Shown: positions 1 to 64,000, numbered from the stretch's first letter. The stretch is 64,000 nt of DNA from Chlorokybus atmophyticus (GCA_009103225.1 RHPI01001559.1:300735-364734), one strand, 5' to 3'. Program-made: numbers and translations. The notes: generated by a model from the sequence alone, not told the origin.

Positions 1-429
1 TACACATTGAAGAGAGACTTGCCAGCCACAGCGCCGCGCTGTGGCTACATTGAATATATCCCCGGATAGGCAGGCAATTGCATACTTGGCAAAAAACACA
101 AACAAATACCCACACTTGATAGTTGCTAACGTGTGGCGCTCGTGTTTGCCGCAATGTTGCTGCAACAAATGCACGCTGCAGTACCTCTGCCAGTGCTTGC
201 TGCTGCGTACTCGCCTCTTCCCTTGCTTGGTTGTGCTACTAGCTCAACTGGGTTTTGCTACAGGGGCTGGCTCCTATGCAATGTCTCTGCTTATGCAGAT
301 ATTTAGTAGACTATGCATGGAATATGTGTGCGCCATGCAGCACCAGGAGGTAGGGTAGATAAGCAGGATCAATGCACACGAGCAACACACTCATATGTTA
401 TAACGAAAGCGCGGGCAAGGGTCCAGGGC

Positions 430-1269
430 ACGTCCATTCCTAATGCAACCAACCAACCATAACAACTACCAACACGCGTTACACTAGCGGGAAGGCAGCA
501 TTGTTGAGGAGACATACCTGGACACTCTATACCTCAGCATCAGTAACTCATCTCAAGTGGCGCTGATGTCAGCACAATATGGCAGCGCAGGAGTTCAACA
601 CTCTATCACCGGGAATGTGTGTTTCCATATACGCCGCCGACGTCCATTCCTAATGCAACCAACCAACCATAACAACTACCAACACGCGTTACACTAGCGG
701 GAAGGCAGCATTGTTGAGGAGACATACCTGGACACTCTATACCTCAGCATCAGTAACTCATCTCAAGTGGCGCTGATGTCAGCACAATATGGCAGCGCAG
801 GAGTTCAACACTCTATCACAGGGAATGTGTGTTTCCATATACGCCGCCGACGTCCATTCCTAATGCAACCAACCAACCATAACAACTACCAACACGCGTT
901 ACACTAGCGGGAAGGCAGCATTGTTGAGGAGACATACCTGGACACTCTATACCTCAGCATCAGTAACTCATCTCAAGTGGCGCTGATGTCAGCACAATAT
1001 GGCAGCGCAGGAGTTCAACACTCTATCACAGGGAATGTGTGTTTCCATATACGCCGCCGACGTCCATTCCTAATGCAACCAACCAACCATAACAACTACC
1101 AACACGCGTTACACTAGCGGGAAGGCAGCATTGTTGAGGAGACATACCTGGACACTCTATACCTCAGCATCAGTAACTCATCTCAAGTGGCGCTGATGTC
1201 AGCACAATATGGCAGCGCAGGAGTTCAACACTCTATCACAGGGAATGTGTGTTTCCATATACGCCGCCG
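430..1269. repeat. 210-bp tandem array, block 1 (4 units)
   Basis: Units start at 430, 640, 850 and 1060. They are identical except one C/A site (tcacCggg in unit 1, tcacAggg in units 2-4). Confidence 0.97.
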
Positions 1270-1505
1270 TGTTGGACAATTTAACATCGGCTGCGATGGG
1301 CGACATATTCTGGATGAGCTGGCGCAGATTTCACCAAGGAACTAGGCCATGCCGCAGCGCAACAAGTGTAAACGAGGGTGGGAAGCTTTCAGCGGGGTCT
1401 GTCGGTACTTACTGTAGTTTCGTGCACCATACAACACTTGCAATCCAGGCGCGCAATGGTCTCTCTCAAGAGTCATATTGCATAGCCAATTTAGGCGGAG
1501 GGGGN

Positions 1506-4500
1506 GGAAGGCAGCATTGTTGAGGAGACATACCTGGACACTCTATACCTCAGCATCAGTAACTCATCTCAAGTGGCGCTGATGTCAGCACAATATGGCA
1601 GCGCAGGAGTTCAACACTCTATCACCGGGAATGTGTGTTTCCATATACGCCGCCGACGTCCATTCCTAATGCAACCAACCAACCATAACAACTACCAACA
1701 CGCGTTACACTAGCGGGAAGGCAGCATTGTTGAGGAGACATACCTGGACACTCTATACCTCAGCATCAGTAACTCATCTCAAGTGGCGCTGATGTCAGCA
1801 CAATATGGCAGCGCAGGAGTTCAACACTCTATCACCGGGAATGTGTGTTTCCATATACGCCGCCGACGTCCATTCCTAATGCAACCAACCAACCATAACA
1901 ACTACCAACACGCGTTACACTAGCGGGAAGGCAGCATTGTTGAGGAGACATACCTGGACACTCTATACCTCAGCATCAGTAACTCATCTCAAGTGGCGCT
2001 GATGTCAGCACAATATGGCAGCGCAGGAGTTCAACACTCTATCACCGGGAATGTGTGTTTCCATATACGCCGCCGACGTCCATTCCTAATGCAACCAACC
2101 AACCATAACAACTACCAACACGCGTTACACTAGCGGGAAGGCAGCATTGTTGAGGAGACATACCTGGACACTCTATACCTCAGCATCAGTAACTCATCTC
2201 AAGTGGCGCTGATGTCAGCACAATATGGCAGCGCAGGAGTTCAACACTCTATCACCGGGAATGTGTGTTTCCATATACGCCGCCGACGTCCATTCCTAAT
2301 GCAACCAACCAACCATAACAACTACCAACACGCGTTACACTAGCGGGAAGGCAGCATTGTTGAGGAGACATACCTGGACACTCTATACCTCAGCATCAGT
2401 AACTCATCTCAAGTGGCGCTGATGTCAGCACAATATGGCAGCGCAGGAGTTCAACACTCTATCACCGGGAATGTGTGTTTCCATATACGCCGCCGACGTC
2501 CATTCCTAATGCAACCAACCAACCATAACAACTACCAACACGCGTTACACTAGCGGGAAGGCAGCATTGTTGAGGAGACATACCTGGACACTCTATACCT
2601 CAGCATCAGTAACTCATCTCAAGTGGCGCTGATGTCAGCACAATATGGCAGCGCAGGAGTTCAACACTCTATCACCGGGAATGTGTGTTTCCATATACGC
2701 CGCCGACGTCCATTCCTAATGCAACCAACCAACCATAACAACTACCAACACGCGTTACACTAGCGGGAAGGCAGCATTGTTGAGGAGACATACCTGGACA
2801 CTCTATACCTCAGCATCAGTAACTCATCTCAAGTGGCGCTGATGTCAGCACAATATGGCAGCGCAGGAGTTCAACACTCTATCACCGGGAATGTGTGTTT
2901 CCATATACGCCGCCGACGTCCATTCCTAATGCAACCAACCAACCATAACAACTACCAACACGCGTTACACTAGCGGGAAGGCAGCATTGTTGAGGAGACA
3001 TACCTGGACACTCTATACCTCAGCATCAGTAACTCATCTCAAGTGGCGCTGATGTCAGCACAATATGGCAGCGCAGGAGTTCAACACTCTATCACCGGGA
3101 ATGTGTGTTTCCATATACGCCGCCGACGTCCATTCCTAATGCAACCAACCAACCATAACAACTACCAACACGCGTTACACTAGCGGGAAGGCAGCATTGT
3201 TGAGGAGACATACCTGGACACTCTATACCTCAGCATCAGTAACTCATCTCAAGTGGCGCTGATGTCAGCACAATATGGCAGCGCAGGAGTTCAACACTCT
3301 ATCACCGGGAATGTGTGTTTCCATATACGCCGCCGACGTCCATTCCTAATGCAACCAACCAACCATAACAACTACCAACACGCGTTACACTAGCGGGAAG
3401 GCAGCATTGTTGAGGAGACATACCTGGACACTCTATACCTCAGCATCAGTAACTCATCTCAAGTGGCGCTGATGTCAGCACAATATGGCAGCGCAGGAGT
3501 TCAACACTCTATCACCGGGAATGTGTGTTTCCATATACGCCGCCGACGTCCATTCCTAATGCAACCAACCAACCATAACAACTACCAACACGCGTTACAC
3601 TAGCGGGAAGGCAGCATTGTTGAGGAGACATACCTGGACACTCTATACCTCAGCATCAGTAACTCATCTCAAGTGGCGCTGATGTCAGCACAATATGGCA
3701 GCGCAGGAGTTCAACACTCTATCACCGGGAATGTGTGTTTCCATATACGCCGCCGACGTCCATTCCTAATGCAACCAACCAACCATAACAACTACCAACA
3801 CGCGTTACACTAGCGGGAAGGCAGCATTGTTGAGGAGACATACCTGGACACTCTATACCTCAGCATCAGTAACTCATCTCAAGTGGCGCTGATGTCAGCA
3901 CAATATGGCAGCGCAGGAGTTCAACACTCTATCACCGGGAATGTGTGTTTCCATATACGCCGCCGACGTCCATTCCTAATGCAACCAACCAACCATAACA
4001 ACTACCAACACGCGTTACACTAGCGGGAAGGCAGCATTGTTGAGGAGACATACCTGGACACTCTATACCTCAGCATCAGTAACTCATCTCAAGTGGCGCT
4101 GATGTCAGCACAATATGGCAGCGCAGGAGTTCAACACTCTATCACCGGGAATGTGTGTTTCCATATACGCCGCCGACGTCCATTCCTAATGCAACCAACC
4201 AACCATAACAACTACCAACACGCGTTACACTAGCGGGAAGGCAGCATTGTTGAGGAGACATACCTGGACACTCTATACCTCAGCATCAGTAACTCATCTC
4301 AAGTGGCGCTGATGTCAGCACAATATGGCAGCGCAGGAGTTCAACACTCTATCACCGGGAATGTGTGTTTCCATATACGCCGCCGACGTCCATTCCTAAT
4401 GCAACCAACCAACCATAACAACTACCAACACGCGTTACACTAGCGGGAAGGCAGCATTGTTGAGGAGACATACCTGGACACTCTATACCTCAGCATCAGT

Positions 4501-5645
4501 AACTCATCTCAAGTGGCGCTGATGTCAGCACAATATGGCAGCGCAGGAGTTCAACACTCTATCACCGGGAATGTGTGTTTCCATATACGCCGCCGACGTC
4601 CATTCCTAATGCAACCAACCAACCATAACAACTACCAACACGCGTTACACTAGCGGGAAGGCAGCATTGTTGAGGAGACATACCTGGACACTCTATACCT
4701 CAGCATCAGTAACTCATCTCAAGTGGCGCTGATGTCAGCACAATATGGCAGCGCAGGAGTTCAACACTCTATCACCGGGAATGTGTGTTTCCATATACGC
4801 CGCCGACGTCCATTCCTAATGCAACCAACCAACCATAACAACTACCAACACGCGTTACACTAGCGGGAAGGCAGCATTGTTGAGGAGACATACCTGGACA
4901 CTCTATACCTCAGCATCAGTAACTCATCTCAAGTGGCGCTGATGTCAGCACAATATGGCAGCGCAGGAGTTCAACACTCTATCACCGGGAATGTGTGTTT
5001 CCATATACGCCGCCGACGTCCATTCCTAATGCAACCAACCAACCATAACAACTACCAACACGCGTTACACTAGCGGGAAGGCAGCATTGTTGAGGAGACA
5101 TACCTGGACACTCTATACCTCAGCATCAGTAACTCATCTCAAGTGGCGCTGATGTCAGCACAATATGGCAGCGCAGGAGTTCAACACTCTATCACCGGGA
5201 ATGTGTGTTTCCATATACGCCGCCGACGTCCATTCCTAATGCAACCAACCAACCATAACAACTACCAACACGCGTTACACTAGCGGGAAGGCAGCATTGT
5301 TGAGGAGACATACCTGGACACTCTATACCTCAGCATCAGTAACTCATCTCAAGTGGCGCTGATGTCAGCACAATATGGCAGCGCAGGAGTTCAACACTCT
5401 ATCACCGGGAATGTGTGTTTCCATATACGCCGCCGACGTCCATTCCTAATGCAACCAACCAACCATAACAACTACCAACACGCGTTACACTAGCGGGAAG
5501 GCAGCATTGTTGAGGAGACATACCTGGACACTCTATACCTCAGCATCAGTAACTCATCTCAAGTGGCGCTGATGTCAGCACAATATGGCAGCGCAGGAGT
5601 TCAACACTCTATCACAGGGAATGTGTGTTTCCATATACGCCGCCG
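1506..5645. repeat. 210-bp tandem array, block 2 (150-bp partial unit plus 19 full units)
   Basis: Exact 210-bp periodicity from 1656 to 5645. All units carry the C variant except the last, which has A. The block starts right after a single N at 1505. Confidence 0.97.
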
Positions 5646-5880
5646 TGTTGGACAATTTAACATCGGCTGCGATGGGCGACATATTCTGGATGAGCTGGCG
5701 CAGATTTCACCAAGGAACTAGGCCATGCCGCAGCGCAACAAGTGTAAACGAGGGTGGGAAGCTTTCAGCGGGGTCTGTCGGTACTTACTGTAGTTTCGTG
5801 CACCATACAACACTTGCAATCCAGGCGCGCAATGGTCTCTCTCAAGAGTCATATTGCATAGCCAATTTAGGCGGAGGGGG
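5646..5880. repeat. Exact second copy of the array tail at 1270-1504
   Basis: The same 235 bp (tgttggacaat...ttaggcggagggg) follows both array blocks. Both copies end in a poly-G run containing an N. Confidence 0.9.
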
Positions 5881-6133
5881 GGGGGGGGGGGGGGNGGGAC
5901 CATTTCAGCAACCAGATTCCAGAAACACCTTCCTTGCTTAGTGCTTGCAAGGCCAATCCATTATTGAGTCATGTGGTGTAACATACACCACTGATGTCAC
6001 AACCTCAAGATGTGACCAACGCGCGCGCAACAGGCAGCGCTGTCCGAGCGAGTGCATGCCAGGGGGTGCTACTGTACAAGCGCCTTAGAATGCCAAATGG
6101 TGGCAACAACACTAATAAGGAGGTCTCCTACTG

Positions 6134-6328
6134 TTATGAGGGCACAGCATGCGCGCCACTGCACTGAGTCGAGTGCTGCGACCAGTGGTGCTCCTGGCAG
6201 GTGCGGTTGCAATACGACGCTTGCAAACAGCCAGCACAAAACCACATGTCATCGCTGTCGCGGGACTTCTGGCAGTGGCTGCATTGAAGACGCCCAGACA
6301 CAGATGGCAATGGAGCACTGTTGTCCAC
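6134..6328 (-). pseudogene. Exon encoding a MYND-type zinc finger, probably part of a decayed multi-exon gene spanning about 6-8 kb
   Basis: CSHCQKSRDSDDMWFCAGCLQASYCNRTCQEHHWSQHSTQC fits CxxC-CxxC-YC-xxx-CQ-xx-HW-xx-H-xxx-C. A ttgtttag acceptor lies just upstream. Neighbouring candidate exons contain in-frame stops. Confidence 0.7.
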
Positions 6329-7501
6329 CTAAACAATCAACAATTACAATGTCAGACAATGTCACTACGACATGCTTTGGGTAGAGACACGGGACATCAC
6401 AGGCCAATAAGCACACAAAGCGCAACACTCACCAGCATGTAGTATTGCGATGAAGCTCGTATCCGTCCCAAAGCAACGGCAGTAAGCACAATTGCGGCGT
6501 GCACAGCAGCTACGTGAAGCCAGGTGAAGCGCAGAAAGGCCGACTTCAGTGCCAAGACAACAGGACTGCACCACACCACAGCATGAGCACCAGCGCCACA
6601 GGCGTTCCACGATGGGCATCACAACAAACTTTTGTAAGGACTGCCAGTTATAACGACAAACAAACCCAATACCTGTTGTTATTGCCATCATCATCGTCTC
6701 CTCCCCGACCTCCCCGGATACCTCCACAGCCACCATCGCCGATGAGACACTCTGGTTCGTCATCGGAAGCATACTCATCATCGATCTGCTTGTTGGAGAA
6801 AGGTACAATATTGTTGCTGAGCTTGCTGCTCTTGCTGGTGGTCGTAGACTGTGCACCAGCAACTTCAGCGCGCCGGGAAGCTGCAACAGGACACGTCAAT
6901 ACACCCTCCAATGCTAAGACTACAAACCCGGACACATAGAAACTAATCACTTACATCCTGTAGTAATGATGATGATGCTACCCAATCTGATGTTACACTG
7001 TGAACAACAATGCAACAAGTTGCACTGGGCAAATGCATTCACAGCAGTATGTCTCAACTCCGGCAGCATATTGCTAGCCAAAATCTTTGCTACCCCATGG
7101 TGGCAAGTGAGAAAGTCAACAGTACAACTTACATGAAGCGGCGTCAGCGCGCTCGGATGAAAGGATTGCGGCGGGAGCTGCGCGATGATGGCGGCGCGCG
7201 CGTAGCCGAGGCCGACCCTTGCAGCCTCCGCAACTGCGTCGCTGGCCGGCGACGTGGCGCGCGACCGAGCGCACGGCCGCCGCCTCTGCCACCTCGACCG
7301 CCGACATAGCCGGCTGGCCCACCAACACCACTACTACTTGTAACAATACGCCCACTCAAGCAACCAGTACAATCAAAAGCAAGTTTACTATCCACCACAC
7401 CCTGCACAACCCTCCTGGGCAACTTCAACCCCCTACAGGCTGACCACCACGGTCACCGTCAACGCACAGCAACTCCTGGCAGGCGGGTGAAGCCTCCTTG
7501 A

Positions 7502-8020
7502 GTGGGAGATTCCTGTAAAAACGCCTCAATGCAGCTCACCAATGCAACTACGGCAATGCCCACAATACCAGCACCCACTCCGTCAACCAAGACCACCAAG
7601 ACCACCACGTCAACACCGCCGCCTGCGCCGCGCCCGCTGACACGCCAACAGCACTGTAGAACGTCGCACAGTGCACCGTGCAATGTTTATACAATGTGCG
7701 AATATGCCTATTGGCGATCAGTAGACTATTCTTGGCGCCGGGCAGGGACATTTTACGGAGCAGAACGTTGCAATGCAATGGTTGCATATATATTCGCGCA
7801 CAAAAGCCGCGTTTTTTCCTCGCAAAGGCATATGCTGAGGTCCGATCAGTTACAAGAATGCGACGCGTACAGTCATGATCATTGGGTAAATAAAGCATCA
7901 ATGCAGCAGAGGAGGGGATCGCAATCCCCTTTGAATAAATATGTTGATCATGTCATTGCTGTGACGGTTATGGAAGGCACATTTCGCCCCCCCCGTGGCA
8001 CATGGCTCGTTGCATTTTGA
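7502..8020 (+). CDS. Unidentified ORF or exon (172 aa)
   Basis: Open frame with a Thr/Pro-rich start and an ordinary-composition remainder. No family recognised. Confidence 0.2.
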   Translation: MGDSCKNASMQLTNATTAMPTIPAPTPSTKTTKTTTSTPPPAPRPLTRQQHCRTSHSAPCNVYTMCEYAYWRSVDYSWRRAGTFYGAERCNAMVAYIFAHKSRVFSSQRHMLRSDQLQECDAYSHDHWVNKASMQQRRGSQSPLNKYVDHVIAVTVMEGTFRPPRGTWLVAF

Positions 8021-9894
8021 CCCCTTCGTGCCTTGCGGTCTCCGGTCTGGACGATTTTCAGCGCTTTCCAGAAAGGCAGATCGTCTGCGGGCGCCTGCGC
8101 CAGACCCGCTAAGGACCTGACACGCGAGAAGAACATGCATGCCGCGTGGCAATTAAGTGAGTCAGTTCAGAGGTTAGGACTACGCCTCGACTGGGTCGAA
8201 CGTGACCGACAGCGGTTACGATTCCACACGCGTGTTGGATAAGCGTTTTGCGGCAGGGCAGTTTTGCCTTCAAGTGTAAGTCAAGGAATAGATATCGATA
8301 CCCAGGTCGGTTAGAGTGTAAGCGGTTGTGGTGAGTACGTGGCGCTACGGTCCGGTTGCGTTGCAGGGTATCTACGGACGCGGCCCAGAATGCCGCGTGT
8401 GATTGGATAGTTGAGTCAACGCTCGCATCACCTTCTGACAGCCTGGTGCACTTTATTCCGGATCTTTTTGCCTGTCAGCGTCTCTGTCCTATTCTGGCAA
8501 CATGCTTATAGCTAGTGTGCGGCATAAACCCAAAAGTGGCCCCGCTGTAACCTGTTCAACATGGATACGCTACTCAATACGGCTGCTCTGTGATATGGGT
8601 TGATACGTGTTCATTAGTGGAATGTACGGACGACTGCATGTACGATCTGTTGTCATGCACGCCAACACGTAAAAGCAGTGTTCTATGTGTATGCCATACA
8701 AATTGAAGTTTATGCATACAGATGCACGGCGTGTTGCAGTACATCTGCCTTTTGAATGCTTCATATCATATATCATTGGTGCTGCGCTGATAGTTTCGAC
8801 TGTTTTTGAGTTTGCGGGAGTGCTGAATTATAGCTCAATAGAATGTATCAATTTTCGTCGCCTGCTTTTCATGTTCGTATTGTTATGTTTGCTAGCTATC
8901 ATGTAGCCAAACAAGTTCTTTGAGTTATAGCTGGTAGGACAGTCTCGCCGGGCTCCACATGGCCGCTCAACTCACGTGCGTTACAATGAACCGTTTTGTT
9001 CGCCCCAAAACAACTTCACCTCCATAAAAAATCAGTCCAACTCAACAAGTGACACGTGAACACATTTGATTCAATGAGCACCCCTGAGTTAAAATACATA
9101 TTGCGCAATGAAGTCTAGCGCAAATCAAAGGGCAAAAAGTGAAATACATGGAGGCAAAAGATCTGCCCTTTGCTCTCCCGGCCTAAAAATCACTTATTGT
9201 ACACAGTCTGTCAACGCCATGGCGCCACTTAGCAGGTAACACAACATGTATGCATTATAATCTTGTATGCATTTGTAAACGGTTGCAAAGACTACCATAT
9301 GTGCCCTGGATTGTGCTGCATTCGTGGGTTTGCTTAGACGGAAAATTTACACTGCAGGCGCAATGCGGCTAGCATTAAAACTCGTGAGCTGTCACAGTCC
9401 ATGCATGGAGTAGAACCACCCTTGCATAAGCATATCTGAGTAATCCGCGCATCTCAGCTTTTTTGTAATTACCCTTGTATACATACAGCATCTTAACTTG
9501 TCACGCTGTAAGAGAGCACGAGTGTTGCACAGACGCCCACTGTCACAAATTGGGATAAATTGTGACAGACCTCACTCATGGTAGTGTTTTTTACTACCAT
9601 AGCCTAGTGGTCGGGCCCCAATTGTTACACCCACGATTGCTCTGCAACAGAGATCATTGCTGTTGCGACATGAAAGAGATTGTCCCGGATTGGAAGACAA
9701 GCACGCTATTGTATGCTAACGTGTACAGCTTTAATGTATATGGTCTCAATAAACCAACACCCATGTTGACTACATGGTCAAGTTGACAAGAACAATTACA
9801 AGTCCTTATTTATGGAAATTCACTATTCGTGGCACTATCCACACCCATGACCACACCCGTAGATTCCCTTTTGACATGATAGTAATAATGTGAC

Positions 9895-10110
9895 GAATGG
9901 CAATTATAACAAAATGTAATAGCTTGCCAATTCAAAAGCCGGCCGGCGATGACCGCCGCTGCTTTTATGATGCTTAGCAAACCGTCAAACATTATGAAGC
10001 GTGCAATCATCGCAGCAGCGCCGATCTATTAGATCCTAGTAAATCAGCTTGGGTGCAAGCGTGTTCGCTCGAGCGTGCACTTTTGATCAATAACGCGCGC
10101 TAAGTGACTT
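9895..10110 (+). repeat. Dispersed diverged repeat, copy 1 (pairs with 12103-12337)
   Basis: Colinear shared blocks: gaatggcaat, gatgctta, aaacat(t/c)atgaa, cagcttgggtgcaag(c/t)gtgttcgctcgagc, cgcgctaa. Confidence 0.75.
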
Positions 10111-11052
10111 CACTAGCCTGGCCAGTAACTGTACTGAAAGCAGTGGTTGTTAAAGTGATTTTTTTGTATTAAGGTGAATTTTAGATAGCAGGCCGCATGC
10201 AATGCAGAACCCAAAAAACAAGCCCTTCTAAGAACGCTCTCTGTATGATGTGTACATGCAGTAAAAACTCTCAATCTAGCCCATTGGCATCCGAGGATCT
10301 CATGAAAAGTCATAAAGTGCTTGTGGGTATACAGCCTGCGCACTGCGCGGGTGTTGTCATTTCAATAGCGCCTTAAATGCGATATTGAGTAGTCATATGG
10401 TTATGGCATGTGTTTGTTGTGTCACATGTAGCAAAATTATGGGCTTCTTTTCACCTTGCATTACGTACAATACTCGTGTGTGCAGACTGATTGGCAATCC
10501 TATGCATTGAGTCTACACGCAAAGTGTAGGATGTGCCCATCACATTGCAAGCGTCAATATTCTTCTCGACAACTATTACTGAAGTGCCAAGCCAGGCCAA
10601 TCTACATACTCTCAGCTATATCTGTTCTCTTTCGCTTGGGGCCAATATCAACACGCACCATTACCCGGTCGGTGTGGTATCTTTGAAAGCACGCGTGCTT
10701 GCACAAGTACACATTGCAAGGCTCACACCAATAGCATGACTTCTTACCTCTGCCTCTTACTCCCCCGGGCTGCAACTATGCATCCTGGCGTCAGCTGCAC
10801 ACCAAGCACCGCCTTTGCTTCTTGGTGGAATGCGTGCCGACAAATGGCGTCGAGAGAAGCCGCCACTCACATTTTTGAATATATCTCTATGCCTGCAACG
10901 CACGGTGAGGGGTGGTAAGGGGAGCAAAAGATCGAGGGGGAGGAGGGGAGAGGAGGGGGATTGACAGACAGGACTTGTTGAAGGGAGGGAGATGTTGGTG
11001 ATGATGTAAATGGAGGGGACTTCCCTTGGAGGGGAGGGGGGGGGGGGGGGAC

Positions 11053-11997
11053 NNNNNNNNNNNNNNNNNNNNNNNNNNNNNNNNNNNNNNNNNNNNNNNN
11101 NNNNNNNNNNNNNNNNNNNNNNNNNNNNNNNNNNNNNNNNNNNNNNNNNNNNNNNNNNNNNNNNNNNNNNNNNNNNNNNNNNNNNNNNNNNNNNNNNNNN
11201 NNNNNNNNNNNNNNNNNNNNNNNNNNNNNNNNNNNNNNNNNNNNNNNNNNNNNNNNNNNNNNNNNNNNNNNNNNNNNNNNNNNNNNNNNNNNNNNNNNNN
11301 NNNNNNNNNNNNNNNNNNNNNNNNNNNNNNNNNNNNNNNNNNNNNNNNNNNNNNNNNNNNNNNNNNNNNNNNNNNNNNNNNNNNNNNNNNNNNNNNNNNN
11401 NNNNNNNNNNNNNNNNNNNNNNNNNNNNNNNNNNNNNNNNNNNNNNNNNNNNNNNNNNNNNNNNNNNNNNNNNNNNNNNNNNNNNNNNNNNNNNNNNNNN
11501 NNNNNNNNNNNNNNNNNNNNNNNNNNNNNNNNNNNNNNNNNNNNNNNNNNNNNNNNNNNNNNNNNNNNNNNNNNNNNNNNNNNNNNNNNNNNNNNNNNNN
11601 NNNNNNNNNNNNNNNNNNNNNNNNNNNNNNNNNNNNNNNNNNNNNNNNNNNNNNNNNNNNNNNNNNNNNNNNNNNNNNNNNNNNNNNNNNNNNNNNNNNN
11701 NNNNNNNNNNNNNNNNNNNNNNNNNNNNNNNNNNNNNNNNNNNNNNNNNNNNNNNNNNNNNNNNNNNNNNNNNNNNNNNNNNNNNNNNNNNNNNNNNNNN
11801 NNNNNNNNNNNNNNNNNNNNNNNNNNNNNNNNNNNNNNNNNNNNNNNNNNNNNNNNNNNNNNNNNNNNNNNNNNNNNNNNNNNNNNNNNNNNNNNNNNNN
11901 NNNNNNNNNNNNNNNNNNNNNNNNNNNNNNNNNNNNNNNNNNNNNNNNNNNNNNNNNNNNNNNNNNNNNNNNNNNNNNNNNNNNNNNNNNNNNNNNN
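11053..11997. other. Assembly gap (945 N) preceded by a poly-G run
   Basis: Directly visible run of N. Confidence 0.99.
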
Positions 11998-12102
11998 CCT
12001 CTGCGCGGTTTCACAAATTCACCGCCTTCGATTGCTTTGGGATATACCATAATTTGTCTTCAAGCAGTACTTGTCATATTGACACGCGATAAGTGACTTA
12101 AT

Positions 12103-12337
12103 GAATGGCAATAATGGCAGAATTGGCTAGCCCAATTTAAGAGCCGCCCGGCGAAGGCGACGGCAGTGATAACCGTCGCTGCCTTTTTGATGCTTATCAA
12201 GTTGCCAAACATCATGAAACGTGCGATCATTGCAACATCGCCGATTTTTTACAGCTGCACTTCAATAATCCAGCTTGGGTGCAAGTGTGTTCGCTCGAGC
12301 GCGTTGTTTATCACAAAAAGCACGCGCTAAATTACTT
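12103..12337 (+). repeat. Dispersed diverged repeat, copy 2
   Basis: Same blocks as 9895-10110 in the same orientation. Confidence 0.75.
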
Positions 12338-12762
12338 GATTCAGGGCAAAGTGTGAGCACCTTGACATGTGCATGCACTGCTCGCGGTCGGACAGCCTTG
12401 AGGGGCTCGATTGCAAAATATTGATAACTAGTTAGTTATTCTTTTGCAATGTTTAAACCAAGACTGGATTGTTGTCCGACACGAGTTGTGCAATGTAGTA
12501 AACGTTGAAAGACTGTTTGTGTCTTTATTTGCACGCACTCTTTCTGTTGCCGCAAAAACTATATCATATCGTTGTTATAAGCGCTTGATGTGCTTGACGT
12601 AAGTTTTTATGGTTGGATTAAGCGCGTAACACAGTTAACACCGTATGTCGTCATGCATTGCATGACGTAACGTGCGCAGAGTAACCATGACACAGCTTGC
12701 ACATGTGGTAAAGCTGTCTTAAAAAAAATAATATGTTGTTTGCACCAATCTCGCACGCGCTG

Positions 12763-13502
12763 TCAGGCTGCCATTACACTTGGCGGACCAGGGCTACTTG
12801 CCTGCACATAACTGAATAGCAACTCACATTTAACGTAAGTATTTGCTGCAGTGGTTGCTTATTCAACACGTATGTTATTAAATCGGGCGGCTGCCGGTCG
12901 GCATTACGTGGCTCATTGACTTGTGAGGTTAAGGCATTCATAAACACGTATAAAGGTAAATCATTTATTGACATACTTACCAGTGCACAGTTATTGAAGT
13001 ACACCGTCCGAAGGCGTATCAACTCATCAACGTGACGCGTCTTGCAGTACATATACGTAGTCAACATTCTATGTGCATGATTACTTAAATCCGTGGTATG
13101 ATAAACCTCACTTACCGCATTACAATAGGTGAGTGCTTGTTCGCAAGCCGAGTAACACATAAACAATCTTCACTTAACTGCTGCTGTTTGTTGCGTCTAT
13201 GTGACCATCACATTTGCATCAAAGACATATTTTTTGAGTGAATTGATGCAACTTTTGCAAATGCATAATTACTAGCAGCCACATACCAAAGTATACATAA
13301 CTTCAACCTCTGACTATAAACAAAAATGTGCAAAGCACCTATGCGAATGCTTGAGCTCTCTTACTCTCTCTATGTGCAAAGGCAGGCCGATGGCTCTCGC
13401 ATCAGCATTGGTAGCAGTAGCGGGAGGGGAGGTGGAGGTGGAGGCACCGGCAAGGGCGGATGAGTGGCAGAGCCGCATGGCAAAGCCGGATGGCGGTGCC
13501 AT
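12763..13502 (-). CDS. Possible small multi-exon gene of unknown function
   Basis: GC-rich first exon MAPPSGFAMRLCHSSALAGASTSTSPP..., then exons that join in frame with GT-AG sites (strong gtaagt donors near 13120 and 12977). One intron is short (about 47 nt). No family recognised. Confidence 0.3.
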
Positions 13503-13867
13503 AGATTTGGATAAAGAGTGAATGAATAAGAAACCAATGGCGAAAATTTCTGTCAGGTCACAAATGTGTGTGGTAATGGTGTTACAACTGATGACTTTCC
13601 CGTAAAACGAAGCGTTGTCTGCTTCGCTGGCATATCCCCTCATTAGGGGTGGAGTGGGGTGTTACAAGCTTAGCACTAGCATGCGTTGATTCAAACTGCT
13701 GCGTTCAGACCTTCATGTTTGTACGCCTCGCATGTATTTTGGTGGATGAGTGTGCATGCATTGGATGCACTAAATACAAGGCCTTGATACCCACCTGCAC
13801 GCATACACAACACCTACAAAAGCTACATACACAAACACACACATTTCCGTTTCACATTGTTTGTACA

Positions 13868-16128
13868 TCATAGCCGCGGGCGTGTCTTCGCAAGCGCCTC
13901 CTCAAGCTCCTTTGACAGCAGCATCCCCGCATTCCATGTGGCCACATAGTCCAGCCCGTCCGCCACTGCATGATCCCTACCGCATCATGTGAGTATATGG
14001 ACCTCATACACTCAGGCTGTGACGGCTGCGTAGCAGGTGATTGACTGGCAACATGCGGGTGTGACTACGTAACGGCGTAGGCAAGTAGTGTGTTAGGTAG
14101 AGTTAGTAATAGCCCTGTGATGTAAATGTATGAAGTGTTGGCATGAGACTGCATGTGCCGTGTGCCGCATACTATGCATGACACTGTATGTGCTGGACAT
14201 CATGCATGCTACTAATCTGGCATCCTATCTGTTGTACACTCGTCACAATGTACGCACCTGGTGTGGAGGAGGACAGCTTTGGTACCCGCCACGGCCAGAG
14301 ACGGTTTTGAGGCAATGGTGCGGGTTGTCTCAAGCGCGAAGTCCAGCATATCCTTGCGTGTTGGGAATGACCTCGTCACCTATGCAGAGTGCATAGCGGT
14401 TGCAAAGCATACACAACATTGGTTTGCACACATGCCCACGCAAAGCGATTACACGCAACAGTCTAAAGAGCCAGTGCATCAGCAACTTACAAGGTTTAGT
14501 GATGCAGGACGAGAAGAGAAAATACGCTTACACATACAAGTGTTATTCAAGCACAAGTACACAAGCATACTTACCAGGCCGATGCGTGCGGCTTCTTTGC
14601 CGTCAATTGTGCGAGCAGTCAGCGCGAGCTCCCGCGCCACGCCTGACCCAACATGCGCATGCTCACAAAGTCTCTCCAACAGCTGTTGTGTCGGCGTCAC
14701 ACATACATGCGTGGCATGTCACACGCACCGTCCCCAACAATCCTTGGCAGCCGCTGCAGCGTGCCCAAGTCCGCCGTTATACCCAAATCCACCTCCTGAA
14801 GACATGAGGTTGGTCAGTCCGCGTGCAATTTGTTGTTCGTGATGAGTGCGTTGAGTGATTGCAACAACAATTGCATAACCGCATGTTTGATGGATGCATG
14901 GATGGATAAATGTACACATGGATGTCAGGTTGAGTAATTGGCTGACCAATGTGAACACCGCAATCAATGTGTCTGATAATAATGAACAAGTGTGACTGAG
15001 TCCAATGCAGGAACACGTGATTGAAATATGTATTTCAACAACGCACTTTGACGCAGAATCGCGCATCATCGGTGCAGTAGCGGATATCACACGCGGTAAT
15101 CTGCGCAACAGCAGCAGCCAATCCCAGCGCTTTAGCCCAGCACCACGGAGAGTGAGATGAAACTTGCTTCACAACTGAGTAGTAGTGGTGGCAGTGTTGT
15201 GGGGTAAAGCACACGAACACGTACAAGGTCGATGCCGCCGCCTATGCAGGCCCCGTGCACCGCGGCCACCACCGGCTTCCGACACTCCTCCAACGCACTC
15301 AATGCAGCCTGCAGGTGCATGCACACACCGTCATATGTGCACACATGCACAAACACACAACGTGCACACGTGCACAAACATGCACGTGCGCACGCGTACA
15401 GGCTACATGTGGTGCATGTACACCCTCATACAAACGCTTCCACGTGAGCACCTTTCCTATCACTCACTTGCCTGCATGGTTTTTATTTGTGTGCGCAGCT
15501 CCGCGCGCTCCCTTGCGGGACACCCGCCACCATCGCGCTCAAGCCCTTTCTTCAACTCGCCAAAACCCGCAAGCTCCATCCCCGAGCAGAAGTGCGGACC
15601 ATCCGCAGCCAACAGCACCTGCATGTGCATGCATGTGGATGTGTGTGTGCGCGCGCATGCGCGTGCGTGGATGCGTGCCTGTGACAACATGAACAGTACC
15701 AGACTAAGCTGATACCGCGCGTGTGCTGGGATCGCGGTCGAGGGTGGAGAGCATAGCAGGGAGGCCGTGAAAGAGGGCGGGTGACATGGCATTGGAACGC
15801 AAGGGGCGTGAGAGGTACACTGCACGCCAGTGTAAGGATGAAGGATGAGACGGCACGTACATTCATGTGTTGCGTGCTGGTGGCAATAGTGCAAGCATGC
15901 TTTCTTGCAGTATGTGAAGCGGCTTGAGTCAGTTACACCGTGCACAGGCTATATCGTCAATAAATCACACATGCGTAAGCGCGCTCGTGCATTGTGTATG
16001 CAACCATTTGTGTCAGTGTATGTGCCGTGTCTGCGTGTGCGCATGTGTGCATGCATGCTTGTCATGTACAACTTGCTCAACATCATACTCACGCAGATGT
16101 AAGTGTGAAACATATGTGTGTCCCAACC
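13868..16128 (-). CDS. DCI1: Delta(3,5)-Delta(2,4)-dienoyl-CoA isomerase (crotonase family), peroxisomal; 5' end unresolved
   Basis: Exons (upstream to 16128), 15819-15716, 15618-15472, 15308-15225, 15100-15047, 14795-14729, 14642-14575, 14379-14258 and 13976-13868 join in frame. Motifs: FCSGM, KPVVAAVHGACIGGGIDL, KEVDLGITADLGTLQRLP (Glu/Asp catalytic pair of ECH1/DCI1), GLDYVATWN. Ends in PRL* (PTS1-like). Confidence 0.92.
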
Positions 16129-16354
16129 TGTAGCGACTCCATCCCGCCCCGCCGCCTCCACCCTCACCGCCGCCTCCTCGCCAGAGCTTGCCGTCAGTCT
16201 ATCCTGACTGTGAGCCTGCCCGCCCGCAGCCTGACTACCCTGCCCGTGCAACTGCGGGCCGCTGGCAGCAGCAGCAACTGCACCACGAGGCCCAAACTCC
16301 CCCTAGACGACAACAACAATCACATGCTTGCAATGTGATCATCATACCATCAAC

Positions 16355-16762
16355 CTTCTCGTCCTCTCTCACCTCCACTAGATGGAAGCTGTCCCTGACG
16401 TCGTCATACCTCCACATCCTCCCGCTCGTGATGGCGTTGAAGACCACCATGTACGGCGGCGTTGCAGGGTGGAGGTTGCAGTCTCTCTTCAACGCCGTGA
16501 AGAGAGCGTCCTCGCGGGCCTTGGCCCGGGCGGCGTAGTCTCGCTGGGCCTGGGCGTGCTTGCGCTTCTTCCTGCGCTTGTCGGCGTCGGCGTCGGTGTC
16601 GTCCTGGTCCTCGGGGGCAGGAGCACTGCTCACGGGAGAGGAAGGCGTTGCTGGAACCACCCCCCGGGCGAGGTCAGGCAGGATAGGCCTGACAGGGGCA
16701 GAGACACCAGCAGCAACCCTATCAGGGACGCCGCCGCTGACCCCAGCTGGGGGATCTGCCAT
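16355..16762 (-). CDS. GC-rich exon with a Pro/Ala-rich start and a basic NLS-like segment; possible N-terminal extension of DCI1 or a separate gene
   Basis: MADPPAGV...DADKRRKKRKHAQAQRDYAARAKAREDAL...EDEK. It can be spliced in frame to exon 16302-16128 through a 52-nt GT-AG intron. Confidence 0.5.
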
Positions 16763-18089
16763 GACGCTCAACCACCGTCACACGATCACGCCGTATCATC
16801 TACTGTCAAGCGCTGGCAGCTGCACAGCACACCAGCCCGTATCATCTGCCCTAGAGCTGATAACGCACCACATGTTGCGTGTAGTCCCACTCCAACCAAG
16901 ATCACGATGACAGCCACTGCTCATCGGAAGGCTGAGTTTGTTGTCACAAGCCTCTCGTGCTATAGATCGAAGGCTGTCGAAACACATCGCGAACACAATG
17001 CGTGCCATGGGTGATGGGCATCATGTCCTGTCTCGCTCAAGGCGACAGTCAGCGAATATGCGCGATGTGCTGAATGTCAGCCAATTGGCTGACAGATAAT
17101 GAAATTTCCATACACAGACTGTTATTGCAAGGGTAACAATAAGCTCTAACACACCACAAACCAGTCACAAGTATGCATCACACATCAAGAGCGTGCTTGC
17201 AAGAGAGCCATGCCATGTGTTAGTATCTGTTAAGTATGATCACACAAAAGAGTACAATAGCATCATGACTTACATGATGTTTCCGGCATTATGAAACACA
17301 AAATACAAAAGGGTATGAAAAAATTCAATTTTATACATTGCGTCGCCATCATGTGTAAGCAACAATGTAATTACTTCCTTTAACTTGCTTTTTATGTCGA
17401 TGTATTAACATGACAACGATCCCCCCCTCCCCCCCCCCCTTCCCTTCCTCATCCATATATGCATTGAATTGAAGCGGGGGCTTGAGCAATGTCGAGCTTT
17501 AAGGCTTTGCATCCATCCAAGCAAGGATGGTATACAAGCGTTTTGGTCTGCATGCATTCGATTGAATCAACCCGCCTGAATGTAGTTCATTTGAATGACA
17601 ATATTATGCTTTTATCATTGTAGAACAACCGCGAGCACATGCTACTACGACCACCATGCTTGTGTGTTGCATGTATATCATAACTGAGTTATACACATTG
17701 TTATCAATGTTTGTAAACGAGCTTATTTGTACATCGGCATGTACATGTATATCACATATGTTAATATGCTTATTAACACCAAGTTCATTGTAACACATTA
17801 TGCATACCCCCNNNCCCCCCCGCCAAATCTGTAGTTGTCGTTGTGCAGTGTATGATATACTGGTCTTTTGCCTTTGCATGTTCTATCATACCGTATCTAA
17901 GACTCATTAATGCGTAAGTTATGGGGTGCATATAATGTATGTGCTCGAGTGCACATATGTGTGAAGTAGTGATGTATGCATTTCTTGGGCACCCACTTTG
18001 CACAAGTGATAATTTTCGCCGGTGTCAAATGCTACATATATTTGCAATGCATGCAGGGACATGCATATGCAAATGTGACAATGCGGCAG

Positions 18090-18195
18090 GCCATGCGGTG
18101 GAGGCTGGAATGGACTATGTGACCACATGGAACGGGAATGATGCGTTTGTTAGAGCTTGAGAGGAGGCACTTGTGGGAACATGTCCGCGGTTATA
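18090..18195 (+). pseudogene. Inverted, degenerate copy of the last DCI1 exon
   Basis: catgcggtggaggctggaatggactatgtgaccacatggaa...gagcttgagaggaggcacttg...ccgcggtta aligns along the whole of exon 13976-13868. The acceptor atgcggcag matches the original atgcggtag. It carries indels. Confidence 0.8.
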
Positions 18196-18814
18196 TTATG
18201 TCCTTCATGTAATGTCTCTTGTCTTTTTGCTTTCACGCACATTGTTTTATATTGTGAGTGGGTGTGGAGGGTGTACAGGATGCAAATAGTAATAAGACTT
18301 GTGTGCACTCCATATACAAAGTTATTTAAATACCACAATGTTCGGAATATCTAAGCATCTTTGTACATGGAGTATACTATGAGATCGGTTGTTAAGGCCG
18401 GATATATACAATATCAAGCACAAAGGGAGTAGGTGGAAACATACGTCACAGTATATTACATTCACACATACCATGCCCTTGTGGTCCTACCCACATATTT
18501 AGCTGCTACTTACTGAAAAGCAGTGCAAAAGTTTGGCACGCATTTCACAACATAACACAACCCGAGTGCAGGCAATTTCTCCCATAACATCACACGACAC
18601 AACAATGTTGTCGTGCAACAGCTGCCATTAGTGACTATACACAACACTACACACTATACACATACAAGGTCATCTGACCCAGCAAACCCACAATGTATCT
18701 CTCTTCACCCACTCTCTTTTTCTCAACCTGCTCCAGTCACGCAATAAGTTGCTACTCGACTGCTTGCTGTAGAGAGGGTAAAAGAGTGCCTTTATAACTG
18801 GGTAACTCTTTGTG

Positions 18815-19921
18815 TCACAAGTGAAGTGCGATGGCAAGGCCGACGATGGGTCCGACGAGGATGGTTGGGATAAAGGGGCTGACCAGTGCGTTGAACACGG
18901 GACCCACCACGGGGACGCGGCGGATCACTCGCTTGCCAACGTGCACCTGCCATTGCGTCCGAGGGCACACGTCAGCTGTTTGTATGGGAAGGTAAGGAAC
19001 CACACAAGCGAAAGAGCGCACAATGAGACAACGAAGCTGAGGTGAGATTGACACCTCACGACAACAACAACGAGGACTATGGGCGCTAAGTGACCAAGTA
19101 TGTGTGCAAGTGAGTCCCTGGCTGTGTAGTGGTGATCTTCAAAATAACCAGCACTCAACACTGCCCTCATTGCAATGGCTGAGGAAGACTTTACTGAACA
19201 CTTGCTGTGTGCGAACAATATGCAACTGTGCAACAGACACACAGCCCAGTACACTTGGAGCAGGATGTACTGCACAACAACACGACCTCGAGTACGCTGA
19301 ACACTAATCGAGTTGCCCACAAGGCGCAACTAATACCTTGCCAGGTGTACCACACACATATGCGCACACGCAGGCATGCACGCACGTCTCCCCCTTGCCC
19401 CCTCACTCCCCCACACGACATGACCACAAGGTGGCAGGCAGAGCAAGGTGACGGAGGTGACGTCCCAACCCAACAACTGTACGTTCGCGCGTAACCCAAA
19501 CTGACCACAACTGCCCTTCCATGCTTGCCAACCACTGACTGATCCACAAAGTTAGTAATCCATCCATCCATGATTGCAAGCAACATGCAAGTCACAATCA
19601 ACCAACTAACCAGCCAACCAAGCATCCCAACCAACACGCCTCCAGCAATCTCCAGCACGCATGCACACATGTACACACGCACACCCACATGCACACGATC
19701 AAACTCACCGCGAGCGATCCTCCCACCGCGACCCCCAGCAGCGCGTTCTTCTCTCGTAGCCAGTGCCTCGGGGGGTGGGGCGGAGGCTGCTCGTCCTTGG
19801 TCACATCTCCTTCAGCAGCAGGGGCGTCGTCCCCGGCTGGAGCGGCCAGATCGGACGCGTCGTCGTCGACTTCCCGATGAGGCGGAGCTGCGACGGCGTC
19901 GACTGCCTCCTTCACGCCCAT
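18815..19921 (-). CDS. Small membrane protein, truncated paralog of 22375-23706 (acidic N-terminus plus hydrophobic C-terminal module)
   Basis: Exons 19921-19709 (donor GCG|gtgagt) and 18946-18815 encode ...LLGVAVGGSLA|VHVGKRVIRRVPVVGPVFNALVSPFIPTILVGPIVGLAIALHL*. The intron position matches the paralog. Confidence 0.7.
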
Positions 19922-22374
19922 GCTGACGGGGGTGATGATGCTCGTTTTTCTCTCTCAACGCCTTGGCCTGGTGGGGGCTGGTATAGACTAGTCGCAAGCC
20001 TGATCCGGCCTGGCCTGGTCTGTCCTGGTCTGGTCTAGTCCTTCTAGCAGCGCTCTGGCTCAGGCTGAGGCTCAGGCTCAAGCTTTCCGTCACTCCCGCC
20101 AAACGTGAGGCACTACACAGATAGTTGATCAACCACCAGCCGCATCCACCACCTGTACTACACGGTGTTGATTGCTACTGCTACCGCTGCTGTCTGAAGA
20201 CAGCCACGTCATGCAAGCACAGGGTCAGCAAGTCGCCGAGGCCGTTGGTCGATGCTCTTCCTCGTGCGACGGCGTCAGCCTCGGCATCATCGGCGGTAGA
20301 GTTGACGGGGCCAGCTGGCGGGTGCCGTATCTGCGTGCCACGTTGGACTGCGTAGGCGGACATGTGTGGCAGATGGATTCCAGCCGATGTGGATAAAAGA
20401 GCGCTGCCTGCGGACGTATCCGCAATCATCGGAGTGAAGGAGCGGATATCGGCATATAAACGTGCGCATTGTAAGCATATGTTTGCCTATAGTATTGAAT
20501 ACAACTTGTTAGCACAGAAGTGTTTAGAAAATTGCTAACAGTGTGATGACAGGCTGGTCAGCTAGTAACTGACTGCTGCCTCTCATGCAGTTGTTCGGAG
20601 CACATCTGATGTAGTTTAAATTTCTTGCGGCTCATGAAGGAAACAATTATGTCGATAACGAAATATGGTGAATTATTAGCCATGCCATGTTGATTCGAAA
20701 TGAGTCCCCCCCCCCCCCGCTTTACGACGTCACAATCAAAGAAATCCTTAAACCATACTCACTTTTACAAGTGTGCATTGCTTAACATGTCAAGATAGTA
20801 AGGAGTTCTCAAAAAGCGAAAGCATTCTGTGTGACAAGATACAATGTATACATTGCAAATAATTTGCTCACCTTGAAGTCAAAGCTCTCAGTTTAATCCA
20901 TTTCTTTGGAAATTATCATCTTGCATCAACAATATGGATTATTCAGCATCAACACAAAAAATACACGTAATCCATATGATGATGACGCTGACATCGTGCA
21001 TTGAACATTAAATTATACTTATTGCATTTTGAGAAGTAGCAAGCAATGCACAAGATGCAATGGCATGGTTGGCATCATATTATTGCATTGATATTATACA
21101 AGAGTATCAACCAACTTCAATTATGATCTGAGATGCAAAAACCGTACATTAACATTATCATCTTTATGTTGCAAACCGTTTTGATCTTAATAGTCAACAT
21201 ATGCAGTTATTATGCAAATGAACAACATTGTTACAGCGCATACCACCACACACAAGAATCACATGAAAGCTAACTGTAAGGTCGGTAGCAATGCAGCTGC
21301 AGCAACATCAACAGCAACGAGACAGATAGACAAGTATACGGCTAAGACATCGTTACTCACATCATTAGGACACACTAGCATTAGAAACCCCATCAACGTA
21401 AGACCCAAGCAATAGCAGCGGGGTGGGATGCGGCAAGCTTGGAAATAGCAAGAGTAAGGACGACCTATAGAGCGAGGTTGACCGCGGTAGTACAAGCTCC
21501 CATAGTGTGACATCGCTGTCATGTTTACATAACAATGACAACGACAATGTCGTCGCTGACCTGTAGAAATGATCGTAAATATACAGAAAATTTAAGAATA
21601 AACAATAGTGTGACATGCCCGCTAGCGCACACAATGTCTACCGGGGAAGGCTTGCAGCTGGTTGTTTAGTGCAGTAATTTAGCCCGGTGGTGACAATGAT
21701 GAGATATACTAGTATGCGTGTAATGTTTGTTGAGTGGTTGTTGCGCATTGCATGCGTGTGCACAATAGCACGTCATATCCTGTACACTTGCTATGCTGGT
21801 GTTGTGTGTGCTTCACACCTTACAGGCGGCTAGTCTCGAATACGATCGCTTATACACTACATCGGCATAATGTTGCAACTGGTACTATAACTACTGCATA
21901 CTGCCATACTATACTACTAGTGCATATGGCCACTACTAGTGCATGTACAAAAGAGGCTTAGGAGATTGTGCACATTCAAGTATGCATGAGCATGCAGGCA
22001 ATCAGCAACCACAACCACAACACCTTACCCAGCTTGACCACCGGCTAAGCCACACGCCTGCGCGCTGCCTACACTTACCACTGTCGCCCCCTGTGTTGGC
22101 GTGCTTCTTGCCATTGCAATGCGAACCTAGGCATGCATAAGAAACCAAGCAACCATGCCAGCATGCGAGAAGCAACAGCAATTCACGAGTCAAGACAAAC
22201 CTGAGACGGGTTCAGAGTAAAGTTGTCGCTATATACATAAGCTATATACATTCTGCAGCACCTGTTACGCAGGTGCCAATCGCTTGTGATGCGACTGCCA
22301 TGGTACCACCGCGCAGTCAACACCGTATCCCACAGTTAAGCTAGAGTGCACAGAGAGCACTCATCCTCTAAGGG

Positions 22375-23706
22375 TCAAAAATGCTTCACAATGCCGGCAC
22401 CAACCATGGGTCCAACGACAACGGTTGGAACCAATGGGTTTATCAGCAGCGAGAAGACCGGTCCAAACACAGGTGTCCTCCTCAAAAACCCCTTGCCCAG
22501 GTGCACCTGGGTATTGATGTGAGTATGTTGTACGAGAGCCATGCATACCAGCATAATCAGTTGCTATCACAGTAGCATCCGCAGCCAAGAGGCGTGCGAC
22601 TCACCAGATAGCAGCCAGCCACCGCTGCAGCCGCGAACCTCGCCCCTCGGTCCACCACGATTCGTCTACAGATGGCCCTGCATGACAAGCACATGTTCAC
22701 ACAATGCCTGCACGTGCATGTTGTGTGACAATGCATTCTTGCACGTCGAGGCAATCAACATCTTTGACAAGCCAGGCAGGCAGCTGAACCGCACCTGGCA
22801 AAGGCTTCAAATTCCTCAAACGTGAAGGCTGTCTTTGTTGCAAAAGCAGGTTCCTGATCACACCACACTATGTCAGTAGGTGCACCATTGCAATGCAGAA
22901 AGCAAGCCACTGCGGCATGCATTGAGAGCGTGTGCGTGTATGCCTTACACAAGTACCTGCATCAACTGTTGATGCCACGCAGAATGCCCCACCAAGATAG
23001 AATCGCAGGTAGGTTTTGCAAAAGAAACGCAAGATGTAAGTCATTAAAACAACTTACAATGTCAACAGCAGCATTGGTTAGCAACGCACCAGCATGCATG
23101 CCGCCAAGCAAATACACACACCAGAGCTGACAGACTCACCTGATCAACGTCTGACTGCTTTGGCACGCGCAAAACTACATCTCGACAAGCTTCAGGAAGC
23201 CTGTCCGCCAGCTCCCTGCGATTCTCAAGCATGTCAACCCAAGTTTACCCAAGATAAACAAACTGCTCCTAGTAGGTCGCCAATAGACAAGCAAGTGACG
23301 TTAGCACTCACTTGTGAATGTACTGTACAGCCGCCAGGGCGTCTGGTATTGACATTCGGCCCGACCGATCCTTGTGCGAGATGGCGAAAGCGGTCGCTAC
23401 CGCCTCCTGAAAACGCTCGTTGCCGTCCAGCAGCTTGTCAACACGCTTGGCTGCATACACACACAGATCCATAAGCTCAGGAGCAGGACATACACACCAG
23501 CAGACTCTGCTGTAAAACGACAAAACTCAGTGCAAGAAAGGTCTTGACGAGACTGTGTGCTGACTATGCTGACGGCCAACAATCGGAGTGGTTTTGTGCC
23601 TAAAAATGCAATCAGCTCCAGGGGCGTGAGCGTTGATATCTAATTTCAGTAGCACAACCAGCAGCACAACCGTAAGGTATAGAAACTTACACAGCTCGGC
23701 GCCCAT
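22375..23706 (-). CDS. Putative N-myristoylated membrane protein with degenerate EF-hands
   Basis: In-frame model MGAELS|KRVDKLLDG...AFAISHKDRSGRMSIPDALAAVQYIHK|ELADRLPE...SDVDQ|LMQ|EPAFATKTAFTFEEFEAFAR|AICRRIVVDRGARFAAAAVAGCYL|VHLGKGFLRRTPVFGPVFSLLINPLVPTVVVGPMVGAGIVKHF*, all introns GT-AG. Resemblance to a land-plant EF-hand membrane family is from memory. Confidence 0.7.
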
Positions 23707-25396
23707 GGTGTTGATTTTTGCAGCCGCTTGCGCCACCGCCTGCATGTCACCCAAGATCAATGTCTCCGACAGTCACAGCGCAGCCACGTCATGCGTGCCA
23801 GCCAGCAACTCAGCACTTGAAAAAGACACATCATCGCGAGTTCACTGAGCCCAGCTGTCACATCAACCAAACCAGCATCCGCTTTTGGCGGGCTGAATTG
23901 CGTAACAATTTCAAAACCGTTATGGCAAGAGCAAGCACCTGACGCATAGGCGGCAAGGCGGTGCAGGCGACAAGCAGGGCCCCGACGCTGTCCTCGCCCT
24001 CAAGCTTGTCGCCACCTCCGCCTCGTCCACCGTAGTATTCTCGCCTATGCTGCGCCGCCGTCACGCCGTCGCCGCCGCCGTCACACCTCTTCACGCCTGT
24101 GTCGACAGCCATGACGCAGGCAACATGCACATACACAACACCACGCGCGGCTCACACTGTAATTTATAAACTTTTGGAGCCGTTGCGCGGGAAAACTACT
24201 CCGGTACACGTGCAGGGCGGATCAAAACACGCGCGCAAATCTGAATGTGGCTACGAAGCCAAAGAACAAGGGCATGCGGTGCACGTTTGCCGGTTTCGCC
24301 AGGGAGTTTGCAAGGTTTCACCAGCGGGCCCCCCGGTTCTGGTGGCTGGCGAAGCCCCTCGGTTCCCGCCTAAAATTTTCAAATGCTGTTCGGGACTGCA
24401 AATGTGCACAATAACTTGGTGCAGGCAAAACATGCATGCATAGGCAAGCTTAAAAAGGCAAGCTTAAAGAATTTGTGCTATGTGCAAGCTGACTATATGT
24501 GCACATGTATATTTTGTTATGTGCTGCATGATGTAGCACATGTAATAAAGTTGTTTTCACATGAATGCACATGAATAGCTTAAGTTGTCTCAAACCATTT
24601 GCCACAGTCAAAGGAGAAAACGCCATGAGCATTTATTGTCATTTAACGTGACGTGCACGTTTGATTTGCTGATATATTGTGACATAAGATTTGAAGGCAT
24701 GTTAACCGATTATCACAAGCATGTAGATAATATGCCTGTTGCATGTGCTTATATTATGTAGCACATAATGTTACTTATATACACATGTCGCAGAGTAAGC
24801 ATTGGGTAACATTATAATAATCATCACGAGTGCATCAATACACCACAAATTACATCGTCGGTCACGGTGCACGGTCGACACAACCTTAAGACAAAGAGTA
24901 CATGTACATCATATGTAACATTTAATTACTACGAAAGAGTTGATTACAATACGTGAATACAGTCGGGCGGCGTGGGAGGGGTTTTCACTCGTTATTGGTT
25001 ATCCACTGTTCGTACATTTTCCGATCGCACGGTGTACAAGCCGTTTTAATCAGGTGGCTTTTTTAGTTTTCTGTCTGAACGATTAGTTTGACTTCGGTGA
25101 TGCGGTAAACAGCGAAATCGGCGAAAACGGTCTGATAATCCACTTTCTGACGGTGAGTTACCAATTCGGACTGGCGGATTACTAGCGGCAAATAGCTGGA
25201 CAAATACCGCGGTAATCGCCCAATTCCGCGCCATGCAACCCAGCTGCTGCAATTGACCGGCCTCACAGTCTAAGTTATTTACCCCCCCATGACTCAGAGC
25301 ATCGGCGTTAAATCAGCCTGACTTTTCTCCTTTGAAAACCGAAGGATACAAACCGTCAATCCCATCACCTCCACCTCCAACCGGCTCACCCGCCGC

Positions 25397-25447
25397 ACTT
25401 ATAGTGTTTACGATCACTATAAGTAATGGTGATCGTAAATCACCATT
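25397..25447. other. Two adjacent perfect DNA hairpins
   Basis: acttatagtg-tttacgat-cactataagt (10-bp stem) is followed immediately by aatggtgat-cgtaa-atcaccatt (9-bp stem). Confidence 0.85.
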
Positions 25448-26382
25448 GTCAGCCCAGTAGCGATGTTTTCAACCAGCGGACGGCAATAGTATGCCCACGA
25501 TAGCGCATCCATGCTGTTATCCAATTAGTAGCAGGGGGCCCTTCCCTCCAGGGCCGCCCGTCTGCATAGATAACTTGCTCGCATTACGTTATTGTGCATT
25601 GAAGGGCAAGTTGGAGCATTGCACTTGGCCAAAAAGTGGACTCTATGTGACATGCTGCAGCATGTTTTCTACTTCAACTTCAACTTCCACAAGTTGCACC
25701 CGGCTCAGTGCACCAGTCGCCAGAGGCGAACAAGTTGCACCGCGTACATTGTAAACCTCGGAAATTTGATCTTATCCGTATAGCAAAGGCCTTTGTCGCT
25801 TTGTAGCCATGTCGCATGGTCCGTAGCCAAAAAGCTTCCAAAGCAAATTGGGATTCCCAGGCCACTAGGAAGCTTTGCCCCAGGGCTGGGAAGCATTGGA
25901 TACAACGACCTCTGAGTTGCGTCTCTCGCTGACCGGCTATCCACGGGTCTTGATGAAAGGCATTTACCGGGGACTCGCAGTCTTTCGGTCACAGCCGCCT
26001 GCTCTGGCATTCAGATGTTCGGCATATGTACTGATCGACAGCGGTCACGTAAAGACCCACCGCTCGCAATTTGACCATAACGTCGGCTTCCTAACCTCAA
26101 ACTTTGCGTTAGCTTTGTAGTGAAGCAAATTGCCCTGAGCAAGCCATGCTCAGCATGACGTATTGCCTTCCTCACGTTACGACAGCCGTCACACGCGTTA
26201 GTTTAGTGAATCTGCGCTAGGGTTTGGTGCAGTACAGAGCAGCCAGCTAGGAGGTGGTTGGTGTTGCCGAAGTTGTCGAAGGCGTCGTTGTTGTTGTCGG
26301 CGCCGGCGTCGTCTGTGTTGGCGGTGCAGTGGACTGGTTTGAACGGCCGGCGTGGCGGCAGTTGCAGCAGGGCAATTTCAAC

Positions 26383-27508
26383 ATGGCGCTCACGGCCTTC
26401 GTCGGACGGGTGCTGTTCTCCGCCATCTTCGTGATCAGCGGCTTGATGAAGTAAGTGGTGGTGGTGCATGTGGTGCATGGGCGGTGGATGGGAGGGGTTG
26501 TGGCCCTTACCGTAGCCGCTGTTGTTGGTGTCGGGACCCTGTTGCGTGCGTCAGTGCGTTAGTGCCTTTGCGTTTGGCACGCTGAGGGCAGCATGCGACA
26601 GTGGCCGTCATGCGCAATATGCTGGGAGCATCGTGCTTGCATGAGTTGCTGCTTTTCCGTTATATACATTTATGGCTGTGTTACATACGAGTTGCAGTGT
26701 TTTCAGCAGCATGACAGTAGTTTCAAATCTGTTGGAACGTCCAAGCCCCTCAACCATTATTTTCTGGCGCAGATTGTCGCTGTATGACGCCAAGAGCGGC
26801 GGCCCTGTTGTGCAGGCGATGATCCCAAAGCTTGAGACTTTCAGCCAACATTTTGGCGGTATTCCCATCCCTGAGGTACCATCAAATCACAGTGTGCTGT
26901 GGTACATGGTTGTTGCTTGGAGCATTGCAATGCAATGCAATGTTTTCATGCATGATCTTAGGGCCCTTTGTGCGTTTATATCTGCAGGTGAAGTACCTCC
27001 TCCTCATCGCCATCTTCCTCGAGCTTGTTGGCGGCCTTCTGTTTATCTTTGGCAGCAGTGTCGGTGCCTACTTCTTGGTGAGCATGCACACTCATTGGCG
27101 TAACCAGTGTCACTGACTCCGTCATTGGTGCAGAATGCTGTATGCAATGTAGCAGTTCTCACTGTCGTGGTATTTTGCCTTTCGCAGATCCTCTTCACGA
27201 TCGGTGTGACGCCAGTCATGCACAACTTCTGGGACTTTGAGAAGGACACTCCTGAGCAGCAGGCTGAAATCAACAACTTCATGAAGGTATTGACCAGCTT
27301 TTATACTTGCATGGTCCTGAGTTGGTGCGTAATGTGACATACCATACGCACGTATGGAGAGGTATGTACATGGTTGGGCAATGCCTTTCCTGCATAGGTA
27401 ACGTCGTGGCTGTGCATTGATTTGCAGAATTTGGCACTGGTGGGTGCCCTGTTGTTCTTCCTGGGCCAGGCGAGCTACAAGGCAGCTGGCAAGGTCAAGA
27501 CCAATTAA
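26383..27508 (+). CDS. HR-like lesion-inducer / SURF4-DoxX-like ER membrane protein
   Basis: Exons 26383-26450, 26773-26875, 26988-27077, 27188-27286 and 27428-27508 encode MALTAFVGRVLFSAIFVISG...GGPVVQAMIPKL...LELVGGLLFIFGSSVGAYFL...HNFWDF...NFMKNLALVGALLFFLG...KVKTN*, ending in a KxKxx ER-retrieval motif. Confidence 0.88.
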
Positions 27509-27759
27509 GCTGCATGTTGAACTGGTGGGAATCATTCCATGCTCCGGACCTGACATGTCGGTCATCTGCATGCCAAATGCTCAAGTGATGCACCAGACTG
27601 CTGTCTACCATGTGCAAGCATTGATTCATCGTGACTGCAATATGGTTAAAGCTTTATTGCAATGTCAAAAACTTGACATGCGTTTTGCGTGCATGAGTGT
27701 TGCATTGTTGACTGTCCCTCAGTGGCTGCAAGCTTGCTAACATCTCTTCTTCTCGCCAG

Positions 27760-27969
27760 TTGGACCGGCTGGTGCGCACGGTACTTTGGAAAATTGTCCT
27801 TTTTCCTTACTGGATTATTGCCACGCCGCTGGGCCGCGCCTTCTTCTTCTTGGGGCTGGGCCTGTTCATGCCGAATGCTATCACGCGCAGCGTCTTCCCG
27901 GGCTTCAATGTGCAGAGCGCGATAGCAAAGTTCAGAGCTCAGTTAGCCCAGAGTGAGCAAGAGGAGTGA
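27760..27969 (+). CDS. Candidate alternative terminal exon of the HR-like gene
   Basis: A pyrimidine-rich acceptor ctcttcttctcgccag precedes 69 open codons (LDRLVRTVLWKIVLFPYWIIATPLGRAFFFLGLGLF...QSEQEE*). It is in phase 0 with a donor AAG|gtcaag at 27493/27494. Confidence 0.55.
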   Translation: MDRLVRTVLWKIVLFPYWIIATPLGRAFFFLGLGLFMPNAITRSVFPGFNVQSAIAKFRAQLAQSEQEE

Positions 27970-28962
27970 AAGACAATAGAGACAGGACCGCATAAGGACT
28001 GCATGACTGATTGAGTAGTGTTGTTCCCATCTTGTGTTTCGCGCGTGATAGCTGGTGCTGCAAATTTGCCCATTGCCCATGGAGGGTTATGTCCCTCTTC
28101 AATCATTGCATCACCAGCTTCATGCGTCAAATGCCAGTGAGGTCCATAACTATTGCTCTACATGACCATGATGTAGGTCAATGCAATGGTGTTTGCATCT
28201 AAAGAGATGCACTGTCCAACGCATGATCAATAAATAAGTACAATCTACAGTGTATTTGTATTCAGGCACTGTGTACAAAAGAATGGTGATAGAATTGTGC
28301 TTGTGTGAAGTGAGGTTATTCACATCAATCAAGCTCAGTACAGGTAACTTGTTGCTCCTAGACACAGCACATATCCTATACACTTGCATTGCACATTACT
28401 CACGCACAAATTCCCATTGCATCTCTTGTACACCACTCCTGCCACCGCGCACAACAACATTAGTCTGCAGGGAGCAAGCGCAACAAAGCAGTGGTTCACC
28501 AACAGTGCGGTGCCGTAGTTATTGTCATTGATATTAGTGTCGAATCTTATATGGCCAAGCATACTGCGGTTGATATATGAATTTACCAACTGTTGACCAC
28601 CTGCAGCTGATCAACTACATTCAGCACCAGTCACGCACATAGCTTTCCTCCTCGACACTGCTTTAGGCGGTCCTAGCAAGTGTGCCAGCATGTCGACGTA
28701 TACCATAGGCATGTCTGTGCCCTCTGCTCACTTATGCCAATCGAATGCCTGGTTGTAATGTTGCAAAGGTCATCACGCGAGTGTCATAACATGGCCAATT
28801 CTAGGTTGTATTGTCCAAAGACACGGGAAGTTTAAGAATGTTGATAAAAGACAATCACAACCACTTCACTCTACACTCTGCTGTACAGACAGTGATATAA
28901 CAAACACATCCATGCGACACAACATCTCTAGTAGAAGCAGCATCAGTTGATGCTGTTGTTGT

Positions 28963-30255
28963 TCATTGAGGCAAGGGAGGCCGCTCGCCGAACCTCAGCT
29001 CGTGCATCGCCGCGTACGCCGGGTGCAACTCGCGAATGGCGTACACGTCGAGGTACTCGCTGCACTCGAAGCACCATATCGACAGATCCCTGCAAGAGAG
29101 AGACACACAGAACCCAACATGTTGGCAACATGATGTGACGCGCTCCATCGGTCGGTGTTGGTCTGATGTGTGTCACCCACCTGAGGCCGAAGACGAGCGG
29201 GTGCGTCTGGTTTTTGAAGTGCTGGAGCATGTGGCCCTTGACGTAGCGGCCGCAGTAGAGCGCACCGCAGTGGAGGCACAGCCAGTTCTCCCCCACCGCG
29301 CCGCACCTGCATGTGCGTGTGTACATGTGTGCATGTGTACATGTGTGCGTGTGCAAGTGCGTGTGCGTGAGCATGTATGTGTGTGCGCGCTTGCACGCGC
29401 GCATGCATATGTATGCGTGCAAGCTCATGCATGCACGCGCGCGCTGCATGCACACGTGTATGCATGTGTGCATGTGTGCGCGCATGTATGTGTGGGTCAA
29501 TTTGTACATATGTGCGTGTGCACGCCGTTGTGCGAACGCGCATTGTGTGCATGTGTGCGCGCGCGAATGTGTGTTCTGTAAGTGCTTAGTCGGATGCAAT
29601 GTTGTGGAATTAGGCCGCCGCATTGCACACAAGCGATTCCTATCTTACGTCAGGCACTGTTCATCGAAGGAGCGCGGCAGAGGCGGGAGCACGTTGTCTC
29701 GCGGGAGGTCGCGCACGTGTGGGCAGTCGCGCGCCGGACGCACCCACACGCCCTCCTGGTACGCATGCGATTCACACATGATGAGACGGAGAGTGACACA
29801 TACGTGTGCGTGTGTGTGCATATGTGTCGCGTGGCACGTTATGGTGTGGCACATACATGGCATGTATGTGTATGAGTGTTTGTAGTGTGCACACAAACAT
29901 TGCACACTACAAAGACGATGCCACGCACACACATGTACACACCAGCACGTACGTCAATACTGTAAGGTCACATGCTCAAGCACCGGCTTGCCCACACACA
30001 TACACACATGCGCAAACCCAACCACGAAACCTACACAAACCACACAACACACCTCACTGCACGACACACCCACCCCACCTGTTCCGACGCTGCGCCCCCC
30101 GTCGCGGGCTCCGCAGCATCGAGCTCCTCCTCCTCCGGGTCCTCGTCGTTGTCGAGGTGGATCGCCGCCGTCTCCACCTCCAGCTGGCCCTCCGCATGGC
30201 CCTCCTCCTCGGCGTCGTCGGGATCGACAACCACCTCCTTGCCCTTGTCGGCCAT
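28963..30255 (-). CDS. Stand-alone ZnF-UBP (BUZ) ubiquitin-binding protein, HDAC6-type, with an acidic N-terminus
   Basis: Exons 30255-30079, 29755-29649, 29306-29181 and 29089-28963 encode [11 protein letters not shown]...[32 protein letters not shown]...[21 protein letters not shown]...HELRFGE. Confidence 0.88.
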
Positions 30256-31274
30256 GACGTGGGTGGGGGTGGGGGTGGGGGTGGGTTGGAGAGTGGGTGG
30301 GTGTCCTCTCACAGCTTTGCAGCTTCTCTCCTTGCTCTGCGCATGGACGTGACAATTGATTGATTTAGTCGTTCATGCAGATGACAATTGTGACTGTGGA
30401 CTTCATCGTTCATGCGCCAAGTCTCTTTCTTTCTATCCATCTATCTTGTTCCATCGACTGAGTTTTGTTTCACATATCCTATTCTGCCCCGCTCGTTCGT
30501 TACCACAAATACTATGCATCAGCAGCGTGCGAGAGCTATATATACCGCAAGAAGCAGAACCATGGGCAACTTGCACAGATTGCACAAATAGGTGGTAAGC
30601 GAGGGGTGGAAACAACATGATGTACGCAACCGGGAAAGCCAAACAATTGCCACAATTGGTTGCAGCAGCGTCAAGAGCTAAACACAGCAGTGGATATTCA
30701 TGAGCTCAACAGTAATCAGAACAAGAAACAAACAAACACCGATACCTGTTTAAGGCAGGGAAGGCTTCTCTCTCTCAAATACACACACTCTCAATACCTA
30801 CCCCGCCTCTCCTCCCTGATCTAGCTGTCTTCCTGTTGGCGCTTCTTCTTGCGTGCAGCAATAAGTAAACAACCAAAGCTCTCTCTGCTGCTCTTCTGCT
30901 TCTACTTACTTACGCAAGAGAACACACGTCGCACTCAAATACGCTACGAGCATCAACAACCATCAAACAACCACATCAACATGCACAAACACACACCTGA
31001 ACACAGTAGCAGCCGTCAGCACACAAGGTCGGTTGCCCAGATCGACCGATCTGGCCTTGTTTGAGACTTGGAGACGAACGGGATCGAAGGCCCTGAGCAG
31101 AGAGATCAGAGAGCTGACAGAGGCAGCAGAGATCGCCACGTGGCGGCGGCGGCGGCGGCGGCGGGGTGACACAAAGGCAGAGCAGCAGGAAGAGGAGGAA
31201 GAGGAGGAGGAAGGAAACAAGCAGTGGAGAAGGTTGCGGAGGGGTAGAAGCGAGAACCTCCTTCCCCCGCAAGC

Positions 31275-33042
31275 ATGGCGGACAGGAGCGCTGGCGGCGA
31301 AGAAGGCACGGCCACAGCTCCGGTAAAGCACATCAAATGCTTGACACCCTGTCTATGGTTAGCTTTGTCTCTGTCTCATAGAAGTTTTCATGCAATCATG
31401 CTCGGTAGTTGTGCATTGTTGCCTGTGTGCACATGCTTAAGTAACACTGCCGGAAGGAGTGCCTATCTTTCTTTCAGTGCCAAGGACAACTTCAAGCCAC
31501 ACTTTCAAACACCGCCAAATGTAAGCTTGTCGACCATGACTCTTCTTTGCTGTCGATGGCCTGCAGGCTGGTCCGGTGCCCAGCCGACACGACGTGGTGA
31601 TATACACAACGTCTTTCAGGACAGTCCGAAAAGTGTTTGAGGTGAGAGGCGTTTGCCAGTTCAGTGCTGTACACATGCATTGTTGCAGTTGTTGTTGCTG
31701 CTGTTATGCTGGTTCAGTGTTGCAATCCATGCAGTTGAGTTGTTCTGATTGACTGTATGTCGCAGGAGTGCACCAAAGCCCGCCTGCTGCTGGAAGCCCA
31801 CAGAGTCCCCTTTGACGAAAGGTAAGGAGACCAAACCCAATCTGAGTGTATGCACGCACGCATGCACACGCATGCACACATCTTGCAGAATGCAAACATG
31901 CCTGGGCGGTTGTTACTCACTGTGTTGTAGTAAGCTGAGATGAGAGGCTTTGCAGCTTGATAACACGGCTGTTATGTCATAGTGCACACAGACATTCACA
32001 CTCAGTGGACATGTTTGGACATGTTTTCTTGGTTGAGCACTGTCCAATGTGCGCCAGCACATGCACATACTCTACTTGTTGTTCACACATTACAAAGTGT
32101 CCAGTTGGACATGTTTCCTTGATTGAGCACTGTCCAATGTGCGCCAGCACATGCACATACTCTACTTGTTCTTCAAACATTACAAAGTGTCCAGTTGACG
32201 TGATGAGTATTGCTTTGGTCTTGCAGGGACACAGCGATGAGCATCGACTTCAGGGAGGAGCTGAAAGCCAGGACTGGTGGCACTGCAACCGTCCCGCAAA
32301 TCTTCATCAGAGATCAACACATTGGGGTAAGAAGTAAAAAAGGGGGAGAGTGAGAAGTGCAGGCTGCCTACAGCTAGGAGTTATTTAATATACAGTTGTG
32401 TAATTCACTTAGTGTCTTTGTGAGGAACGGTAAGCCAACGAGGCTGTTTGTGCAATGCTTGCAGGGGCTGGAGGAGTTGGAAGACCTGAATGAAGAGGGG
32501 GAGCTGCAGGTAAGAAGTCTTGATTGATTTTGTATGACTTGGCGAGTGAGCATGCGTGCGCGCGGGTGCGTACATACGCACACACGCACACTTAGGCGGT
32601 CAACCACGCGCATGCATGCGTGTTCGCACGTGTGCGTGCACGCCGCGCACAATTTTTGAACTTGGCACTAAACCCATGAGGATGACGACCATGTACACCG
32701 TGTAGACTACAACAACAAACCACTTGTTGGAACAGAAACTGCTGGAGGGAATAGAGCGGGGAGGCGCGTCGGCGCTAAGGCACTGCGACGAGTGCGGGGG
32801 GAAGCGCTTCATGCTCTGCGGGGAGTGCCATGGCAGCCGCAAAGTGCAGGTCAGTGCTCTCATTTATGCCACACGCACAACATTAGTCACGTGGATGCGC
32901 GTGCGCGTGCGTGTGTGTATGTCCCCAGACATGTTGGAATTCTGATATAACATGCGTGCGCGTCCAGGTGTTGGCGGGCGATGTCCAACAATGCGGCAGC
33001 TGCAACGAGAACGGCCTCCGGCGATGCATAACATGTGGCTGA
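31275..33042 (+). CDS. Glutaredoxin-like protein with a C-terminal 4xCxxC zinc finger (GRXCR / plant GRX-like class)
   Basis: Exons 31275-31322, 31567-31641, 31766-31821, 32227-32326, 32465-32509, 32736-32849 and 32968-33042 encode VVIYTTSFRTVRKVFEEC...FDERD...FREEL...TVPQIFI...HIGG...LNEEGEL...CDECGGKRFMLCGECHGSRK...CGSCNENGLRRCITC*. Confidence 0.92.
32015..32195. repeat. Intronic 90-bp tandem duplication (2 copies)
   Basis: ttggacatgttt...caaagtgtccag starts at 32015 and again at 32105, with about 4 mismatches. Confidence 0.9.
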
Positions 33043-34589
33043 GTCGTGTAGCGTGCGTTGACACGCCATCCGCCAGGACACAAAAGAAAAGTATGTTGTA
33101 TCTGACTTTGTCTACAGTCGTCGTGTGCAGAGATACATGTATTACCGATTGATCTGCGTTGGGCACCTGTATCTTTTCTGCACAGTCCATCGTTTGTGTG
33201 GCAAATAGCGAAGTGCTGACAATCAAGCTCAATCCACGCGGGGCCTGCATGGATTTTGCTGCGGCGTATAAGGGCTGGGCTGCATCTGCGCTCGGTCACA
33301 ACCTTGCCCAGCAGCTCCGCTCTTCCATGTGCAATAGACTGAACTCAATAGCCAGTGAGTTAGCAGTGTTGCACAAACAAAGTGCATCTGTGTTGCTGCG
33401 AAGACACATGTTGTATTGTCACTTGAGCGTCTTTTTCGTATATGCGTCCAATGCTGTGTAGGCCATACACACTGGGCAGTATACTGCACATCGGTTGATT
33501 GATTGAACATTGATTGAACACCTACTGCTCAACATTGTTTCATTACACAAAAACTTTTCACCCAGCATCTGTCCATGCGACATAAGCACAGGCGTGTTAA
33601 GCAATGGCAGTAACTGTTGACAGACATTGATTGTTACATTCCCCGTGGGGCATGCCACTATATGTTAAAGACAATGCAAGATGGAGTAAAAGAAATAGAC
33701 TGCAAGGATTGTGGCATGCATGAGAGTGTGACACACACATGCATGAGCAGTCTACTCACCACACCATGAAGCACTCTCATCTCAACCACCGGGCTGCTAA
33801 CCTAGCCGCTACCTACCTTCTCTATTGCCCATACCCCCATTAGACGTGCATGCATGCATGCGTGCACGTCTAATGCGTCATCACCTGCACATGCGCCTTG
33901 GTTAGCGGCCTTGCTCTAGCAGTAGCAACCTCACCATCAGCAGACCCAACGGACTCCCCCTCCCAACCCCCCGCCGCCACCTCCCACCCGCCTACCGCCG
34001 TCTTGTCAACTGCCGGCTTGCGGTTTTGTCAGTACACTCATGCATGTATAGCAGGCAAGGAGACTTCCTCTGCGACAGTGCATGTCGTGACTGTGTATGT
34101 ACATGCATGCGTTTGTGGGTGCACATGTGGCTATGGGAACTGATGCTTGTGCGGACTTGGTTCACCATGAATGGCGGTGAGTGTTAATACACACATAGCA
34201 TAACATACTTAATGGGCCAGCCCGATTGCTTGTTGCATGCATGGCATGACACTGGCATTGACACTCCCTTGTGATCTTATGTGATCGAGACAAGAATGAT
34301 TGACTTGCAGTACACAGACACGATGAAGCATGCCCTCTTCCAATCTCAATCAACCTCACACAAGCAGCTCAATTCCACCTGCGCGAATTGCGCACACCAA
34401 TTACAGTCACATCAGCAACATCTTTGCCCTACGAACACGCCATGAGAACTTTGAACACGCACACTCCCGCATGTACACACTCCCTCCCCTTCCCCCCCCC
34501 TCCCCCCAGTACACTACAAATCCATAACCCCTATACACAAGCCCACCCCCACACTAATAGATATTGCTTTACACAACAAGAACCCCTCT

Positions 34590-35879
34590 TTATGTGCGAA
34601 GGTAGCGCAGCGCGGCTTCGCGCACGAATGCCGGCAAGCGCACCGGCCTGTACGCCGCGTTGAGTAGCACGACAACACCGATTGCCGTGCAAACCAGCTC
34701 GAATGGATGATGTTGATAGTGATGATGACGGCCGTTGGCTGTTGTGCTGCTGCTGCTGCTGCTGCTGTGGTGCTCCCCGTTGAGCCGTGGATACTGCAAG
34801 CAACAGTGTAACCAGTCTGTAAGTGCAGTTGCTGCAGACTGTGTAAGGACTGTGAGTGTTTTGAGCAAAATCACCCGCGGACAGGTGTGAGCATGCACGC
34901 ACGCACACATGCGCACCTTGTACACTTCATGGTAGACGTTAAGTCGCGCGGCGGTGACAGACAAGCTGCTGAGGCGTACAAAGAAGCTGCCAATGACACA
35001 TGTCCACATAAGCCAACAGTACACACACCATGCAACTACAGAAAACATGCCACACAGCATACCGGTCTCCCGAGCGCAGCGGAGCGTAGAACTTGATCTC
35101 TTTGTACTCTGGAATGGCAAAGGCAAACCCACTTGCCCTCGTAGCCTCGTCAATATTGCAGCCGATCCCATCCATCCACTCATGCCTCGCATGCTGCAAG
35201 GCAGCAGAGTGTTTGCAACAGATAATGCACACGTGGATCGACCTCCACAAGTTAAACTACCTCGTGATTATGCTGAGACAGTGATGAACAGGACACATGC
35301 GCGCGTTCGGACACATACGCACGCACGTGCACCCACCCACCCCCACCCAAATGTGTGCGCGTTCGTGTGGGTGTGGGTGCGCGTGACCACGGCGCGCACA
35401 TAACCAAACACCTACGTGCACACGTGCCCAGCAATGTGGTCTTGCTGACTTACTTGGAGGTAGTTGAGGTAGACAGCATTGTTGACCACACCAAACTGAT
35501 CGAGCTCATAGTCCCGCACGCCAAGTGCAGGACTGTCCCACGCGCGCCCCCGCGCACTCCTCACATCGCCCTCAATCCAGTCATTGCTTGTTGTCGTTGC
35601 TGTTTGTGATGTTGCTGTCGCTGTCTTTGTCGCCGTTGTTGATGGTGTGGGTGGGAGTTCAACCATACTCGATGTGTTCACGGGTGTTGTGGACAACTCC
35701 CCAATGGTTGCGCGAGTGGCTTGCGATGAAGAAGTTGTTGACAAGTGGTGATGGTGATGCTGCTTCCTCCTGCCTCTGGACCTGGCGCTGTTGAGTGGAA
35801 GTCTGCTGCTGCACTGTGATGCGGACTTGCATTCTTTGACTGTGCGGAAAGCAGCTGCTGCACCATCTGTTGTAGACAC
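34590..35879 (-). CDS. Hot-dog-fold acyl-lipid thioesterase (ALT / 4HBT family) with a Ser/Thr-rich transit-peptide-like N-terminus; start codon unresolved
   Basis: Exons (upstream to 35454), 35193-35063, 34986-34917 and 34793-34590 encode [27 protein letters not shown]...IKFYAPLRSGDRFFV...VVLLNAAYRPVRLP. Confidence 0.85.
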
Positions 35880-35917
35880 GCAGTCTAAGTTGTTGCGTAC
35901 TGAGACTGCGTGTCTAC
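35872..35917. other. Perfect 15-bp-stem hairpin
   Basis: gtagacacgcagtct (35872-35886) and agactgcgtgtctac (35903-35917), 16-nt loop. Confidence 0.9.
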
Positions 35918-36963
35918 TCCCAGACGCGTGTTGCGCAATGTGCCGTCAGGCAATCACCCACACATGTAAACCGTATGGACAGCGTCACACTATGCATCGA
36001 AGAAAGATGCAGATTGCGAGAATACATCTGGACTTGACACCGACACATAAGCGCGCAGCATATGTGAGCCTACATGCTTTGTTTGAGTTGTCTGAGCTTG
36101 GTTGGCATGCATTGTTCCTCTGCTTAACCTGTTGCTGTCGCATGGGTGGGAACCGCCACTGCCGCCAGCGCCCAAGTCCCTTGCATGGCTGGCCTCCACT
36201 AAGCACTTCGCAGGAGATTTTCAGCAGCAGGAGCCGCAGGCAAATGTGTGACTCAAACTCACTGTGTCAACGTGATTGGTAATGGCACTGTACTAATGTT
36301 CCAGCAAGCTCAGGGCTTCCGCCAGTGCCAGTGCTGGGGAGATTGCTGTCTGTTGGCTGTGCTTCTGGTCAGCTCCCTCGCCACAGTCAATCCGCATGCC
36401 ACATGCGTGACCACACTACAACCCTGCGACGCAACGTCCGCCGACAACCAGCTATACACCCAGCTACACCACCGCCACCGCCACTGCCGCCCTCTACACC
36501 AGCTGACTGATTGACACGTCACCAGCATGCCAACTCGGCAGCACTTGGCGGGAGAGAAATGACTGAGAGAAACGGGGGTTATGTTAACCGGCTCGTCCGC
36601 ACGCTAAGCCGGAAGAGTGTGCGCTGACCTTAACCGGGGGTCCTTGCTACCGTAAATGAGCGAGGAAATCGGTTAGCCTGACCGGCATTTGCCGGCTTGC
36701 TTTGACGGTGTTCACTGCTGGTGAACTGGGAGCAATCAGATCAAGCGTCGCGATCATCGTATGTTATTGTCCAAGCGCATGCCAAGCTGTGCGGCGGGGC
36801 CAACGAGCGGACCGGAGCGCACGTGAGGGTCCCGAGGAAGGAAAGGACTAGGTGGGTCCTTGAGCCATGCAGCCGTCCGACCCCGGGAGGTGCCGATATG
36901 TCGGAGATGTTCAATGAGTGTCATACAATTTGCACTGTTGCGAGATAAAAGCTTTGTTGTTTG

Positions 36964-36967
<4 letters not shown>

Positions 36968-37045
<78 letters not shown>
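36968..37045. repeat. (CT)39 microsatellite
   Basis: Direct reading. Confidence 0.97.
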
Positions 37046-37049
<4 letters not shown>

Positions 37050-37980
37050 TATATATGACNCATGTAAAGGTACAAACCAAGACATGTATGACTGCCAATA
37101 ATAAGAGTCTTTTTATGTGAAATGATATGCGTTTTCGTGAATGCGGTGTAATACACGTTGCAATGAATAGTTCTTCAGTCTTATCAAATTTAACAACTCC
37201 CTTGCAATTGCTTACGCGCGATCATAAGATATTGAATGCGCATCCATCTTTATAAAACATGTGTGTGGTTCATTCGCATTATATACATGCTTTAATTATG
37301 CGCAATTCATGTAGCACAACTTGTCCATAAACACCGTTTACAGAACACAGAGGCCATGCATATGCCAATTGCATAAGCAAAGTTCATATAATACAAATGT
37401 AGGCTATACGTACACTTGACAAGCACTTTCACACATTGTGTTTTCAGTAGTACACAGCTGAATTGTAATGTAAGAAAGTGTGCAGAGTAATCAAGAAATC
37501 ACTCGCCCATACTTATAGCTAATCAGCTGATATTGGACAGCTAATAATAGCCTAGCTGTTACGAGTTCATTATTAGCAATGGTGACATCCATATTGCAAT
37601 CAGATATATAAGTGTGGGTGATGTGCTATTTAACCTTCTTACCAATATCAAAAATGCATATTATGAAGATGATACCTTTTCAGATGTACATGGGTGCGGC
37701 GATAATGTTGCTTGCAATCACACTATATGTATGATGTACGTAGAAGTATCATTGTTTAAGTAACATTGCACGAAGCACAGTCTTTCAACAATGGGTGTGC
37801 AAGTATAAGCAGCGAGACATGAAGGCACAATCTTTGCCACGGAAGCCAAAGCAAAGTTTACAACCTGCTAGGCTATACCACATATGCATAAAGCAAGGTC
37901 TTTGATTACATCTTACACTTCACATCAACCCGCATTTCATTCTTTGTACACCACACTTTCCCACCACTCAAAGCATCCAT

Positions 37981-38059
37981 TGTAACGGGAAGGTACATTA
38001 GATTACCACAAATCGACCATGAAAGCACCAAGTCTTTTGTGGTCGAGTGGGCTGTGACA
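37981..38059 (+). repeat. TRIM 5' LTR
   Basis: tgtaacggga...gctgtgaca, preceded by the TSD and followed by the PBS. Confidence 0.93.
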
Positions 38060-38094
38060 TTGGTCATCGGAGCTTGAGACCCGGGTTCAATTCC
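38040..38094 (+). promoter_or_regulatory. tRNA-type (type 2) Pol III A-box and B-box spanning the LTR/PBS junction
   Basis: A-box TGGTCGAGTGG (38040-38050) and B-box GGTTCAATTCC (38084-38094) start 44 nt apart, as in a tRNA. A D-stem GTCG/TGAC and a partial T-stem can form. Confidence 0.65.
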
Positions 38095-38598
38095 TGCCTT
38101 GCACACGAATTCCGCGGTCGTTGTTTCTCGATCCAATAATCGTAAATGGTCACAGGCGGAAAGCAGAGTTGGGTGCTGCGGGCAAACATTCGGCAGGTCG
38201 CGGGTAGCCGTAGATGCAACATCTTTGGTCGTGGCTCTCTGTGCAGCGTTGATGCTGGGGGCCTGTCACACTGTGTCAGCTTCCGAGCGCGGCGATGATC
38301 AGTGATTGAGGGATATGTCACTCGTTTGTGCTGTCTCAACGAGTACTGATGCGCTGGCGTGTCAGCGTAGCGTCAGTGCTCTGTCATCGTGACTGTCACG
38401 CTGATCAATTGCTGACACTTGTCGCGTGTGCAATGAATGACATGACCTATCCTACTGTGCTGCTGACGTGTGTGCGTTCATATTGGTTTGTGATTGCTGG
38501 TCGGTGGCATTGAGGCCTGTTTAATTGTTGTTTTGCGGATAGCTTGAGGAGGCGGCGGCGTTGTTGTTCTGCGTGTACTTCTGGGGCGGCGGCATGGG

Positions 38599-39117
38599 AT
38601 GGCTGGTGTCGGCGATGCTGCTGATGTGGGTGAGCCGGAAGAAGTCGAGCAATTCCGGGCGACGCTGGCGGAGAGTATGACCACGGACGTGGTGGAGGTG
38701 TTGTGGCAAGTGGGGCGTGAGCGGCGCGGGCGGTGGAACGGTGGTGTGCATGTAGGGGACGTTGGACGCGTCCAGCGTGTGAGCCATGAGTGGGAGCTTT
38801 GCACATTCGGCTATCAGCCCAACCTCATCAGAGCCCTCTGCGTAGCTTTGCCGCCTGGCCTGGAGATCATCGTGACAACGCATGAAGATGAGCGCAATCG
38901 CTGGGATGTGGGCGAGGACGCACAGCAGGGCATGTTGCCCCTGCTTGTTTGTATTGATGACGATTTTACTGGTGAGCCCTGGCTGAGGCTTACCCTGGAG
39001 GGCGGCTCAGTGCGCCGCTGGAAGCTGAGCCTCTTCGTGGGACGCGGTGCCGATCCTGCTTCTGCAGCCAGCTGGGCGCCTGTGGCGATGGGCTTCCTGC
39101 CTGCTGGGCACACCTAG
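38599..39117 (+). CDS. Second ORF of the Academ element (172 aa), function unknown, convergent with the transposase
   Basis: Open frame with protein-like composition lying inside the TIRs. No family recognised. Confidence 0.5.
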   Translation: MAGVGDAADVGEPEEVEQFRATLAESMTTDVVEVLWQVGRERRGRWNGGVHVGDVGRVQRVSHEWELCTFGYQPNLIRALCVALPPGLEIIVTTHEDERNRWDVGEDAQQGMLPLLVCIDDDFTGEPWLRLTLEGGSVRRWKLSLFVGRGADPASAASWAPVAMGFLPAGHT

Positions 39118-42100
39118 TAGCAGCCACTGTGTGGCTGCACAGTACTCTGCTGTCTGTAATTAGTGTGTGTGAACTTGCTGTGCTGCATGCCGTCTTGTTT
39201 GTGCAGGCAAACTACTGCATGCAGCCTCGAACATGCCAGTCTGACAGAAGCTGCCTGTTGTGAATGTTGAATTGCCTGCAAGGTGGGTTGTGCATGCACA
39301 GGATATGGAACCAGGTGCATGTAGTGCATTCTGAATTGACGCCATGGCCTCACGTCTGCATGTGATTCTAGCTCAAGTGCTGTATTCGGACTGCATGCTA
39401 TCCTGCGAGTCTGCCTCTGATTGTGAATCGCCATGGTCTGTTTCCTGTGTGTCCCTTAGTGGCGTGACCAGCATGTCTTCCCCATCCACATCAGTATGAT
39501 CATCGTCACTGCTTACGCTGCTGCTGTCCTCTGTTCCAGAGCTGACATCGGTGTCAATTGTCTGCGTGCTCATGGGCGTGAGTATTGACTGTGTGCTCAT
39601 TGGTGTGCCTGTGCGCCAGTTGCAACAGGTAAGTGTTAGTGAATTGGTGGGCATGTGGGTCCATGTGCAGGTGGTTCCAGTGTTACTGACCTTGCACTGG
39701 TGCTGTGGGGACATCAGGTTGTGAGAACTGCCCTTGGGTGCTGTGACCAGTTCCTCCTTGTCGTTTGTTCTTGCATTCTGTGCATCGGCAACTAGCCCCA
39801 CATGCATTGCCAGCTCTTTTGCAACGGCATTGGTTGTTCGCGCACATGCCTTTCTTGCAACCGCACCCCCTTAGCAGTAGGCTCCTCCGCAACCGTGCCT
39901 GTGCCATGTTCTCGCTGGAGTCCATGGCAGCCTTGAAGATGCCATCTTCTTGGAGGTAACCATATTCGTCCAGCGGTGGCATTTGCATGTCAGTTGAGCA
40001 TGCCTGCATCCACATGCCATGAACCCATATTGCACGCAGGCAGTGCAGTCTTAGAGCCTGGACAGTGGGCATGCGATCTGCTTCCTTCCAGATCGTATGC
40101 CAGCACCCGTTGTGGATAGCCTCCAGCCATTGGTGAATGGCACTGTGTGACTCTCTGTCAGCCTGGATGCCGTTCACCTCCACAAAGAAGGCTTCTGCGG
40201 TGTTGGCCTTGAAGCACCGTTTGTGTTTCATGAAGTATGCTGTCCCGATCAGTTTCAGGTACATGCCAATGTCAGAGCTCATGTCCGCATCAGTGCAGTG
40301 AGTGATGAACTGAGTGCAGGACATCAGAGCCTCCTCTCACCAAAAAGCCTTGCTGATGCCTGCTATGAAGGAGGTGTAGTCTGAACCCGTCACTGCATAC
40401 ATCTTGAGCATGAAAGAGGCTCTGGCATCAATACGTATGAATCTCGTTTGTGGCATGAGCTTGCAGGCTTCCAAGAGTGTGGTGATGTTGATGAAAGCTG
40501 GTCTGGTAGCTGCTGCAGTCGAGCTTGCTAACTGCATGTGTACCACTTTGCCGGATGATGGTGAACCTCGCCACCTCTCCAGCATGGCGAGTCCGATCAT
40601 GGTGGTGTCTAAGTCGGGGCTGTACACGAGGATGCTGCTCTCAGAGGTTCGCATTGCATGCACCCACACCCTGCTGTCCGCTTCTGCATGATTGCACGCA
40701 TACAGGTCTGTGCATGTGTATACGGGGCCCTGCGCGCTCATGGTCACAACTCTGGCAAGCCCTGCATAACTAGGATGGTCACTTCCACCAGCGACCACCA
40801 ATTGTTGGCCTACTCGGAGGTAAGGTGCAGCCTGCTCTGGTAGATGCTAAGTGATCAGATCGCACAGCTGGCGCTTTTTGATTATGTTGCCAAGCAGGTG
40901 GCGCCAGATGCGAGGCAGTGGCGACAGCAGGTGCAGAGCATCTTGAGTACTATGCACCGGCGTCCCAGAGGTGTCTCGGTGCGCCTGCAAGGATGTCTTC
41001 ACGCCAGTGGCGAAAGATGGGTCGTCGAACACTACATGCAGCGAGGTCAGGTCTTGGCTGAACAATCGTGGCATAATAGCAGCGCGCATCAAGTGCTGTA
41101 TGTAGTCACCAATGTTGTTGCAACCAGGACCAGGCTGCATGTTGATGATGAACATACCCTCACTGATCACGGCTTGCACATTGGCAGGGAAGGAGCGGGA
41201 CTGGCAATGTGGATTGGCATCGGCGATCTTGTTGAGAAACGCTGCTTTGTTGCCCTTGCGCATTGATCCATCCAATTCAAACAGAGCTTGAGGTACTTCT
41301 AGGTATCTAGCGTGCACAGAGTCTGAGGGTGTGTCGCTCATCGCGAGCTGCTTCAGCACCAGAGTCTGCGAGGAAAATGGGTGAGTGCTGGCTAATGCAT
41401 CAGGTTGTAGTCATATATTGATTTCATGCACAATGCATCACCTGCTCTCTCACAACAACTGATAGTGCCCTGGCAGCCTTGTTGACAGGTTTTGGTTTAG
41501 CCATTGTTTTGAGATTGTGCTTGCGCGAAATCTTGGCATGGGGGACACCGCGCCCAAATCGCTGGTTGACTGTCAGCCCCAATGCGTCCTTGCCCACCTC
41601 GTAGTGGCGGCTGAGGTCAGCTGCCACGCCATCTGATGCATAATCTTCATTGACCAGGTGCTTCAAACGGTCAGGGCTTTCCTCCGCGAACGCCTTGCTC
41701 TGTCGCAGAATCGACATCATGGCTGCGATGGTGGTTTGTGTGCGTGCAGGGTCGCTGGCCTGTTGAGATGTCTGCCTGGTCCTCCAACGCAAGTGAGGCG
41801 GCTTCACTTGGTTGCGCAATCGCTTCCAACTCTCTACACGGTATGTGCAGTGTGCTGTCTTCTCCCTCATGCCATCGGAGGTAGGTCTGTAGAGTGTACT
41901 CTTCAAGTCTTTGTTGATCAGAGTTTCATGTGCCTCATCTAGAGCGACATTGGACCCTGCGTTCCCCTTCATGCTGACTGTGAATCCTCCTGCTTGCATG
42001 CCTTCCTTGATTGCCGCTGGCCAGGAATATGTATCTGCTAAGTGCCCCACTACCAGACGTTGGTAGTGGGGCCTGTCCCATGCGAAGTAAAGGGGGGCCA

Positions 42101-42753
42101 AGACCTTGTACGACGCCACACGCAGCATCCAATTCGCTGTCCGGATGGCTATAAACAGCGCCATGTATGCGAGCACGTCCCTCTGCGTGAAGCCCCACCA
42201 GAACTTCCAGGTGAGGTCACGCAGTGATCTTGCCTCGCCATATGCCTTGAATGCCTGGTAGTGCTGCAACGCGACATCGGGACTAACAACACCATCCTCA
42301 CCACGGATGGCAGGCAACTGCGCAAACTCCTCGCTCTCCTGAAAGCACTCAATCTGTCTGCGGAGCACAGCCTCGAACCCTTGCAGTTTCAAGGTGTGGG
42401 CTCGCTTCCAATGATGTCCATCCACTAACTGATTGCGTGCTGAGCCAAGTGCAAAGCCAGCTGCCAGTGCCATAGGCTCAATGCCTGCATCGTAGTAGAC
42501 CTTGAAGTTAACAGGCACCGTGTTATACAGTGCATGCCAGTCGCCCACAAAAGGAAGCAACCAAGACCAGTACACAGGGTCCTGCAGCTTGAGCTGGTTC
42601 ATGAGGCTCCATGTTTTCTGGTCGCCAGCCACGACCAAGGTGGTGGTCCCGTGCTCCACCTGCAGCTTGAGTGCAATCTCCATGAGAGCAAGCCTGAGGT
42701 TGTTTGGACGATCCGGGTTGTAAGGCAGAAGTGGCAGGTAAACAACGTGACTG

Positions 42754-43092
42754 TGTCATGAGAGAGGGTGTGCCCCTCCTCCCTTTAATCCCCTACCCCA
42801 ACACCACCACCAGCCTCGCCGCCGCCGCCGCCACTGCCGGGGCAGTTGCCAGAGCAAAAGATGCTCTGGCTATGGCGGCCGCTGCGTTAGCAGCGCCGCC
42901 ATGCAGCTGATATCAACATGAGACTCATGTCTCATGTCGATATCAGTGTTATAGTTAAGTAACACTACATTAGGGCCTTAACACTAGGTTAACGGCCCTA
43001 ATAAGGCTTAATAGGCTGTATAATCCCGTTGGGACCCTTATTTAATCCTAAATAAGGGCGGGGAACCTCTATGGAGGTAGCACACCGTTACA
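42754..43092 (-). repeat. Chromovirus 3' LTR
   Basis: Matches 49281-49619 and is adjacent to the PPT. Confidence 0.97.
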
Positions 43093-43214
43093 TTCCCCCC
43101 CACTTAGGTTTCAATGTCCTCATTGAAGGGTTAGCAAAGCCCCATCACGAGTCACAAAACGAAAGCAGTGAGAGAACCAGGGCCGAAGCGGTAAAGATGT
43201 CTGCCAGCACCCTT

Positions 43215-46200
43215 TTACCGTTCGCGTGTGGACACAGTACTCCAGTACCCCCGAAGAACCTCTTGGCAGTTGGTAAGATTCCTTTCGGGCTCCCATGTAT
43301 TGTGTTCAACACCATACCCTTTCCATTTCACCAAGCAGGACGGCGCGAGTCCGCGTCGAGGCTTACGGTGACTTAGGATTGCTTCCACCTCATACTCAAA
43401 TGTATTGTCACCATCCACTGCGACTGGGGGTGGAGGAGGTTGAACCCGACCGTCTGATCGGTACGGTTTCAGTACACTCACATGAAACACATTGTGAATT
43501 CGTATCGACATTGGTAAATCCAAACGATACGCGTGAGTGCCGACCCGATCAATCACTTTGAAAGGGCCTATCCAGCGAGGGAAAAACTTGCGGGTACCCA
43601 CTCCCTTGATGGATATATTTTTGGTACTCAAAAGTACTGAACAGCCCACATCGTAGCTGGCCTCCCTACGATGCGCATCAGCATGGGCTTTTTGTCTATC
43701 TTGCGCTGCGCGCAGACAGTGCTTTGCCAACGCTAACCTATCCTGCATGGCCGAAGCCATCTCGCGCGCTGCAGGTACGCGAGTTATATCGGTTGCGGGC
43801 AATTTTAAATTCGCAGGCCTCAGTGGATGCACGCCGTAATTCAAGAAGAACGGAGTCTCCTGCACACTCTCTTGCCATGCATTATTGATCGCAAATTCAG
43901 CCATTGGGAGATAAATATCCCAATCACTCTGATTCGGGCTCACATAATGCCGGATGGTTTCCTCAATCGCTTGATTGGCGCGTTCTGTTTGACCATCCGT
44001 CTGTGGATGGTAAGCAGTGCTCATGTTCTGCTGAATGTGTAAGAAGCTGCATAGCGACTTCCAAAACTGAGCCACAAATCGCGGATCGCGATCTGACACG
44101 AAGTTGCGGGGCAAGCCATGCAACTTGAACACAGACGCAACAAAAACCATCGCCAACTCACGGGAGCCTATCTCCGTGCGACAAGGGACAATGTGGACCA
44201 TTTTTGTTAAACGATCCACGAAAACTGCAACCGCAGTGTGACCTAATGCTGTCTCTGGGAGCTCAGTAATTAAGTCCATACTCACACTTTCCCATTTGCC
44301 ATCAGGAACAGGCAAAGGTCGCAGCAACCCAGCGGGTTTCTGACGTAACGGCTTGTCACGCTGACATTTGTCACAGGTGTCAACATAACGCTTTACGTCA
44401 ACAGGCAACGATGGCCACCATTACAGCTGTTGCGCTGCCTTGGTAGTCTTGCGATTTTCAAAGTGCCCAGCATACGGTGGGTCGTGTACATCAGCTATGC
44501 ATTGCATGCGTAGCCCAGCATGGTCAGGTATCACCAAGCTAGCACCCATATAATACAAGTTGTCTCGTGCTTCAAGCTGTTGTATATTCTCTTGCCGTGA
44601 GAACCATGGGTCTAAGGAATACCCATGCAAAACAGATTGCACAAATGCATCATTAGCGGGCAATGTAACTTGCGTCGCAAGCAATTGCGCACGCATAACT
44701 GCCAATAATGACGGACAGCGACTTAAAGGATCTGCCACATTAGTTCTGCCAGGCCGATATACCCATTCAAAAGTAAATCGCGACAGAAACTCATTCCAGC
44801 GAGCTTGCCTACGTGACAAGGTCAGCTGCGTTGAGAAGTATACTAATGGGTTGTGATCAGTCACCACTGTGAACTGAACTCCCTCTAAGTAACATCGCCA
44901 AGTTTCGAGAGCATGTACGACACCAAGCAACTCTTGCTCAGTAGTAGTGTAGTTTACCTCCGCTGGGATAAACTTCCTACTTTCATAAGCACATGGTCTG
45001 CCGTCTTGCAGTAGTACTGCACCACACCCAAGGGTGGAAGCATCACTGACCACAGTGAAATGTTTATCCCAATTTGGCAATGCCAATACTGGAGCTGAAG
45101 TTAATGCTAACTTCACTTGTTGCATAGCAGCTTCTTGGTCTGACGTCCAAGAAAATGGCGCGTCCTTTCGCAACAATTTAGTCAAGGGCATTACAACTGT
45201 AGAATAACCCATCATAAATTTGCGAAAATAATTTGCCAATCCCAAAAATGATCTCAGTTGATGAATATTTTTGGGTTGAGGCCAATTCTTGACAACTTGC
45301 ACCTTGCGAGGGTCAGGCTTTACACCCGCACCACTCACAACATGTCCCAAGAATGGTAACTCCGATTTGCAAAAGTCACATTTTGCAAGGCTGGCAAATA
45401 AATGATGCTTCCGCAACAAAGTAAACACCGCTTCTAAGTGTTGCTTATGTTCCTCTTTGGTTTTACTAAAGACAATAATGTCATCCAAGTAAACCATAAC
45501 ATACTTGCCAAGTATATTACCGAAAATTTTATTCATTTCCTTCTGAAACACAGCAGGCGCATTCGTCAATCCAAAGGGTAGCACTTTGTATTGATAATGG
45601 CCCGAAGGTGTTCTGAAAGCTGTCTTATAGACATCAGCGGAATGAATTCGGATCTGATGATATCCACTTGTCAGGTCTAATGTACTGAAGTATGCATTAC
45701 CTGATAGTTTATCAAACACGTCATCAATCCGTGGCAACGGGTATCGATTTTTCACCGTGATTTTGTTTAAAGCACGATAGTCCACACACATGCGCAATTT
45801 TCCATTCTTTTTCATCACAAATAGGATGGGTGCGCCAAAGGGTGAAGAACTTGGTTCAATCAATCCTTTTTCCAATAACTCCTTGATTTGTGTTTCCATT
45901 TCCCCCCTTTCTCTAGGGCTTAGCCTATATATTGGCCGAAAAGGAGGATCACTATCAGGAATTAATGGTATAGTGTGTCCGACACCTCGGTCAGGAGGCA
46001 AGCCCGGCAACTCATCTGAGAACACATCTTGATATTCCTCAATGAGGTCTGCCACACCTTCAGTACTACCCGGCGCAATGTCATCTGATGAAGACAAATG
46101 TACCAGAAAAGCCGGTGTGTTTTTGCGCAACGCACGTTTCACCTGTAGTGCCGTGAGTAACGCAGGGTCGGGTTGCTTGAATTCCAAGCTATGCGACCCT

Positions 46201-46985
46201 TTCACAGACAATGTAATCCGCTTACCGCCTTTCTTTACTGTGCACAAGCGTGCACCCGTATCCAATGTCATTGTGACATTATTTTGCCATTCTTGGCCTA
46301 GTACCACATCAACACCAGATATGTTGATTGCTACTACTATAAAGGCAAGATTGGCATAATAATTACCAATTTTAACCTTCAATTTTACTTCTCCCGTCAC
46401 TGGCAATGTACCCCCAGCACCGGCAGCCGAAAATGCTGAGGGTTTGCGCATGATTTTATTGCGCGCAACCCATTGCTCGTCCACGAAGTTGTGTGTCGCA
46501 CCAGTGTCAATCAAAAACGAGCTATTCACACCTTGCATTGTGCCACTGAATGTCCACAACAAAGGTACCACTCGTCCTTGAAAGGTAGCCAAGAATCCGT
46601 GACTAATGCGGGGGTTGATTAATATTGCTGATAATCGAATTGTCCCAGTCTCGCGCTTGGTGAATTGTTTTAAAACAGTACCCCCTCGAGTATACTTCAA
46701 CCATGGGCCATGATATTTTGGCACCATTGCTACCACACTCAGGGATCTGTGTTTACATTGCAATTCACTCAATGTGTGCAACACGTCGGTAAGCATGTTA
46801 AATTTCACATGTACCAGTACACAAGTATTTGCTTCCACTGTTGCAACATCAAACAGTGGTAACTTGTGATGTGTTTGCCATGCATGCGTCATTACATGCA
46901 TTTGAGACAGATTATCAAACCAGTTAACTGCTTGTATCTCAAGCAACTGACTATCAACCTTTGCTACATCAGCCACAGCGTAATC
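43215..46985 (-). pseudogene. pol: Chromovirus pol (extra N-terminal domain, protease, RT, RNase H, integrase, chromodomain) with one in-frame TAA
   Basis: FLIDTGATH, RMCVDYRALN, YLDD, VSDAS, GHF...CDKC, HPQTDGQTERAN, YEVEAIL...LVKWKGY...NTWEP. TAA at 44421-44423 falls in the conserved L-[Y/F]-WWP context. The two ORF-track pieces are in the same frame. Confidence 0.95.
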
Positions 46986-48452
46986 CTATTCAACCTTCTT
47001 GGCTTTGCCCTTCGCCTTCGTAGGACAGGCCTTTGCAACGTGACCCGGCTGATGGCAGATGAAACAGGTGCGAGCTGCAGTAGGTGCATTACCAGCAGAC
47101 GTACCACCAATTCGAGGAGCGAATGTCTTCGCTTTCTTCGCCACATGTACACTCGGCGGAGGATAGCGCTTTATTCCCCCCCCTTGCGGCTTGGCCATAG
47201 CTGTCACGTTCGACTTTTCCTGCACGACCGTGTCATCATTGTACAGGTAAACACTTAGCTTTTGCAGCTTGGCCAAGTCATCAGGAACCCAAGGAAGCCC
47301 CGTTGCAGTGTTGTACTGCAGCTGATCGCGAACACGCGCATCCAAGCCACGCTTGTACAACTCGAACTGCTCAGCTTTGTCCATAGGCATCAGGCCGCTA
47401 TTGGCACGACCAACTAATGCTTGGAACTCCTGCAGATACACTGATGCTGCTCGACCATTCTGTCGCAACTTGCTAAGTTTGTTACGAGCCTGAGTAGCCG
47501 GATCCATGCCACCATAGCGCTCCATCAGAAACTGAAACAGTGCTGGTACTGTCTTCACAGCGCCATGCTCTGTTTGTCGTGCCCACTCGGCGAGAGCATC
47601 AGATGGCATAAGCAACTCAGCAACGGCAACGTGCTCACCCACCGGGCGCTTTAGCGCTGTCAGGTAATGTTCGACAGTCACCACCCAATCATGGATACTT
47701 ACACTACCGTTAGGCTTGAACTTTTCAGGTTTGTTCAATGCCGTAACCGGCAGCCCCACTGATGCGCCAACTGATGAAGCAGCACCCGCTACTTGCTGAC
47801 GCAGCGCCATCAACTCAGATTGCATCGCATCGAGGCGTGCCTCCAACTTCACTCGGCCAGCCAACTTATTTTCCAAGTTAGGTCCCAAGTACCAGAACAC
47901 ATCCTTGCAACGCTGCTGCGTTTCAACCATCAAGTTGGCTAAGGCCTCAAACGCCATCCGCTTCCCTTCGTATGGGAGCGGCCTATCGTAGACGGCCATC
48001 AGAGCAGCCACTTTTGGATCACCACGCACGAGTGGCGGAACATTGTTCGTCAACTCGTGCTCAATCATGCGGATCACCATCTCCTTACTAGTGCGAGGGA
48101 GAGTGGCAAAATCTGTTTCATAGCCATTACGAACCTTCTGCGCCCATGCATCCCACACTTCTTGACGAAGCTGCGGGTGGGCGTCAAGTAAAGTCTTGCG
48201 CTCGCGCGCATACTTTTCAATGGCTCCGCCAATGACACTCGGTGTGTCCATTACAGCTGGCTCACTGTGGGTAGACAGGTCGGGGGAAGCTTCGCTATCT
48301 TGCTTAGCCTCTTCTTCCTTGTCACTGTCAGTGAGCTTATAGCTCTCACTCGTGTCCGAGTCCCTCACTTTGTCATCACTGGATGGCTCATATGAGGATG
48401 ATGAATCAGGGACGGTGAAGTACTTTTCACCTCCCTCTCCTTGGTCAGACAT
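46986..48452 (-). CDS. gag: Chromovirus Gag with a CCHC zinc knuckle
   Basis: ATG at 48452. Capsid-like LNKPEKF...W, ARNKLSKLRQ...YLQEF, and CFICHQPGHVAKAC. Ends in TAG in frame with pol. Confidence 0.92.
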   Translation of the reverse strand: MSDQGEGGEKYFTVPDSSSSYEPSSDDKVRDSDTSESYKLTDSDKEEEAKQDSEASPDLSTHSEPAVMDTPSVIGGAIEKYARERKTLLDAHPQLRQEVWDAWAQKVRNGYETDFATLPRTSKEMVIRMIEHELTNNVPPLVRGDPKVAALMAVYDRPLPYEGKRMAFEALANLMVETQQRCKDVFWYLGPNLENKLAGRVKLEARLDAMQSELMALRQQVAGAASSVGASVGLPVTALNKPEKFKPNGSVSIHDWVVTVEHYLTALKRPVGEHVAVAELLMPSDALAEWARQTEHGAVKTVPALFQFLMERYGGMDPATQARNKLSKLRQNGRAASVYLQEFQALVGRANSGLMPMDKAEQFELYKRGLDARVRDQLQYNTATGLPWVPDDLAKLQKLSVYLYNDDTVVQEKSNVTAMAKPQGGGIKRYPPPSVHVAKKAKTFAPRIGGTSAGNAPTAARTCFICHQPGHVAKACPTKAKGKAKKVE

Positions 48453-49280
48453 CTGCCCAAGGATAACACTGTTCAAATAGTGCACAAACACGGAAAGTTG
48501 TGCACTATGAAAACGTCGAATACTAGTGATTTTGTCCTGTCAAGTTTGGAGGGGTAAACGTGGAGTATTCAGCCCAAACAAGAGCTCTCCACACACCTCT
48601 CAACTAGACAATCACTGTGCAACAAACCGCACGCGAATGCACGCGACGGCTCACGAGCTATGGCTGCTCAAAGTTTTCACTTTGTACAACCCAGCTCAAC
48701 TTACAATCACAATTGACACCCAAAGTGCCAAAATCTCGTTGAATCAGCCCTACAGGCCGATATCGACAAGTTGTGAGTTGTGAGTTTGATATCGACCGCA
48801 CAGAAAAATTCTGGCGGCCTCACCGCACTGACTGGCGGTACCGAGACAGTCGATGTTGCCACCGAACTGCCCCCAAGGGAATTTATCCAAAAAAATAGAT
48901 AAAAAGCCCTTCACCACCACGAATCCACGTGGTGGTTAGCACACAAAGATTATAGTAAACAATATATGATTACTATGTTATGTGCTTGGATGCAATGCTT
49001 CAGGGAGGGGCCTGGATGGCCGCCCCCCTTCACACAATAACAACTAAACTATGACAAGTTAGGCATGGCATGGCATGGCATGCATAGGCTAGGCTAGGCT
49101 AGGCTAGGCACCAGCAGCAGCGTTTAACTACAACAGTTAAACCAAACAAAACTTTTAACTACCGCTAGTTTGCCGCCGCAGTGCCGCCTGCCGACGCAGT
49201 GCCTGCCGCCGCCCCTGCAGTGCCTGCCGCCTGCCGCCGCCCCTCCCACAGGCCCCTTGCCGCCCGTGCTCCGATACCAA

Positions 49281-49619
49281 TGTCAGGAGAGAGGGTGTGC
49301 CCCTCCTCCCTTTAATCCCCTACCCCAACACCACCACCAGCCTCGCCGCCGCCGCCGCCACTGCCGGGGCAGTTGCCAGAGCAAAAGATGCTCTGGCTAT
49401 GGCGGCCGCTGCGTTAGCAGCGCCGCCATGCAGCTGATATCAACATGAGACTCATGTCTCATGTCGATATCAGTGTTATAGTTAAGTAACACTACATTAG
49501 GGCCTTAACACTAGGTTAACGGCCCTAATAAGGCTTAATAGGCTGTATAATCCCGTTGGGACCCTTATTTAATCCTAAATAAGGGCGGGGAACCTCTATG
49601 GAGGTAGCACACCGTTACA
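49281..49619 (-). repeat. Chromovirus 5' LTR
   Basis: Adjacent to the PBS. TGTAAC...TGACA on the minus strand. Confidence 0.97.
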
Positions 49620-52600
49620 GACTGGGCTCCGGTCTAGCCATAGGCAGCATGTTCACAATGGTTGTCTTCAGTTTGCAGTCATGCATGTTTGGGTATTCAA
49701 TTCTGGACAGCACTGCTGCATGTACGAGCTCGCTGAATTGGTTGAAAGCTGCCTGCTCTTGCGGAGTTTGGTCTGTGACAAACGCAGGATCTGAACGCGG
49801 TGATCGTCCCTGAGTGCCAACAGAGGGCGCTGGCATGACCGGAACTGCAGGTGCCCTCAATCCACCCTCACCTAATGTTCGCCAGCGCACATGCTGTTGG
49901 CAGGCAAAGGTTAGCACTCCCCATCCAGAGCTTAGCACAGGTAGCACTTGTTGCACATGCCTGCAGGCAGTGCATGCTGTACATAGAGGTCGCTCACCGG
50001 CACTGTGGCTGGGTATGCTGGTAGCTGGATATTGCATGCAGGCTGTGGCACAACGGCTTGTGTCGTGGTGCAATGCAAGTCAGCGTCTCCTCTCCCGTTA
50101 AACCGTAAGGAGTGCCCGGTTTTGCAGTCCCAGTTGTCCACGGTCGCAACCACAAAATTGCCGATGTTGATGTCCACAGGCGCGGGAGTGTTGAGGACAA
50201 CCTTTACACGAGCAGAGATGTGCCTGCGCGTACAACCACGATGAGTTCGCTCACCTCTTGCAGCCGATAAGTGCATGTTGCTGTTGCTCACCTGTTTAGA
50301 GTAGGCTTGCTGACACATGCTGCAAACTGATTTAGCACTGTTTGCAGCGACGAGAACCTACTCATAGAGTCCACTGCGTCCGCAAGCGCTACATGCACTT
50401 TGGAGTACGCCCTGTTGTTGCGCATGTACAGCGCGCAAGCAAACAGGTACGCTGTCTGCACTTGCATGTCGTGCAGTCTTGGGTTGGTTGAGTCGTTGAT
50501 GTCAACTCCAGTGTCACGCAGATTCTTTTGCATGCTGCGCATGCCAGTAAGGGCACCGAACAACTTGCTCAGTTCTGGGTTGCTTGGACGCAAGTCCTCA
50601 ATCACCTCCAACGTCCGCAGGTCAGGTACGCTGCGCGCATTGATCTTGGCGCGCTGACGAGCTTCTTCTATCATCAGTCTAGCCAGCCATGCCAGCTGTG
50701 TGTCCGTGAGTGCATTATCTTGGGCAGAGGTGGACGATGCAGTCTCTGAACCCTGGCTGGCGTCAGCAATGGTTGAAGAGCTCTGCATGCGTCGCAGCAG
50801 ACAGTGAATGGGGTCGGACCATGAAGCCAGGAGCAGGTTGCCAAGCCGTGGACTAGTGGTATGTACTTGCAGAAGATTGCCTAATGCCCGCTTCAGAACA
50901 TTTAGCAAATTGCGATTGTCAACTCTGAATTGTGTGGCAACCTCTGGCAGGAGCAGACACGCATCCATTTCCCTGAGTTCGCGCCAGACATGCTTGCCTG
51001 CTGCGATCAGCGGCCCATCTCCTACGAACGAGGCTTCGCAGGAGTCCCAAGCGACTAGCTGCTCGGCAGACCGTCTGGGGGAAGGCTGGCGAGAGGAGCC
51101 AGGACTACGGTTGTTGCTCTCCCCGCCTCCACCGCTTGCACTGTTTCTCAACTCCTGCACCAAAGCCTCAAAGGCATCTACGTCTGCCATGGCAGCAGCT
51201 AGACTTTGCTCTGCTTGGGCCCTGCCCCGCTTAGCTTCATCTGCCACAGCCTGCAGCTTGGCGTAGTGCGCGTCCCAACACTCCAAGTCTGCCAATGCAT
51301 TGCCCAGACTTGACTTCAGCTGGTCACACTCCAAGCGCGCTACTGAAAGGTCAGTCCGCGCCTGCCTTTCTTTGCGTTCACATTCCTGCCAGTTGCATCA
51401 TGTAAGGTAACTAACAAGTGCTTCTTACACCACGTACATCCCGACAGGTGACCTGCTGTCTTTGTTGCCAAGTGCGTTTCTCCGCCTGCCAGTCCAGCTC
51501 GGCCTGGGTATGCTCACTACACATGTCCATATACTGTCTCCGGGCTTCAGCACAATTGCTTGAGATTGCTGCCTCCGCAGCAGAGGCCTCGCTCATTTTC
51601 CTCCGATAATAATTCACGGTAGACTCCAACTCCTAAACACCACTGCTTGTACACATACTATGGCTAGACATACTTGCCCCCCACCCCCCCACCCACACCA
51701 TGCAGTCATAGCTTGAACCACACATGGAACGCTGGCATACCAACACATTACCTTACACATCGAATGCAGTGCCTGGTTCTCTGTGCGCAACTTGTCAACT
51801 GCCTCCAATCCAACTTCACTGCAATGGCCCTAGTTGACCACATTGCACATTTGTTGGGACATAGTTGCACACAGTGCACACCACACTTACACCGTGCTTG
51901 TTGCGCGCACAACGCACAGCATTGGTGCGCAACAACTCAACAATTACAAATGCAATAGCAACACGTTTGCCACAAATGCGCTATATGCACATGTCACACG
52001 CACATGTCACATTACACATATGCACGGGTAAACACTCAACCACGATACTTGTGCACTCGAGCACACACATGAGATGCACTCGTGTGTTGCACTTGCATGA
52101 ACACAAGAGCACACCTCATTAGCAGCAGCTTCGAATTGGCGCCTAACGTGATTGAACTGCATCTGCTCACCTTCGTGCTCCAATTCACACCGATTGTCCG
52201 CATCTATATGTCGACAATGCGGAGAATTCAACATGTGATGCATAGAATATCATAAACACTATAAAGGAAGCTGTAGCCTTAAGTATTGCTCTACCTATAC
52301 TAAATTGGGAACCTCCTATTATATGGCAGCGGACCTGCATTGGCTGCAGCGCTAGGAGCTACAAATGGGCGTAATACACCGATGCTTGGACCCTTGCCAG
52401 GTCCATGGCGCTGAGGTTGTGCACCAGATGCCTTGCCTAAGCTGCTGACTCCAGGAACACTCTGATGGATAATAGATCCAACAGAGCGGGCTGCAGACGG
52501 AACAGGCACAAACTCCCCCTAACATGCCAGCACTACAATCACTTACACGCACTGTCAAACACAAGTGGCTTTGCGAAGGCACACAACTCATCGAAGGTGT

Positions 52601-53867
52601 CTGCATGTACATGGTCTGCGTCTCTGCCACTTGAGGAGGCAGAGCATACTCTGACTCTTCAGCCATGAAAGACTGAGAACCAGCACCATCATCCGACGAC
52701 AAAGGCTCTGCTGCAGGACAACTAGCGGCGCGAGATGGGGGGGGCAGAGGTACTGGTTCTGGCACGCGCTCTGGCGCAGGCAACGCGGGCAAGGGCACAG
52801 CCACAACAATGGCATCATCAACAAACTTGCCCTGCACAGAAGAATATCAGCTGCATCAACCCATTATGCTTGCGTGCACTAGCATTATATCACTCACCGG
52901 CACTATCTTCATGGTATCATCCGCTATGTTATGCGAGAACATAACCCCCTTAGTCAATGCGTGCAGCTGGACGAGGTACAACGACATGGTCTCATGCAGC
53001 TCACAGTCACGCCTCACAGCACCTCACATCAGGTCCATCCGAGCACGGCTCTTCGTAACCGACTGCTTCTGAGCGGTGGCATGAGCCTTGCGCTTCGCAA
53101 GCTCCTCGGGGGTCAGTGCAGACTTTCGCTTGGCCCTCTTTTTCGCAGGCGTCGAGCTCGCCGCTTGCTCCATCTGATCAGCTGATGGCACCACGATGTC
53201 CAGCTGCTGACTACACCCGCCCCGCCCCACATCTCCATCATGACCATCGCCGTCCATCCCGCCGCCACACTTGGCGCCAAAACTTCAAAACAACATGCGC
53301 TAGCAAGCATGCCTGTTGCCAAAACGCATGTCATTACTGACTCGAGTACCGATTGGACCAGCAGAGATAACGCAACACGCATTACTGCATATCGCCTCTC
53401 AAAATCATCGACGACATGCGAAACCAAAACATCTGTCACTCGAGCGTCACGCAAGTGATCTATACAGTCACAACACTCGAGCTAAGTGGTGAGCGATCCA
53501 GACCGATCACTGCACCCTCGATCGCACGACTATCCCGAAACCAGAGAGAATTCCCAACTGTGCTTTCCGCCTGGTCACTTTATAAGTGCCATCATCGATG
53601 GGTCGCGACTTGCCTAATGGCAGTCGCGCCGAAGTTCGGCGGCCGAACTGACCAGTTCAGTCGGCGCGGCAGGGCGCGACCTGCCTATTGCGGCGACGCG
53701 ACCTGTGGGGCCGGCAGCGGCGCGCTATGCGCGCGCTGACCGGTATGGGCCTAAATTAGCCGGTCCTTGGCTGTGGGGCCGGTGACCGACCCTAACAAAC
53801 CCCTTCGGTAATTCCCCAGCTGACCGGGCAGCTGCCGAGGACGTCAGCGTTCTAAAGTGGGGGGGAA

Positions 53868-53946
53868 TGTAACGGGAAGGTACATTAAATTACCACAAAT
53901 CGACCACAAAAGCACCAAGTCTTTTGTGGTCGAGTGGGCTGTGACA
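53868..53946 (+). repeat. TRIM 3' LTR
   Basis: Preceded by the PPT and followed by TSD TCCAT. Contains a perfect 13-bp stem (53900-53912 with 53921-53933). Confidence 0.93.
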
Positions 53947-54461
53947 TCCATGCTAAAATCGCAGCATTAGAAGAGGTAAGAATTCTTACCTCGTCACGCA
54001 TCCGATGGCATCGGCATTATCATCATGTAAGTTACAGTCACCTACTCACATAATGCTTGTCACTAAACGCACGGACGTGGCTGCGCATTGCAAAGTACGG
54101 ATAACTGCAGTGTTGTGACACCCCCTTGCATGCGTGCAATATCACTTCAGAGTTCTGTACCACACACCAACCGCAGTTTTGTATACTGTTCCCCGCACAC
54201 ACGCGCTCACACGTTGCATTGCATATCTTGTATTCATCGCACTCAGATATGTTGCTTGACTTTTTTGTCCACAGCCCCATACATACAAACAGGCAGCTAC
54301 CAGAGTCATCCACAGTCCAACACATGCCCCTACACCACCACATTGGCTGCTAACACAGCACCAGCTGCAGCATGACAGCGCCTGAGCGGGGGAGAGGGAC
54401 ACCGAGTGTACAATAAATGCCAAACGCAAATGCCATGCATTTGACCACATGGGTCCTGCAG

Positions 54462-55075
54462 CCCGTGCCAGTACTGGCACAAACCCGTGCCAGTACTGGC
54501 ACAAAAACCCCGTGCTAGTACTGGCAACCTGTATAAGACCCATGCCAGTACTGGCATAAACTATGCCATTACTGGTTTATGAATTATAGACCTGTAATGG
54601 CACAAGTACTGTGCCGGCAATGGCACAGACGTCTTCACTGGCACAAAGTTGGTGCCAGTACTGATCGTGAATGGCTAACAAACCCAGCATTGGCACAACC
54701 ATCTCACTCAGCACTGGCTTAAACTATTTTAACCCCAGGGCTGGTCTTAAACCGTGTATGCCAGCATTGATACAACTTGTCAAAGACCAGCACCAGTTGC
54801 AGACCGCGTTTTCCAGCACTGGCACAACCTACATGCTTGCATATACTGGAAAGACCTGCTCACAAACCTTCAAGTCCCAAAAGACTCAGTACTGGCTTAA
54901 GCCCTCTGACACCGGTGCCGGTCATAGACCGTGCTTGCCAGTGTTGGTAAACCTGGTTTAAGACCAGCAACGGTTGCAACCTAAGTTTCCCAGCAATGGC
55001 ACAAGCTACATGCGTTCCTATACTGGAAAGACATGCTCGTAAACCTCCAAAACCCAAAAGACTCAGAACCAGCAA
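54462..55075. repeat. Subterminal repeats: GTGCCAGTACTGGCAC palindromes and a diverged ~110-bp duplication (178-bp offset)
   Basis: Perfect 16-bp palindrome at 54465-54480 and 54487-54502, with variants up to about 54663. Region 54783-54892 resembles 54961-55070. Confidence 0.85.
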
Positions 55076-55900
55076 CGTTAGATAGTTATACATGCCATTA
55101 CTGGCTTACAAACTCGAGAGCACTGCAATTCGGAACTCAGGAAGCTCCCGCAGGCTAGACCCGCAGGCTAGACCAGGCCAGACCAGGCTAGACCAGGAGG
55201 CGGCTGCGGCTACTGCTGCAACCAGCAAACCCATTGGCGGAAGCTTGCAGGACCTCAAGGTCTTTGGGTGGAACGGTTCTGGAGCTGGAGAAACACTGTT
55301 ACAGCTGCCAAACAGCTGCCAATGCTTCACAACCTACCGGTGTAGCACCGGGGCTGCAGACCCGGTGTTAGAACTTGCAAGGTTGCAGACGGCTGAACTG
55401 CTTGTTTGGTCAACATAAGCTTAGAATGCCCCAAAACCACTGCAAAAGCGTGTATTGAAAGCTATGCAACCAATGCCCCAGCTGTCATCCAGCATCCCAA
55501 GCTTTCCAAGCTGATAAGCCGCTGTTGCATGCTCAGGGGTTGCTCACCAGGGTTAAGCCGGTCTAAGACCTGGTCTTTTGGTTGAAGCAGCGGGCTGGCC
55601 GGCTAAAACACCCGCAGCAAGCCAACTCCAGCTTTCCAGGTACGTCTATGCAAACTCTGATGAAGTTCGTTTTGATCCAGTCTTGTGGTTGTATTTTAGC
55701 TCTGGGTGGAATTCTTTCGCTTAGCCATGCATTGTTGCGCCTGTGCAAGTTTCCTCCAACCACCTGTCCGTTAGTAACTATAGTCTTGAATTAGCTCCTT
55801 GTCAAATGCCTAGCTAGTCCAAGCCAGCCAGGTCTTTCAGCTGCTATGGCTGCCTGTTGACAGTATCAAGCTAACATGCTCTTTCGTTTCTCCTAGTTCC

Positions 55901-58900
55901 ATGGCTAGTCGCATTGCACAGCTGGACGCTATCGGCCGCCGCAATGCATTCAATGAGGCAGTTGCTTTACTCCAAGTGCCGGTCCATAAAGCATTTAGAC
56001 GTACGCAAGCAAAGTTCAAATAGCAGCAAAGACAGCCTGCATTCCAGCCGCGTGACAGTCAGCAGACTACCTTGAATGCAAGTCAGCACCAAAACCCATT
56101 GCAGTCCATTCCAAACATTGCGGAAGAGCAGCCGCGGCCAAACCACCAGCAAGAAAACCAAGACAATCCGCAACTTCTACCAGCCTCGCAAGACCTCTTA
56201 CATGACCAGCATCACCACAACCTTGAGACACCAGAACATCCAATCCACACGCAAGACCCGCTGGGAGATTCTCTTCTTGCCAGTTCACTGAACGGCATTC
56301 GTGACACTCCTGAGCTGCCATGTGACCAACCTCCACAACCCTCACCTGAACCAAAGGAGTTGCCTACACATCTGCAAGCAACGTTAGAACCATTGGTCCA
56401 GCCCAATGAAGACCCGGTTGCAGACCCACAGCTGTCTACATCTCTCAGATCCTGTCCATGCTCCAAGTGCAACAATGAGGTGACTTACAGATCTTTTTGA
56501 CCATGGCAGTCTTGTCTTTTGGTGGTTTTGATGGTTTAGGGCTTTCGTTGGCAGCGTGTTTGGCTAGATCCTAAGCTTTTCTGTCACAGGTGCTGCAGAG
56601 GAACTCAGTAATCCAACTCCACTTGCACAAAGACCGCGTGCTTCAGCAGTTCCGGGCCATTCCCAAAGTTGTGTCACCTGCTGTAGCACCAGCAGAGAGT
56701 GACCCACTTACCGAGCACCCGAGAAGTCTTACATGGACAAGTACCTAGACATCATGACCATTGCCGACGAGGGCGGTATGTCGAAAGACTGCATCAACAA
56801 GTTGCTGGCCTGTCTGTTCAAGGGCGATGACTCTCTTCTCAGTATGGCCACCAAGAAGACCTTTAGTCCGGAATCAGAGGGTTGCAAGCTACCAACATCC
56901 TGCAAAACTGCCACCAGCCTGTTCAATCGCATGGGTATGCCAGTGCCTTTGCACTACTCCGTTTGCAAGGACTGCTCTTACCTCTTCAGCAAGCCATACC
57001 CGAGAGACTTTGGCGATGACGTTACCGAAGAGTCCTCTACTTGGCGTCAGCGTGAGAAGTTACGCAAGACAATGCAGCAAGAGAAGTGTCCTTGTGGTAA
57101 CCTGCGCAAGGACTGCGTGAGCTACTACTACCTACCTCTCAAGGCTAGACTGCAACTGATGTTTCGTTGCCCTACCATCTGCTACGACTGGTTGCAATCA
57201 TGGCGCGAATGCGACAGATGGCTTGATAAAGACCCTGCAGTTCCTCCTGCAGCGCAGCAAGAGGCTTGGGATGGCTCCCGCTGGCGAGAGCTTTCGCACT
57301 TTTGGAACCCAGACAAGTCCTTTTGGCTGCCTGTCAGATGTGAGTTCTGTGGAACAATTCATCGTCCTGGACACCATTTTGCTGAGACAAAAGATGGGTA
57401 TGCATGGGTCTTCAAGTGTCGCAACGCCCAGTGCCAGCAGATGACCTCTGCTCTCAGGCAGAAAGCCTCCGGAGACCCGAGGAATCTGGCTTTTATTGCC
57501 CATTGGGATGGCTTCAGCACTGCCACAACCACCAAGCGAGGCACCCTCATGATCAATGTTGCAGTCTTAAACGGTGGAAAGCTCTTAAGCACGCAAACCT
57601 CCTCGCTGCTGCCAGTGGGTTTTGTGCCAAAAGACCAGATACCTAATGGGATTAACAACACGGACCCGTTCTTGGAACCCCTGGTGACTGAGTTAGAGTC
57701 CCTTTACATCGAAGGGTTTGGCACAGAGTACGGACTTGCTACTTCCGATGTCGCGGACAACCTGCATCAACAAGCAGCAGGTACACCCAGCAGCCTGCTT
57801 GACCAAATGACAGATTAACGTGTCTTAGACTCGTCCTAGAACGTTTTAGACCCTGTCCTAGGACTTGAGACTTGTCCTAGAACCCAACTCCCATGTACAT
57901 TGCAGGAAGCACTACAAAGTTGCGTGCTATGCTGCTGCTGTGGGCTGGAGATCATCCTGCCCAATGCCAAGTGCTGAAGATGAAGGATGGTGGCATCTGT
58001 GCCTGTCGGCGCTGCTGGTTGGTTGGTGAGCCACACCAAGTAGCTCTGAAACCCAAGGTGCATGAAGCTCAAGGTGCAGAGCCTGCCAGCACCTCACGCA
58101 GGTCCAAAAAGAACAAGAAAGGTCGCAAGGCATCTAGTAAAAAGGCAAGCAAGCCCCGACAAGCTGCAAAACCCAAAAAAGACACCATGACACGGTACAA
58201 GTATGGCAGCAACTGGAGGCTCTCCAGACATCCTTTTGCTGAGCGTACAGCAGAACAGACCTTGACGAACATTCAGGAGTTGGAGTCTGCGCCAAAAACA
58301 AAAGTAAAAGAGCTATCCCAAAAACTTGGGGTCACCGGCAGGAGCCAGCTCTGGCGACTTTATGACCTGTACGGCTTTGATCCTCTGAAGGATCTAGTCT
58401 ACGATGTCATGCACACACTTTGCGAAGGCCTTGCAAAGGGTCTGTGCGCAGCGACACTTTCCAAGGGAGGAGAAGAGCGCGTTGCTCAGCTAGAACTTGT
58501 GGAGGCACGCTTAAAGGACTTCATGGCTGCAAGAACCAAGGAGATGCGGTCTGGACGTTTTCCGAGCGGTGTCACGGATCGGCTTGGATTCTGGAAGGCT
58601 GAGGACTACCAAAAGTTTATGCAAGACTGTGCACCCTATGTGCTGACAGATCTCGTGGGCAAAGAGCGTCGCGATGTGTGCATGGCACTGCACAAGATTA
58701 TGCAGTTGTTCTACAGTCATTCTAGGCTGTATGGTTGGACTGCCGACAACCTACGCCTGGCAGACTCGCTCCTCAGGTATTGGAGACTCAACTCCGAGGA
58801 CTGCTTTGGCAGCAACAGCAAACCTTTTGAGCATGTGGCTGGTGCAGGGCACATTCTTGATGATATCCGTCGCCATGGAAGCCACGATGTCTACTGGTGC

Positions 58901-60468
58901 TATGCTTTTGAGCGTTCTGTCTCCGAGCACCTGGAGACATCTACCAACAACAAAGACTACGAGTTTAATTACATTCATCGCTGGGTGCGGCTTTGGTTTG
59001 AAAGACTCATGACTGTTCTCCACGAAGACCAGCGGACTGGAATGGTTTGGGCTAGGCGATGCCAAGTGCAGCTGCGTGCGCATCGCACTTCATGTGGTGG
59101 AGCAGGGTTCTGGTACGAAGCACCGAGCCAAACAAAGGCGTTGCACCTCTAGAAGCTGGCCGAGACGTACCCTCAGCTACCAGAATCTGTTGGCATTCAT
59201 CACAATGGCATCTTGATAGGCCCTAAGGATGGCAGACTTGCGCCCTTGGAGGCTGAACGCTTTGCGTTGGTCCAGAGTGCAATGCGGGTCGATGCGGATC
59301 TGCCAGTGCAGAACCTGGCACACGACTACAAAGCTATCTTGCATGGAGGAGAAATCTACAGGTCAGTCTTTTGGTTTCTGGTCTTGGTGTCAAGCCTGGG
59401 TCTATTCTCTCTGGTCTTGGTGTTAAGCCTAGGTCTATTCTGTCTGGTCTTGGTGTTAAGCCTGGGTCTATTCTGACTAGTCCTGGTGTGAAGCCTGGGT
59501 CTATTCTGACTGGTCTTGGTTGTCATCTTTTGGTTTGTTGAACCTGGGCCCGGTCTTCTCCAGAGACTTGGGCTTAACCTTTGTCCATGTTTTTACTATG
59601 ACCCTAATATCAGTAGTACTGTTGGCGCAGGACCCGTTCCATCACCGGTCTTGACAACGCTTTGACCAATGACAACCTCTTTGTGGCTGTTAACCAAGTG
59701 TTTGTGCACGTCTACAAAGTGCCCAAAGTATTTATTGCGGCAAGCCCCTACGTCATGCACACAAATGCTTCTGGTGCCCTATTTCGAGACAGGGATACCA
59801 GAGCGGCACTTGTGCAATCAGCTGGCAGTCAAGAGATTTGCATACCTGCTCGCAGACTGCTACGCAAGTTTATCCTGCTACCAAAGCGTCGCGAGACACC
59901 GACTACAAGTCATCTGACTGATGATCACCTACTGGCATACGATTATCAAAACCCAGACCTGTATGTGAGGGCTACCGATGTTGATGTGCCCATCTGGCCT
60001 GAACCTGGAGACATTGTTCAGATCAGAAATGAAGCCAAGTCAGTGTGGGACTTCAAGCTGCCAACTGAGGCTGTTGAGGATTATTGTAACCCTTTGCCCA
60101 GCAGCGCAAGCAAACGCAAGCGCAACAGCCAGCGCTCTGAGCGCAAAGGCAAACGGCACAAGATAGTCGAAGACTCCACATCCGGAGAGAGCAGTGAGGA
60201 ATGCTCTGAAGATCCAACTGATCCCGGGCCCTGGTTTGCTGTGGTCAGAGAAGTTGATGAGTCCGGCAAGGATGCTGTGATAGACTACCTAGAGCAAAGG
60301 CAAGGTGGACTGTGGGTTGTCAACCAGAACTACCGAGGAGAGGCAGCAAGCAGCAGGACCATAGCGCGTTTGATGCCTTGGGTCTGCATCAACAAGAGGT
60401 CTTGGCGTGAGACCGCGCGGCAATGTCCATGCATCATGAAGTTTCATAAGTACCATGTGTACTTGTGA
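55901..60468 (+). pseudogene. EnSpm/CACTA transposase (Tnp2 / Transposase_21-like with a DUF4218-like C-terminal part), multi-exon, inactivated
   Basis: CPCSKCNNE...HL, EAWDGSRW, DPRNLAFIAHWDGF, PFLEPLVTELESLYIEGF, LLLWAGDHPA, ACRRC, DVMHTLCEG, FWKAEDY, WCYAFER. In-frame TAG at 56021-56023 and 59150-59152, and a frame change near 56700-56720. Confidence 0.85.
59378..59520. repeat. 33-bp minisatellite (about 4.5 copies) in a transposase intron
   Basis: ctggtcttggtgt(c/t/g)aagcctgggtctattctg repeated. Confidence 0.85.
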
Positions 60469-60973
60469 GACGGAACAATGGCATGGCATGCGGAGACAAT
60501 GAGACAGAGGATGGATTTTACATTAACATTGGGATGGCGGAGACAATGGATTGCAAGGCTGGAGTTTGGTCCAAGCAAAAAAGACAGGTCTAAGCAGAAA
60601 GGACAGGACTAAGCAGCAAAAGACCCGCCGCCTCTGGGTCTAGCCCCGCTGTTCCTGGGGCTAGGACAAAGACTTGTGATTCCAAAGACCAAGGCACAGA
60701 GTTTACACCCACACTATCTACAATGCCACAGCATCCTACCAAGCCAAGTCAAGCCAAGCCAAGCCACAGAGTTTGGGTTTTGCAGTGAGATGCAAGATCA
60801 AGGCACAGAGTTTGAGTTTTGCAAAGCTTTTTTCCAAGCCACCAAGGGGGAGGCAAAGAGTCTATAGTGCTGCTGTAATCCTAGCAAGCCCAAGCCACAC
60901 AAGACCCACAACACACAAATGCTACCAAGTCCAAGCACTATGTACAGTATGTACACTATGCAGGTCCCACTAG

Positions 60974-62827
60974 CTAGGTCTGCTGGCTTGGGGGCTGGGG
61001 AGGGTCTTCAGTAGGACGTCGCAAGGGTCTTGCTGCTGCTGCTCCACTGGACTCTCCTAGCGAAGAACCTGCAAGGGACAGTTGAAGTCCAGGGACAGAT
61101 GCCCGCCGTCGCCGCGCTGAGGAACTGGGACTGGGGCGAGGGGGTGGAAGAGCAGCAACTTGTTGGGCTTGTGTTTCAGGAATACAGGGTAGGCTATCAA
61201 GTTGCTTGAAGATGTTTCCAGGGGTATACACAGGGACGGCTGTTGGGATAAGCTCGTCGGGAACACTGACTGTCGCTCCCTCCTCTGCTGCCTCTACTAC
61301 TGGATGATGTCAACCTGTTTAAGTTGGCGAGCTAAGTCCTCGTTTTGAGTTCTAAGAACTCGCTCTGCCTTCTCATTAGCCTCTGCCCGTTGAGCAGCCA
61401 GATGCGCTGCTTGGAGGGCTCTAGCAGACGCGTTGGTTGCCGCCGTCTTGCGGAGGTTGATGTCATGGAGTGACCGAACGCGTTGCAGAATTTGCACCAT
61501 CAGCTGCGTCCTAGTCATCTCTCCATAGATTGCAGCGGCAGAGGCTTCAAGGTCTGCATACAGCATTGTCTGTTAGTACAATCAGCCAAACATGCATGCT
61601 CAAACCTTAACGCTAAAGCGTACCGTGGGTCTCAGGGATTGGTTGCCTTGCGACCTCCGGGCCTTGAAGCTGTGCTCCTTGGGCTTGCTGTGGCACCTGA
61701 GCTTTATGTGAGTTGGACATGTTGATATGAGTGCATATAAGGTTGTGAGTGTGTGATGAGAAAGCCTGACTGAAAAAGACTGTAAGACTTTCAGTTAGAC
61801 CAGATTAGATAAACTAACCTGGGGAAAGCACAGAGGTGGCAGGAGGGGCAGAGCCAGGAGGAGAAAGCACAGAGGTGGCAGGAGGGGCAGAGCCAGGAGG
61901 AGAAGGCACAGAGGTGGCAGTTGGCGCAGAGCCTGGTGGGGCAGGAGGGGCAGAACCAGGAGGGGCAGAGACTGGTGGGGCAGGAGGGGCAGAGCCTGGT
62001 GGGGCAGCAGGGGCAGAGCCAGGAGGGGCAAAGCCTGGTGGGAAAAGCACGGAGGTGGCCGGAGGTGCAGAGACTGGTGGGAAAAGCACGCTGGGGGGCA
62101 AGGAAAACAGAGCGGCAGCGCCTGGCACAACTTGTGAGAGGAGAGGTGCAGTGCCTGTCATGGTGGGGGTCAGGGTTAGTAACGGTGATTTCATAACAGG
62201 AGGAAAAGCACCAGCACCAGGCTGTTTGAAACAGCACAGTACCTTGTTGAGAACGCCGCCATTGTTGAAATGCTTCGAACTCGGCGGCGTCAAACCCTGT
62301 CACCCTGTCACCATAACCTCCCATTGGCAGTCCGCCAACTGGAATAGTCTGCTGCTCCTCAGCAGGCCTCTGCTCGTCGGGGTTGTTCTCGACCTCCATC
62401 TCCTCCTTGTCCTCCTCCTTTTCCTCCTCCACCTGCTCCTGCTCGTGTTCCTTCCCCTCCTTCTCCTCTGCCTTGTCCTCCTCTTTTTCTTCCTCCTTGT
62501 CCTCCTCCTCCTCCTCTGCCTTACTCTCCTCCTTTTCCTCCTCCTTCTCCTCCTCCTTCTCCTCCTCCTCCTTGTCCTCCTCCTTGTGCTCTTCCTTGTC
62601 GTCCTCCTCCTTTTCGTCCTCCTTGTCCTCCTCCACCTGCTCCTATACCACAACAAGGTTTAAGACTGACGACTACTAGGTTTATGTTGAGAAGCAAGAC
62701 TCACGACGAGGTTTAAGACTGAAGACACACCTTGTCGCTGGCTGGGGGGAGAACTTGCGGTGTGAGAACGGCGGCCATGTCATGCAGTGTGTAGTCCATG
62801 CGCACGACACGCTCCTCAGAGCGTCGA
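60974..62827 (-). pseudogene. Convergent low-complexity gene (Glu/Lys/Asp tract, Pro/Ala/Ser repeats, coiled coil), probably the accessory ORF of the CACTA-type element; 5' part cut by N
   Basis: Exons ...PPASDK|gtgtgt and ggtatag|EQVEEDK... join in frame. Acidic tract 62383-62640, (S)APPG repeats 61824-62090, helical segment 61297-61566 and an apparent frameshift near 61305. Confidence 0.5.
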
Positions 62828-62828
62828 N

Positions 62829-64000
62829 TGTCCGATCTACTGAACCGAATCCTACGCTGTAAGATGTGCCACGTAGCTAACTTAACAAGCTTTCCAACAA
62901 GCTATGCCACGTCCCAAATGACTGAGTATTCTAGGAGATATGACGATTCTCCTAGGACCCTTCTCTGCAGTCCGCGCCAGGACCTTCATGTCCGGAGTCT
63001 TCGAGGTCCTCCCATCGAGGTCCCTTCTCTTCTCTCTTGTATGCAGGGCAGGCTGACCGGATGTAGGAATATCTTCAACAGTCCCACGCGGGCAGCTTGG
63101 CCTCCAACGCTTGGTCTTCTTTCACCTAAGCACATATGCCGAGTCCCTTGCAACATGCCTTGAACTTCAGCGGTGACAGTGGCTTCGTCATGAAGTCCGC
63201 GAGCATGTCTTCCGTATTGCAATATTGGAACTCAACCTCCTTGCGTGTGACTCTGTCTCGCACAAAGTGATGCATGACATCAATGTGCTTTGTCCTTGTC
63301 GAGGCAATGGGGTGCTTCAGCAACTTGATGGCGCCTTGGTTGTCGCAGTTGATCGTGATACACGCCATCGGTTGCTCCAGATCTGCCATCAGCTTGCGAA
63401 GCCATAACCCCTCCTTCACTGCAGCCGATGCTGCCATGTACTCCGCTTCCGAAGTAGATGCAGCTGTTGTGGGTTGCAGCCTACTGTTCCAGCTCACCAC
63501 GCCTCCATTCAACTTGAAGACGTACGCCGTGGTGGACCTCCTGCTATCGAGGTCACCTGCAAAGTCTGCGTCGCAATAGCCCTCCATCTCTGTGCTTCCG
63601 CAACCAAACTTGATGCCAACACTTGCGCTTCCAGCCACGTAGCGCAATACTCCCTTCGCTGCACGCCAGTGCTCCATGCTTGGTGCAGACATGTAGCGCG
63701 CAAGCACTCCAACTGCATGTGCGATGTCGGGTCTTGTGCACACTGCTAGGTAGAGCATACTCCCAACAAGTTCACCATAGGGATACTGAGCCTTGTCGAG
63801 TACTTCCTCATCTTTCGCTTTGACGAGGTTGGTGCCGAGTGCCAAAGGGGTAGACTTGGTCTTTGCTTCATTGAGTCCGAACTTGGTGACAAGTTGCTTC
63901 ACCATCTGCTCTTGACTGATCTTGATTGTGCGTGCTGCTCTGTCACGCTCTATCACCATGCCAAGAAATAACTTGACCTCTCCAAGGTCGCGTACTGCGA
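62829..64000 (-). mobile_element. 3' part of a Ty1/copia retrotransposon (RT end, RNase H, putative 3' LTR 63080 to at least 62829)
   Basis: After the pol stop the sequence reads ...cgtgggac|TGTTGAAGAT. The LTR-like stretch runs to the N at 62828. Confidence 0.85.
63126..64000 (-). CDS. pol: Copia pol C-terminus (RT and RNase H), open beyond the window
   Basis: YGELVGSMLYLAVCTRPDIA, GYCDADFAGD, RRSTTAYVF, STSEAEY, CDNQGAI, RTKHIDV, MLADFMTKPL. Confidence 0.97.
   Translation of the reverse strand, partial: AVRDLGEVKLFLGMVIERDRAARTIKISQEQMVKQLVTKFGLNEAKTKSTPLALGTNLVKAKDEEVLDKAQYPYGELVGSMLYLAVCTRPDIAHAVGVLARYMSAPSMEHWRAAKGVLRYVAGSASVGIKFGCGSTEMEGYCDADFAGDLDSRRSTTAYVFKLNGGVVSWNSRLQPTTAASTSEAEYMAASAAVKEGLWLRKLMADLEQPMACITINCDNQGAIKLLKHPIASTRTKHIDVMHHFVRDRVTRKEVEFQYCNTEDMLADFMTKPLSPLKFKACCKGLGICA

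Follow-up and report, generated by a model that had tools for sequence, protein, structure and literature searches.

Three mobile elements lie one inside another in the 64-kb window, that is, the whole stretch of DNA that was analysed. The outermost is a TRIM; a DNA transposon has entered it at GTCA, and a chromovirus, the youngest of the three layers, lies within the transposase gene of the transposon. Each element has its own TSD (TCCAT, GTCA and CAGTC, respectively).

The TRIM occupies 37976..53951 on the plus strand, between TSD copies TCCAT at 37976-37980 and 53947-53951. Its 5' LTR (37981..38059) and 3' LTR (53868..53946) are 79 bp each, have TG...CA ends and differ from each other at three positions. 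The interior is divided into a 5' part of 93 nt (38060..38152), ending in the target duplication GTCA, and a GC-rich 3' part of 290 nt (53578..53867), which folds better than its shuffles (z = -2.9). The two pieces add up to 172 + 369 = 541 bp, which agrees with the size, the LTR length and, for this element and the chromovirus, the 5-bp TSDs (TCCAT and CAGTC) given in an earlier note on this DNA. A Met-type PBS with one extra C at 38065 lies at 38061..38073, a GAGGAC motif at 53837-53842 and the PPT at 53855-53867, all on the plus strand; the extra C may be a tolerated bulge or a sign of another primer. With two short LTRs and a TSD, a length below 1 kb, a PBS and a PPT, multiple dispersed copies and no protein of its own, as judged from the interior halves of 93 and 290 nt, the element is almost certainly a real TRIM. 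Its LTRs had been described as unusually short. They are short, but not exceptional: the accessible text on sugar-beet TRIM-01 gives a median LTR of 72 bp (PMC13570524), and the LTRs of metagenome TRIMs found in this analysis are ~70 bp long.

In the 3' LTR, CACAAAAG and CTTTTGTG (53905-53928; also 38018-38041) can pair over 8 bp into a hairpin that takes in the T4 run, and its stem contains two of the differences between the LTRs, those at positions 40-41. CpG decay was considered for these two differences and dropped, because in sequencing runs each LTR deviates at one of these positions from the remaining copies. Self-priming of the TRIM was likewise set aside, the match between U3 and PBS being weak by eye (5 contiguous bases).

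The middle element (38153..53573, minus strand) is an Academ-like DNA transposon of ~8.5 kb without the chromovirus, with 21-bp TIRs of the form CAG...CTG (1 mismatch) and the TSD GTCA. Its broken gene has a DUF6589 and a C-terminal TCR/CXC domain, the Pfam hits being DUF6589 and TCR only; XPG-like motifs were seen in this gene by eye only. Twelve homologues of the transposase (783-2075 aa, unnamed or uncharacterised) align on both sides of the chromovirus: all 12 match from ~42752 downwards, and five also match weakly at 50464-49968. YAG termini and a long gene, with an XPG/PIN-like portion and a Cys-rich C-terminal domain, are AcademX features that the middle element may share. The 4-bp GTCA falls within the 3-4 bp given for AcademX TSDs in the accessible part of the source (PMC10045372), the likeness being one to a description and not to an Academ reference sequence. 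The transposon has almost no cover in sequencing runs X1 and X2, whose contigs join across its insertion site.

The innermost element is a Chlamyvir-type chromovirus of 6866 bp (42754..49619, minus strand) with the TSD CAGTC and 339-bp LTRs (49619-49281 and 43092-42754) that differ at 1/339 positions. It lies within the bounds of the TRIM, as had been claimed, but is not nested there directly, being inserted in the Academ-like transposon. Its order is gag, TAG, protease-RT-RNase H, one in-frame stop, and integrase-chromodomain. The TAG is at 46988-46986 (minus strand), between gag and protease in one frame, and is likely read through; the extra in-frame stop, between RNase H and integrase, is at 44423-44421. 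A non-standard genetic code was rejected as the cause of these stops, because all three stop codons occur and a gag-pol TAG is typical of Chlamyvir. According to the available REXdb data, Chlamyvir elements have a 5-bp TSD, a mean length of 6697 bp, a stop between gag and pol in 80% and a tRNA-Met PBS in 41% (Neumann 2019, PMC6317226). The nested element has the same TSD size, a length of ~6.7 kb, the gag-stop-pol order with GAG-PROT-RT-RH-INT domains and a chromodomain, and a tRNA-Met PBS; it differs from the Chlamyvir pattern by the one further stop. Its RT groups in a 30-row clade with Haematococcus and Closterium elements (SH-aLRT 99), apart from the seed-plant rows, in a quick tree of 45 rows built without a named Chlamyvir or REXdb reference. 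A green alga is therefore the likely host. Scans of viral contigs returned one phage tRNA and, with a single-protein query, no close chromovirus.

The TRIM is mobile and multi-copy. Parts of the query 53300-56300 were present in two of the six sequencing runs listed, from two studies, and copies were sought in contigs of X1, X2 and X3 aligned at 85% likeness with 37100-55500. In X1 and X2, summed depth, which is not copy number, was 75-187 in TRIM bins, as against 4-7 for the right flank; both also have high depth over the chromovirus. One contig per run, in two studies, connects 38139 to 53572 and skips the insert, so uninterrupted TRIM copies exist. Exact LTR ends are also joined to chromovirus sequence elsewhere, at three joints (43381, 48300 and 48784), although joints at 85% likeness can arise from repeats and are reportable only between sequences within the aligned stretch, which biases them towards the chromovirus. 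Multiple dispersed TRIM copies are supported in the two studies by depth excess, by variants and by joints that span the insert or lie at exact LTR ends. An X3 contig has the order PPT-LTR-PBS, as in a tandem array or circle; an X3 contig also spans 38002-38129, with the region of the extra PBS C, with 0 gaps. Conservation of the A box described below and of the extra C was read among the variants listed, plus one X3 contig. The run contigs yielded no TSD pair of any other TRIM copy and no empty-site allele, the left flank being almost without cover in them. Assembly gaps elsewhere in the window might suggest that the TRIM is an assembly artefact or a one-off deletion derivative, but the separate TSDs of the three nested elements, together with the uninterrupted copies and sequence variants from two studies, largely refute this and leave it scarcely credible.

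The ends of the TRIM resemble those of the chromovirus. At the PPT-U3 junction its sequence agrees over 21 nt, without a difference, with that of the chromovirus (43085..43105, minus strand, read as 43105-43085), as reported earlier, and its U5-PBS junction has one base, the extra C, inserted relative to that of the chromovirus (TGACA, T, TGGTATCGGAGC; 49268..49285, minus strand). The two elements also agree in their 1-nt spacer and in having the G variant of the Met PBS. Beyond these junctions, no exact match of either TRIM half with the chromovirus is longer than 10 nt; the LTR bodies (79 vs 339 bp) are unrelated, again as claimed.

These junctions were compared with those of 94 loci with related RTs from other organisms (80 kept of 117, plus 14), which are mostly eukaryotic contaminants of prokaryotic assemblies and many of which are without ends. 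Loci L052-L131 come from 117 prokaryotic-assembly contigs that encode Gypsy-type RT, likely as eukaryotic contamination, and include several algal chromoviruses. The nested family matches the TRIM at 21/21 PPT-U3 bases, and the 94 loci match it at 17/21 at most; algal-clade chromovirus families with 58-63% RT identity match at 16-17/21. At the other end, the last 12 bases of U5 are matched at 6/12 by the nested element, whose U5 match amounts to 5 nt only, at 9/12 by L054 and L055, and at 11/12 by L095, an unrelated algal chromovirus. GAGGAC precedes the PPT not only in the TRIM and the nested element but also in several chromoviruses of seed-plant type. The 3' end of the TRIM, with its PPT, its TGTAAC start and GAGGAC before the PPT, looks chromoviral. 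A Met PBS is widespread, tRNA-Met primer sites being the commonest class in the accessible survey of plant elements (39%; PMC6317226), and in the published part of Selaginella Helenus-1_SMo the first 12 letters of the interior are those of the nested chromovirus's PBS (PMC10886601).

These junction comparisons indicate a chromovirus as helper, and the nested family is favoured by the 21-nt match. A helper of chromovirus (Chlamyvir) type is very probable on the evidence of the ends, which appear to be largely lineage-wide among algal chromoviruses; the question whether end motifs are common to unrelated families is answered partly in the affirmative, by the 16-17/21 junctions, the Met PBS and the U5 of L095. 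The earlier note went further and saw a parasite-helper pair at one locus. On that account the TRIM would be an ordinary one, served specifically by the nested chromovirus family, with dependence keeping the shared ends in place, and the evidence seems evenly balanced over it. The nested family gives the best PPT-U3 match, shares the spacer and PBS variant, and is multi-copy in the same two runs, where TRIM ends are joined to its sequence. Against this, the nesting is indirect, with the chromovirus two layers down; U5 is matched better by L095 and by L054/L055; the extra C of the TRIM PBS is missing from the chromovirus; and the joint evidence carries the bias noted above. A further difference comes from the SMART FRetro129 and its putative helper FRetro64 (Gao 2012, PMC3281118): the accessible account describes a tiny TRIM with an LTR unlike that of its helper save for a short motif, and a similar PBS and PPT, as here, but the helper there is Copia and the interiors are 96% identical, whereas the pair in the window has no interior homology of more than 10 nt. 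In the parts of the literature available, TRIM-helper pairs were proposed for 11/289 plant subfamilies (PMC4717578), and helpers were assigned by sequence similarity to 30/115 sugar-beet TRIM families (PMC13570524). The helper question is of the smaller interest, an algal chromovirus partner being an addition and not a surprise. A specific helper is also compatible with transcription of the TRIM by Pol III, considered next, and differs from it only in partner specificity.

The final 20 bases of the 5' LTR contain an A box, TGGTCGAGTGG (38040..38050, plus strand), which has 0 mismatches to the consensus. A B box, GGTTCAATTCC (38084..38094, plus strand), lies in the interior, 11 bases past the PBS. 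Their starts are 44 nt apart, with the LTR end and the PBS in between. The boxes are not mentioned in the earlier note. On both strands of the 64-kb window the A+B pair is unique, as is the strict B box. The pair arose in 4/100000 shuffles of the 172-nt piece; single boxes arose in 536 (A box) and 147 (strict B box) of 100000. The window copy has a non-consensus base at 38089 in the B box, and other copies have the consensus G there (depth 121/126 in X1, 143.5/143.5 in X2 and 7.2/7.2 in X3). A and B boxes 44 nt apart, with a consensus B box in other copies, form the motif that marks a TRIMp3.

Just upstream, at 38029..38038 (plus strand), a CAA triplet (38029-38031) and a T4 run (38035-38038) would provide a Pol III start context and a terminator. 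The only T4 runs of the TRIM are those directly before the A box, one per LTR; in the 3' LTR the run is at 53922-53925 and the A box copy at 53927-53937, with no B box downstream. Absence of T4 from the interior is not significant (1768/5000 shuffles). The triplet stands at the kind of site at which plant tRNA genes are often started, but it is weak evidence, because 36-45% of these genes have a CAA within 10 nt in the data available from PMC11700998. The box region shows no tRNA-like folding (z = +0.3), and neither ARAGORN (tRNA) nor Rfam scans found tRNA or 5S sequence. Taken together, the motifs suggest that the TRIM probably has a working Pol III promoter.

The layout was tested in metagenome contigs scanned with the PBS and B box alone, which gave 50 hits. 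A direct repeat ending at the PBS was found in 10 hits, and 13 were judged TRIM-like by eye, after the sequences had been seen; one is a duplicate (L041 = L008). An A box (at most 1 mismatch, within 45 nt before the PBS), which is absent from the query, occurs in 10 of the 12 distinct TRIM-like hits, compared with 3/37 other hits and 282/3600 shuffles as controls; L030 is without one. A-to-B spacing is 41-46 nt in 11 of the 12, mostly with a T run directly before the A box. The 37 hits out of 50 that are not TRIM-like include many tRNA genes. Nine of the 12 TRIM-like hits belong to one family, so that the sample represents 2-3 independent lineages. By blastn, the metagenome TRIMs have no DNA similarity to the window TRIM, and in these unrelated elements the A-B spacing is kept while the intervening sequence is different. 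Their contigs are AT-rich, and one of 19 ORFs has a Pfam match (RVT_3); land plants as hosts are a guess.

The family of nine (L015, L016, L023, L024, L028, L034, L046, L048 and L049) consists of TRIMs of ~260-290 bp with ~70-bp LTRs, which contain a T run and an A box in addition to TATAAAT, end in TA, not CA, and are followed by PBS and B box. L008, L012 and L030 apparently have interiors of ~55 nt only, comprising PBS, B box and PPT. L012 has tandem short LTR-end/PBS units, and in L030 the PBS that comes after the downstream LTR has no B box.

These comparisons also bear on whether the boxes are left over from a tRNA fragment or a tRNA-derived SINE, or are simply chance, with Pol II transcription from the LTR or read-through from the host. 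Either box alone can arise randomly at the rates given, and the B box of the window copy is off consensus; even so, this account is doubtful, as the boxes sit at tRNA spacing on either side of the LTR end and the PBS, an arrangement that no simple SINE insertion would produce, most other copies have a consensus B box, and unrelated TRIMs repeat the spacing around different sequence. The B-box-like stretch could instead act in the RNA, as a T-arm-like hairpin that aids primer annealing or packaging, and not as a DNA promoter. It adjoins the PBS, a short stem-loop is possible, and the 3' interior is structured as well. Such a role is improbable, since it leaves an A box and T4 at fixed spacing in the LTR unexplained, and the first 600 nt of the chromovirus contain no B-box match, so that the RNA of the chromovirus itself does without one.

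Among known systems, the closest are the TRIMp3 elements. Helenus, of tRNA type, is likewise below 1 kb, with PBS, PPT, a 5-bp TSD and a proposed A/B Pol III promoter (Kojima 2024, PMC10886601, accessible text). In Helenus both boxes lie within each LTR, whereas the B box of the window TRIM lies beyond the PBS, in the interior; because of this, only the 5' junction of the window TRIM has the whole promoter. With only the A box in its LTR, the window TRIM falls outside the Helenus definition, although the motifs suggest that it would function like a TRIMp3. By hand count of the published sequence, the A-B start spacing in the Helenus-1_SMo LTR is 43, against 44 here (PMC10886601). The same text places Helenus in fungi, animals and Selaginella, with no report from algae. 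Cassandra, the 5S-type TRIMp3, has start and stop of Pol III inside its LTRs and a short R of 18 bp, and forms tandem LTR-interior arrays to which the PPT-LTR-PBS contig of X3 is similar (PMC10886601 and PMC7215508, as far as accessible). It differs in that its type 1 (5S) promoter is contained entirely within the LTR, its transcription has been shown experimentally and its range is land plants; no 5S-derived sequence was found in the LTR of the window TRIM by Rfam scans, which separates it from Cassandra and Ajax. In the available text of Kojima (2024, PMC10886601), only Cassandra counts as validated for Pol III, and the rest are 'TRIMp2'. For FRetro129, the accessible description names a TATA motif but says nothing of Pol III boxes (PMC3281118).

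The best overall explanation, at a probability of about 60%, is a TRIM driven by Pol III from a split promoter and mobilised by a chromovirus-type helper. TFIIIC would find the complete pair of boxes to bind only at the 5' LTR or, in a tandem array, at every junction; 3' LTRs and solo LTRs would be silent, because the two boxes pair only where an interior follows the LTR. Pol III would start ~10-20 nt upstream of the A box, read through the nearby T4, cross the 383-nt interior and terminate at the T4 of the 3' LTR, giving a terminal repeat R of ~8-18 nt, to be compared with 18 nt in Cassandra. The weakest step is the read-through, in the 5' LTR, of a T4 that would be only a few bases away from the predicted start. 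The TRIM RNA would then be packaged by the Gag of a Chlamyvir helper and copied by its RT, with priming at the Met-type PBS and the PPT, and the helper integrase would act on the TGTAAC...TGACA ends and leave the 5-bp TSD. In the later history of the locus, the Academ-like transposon would have entered one TRIM copy and the young chromovirus the transposon.

Judged from motif layout, there is an even chance that such elements form an unrecognised, widespread TRIM class (in algae, fungi and probably land plants), with A box and terminator in the LTR and B box after the PBS, in which only intact 5' junctions would fire, solo LTRs would be silent and LTRs could shrink to ~70 bp. If so, many TRIMs assumed to be driven by Pol II would live on LTR retrotransposons as SINE-like parasites transcribed by Pol III, in this case on a Chlamyvir chromovirus. 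A promoter divided by the end of the LTR would account for very short LTRs and would escape screens for tRNA sequence inside LTRs. No description of a PBS-split promoter was found in the accessible TRIM and Pol III literature, outside which lie most subscription journals, figures and some supplements; the available parts of PMC4717578, PMC3281118, PMC13570524 and PMC12859917 do not mention one, and no B-box-bearing TRIM sequence turned up in the supplement rows searched (summaries and primers). The motif itself (T4, A box, LTR end, PBS and B box at ~44 nt) is applicable to any TRIM library.

Elsewhere in the window, positions 430-5645 hold a tandem array of a 210-bp unit in ~24 copies that are 99-100% identical, with one break near 1270-1505 and no Rfam match. 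Long open frames, of which four were tested without a Pfam match, occur together with purine-/pyrimidine-rich tandem repeats at 56024-60468 and 61791-62716, and these two regions are possibly another mobile element.
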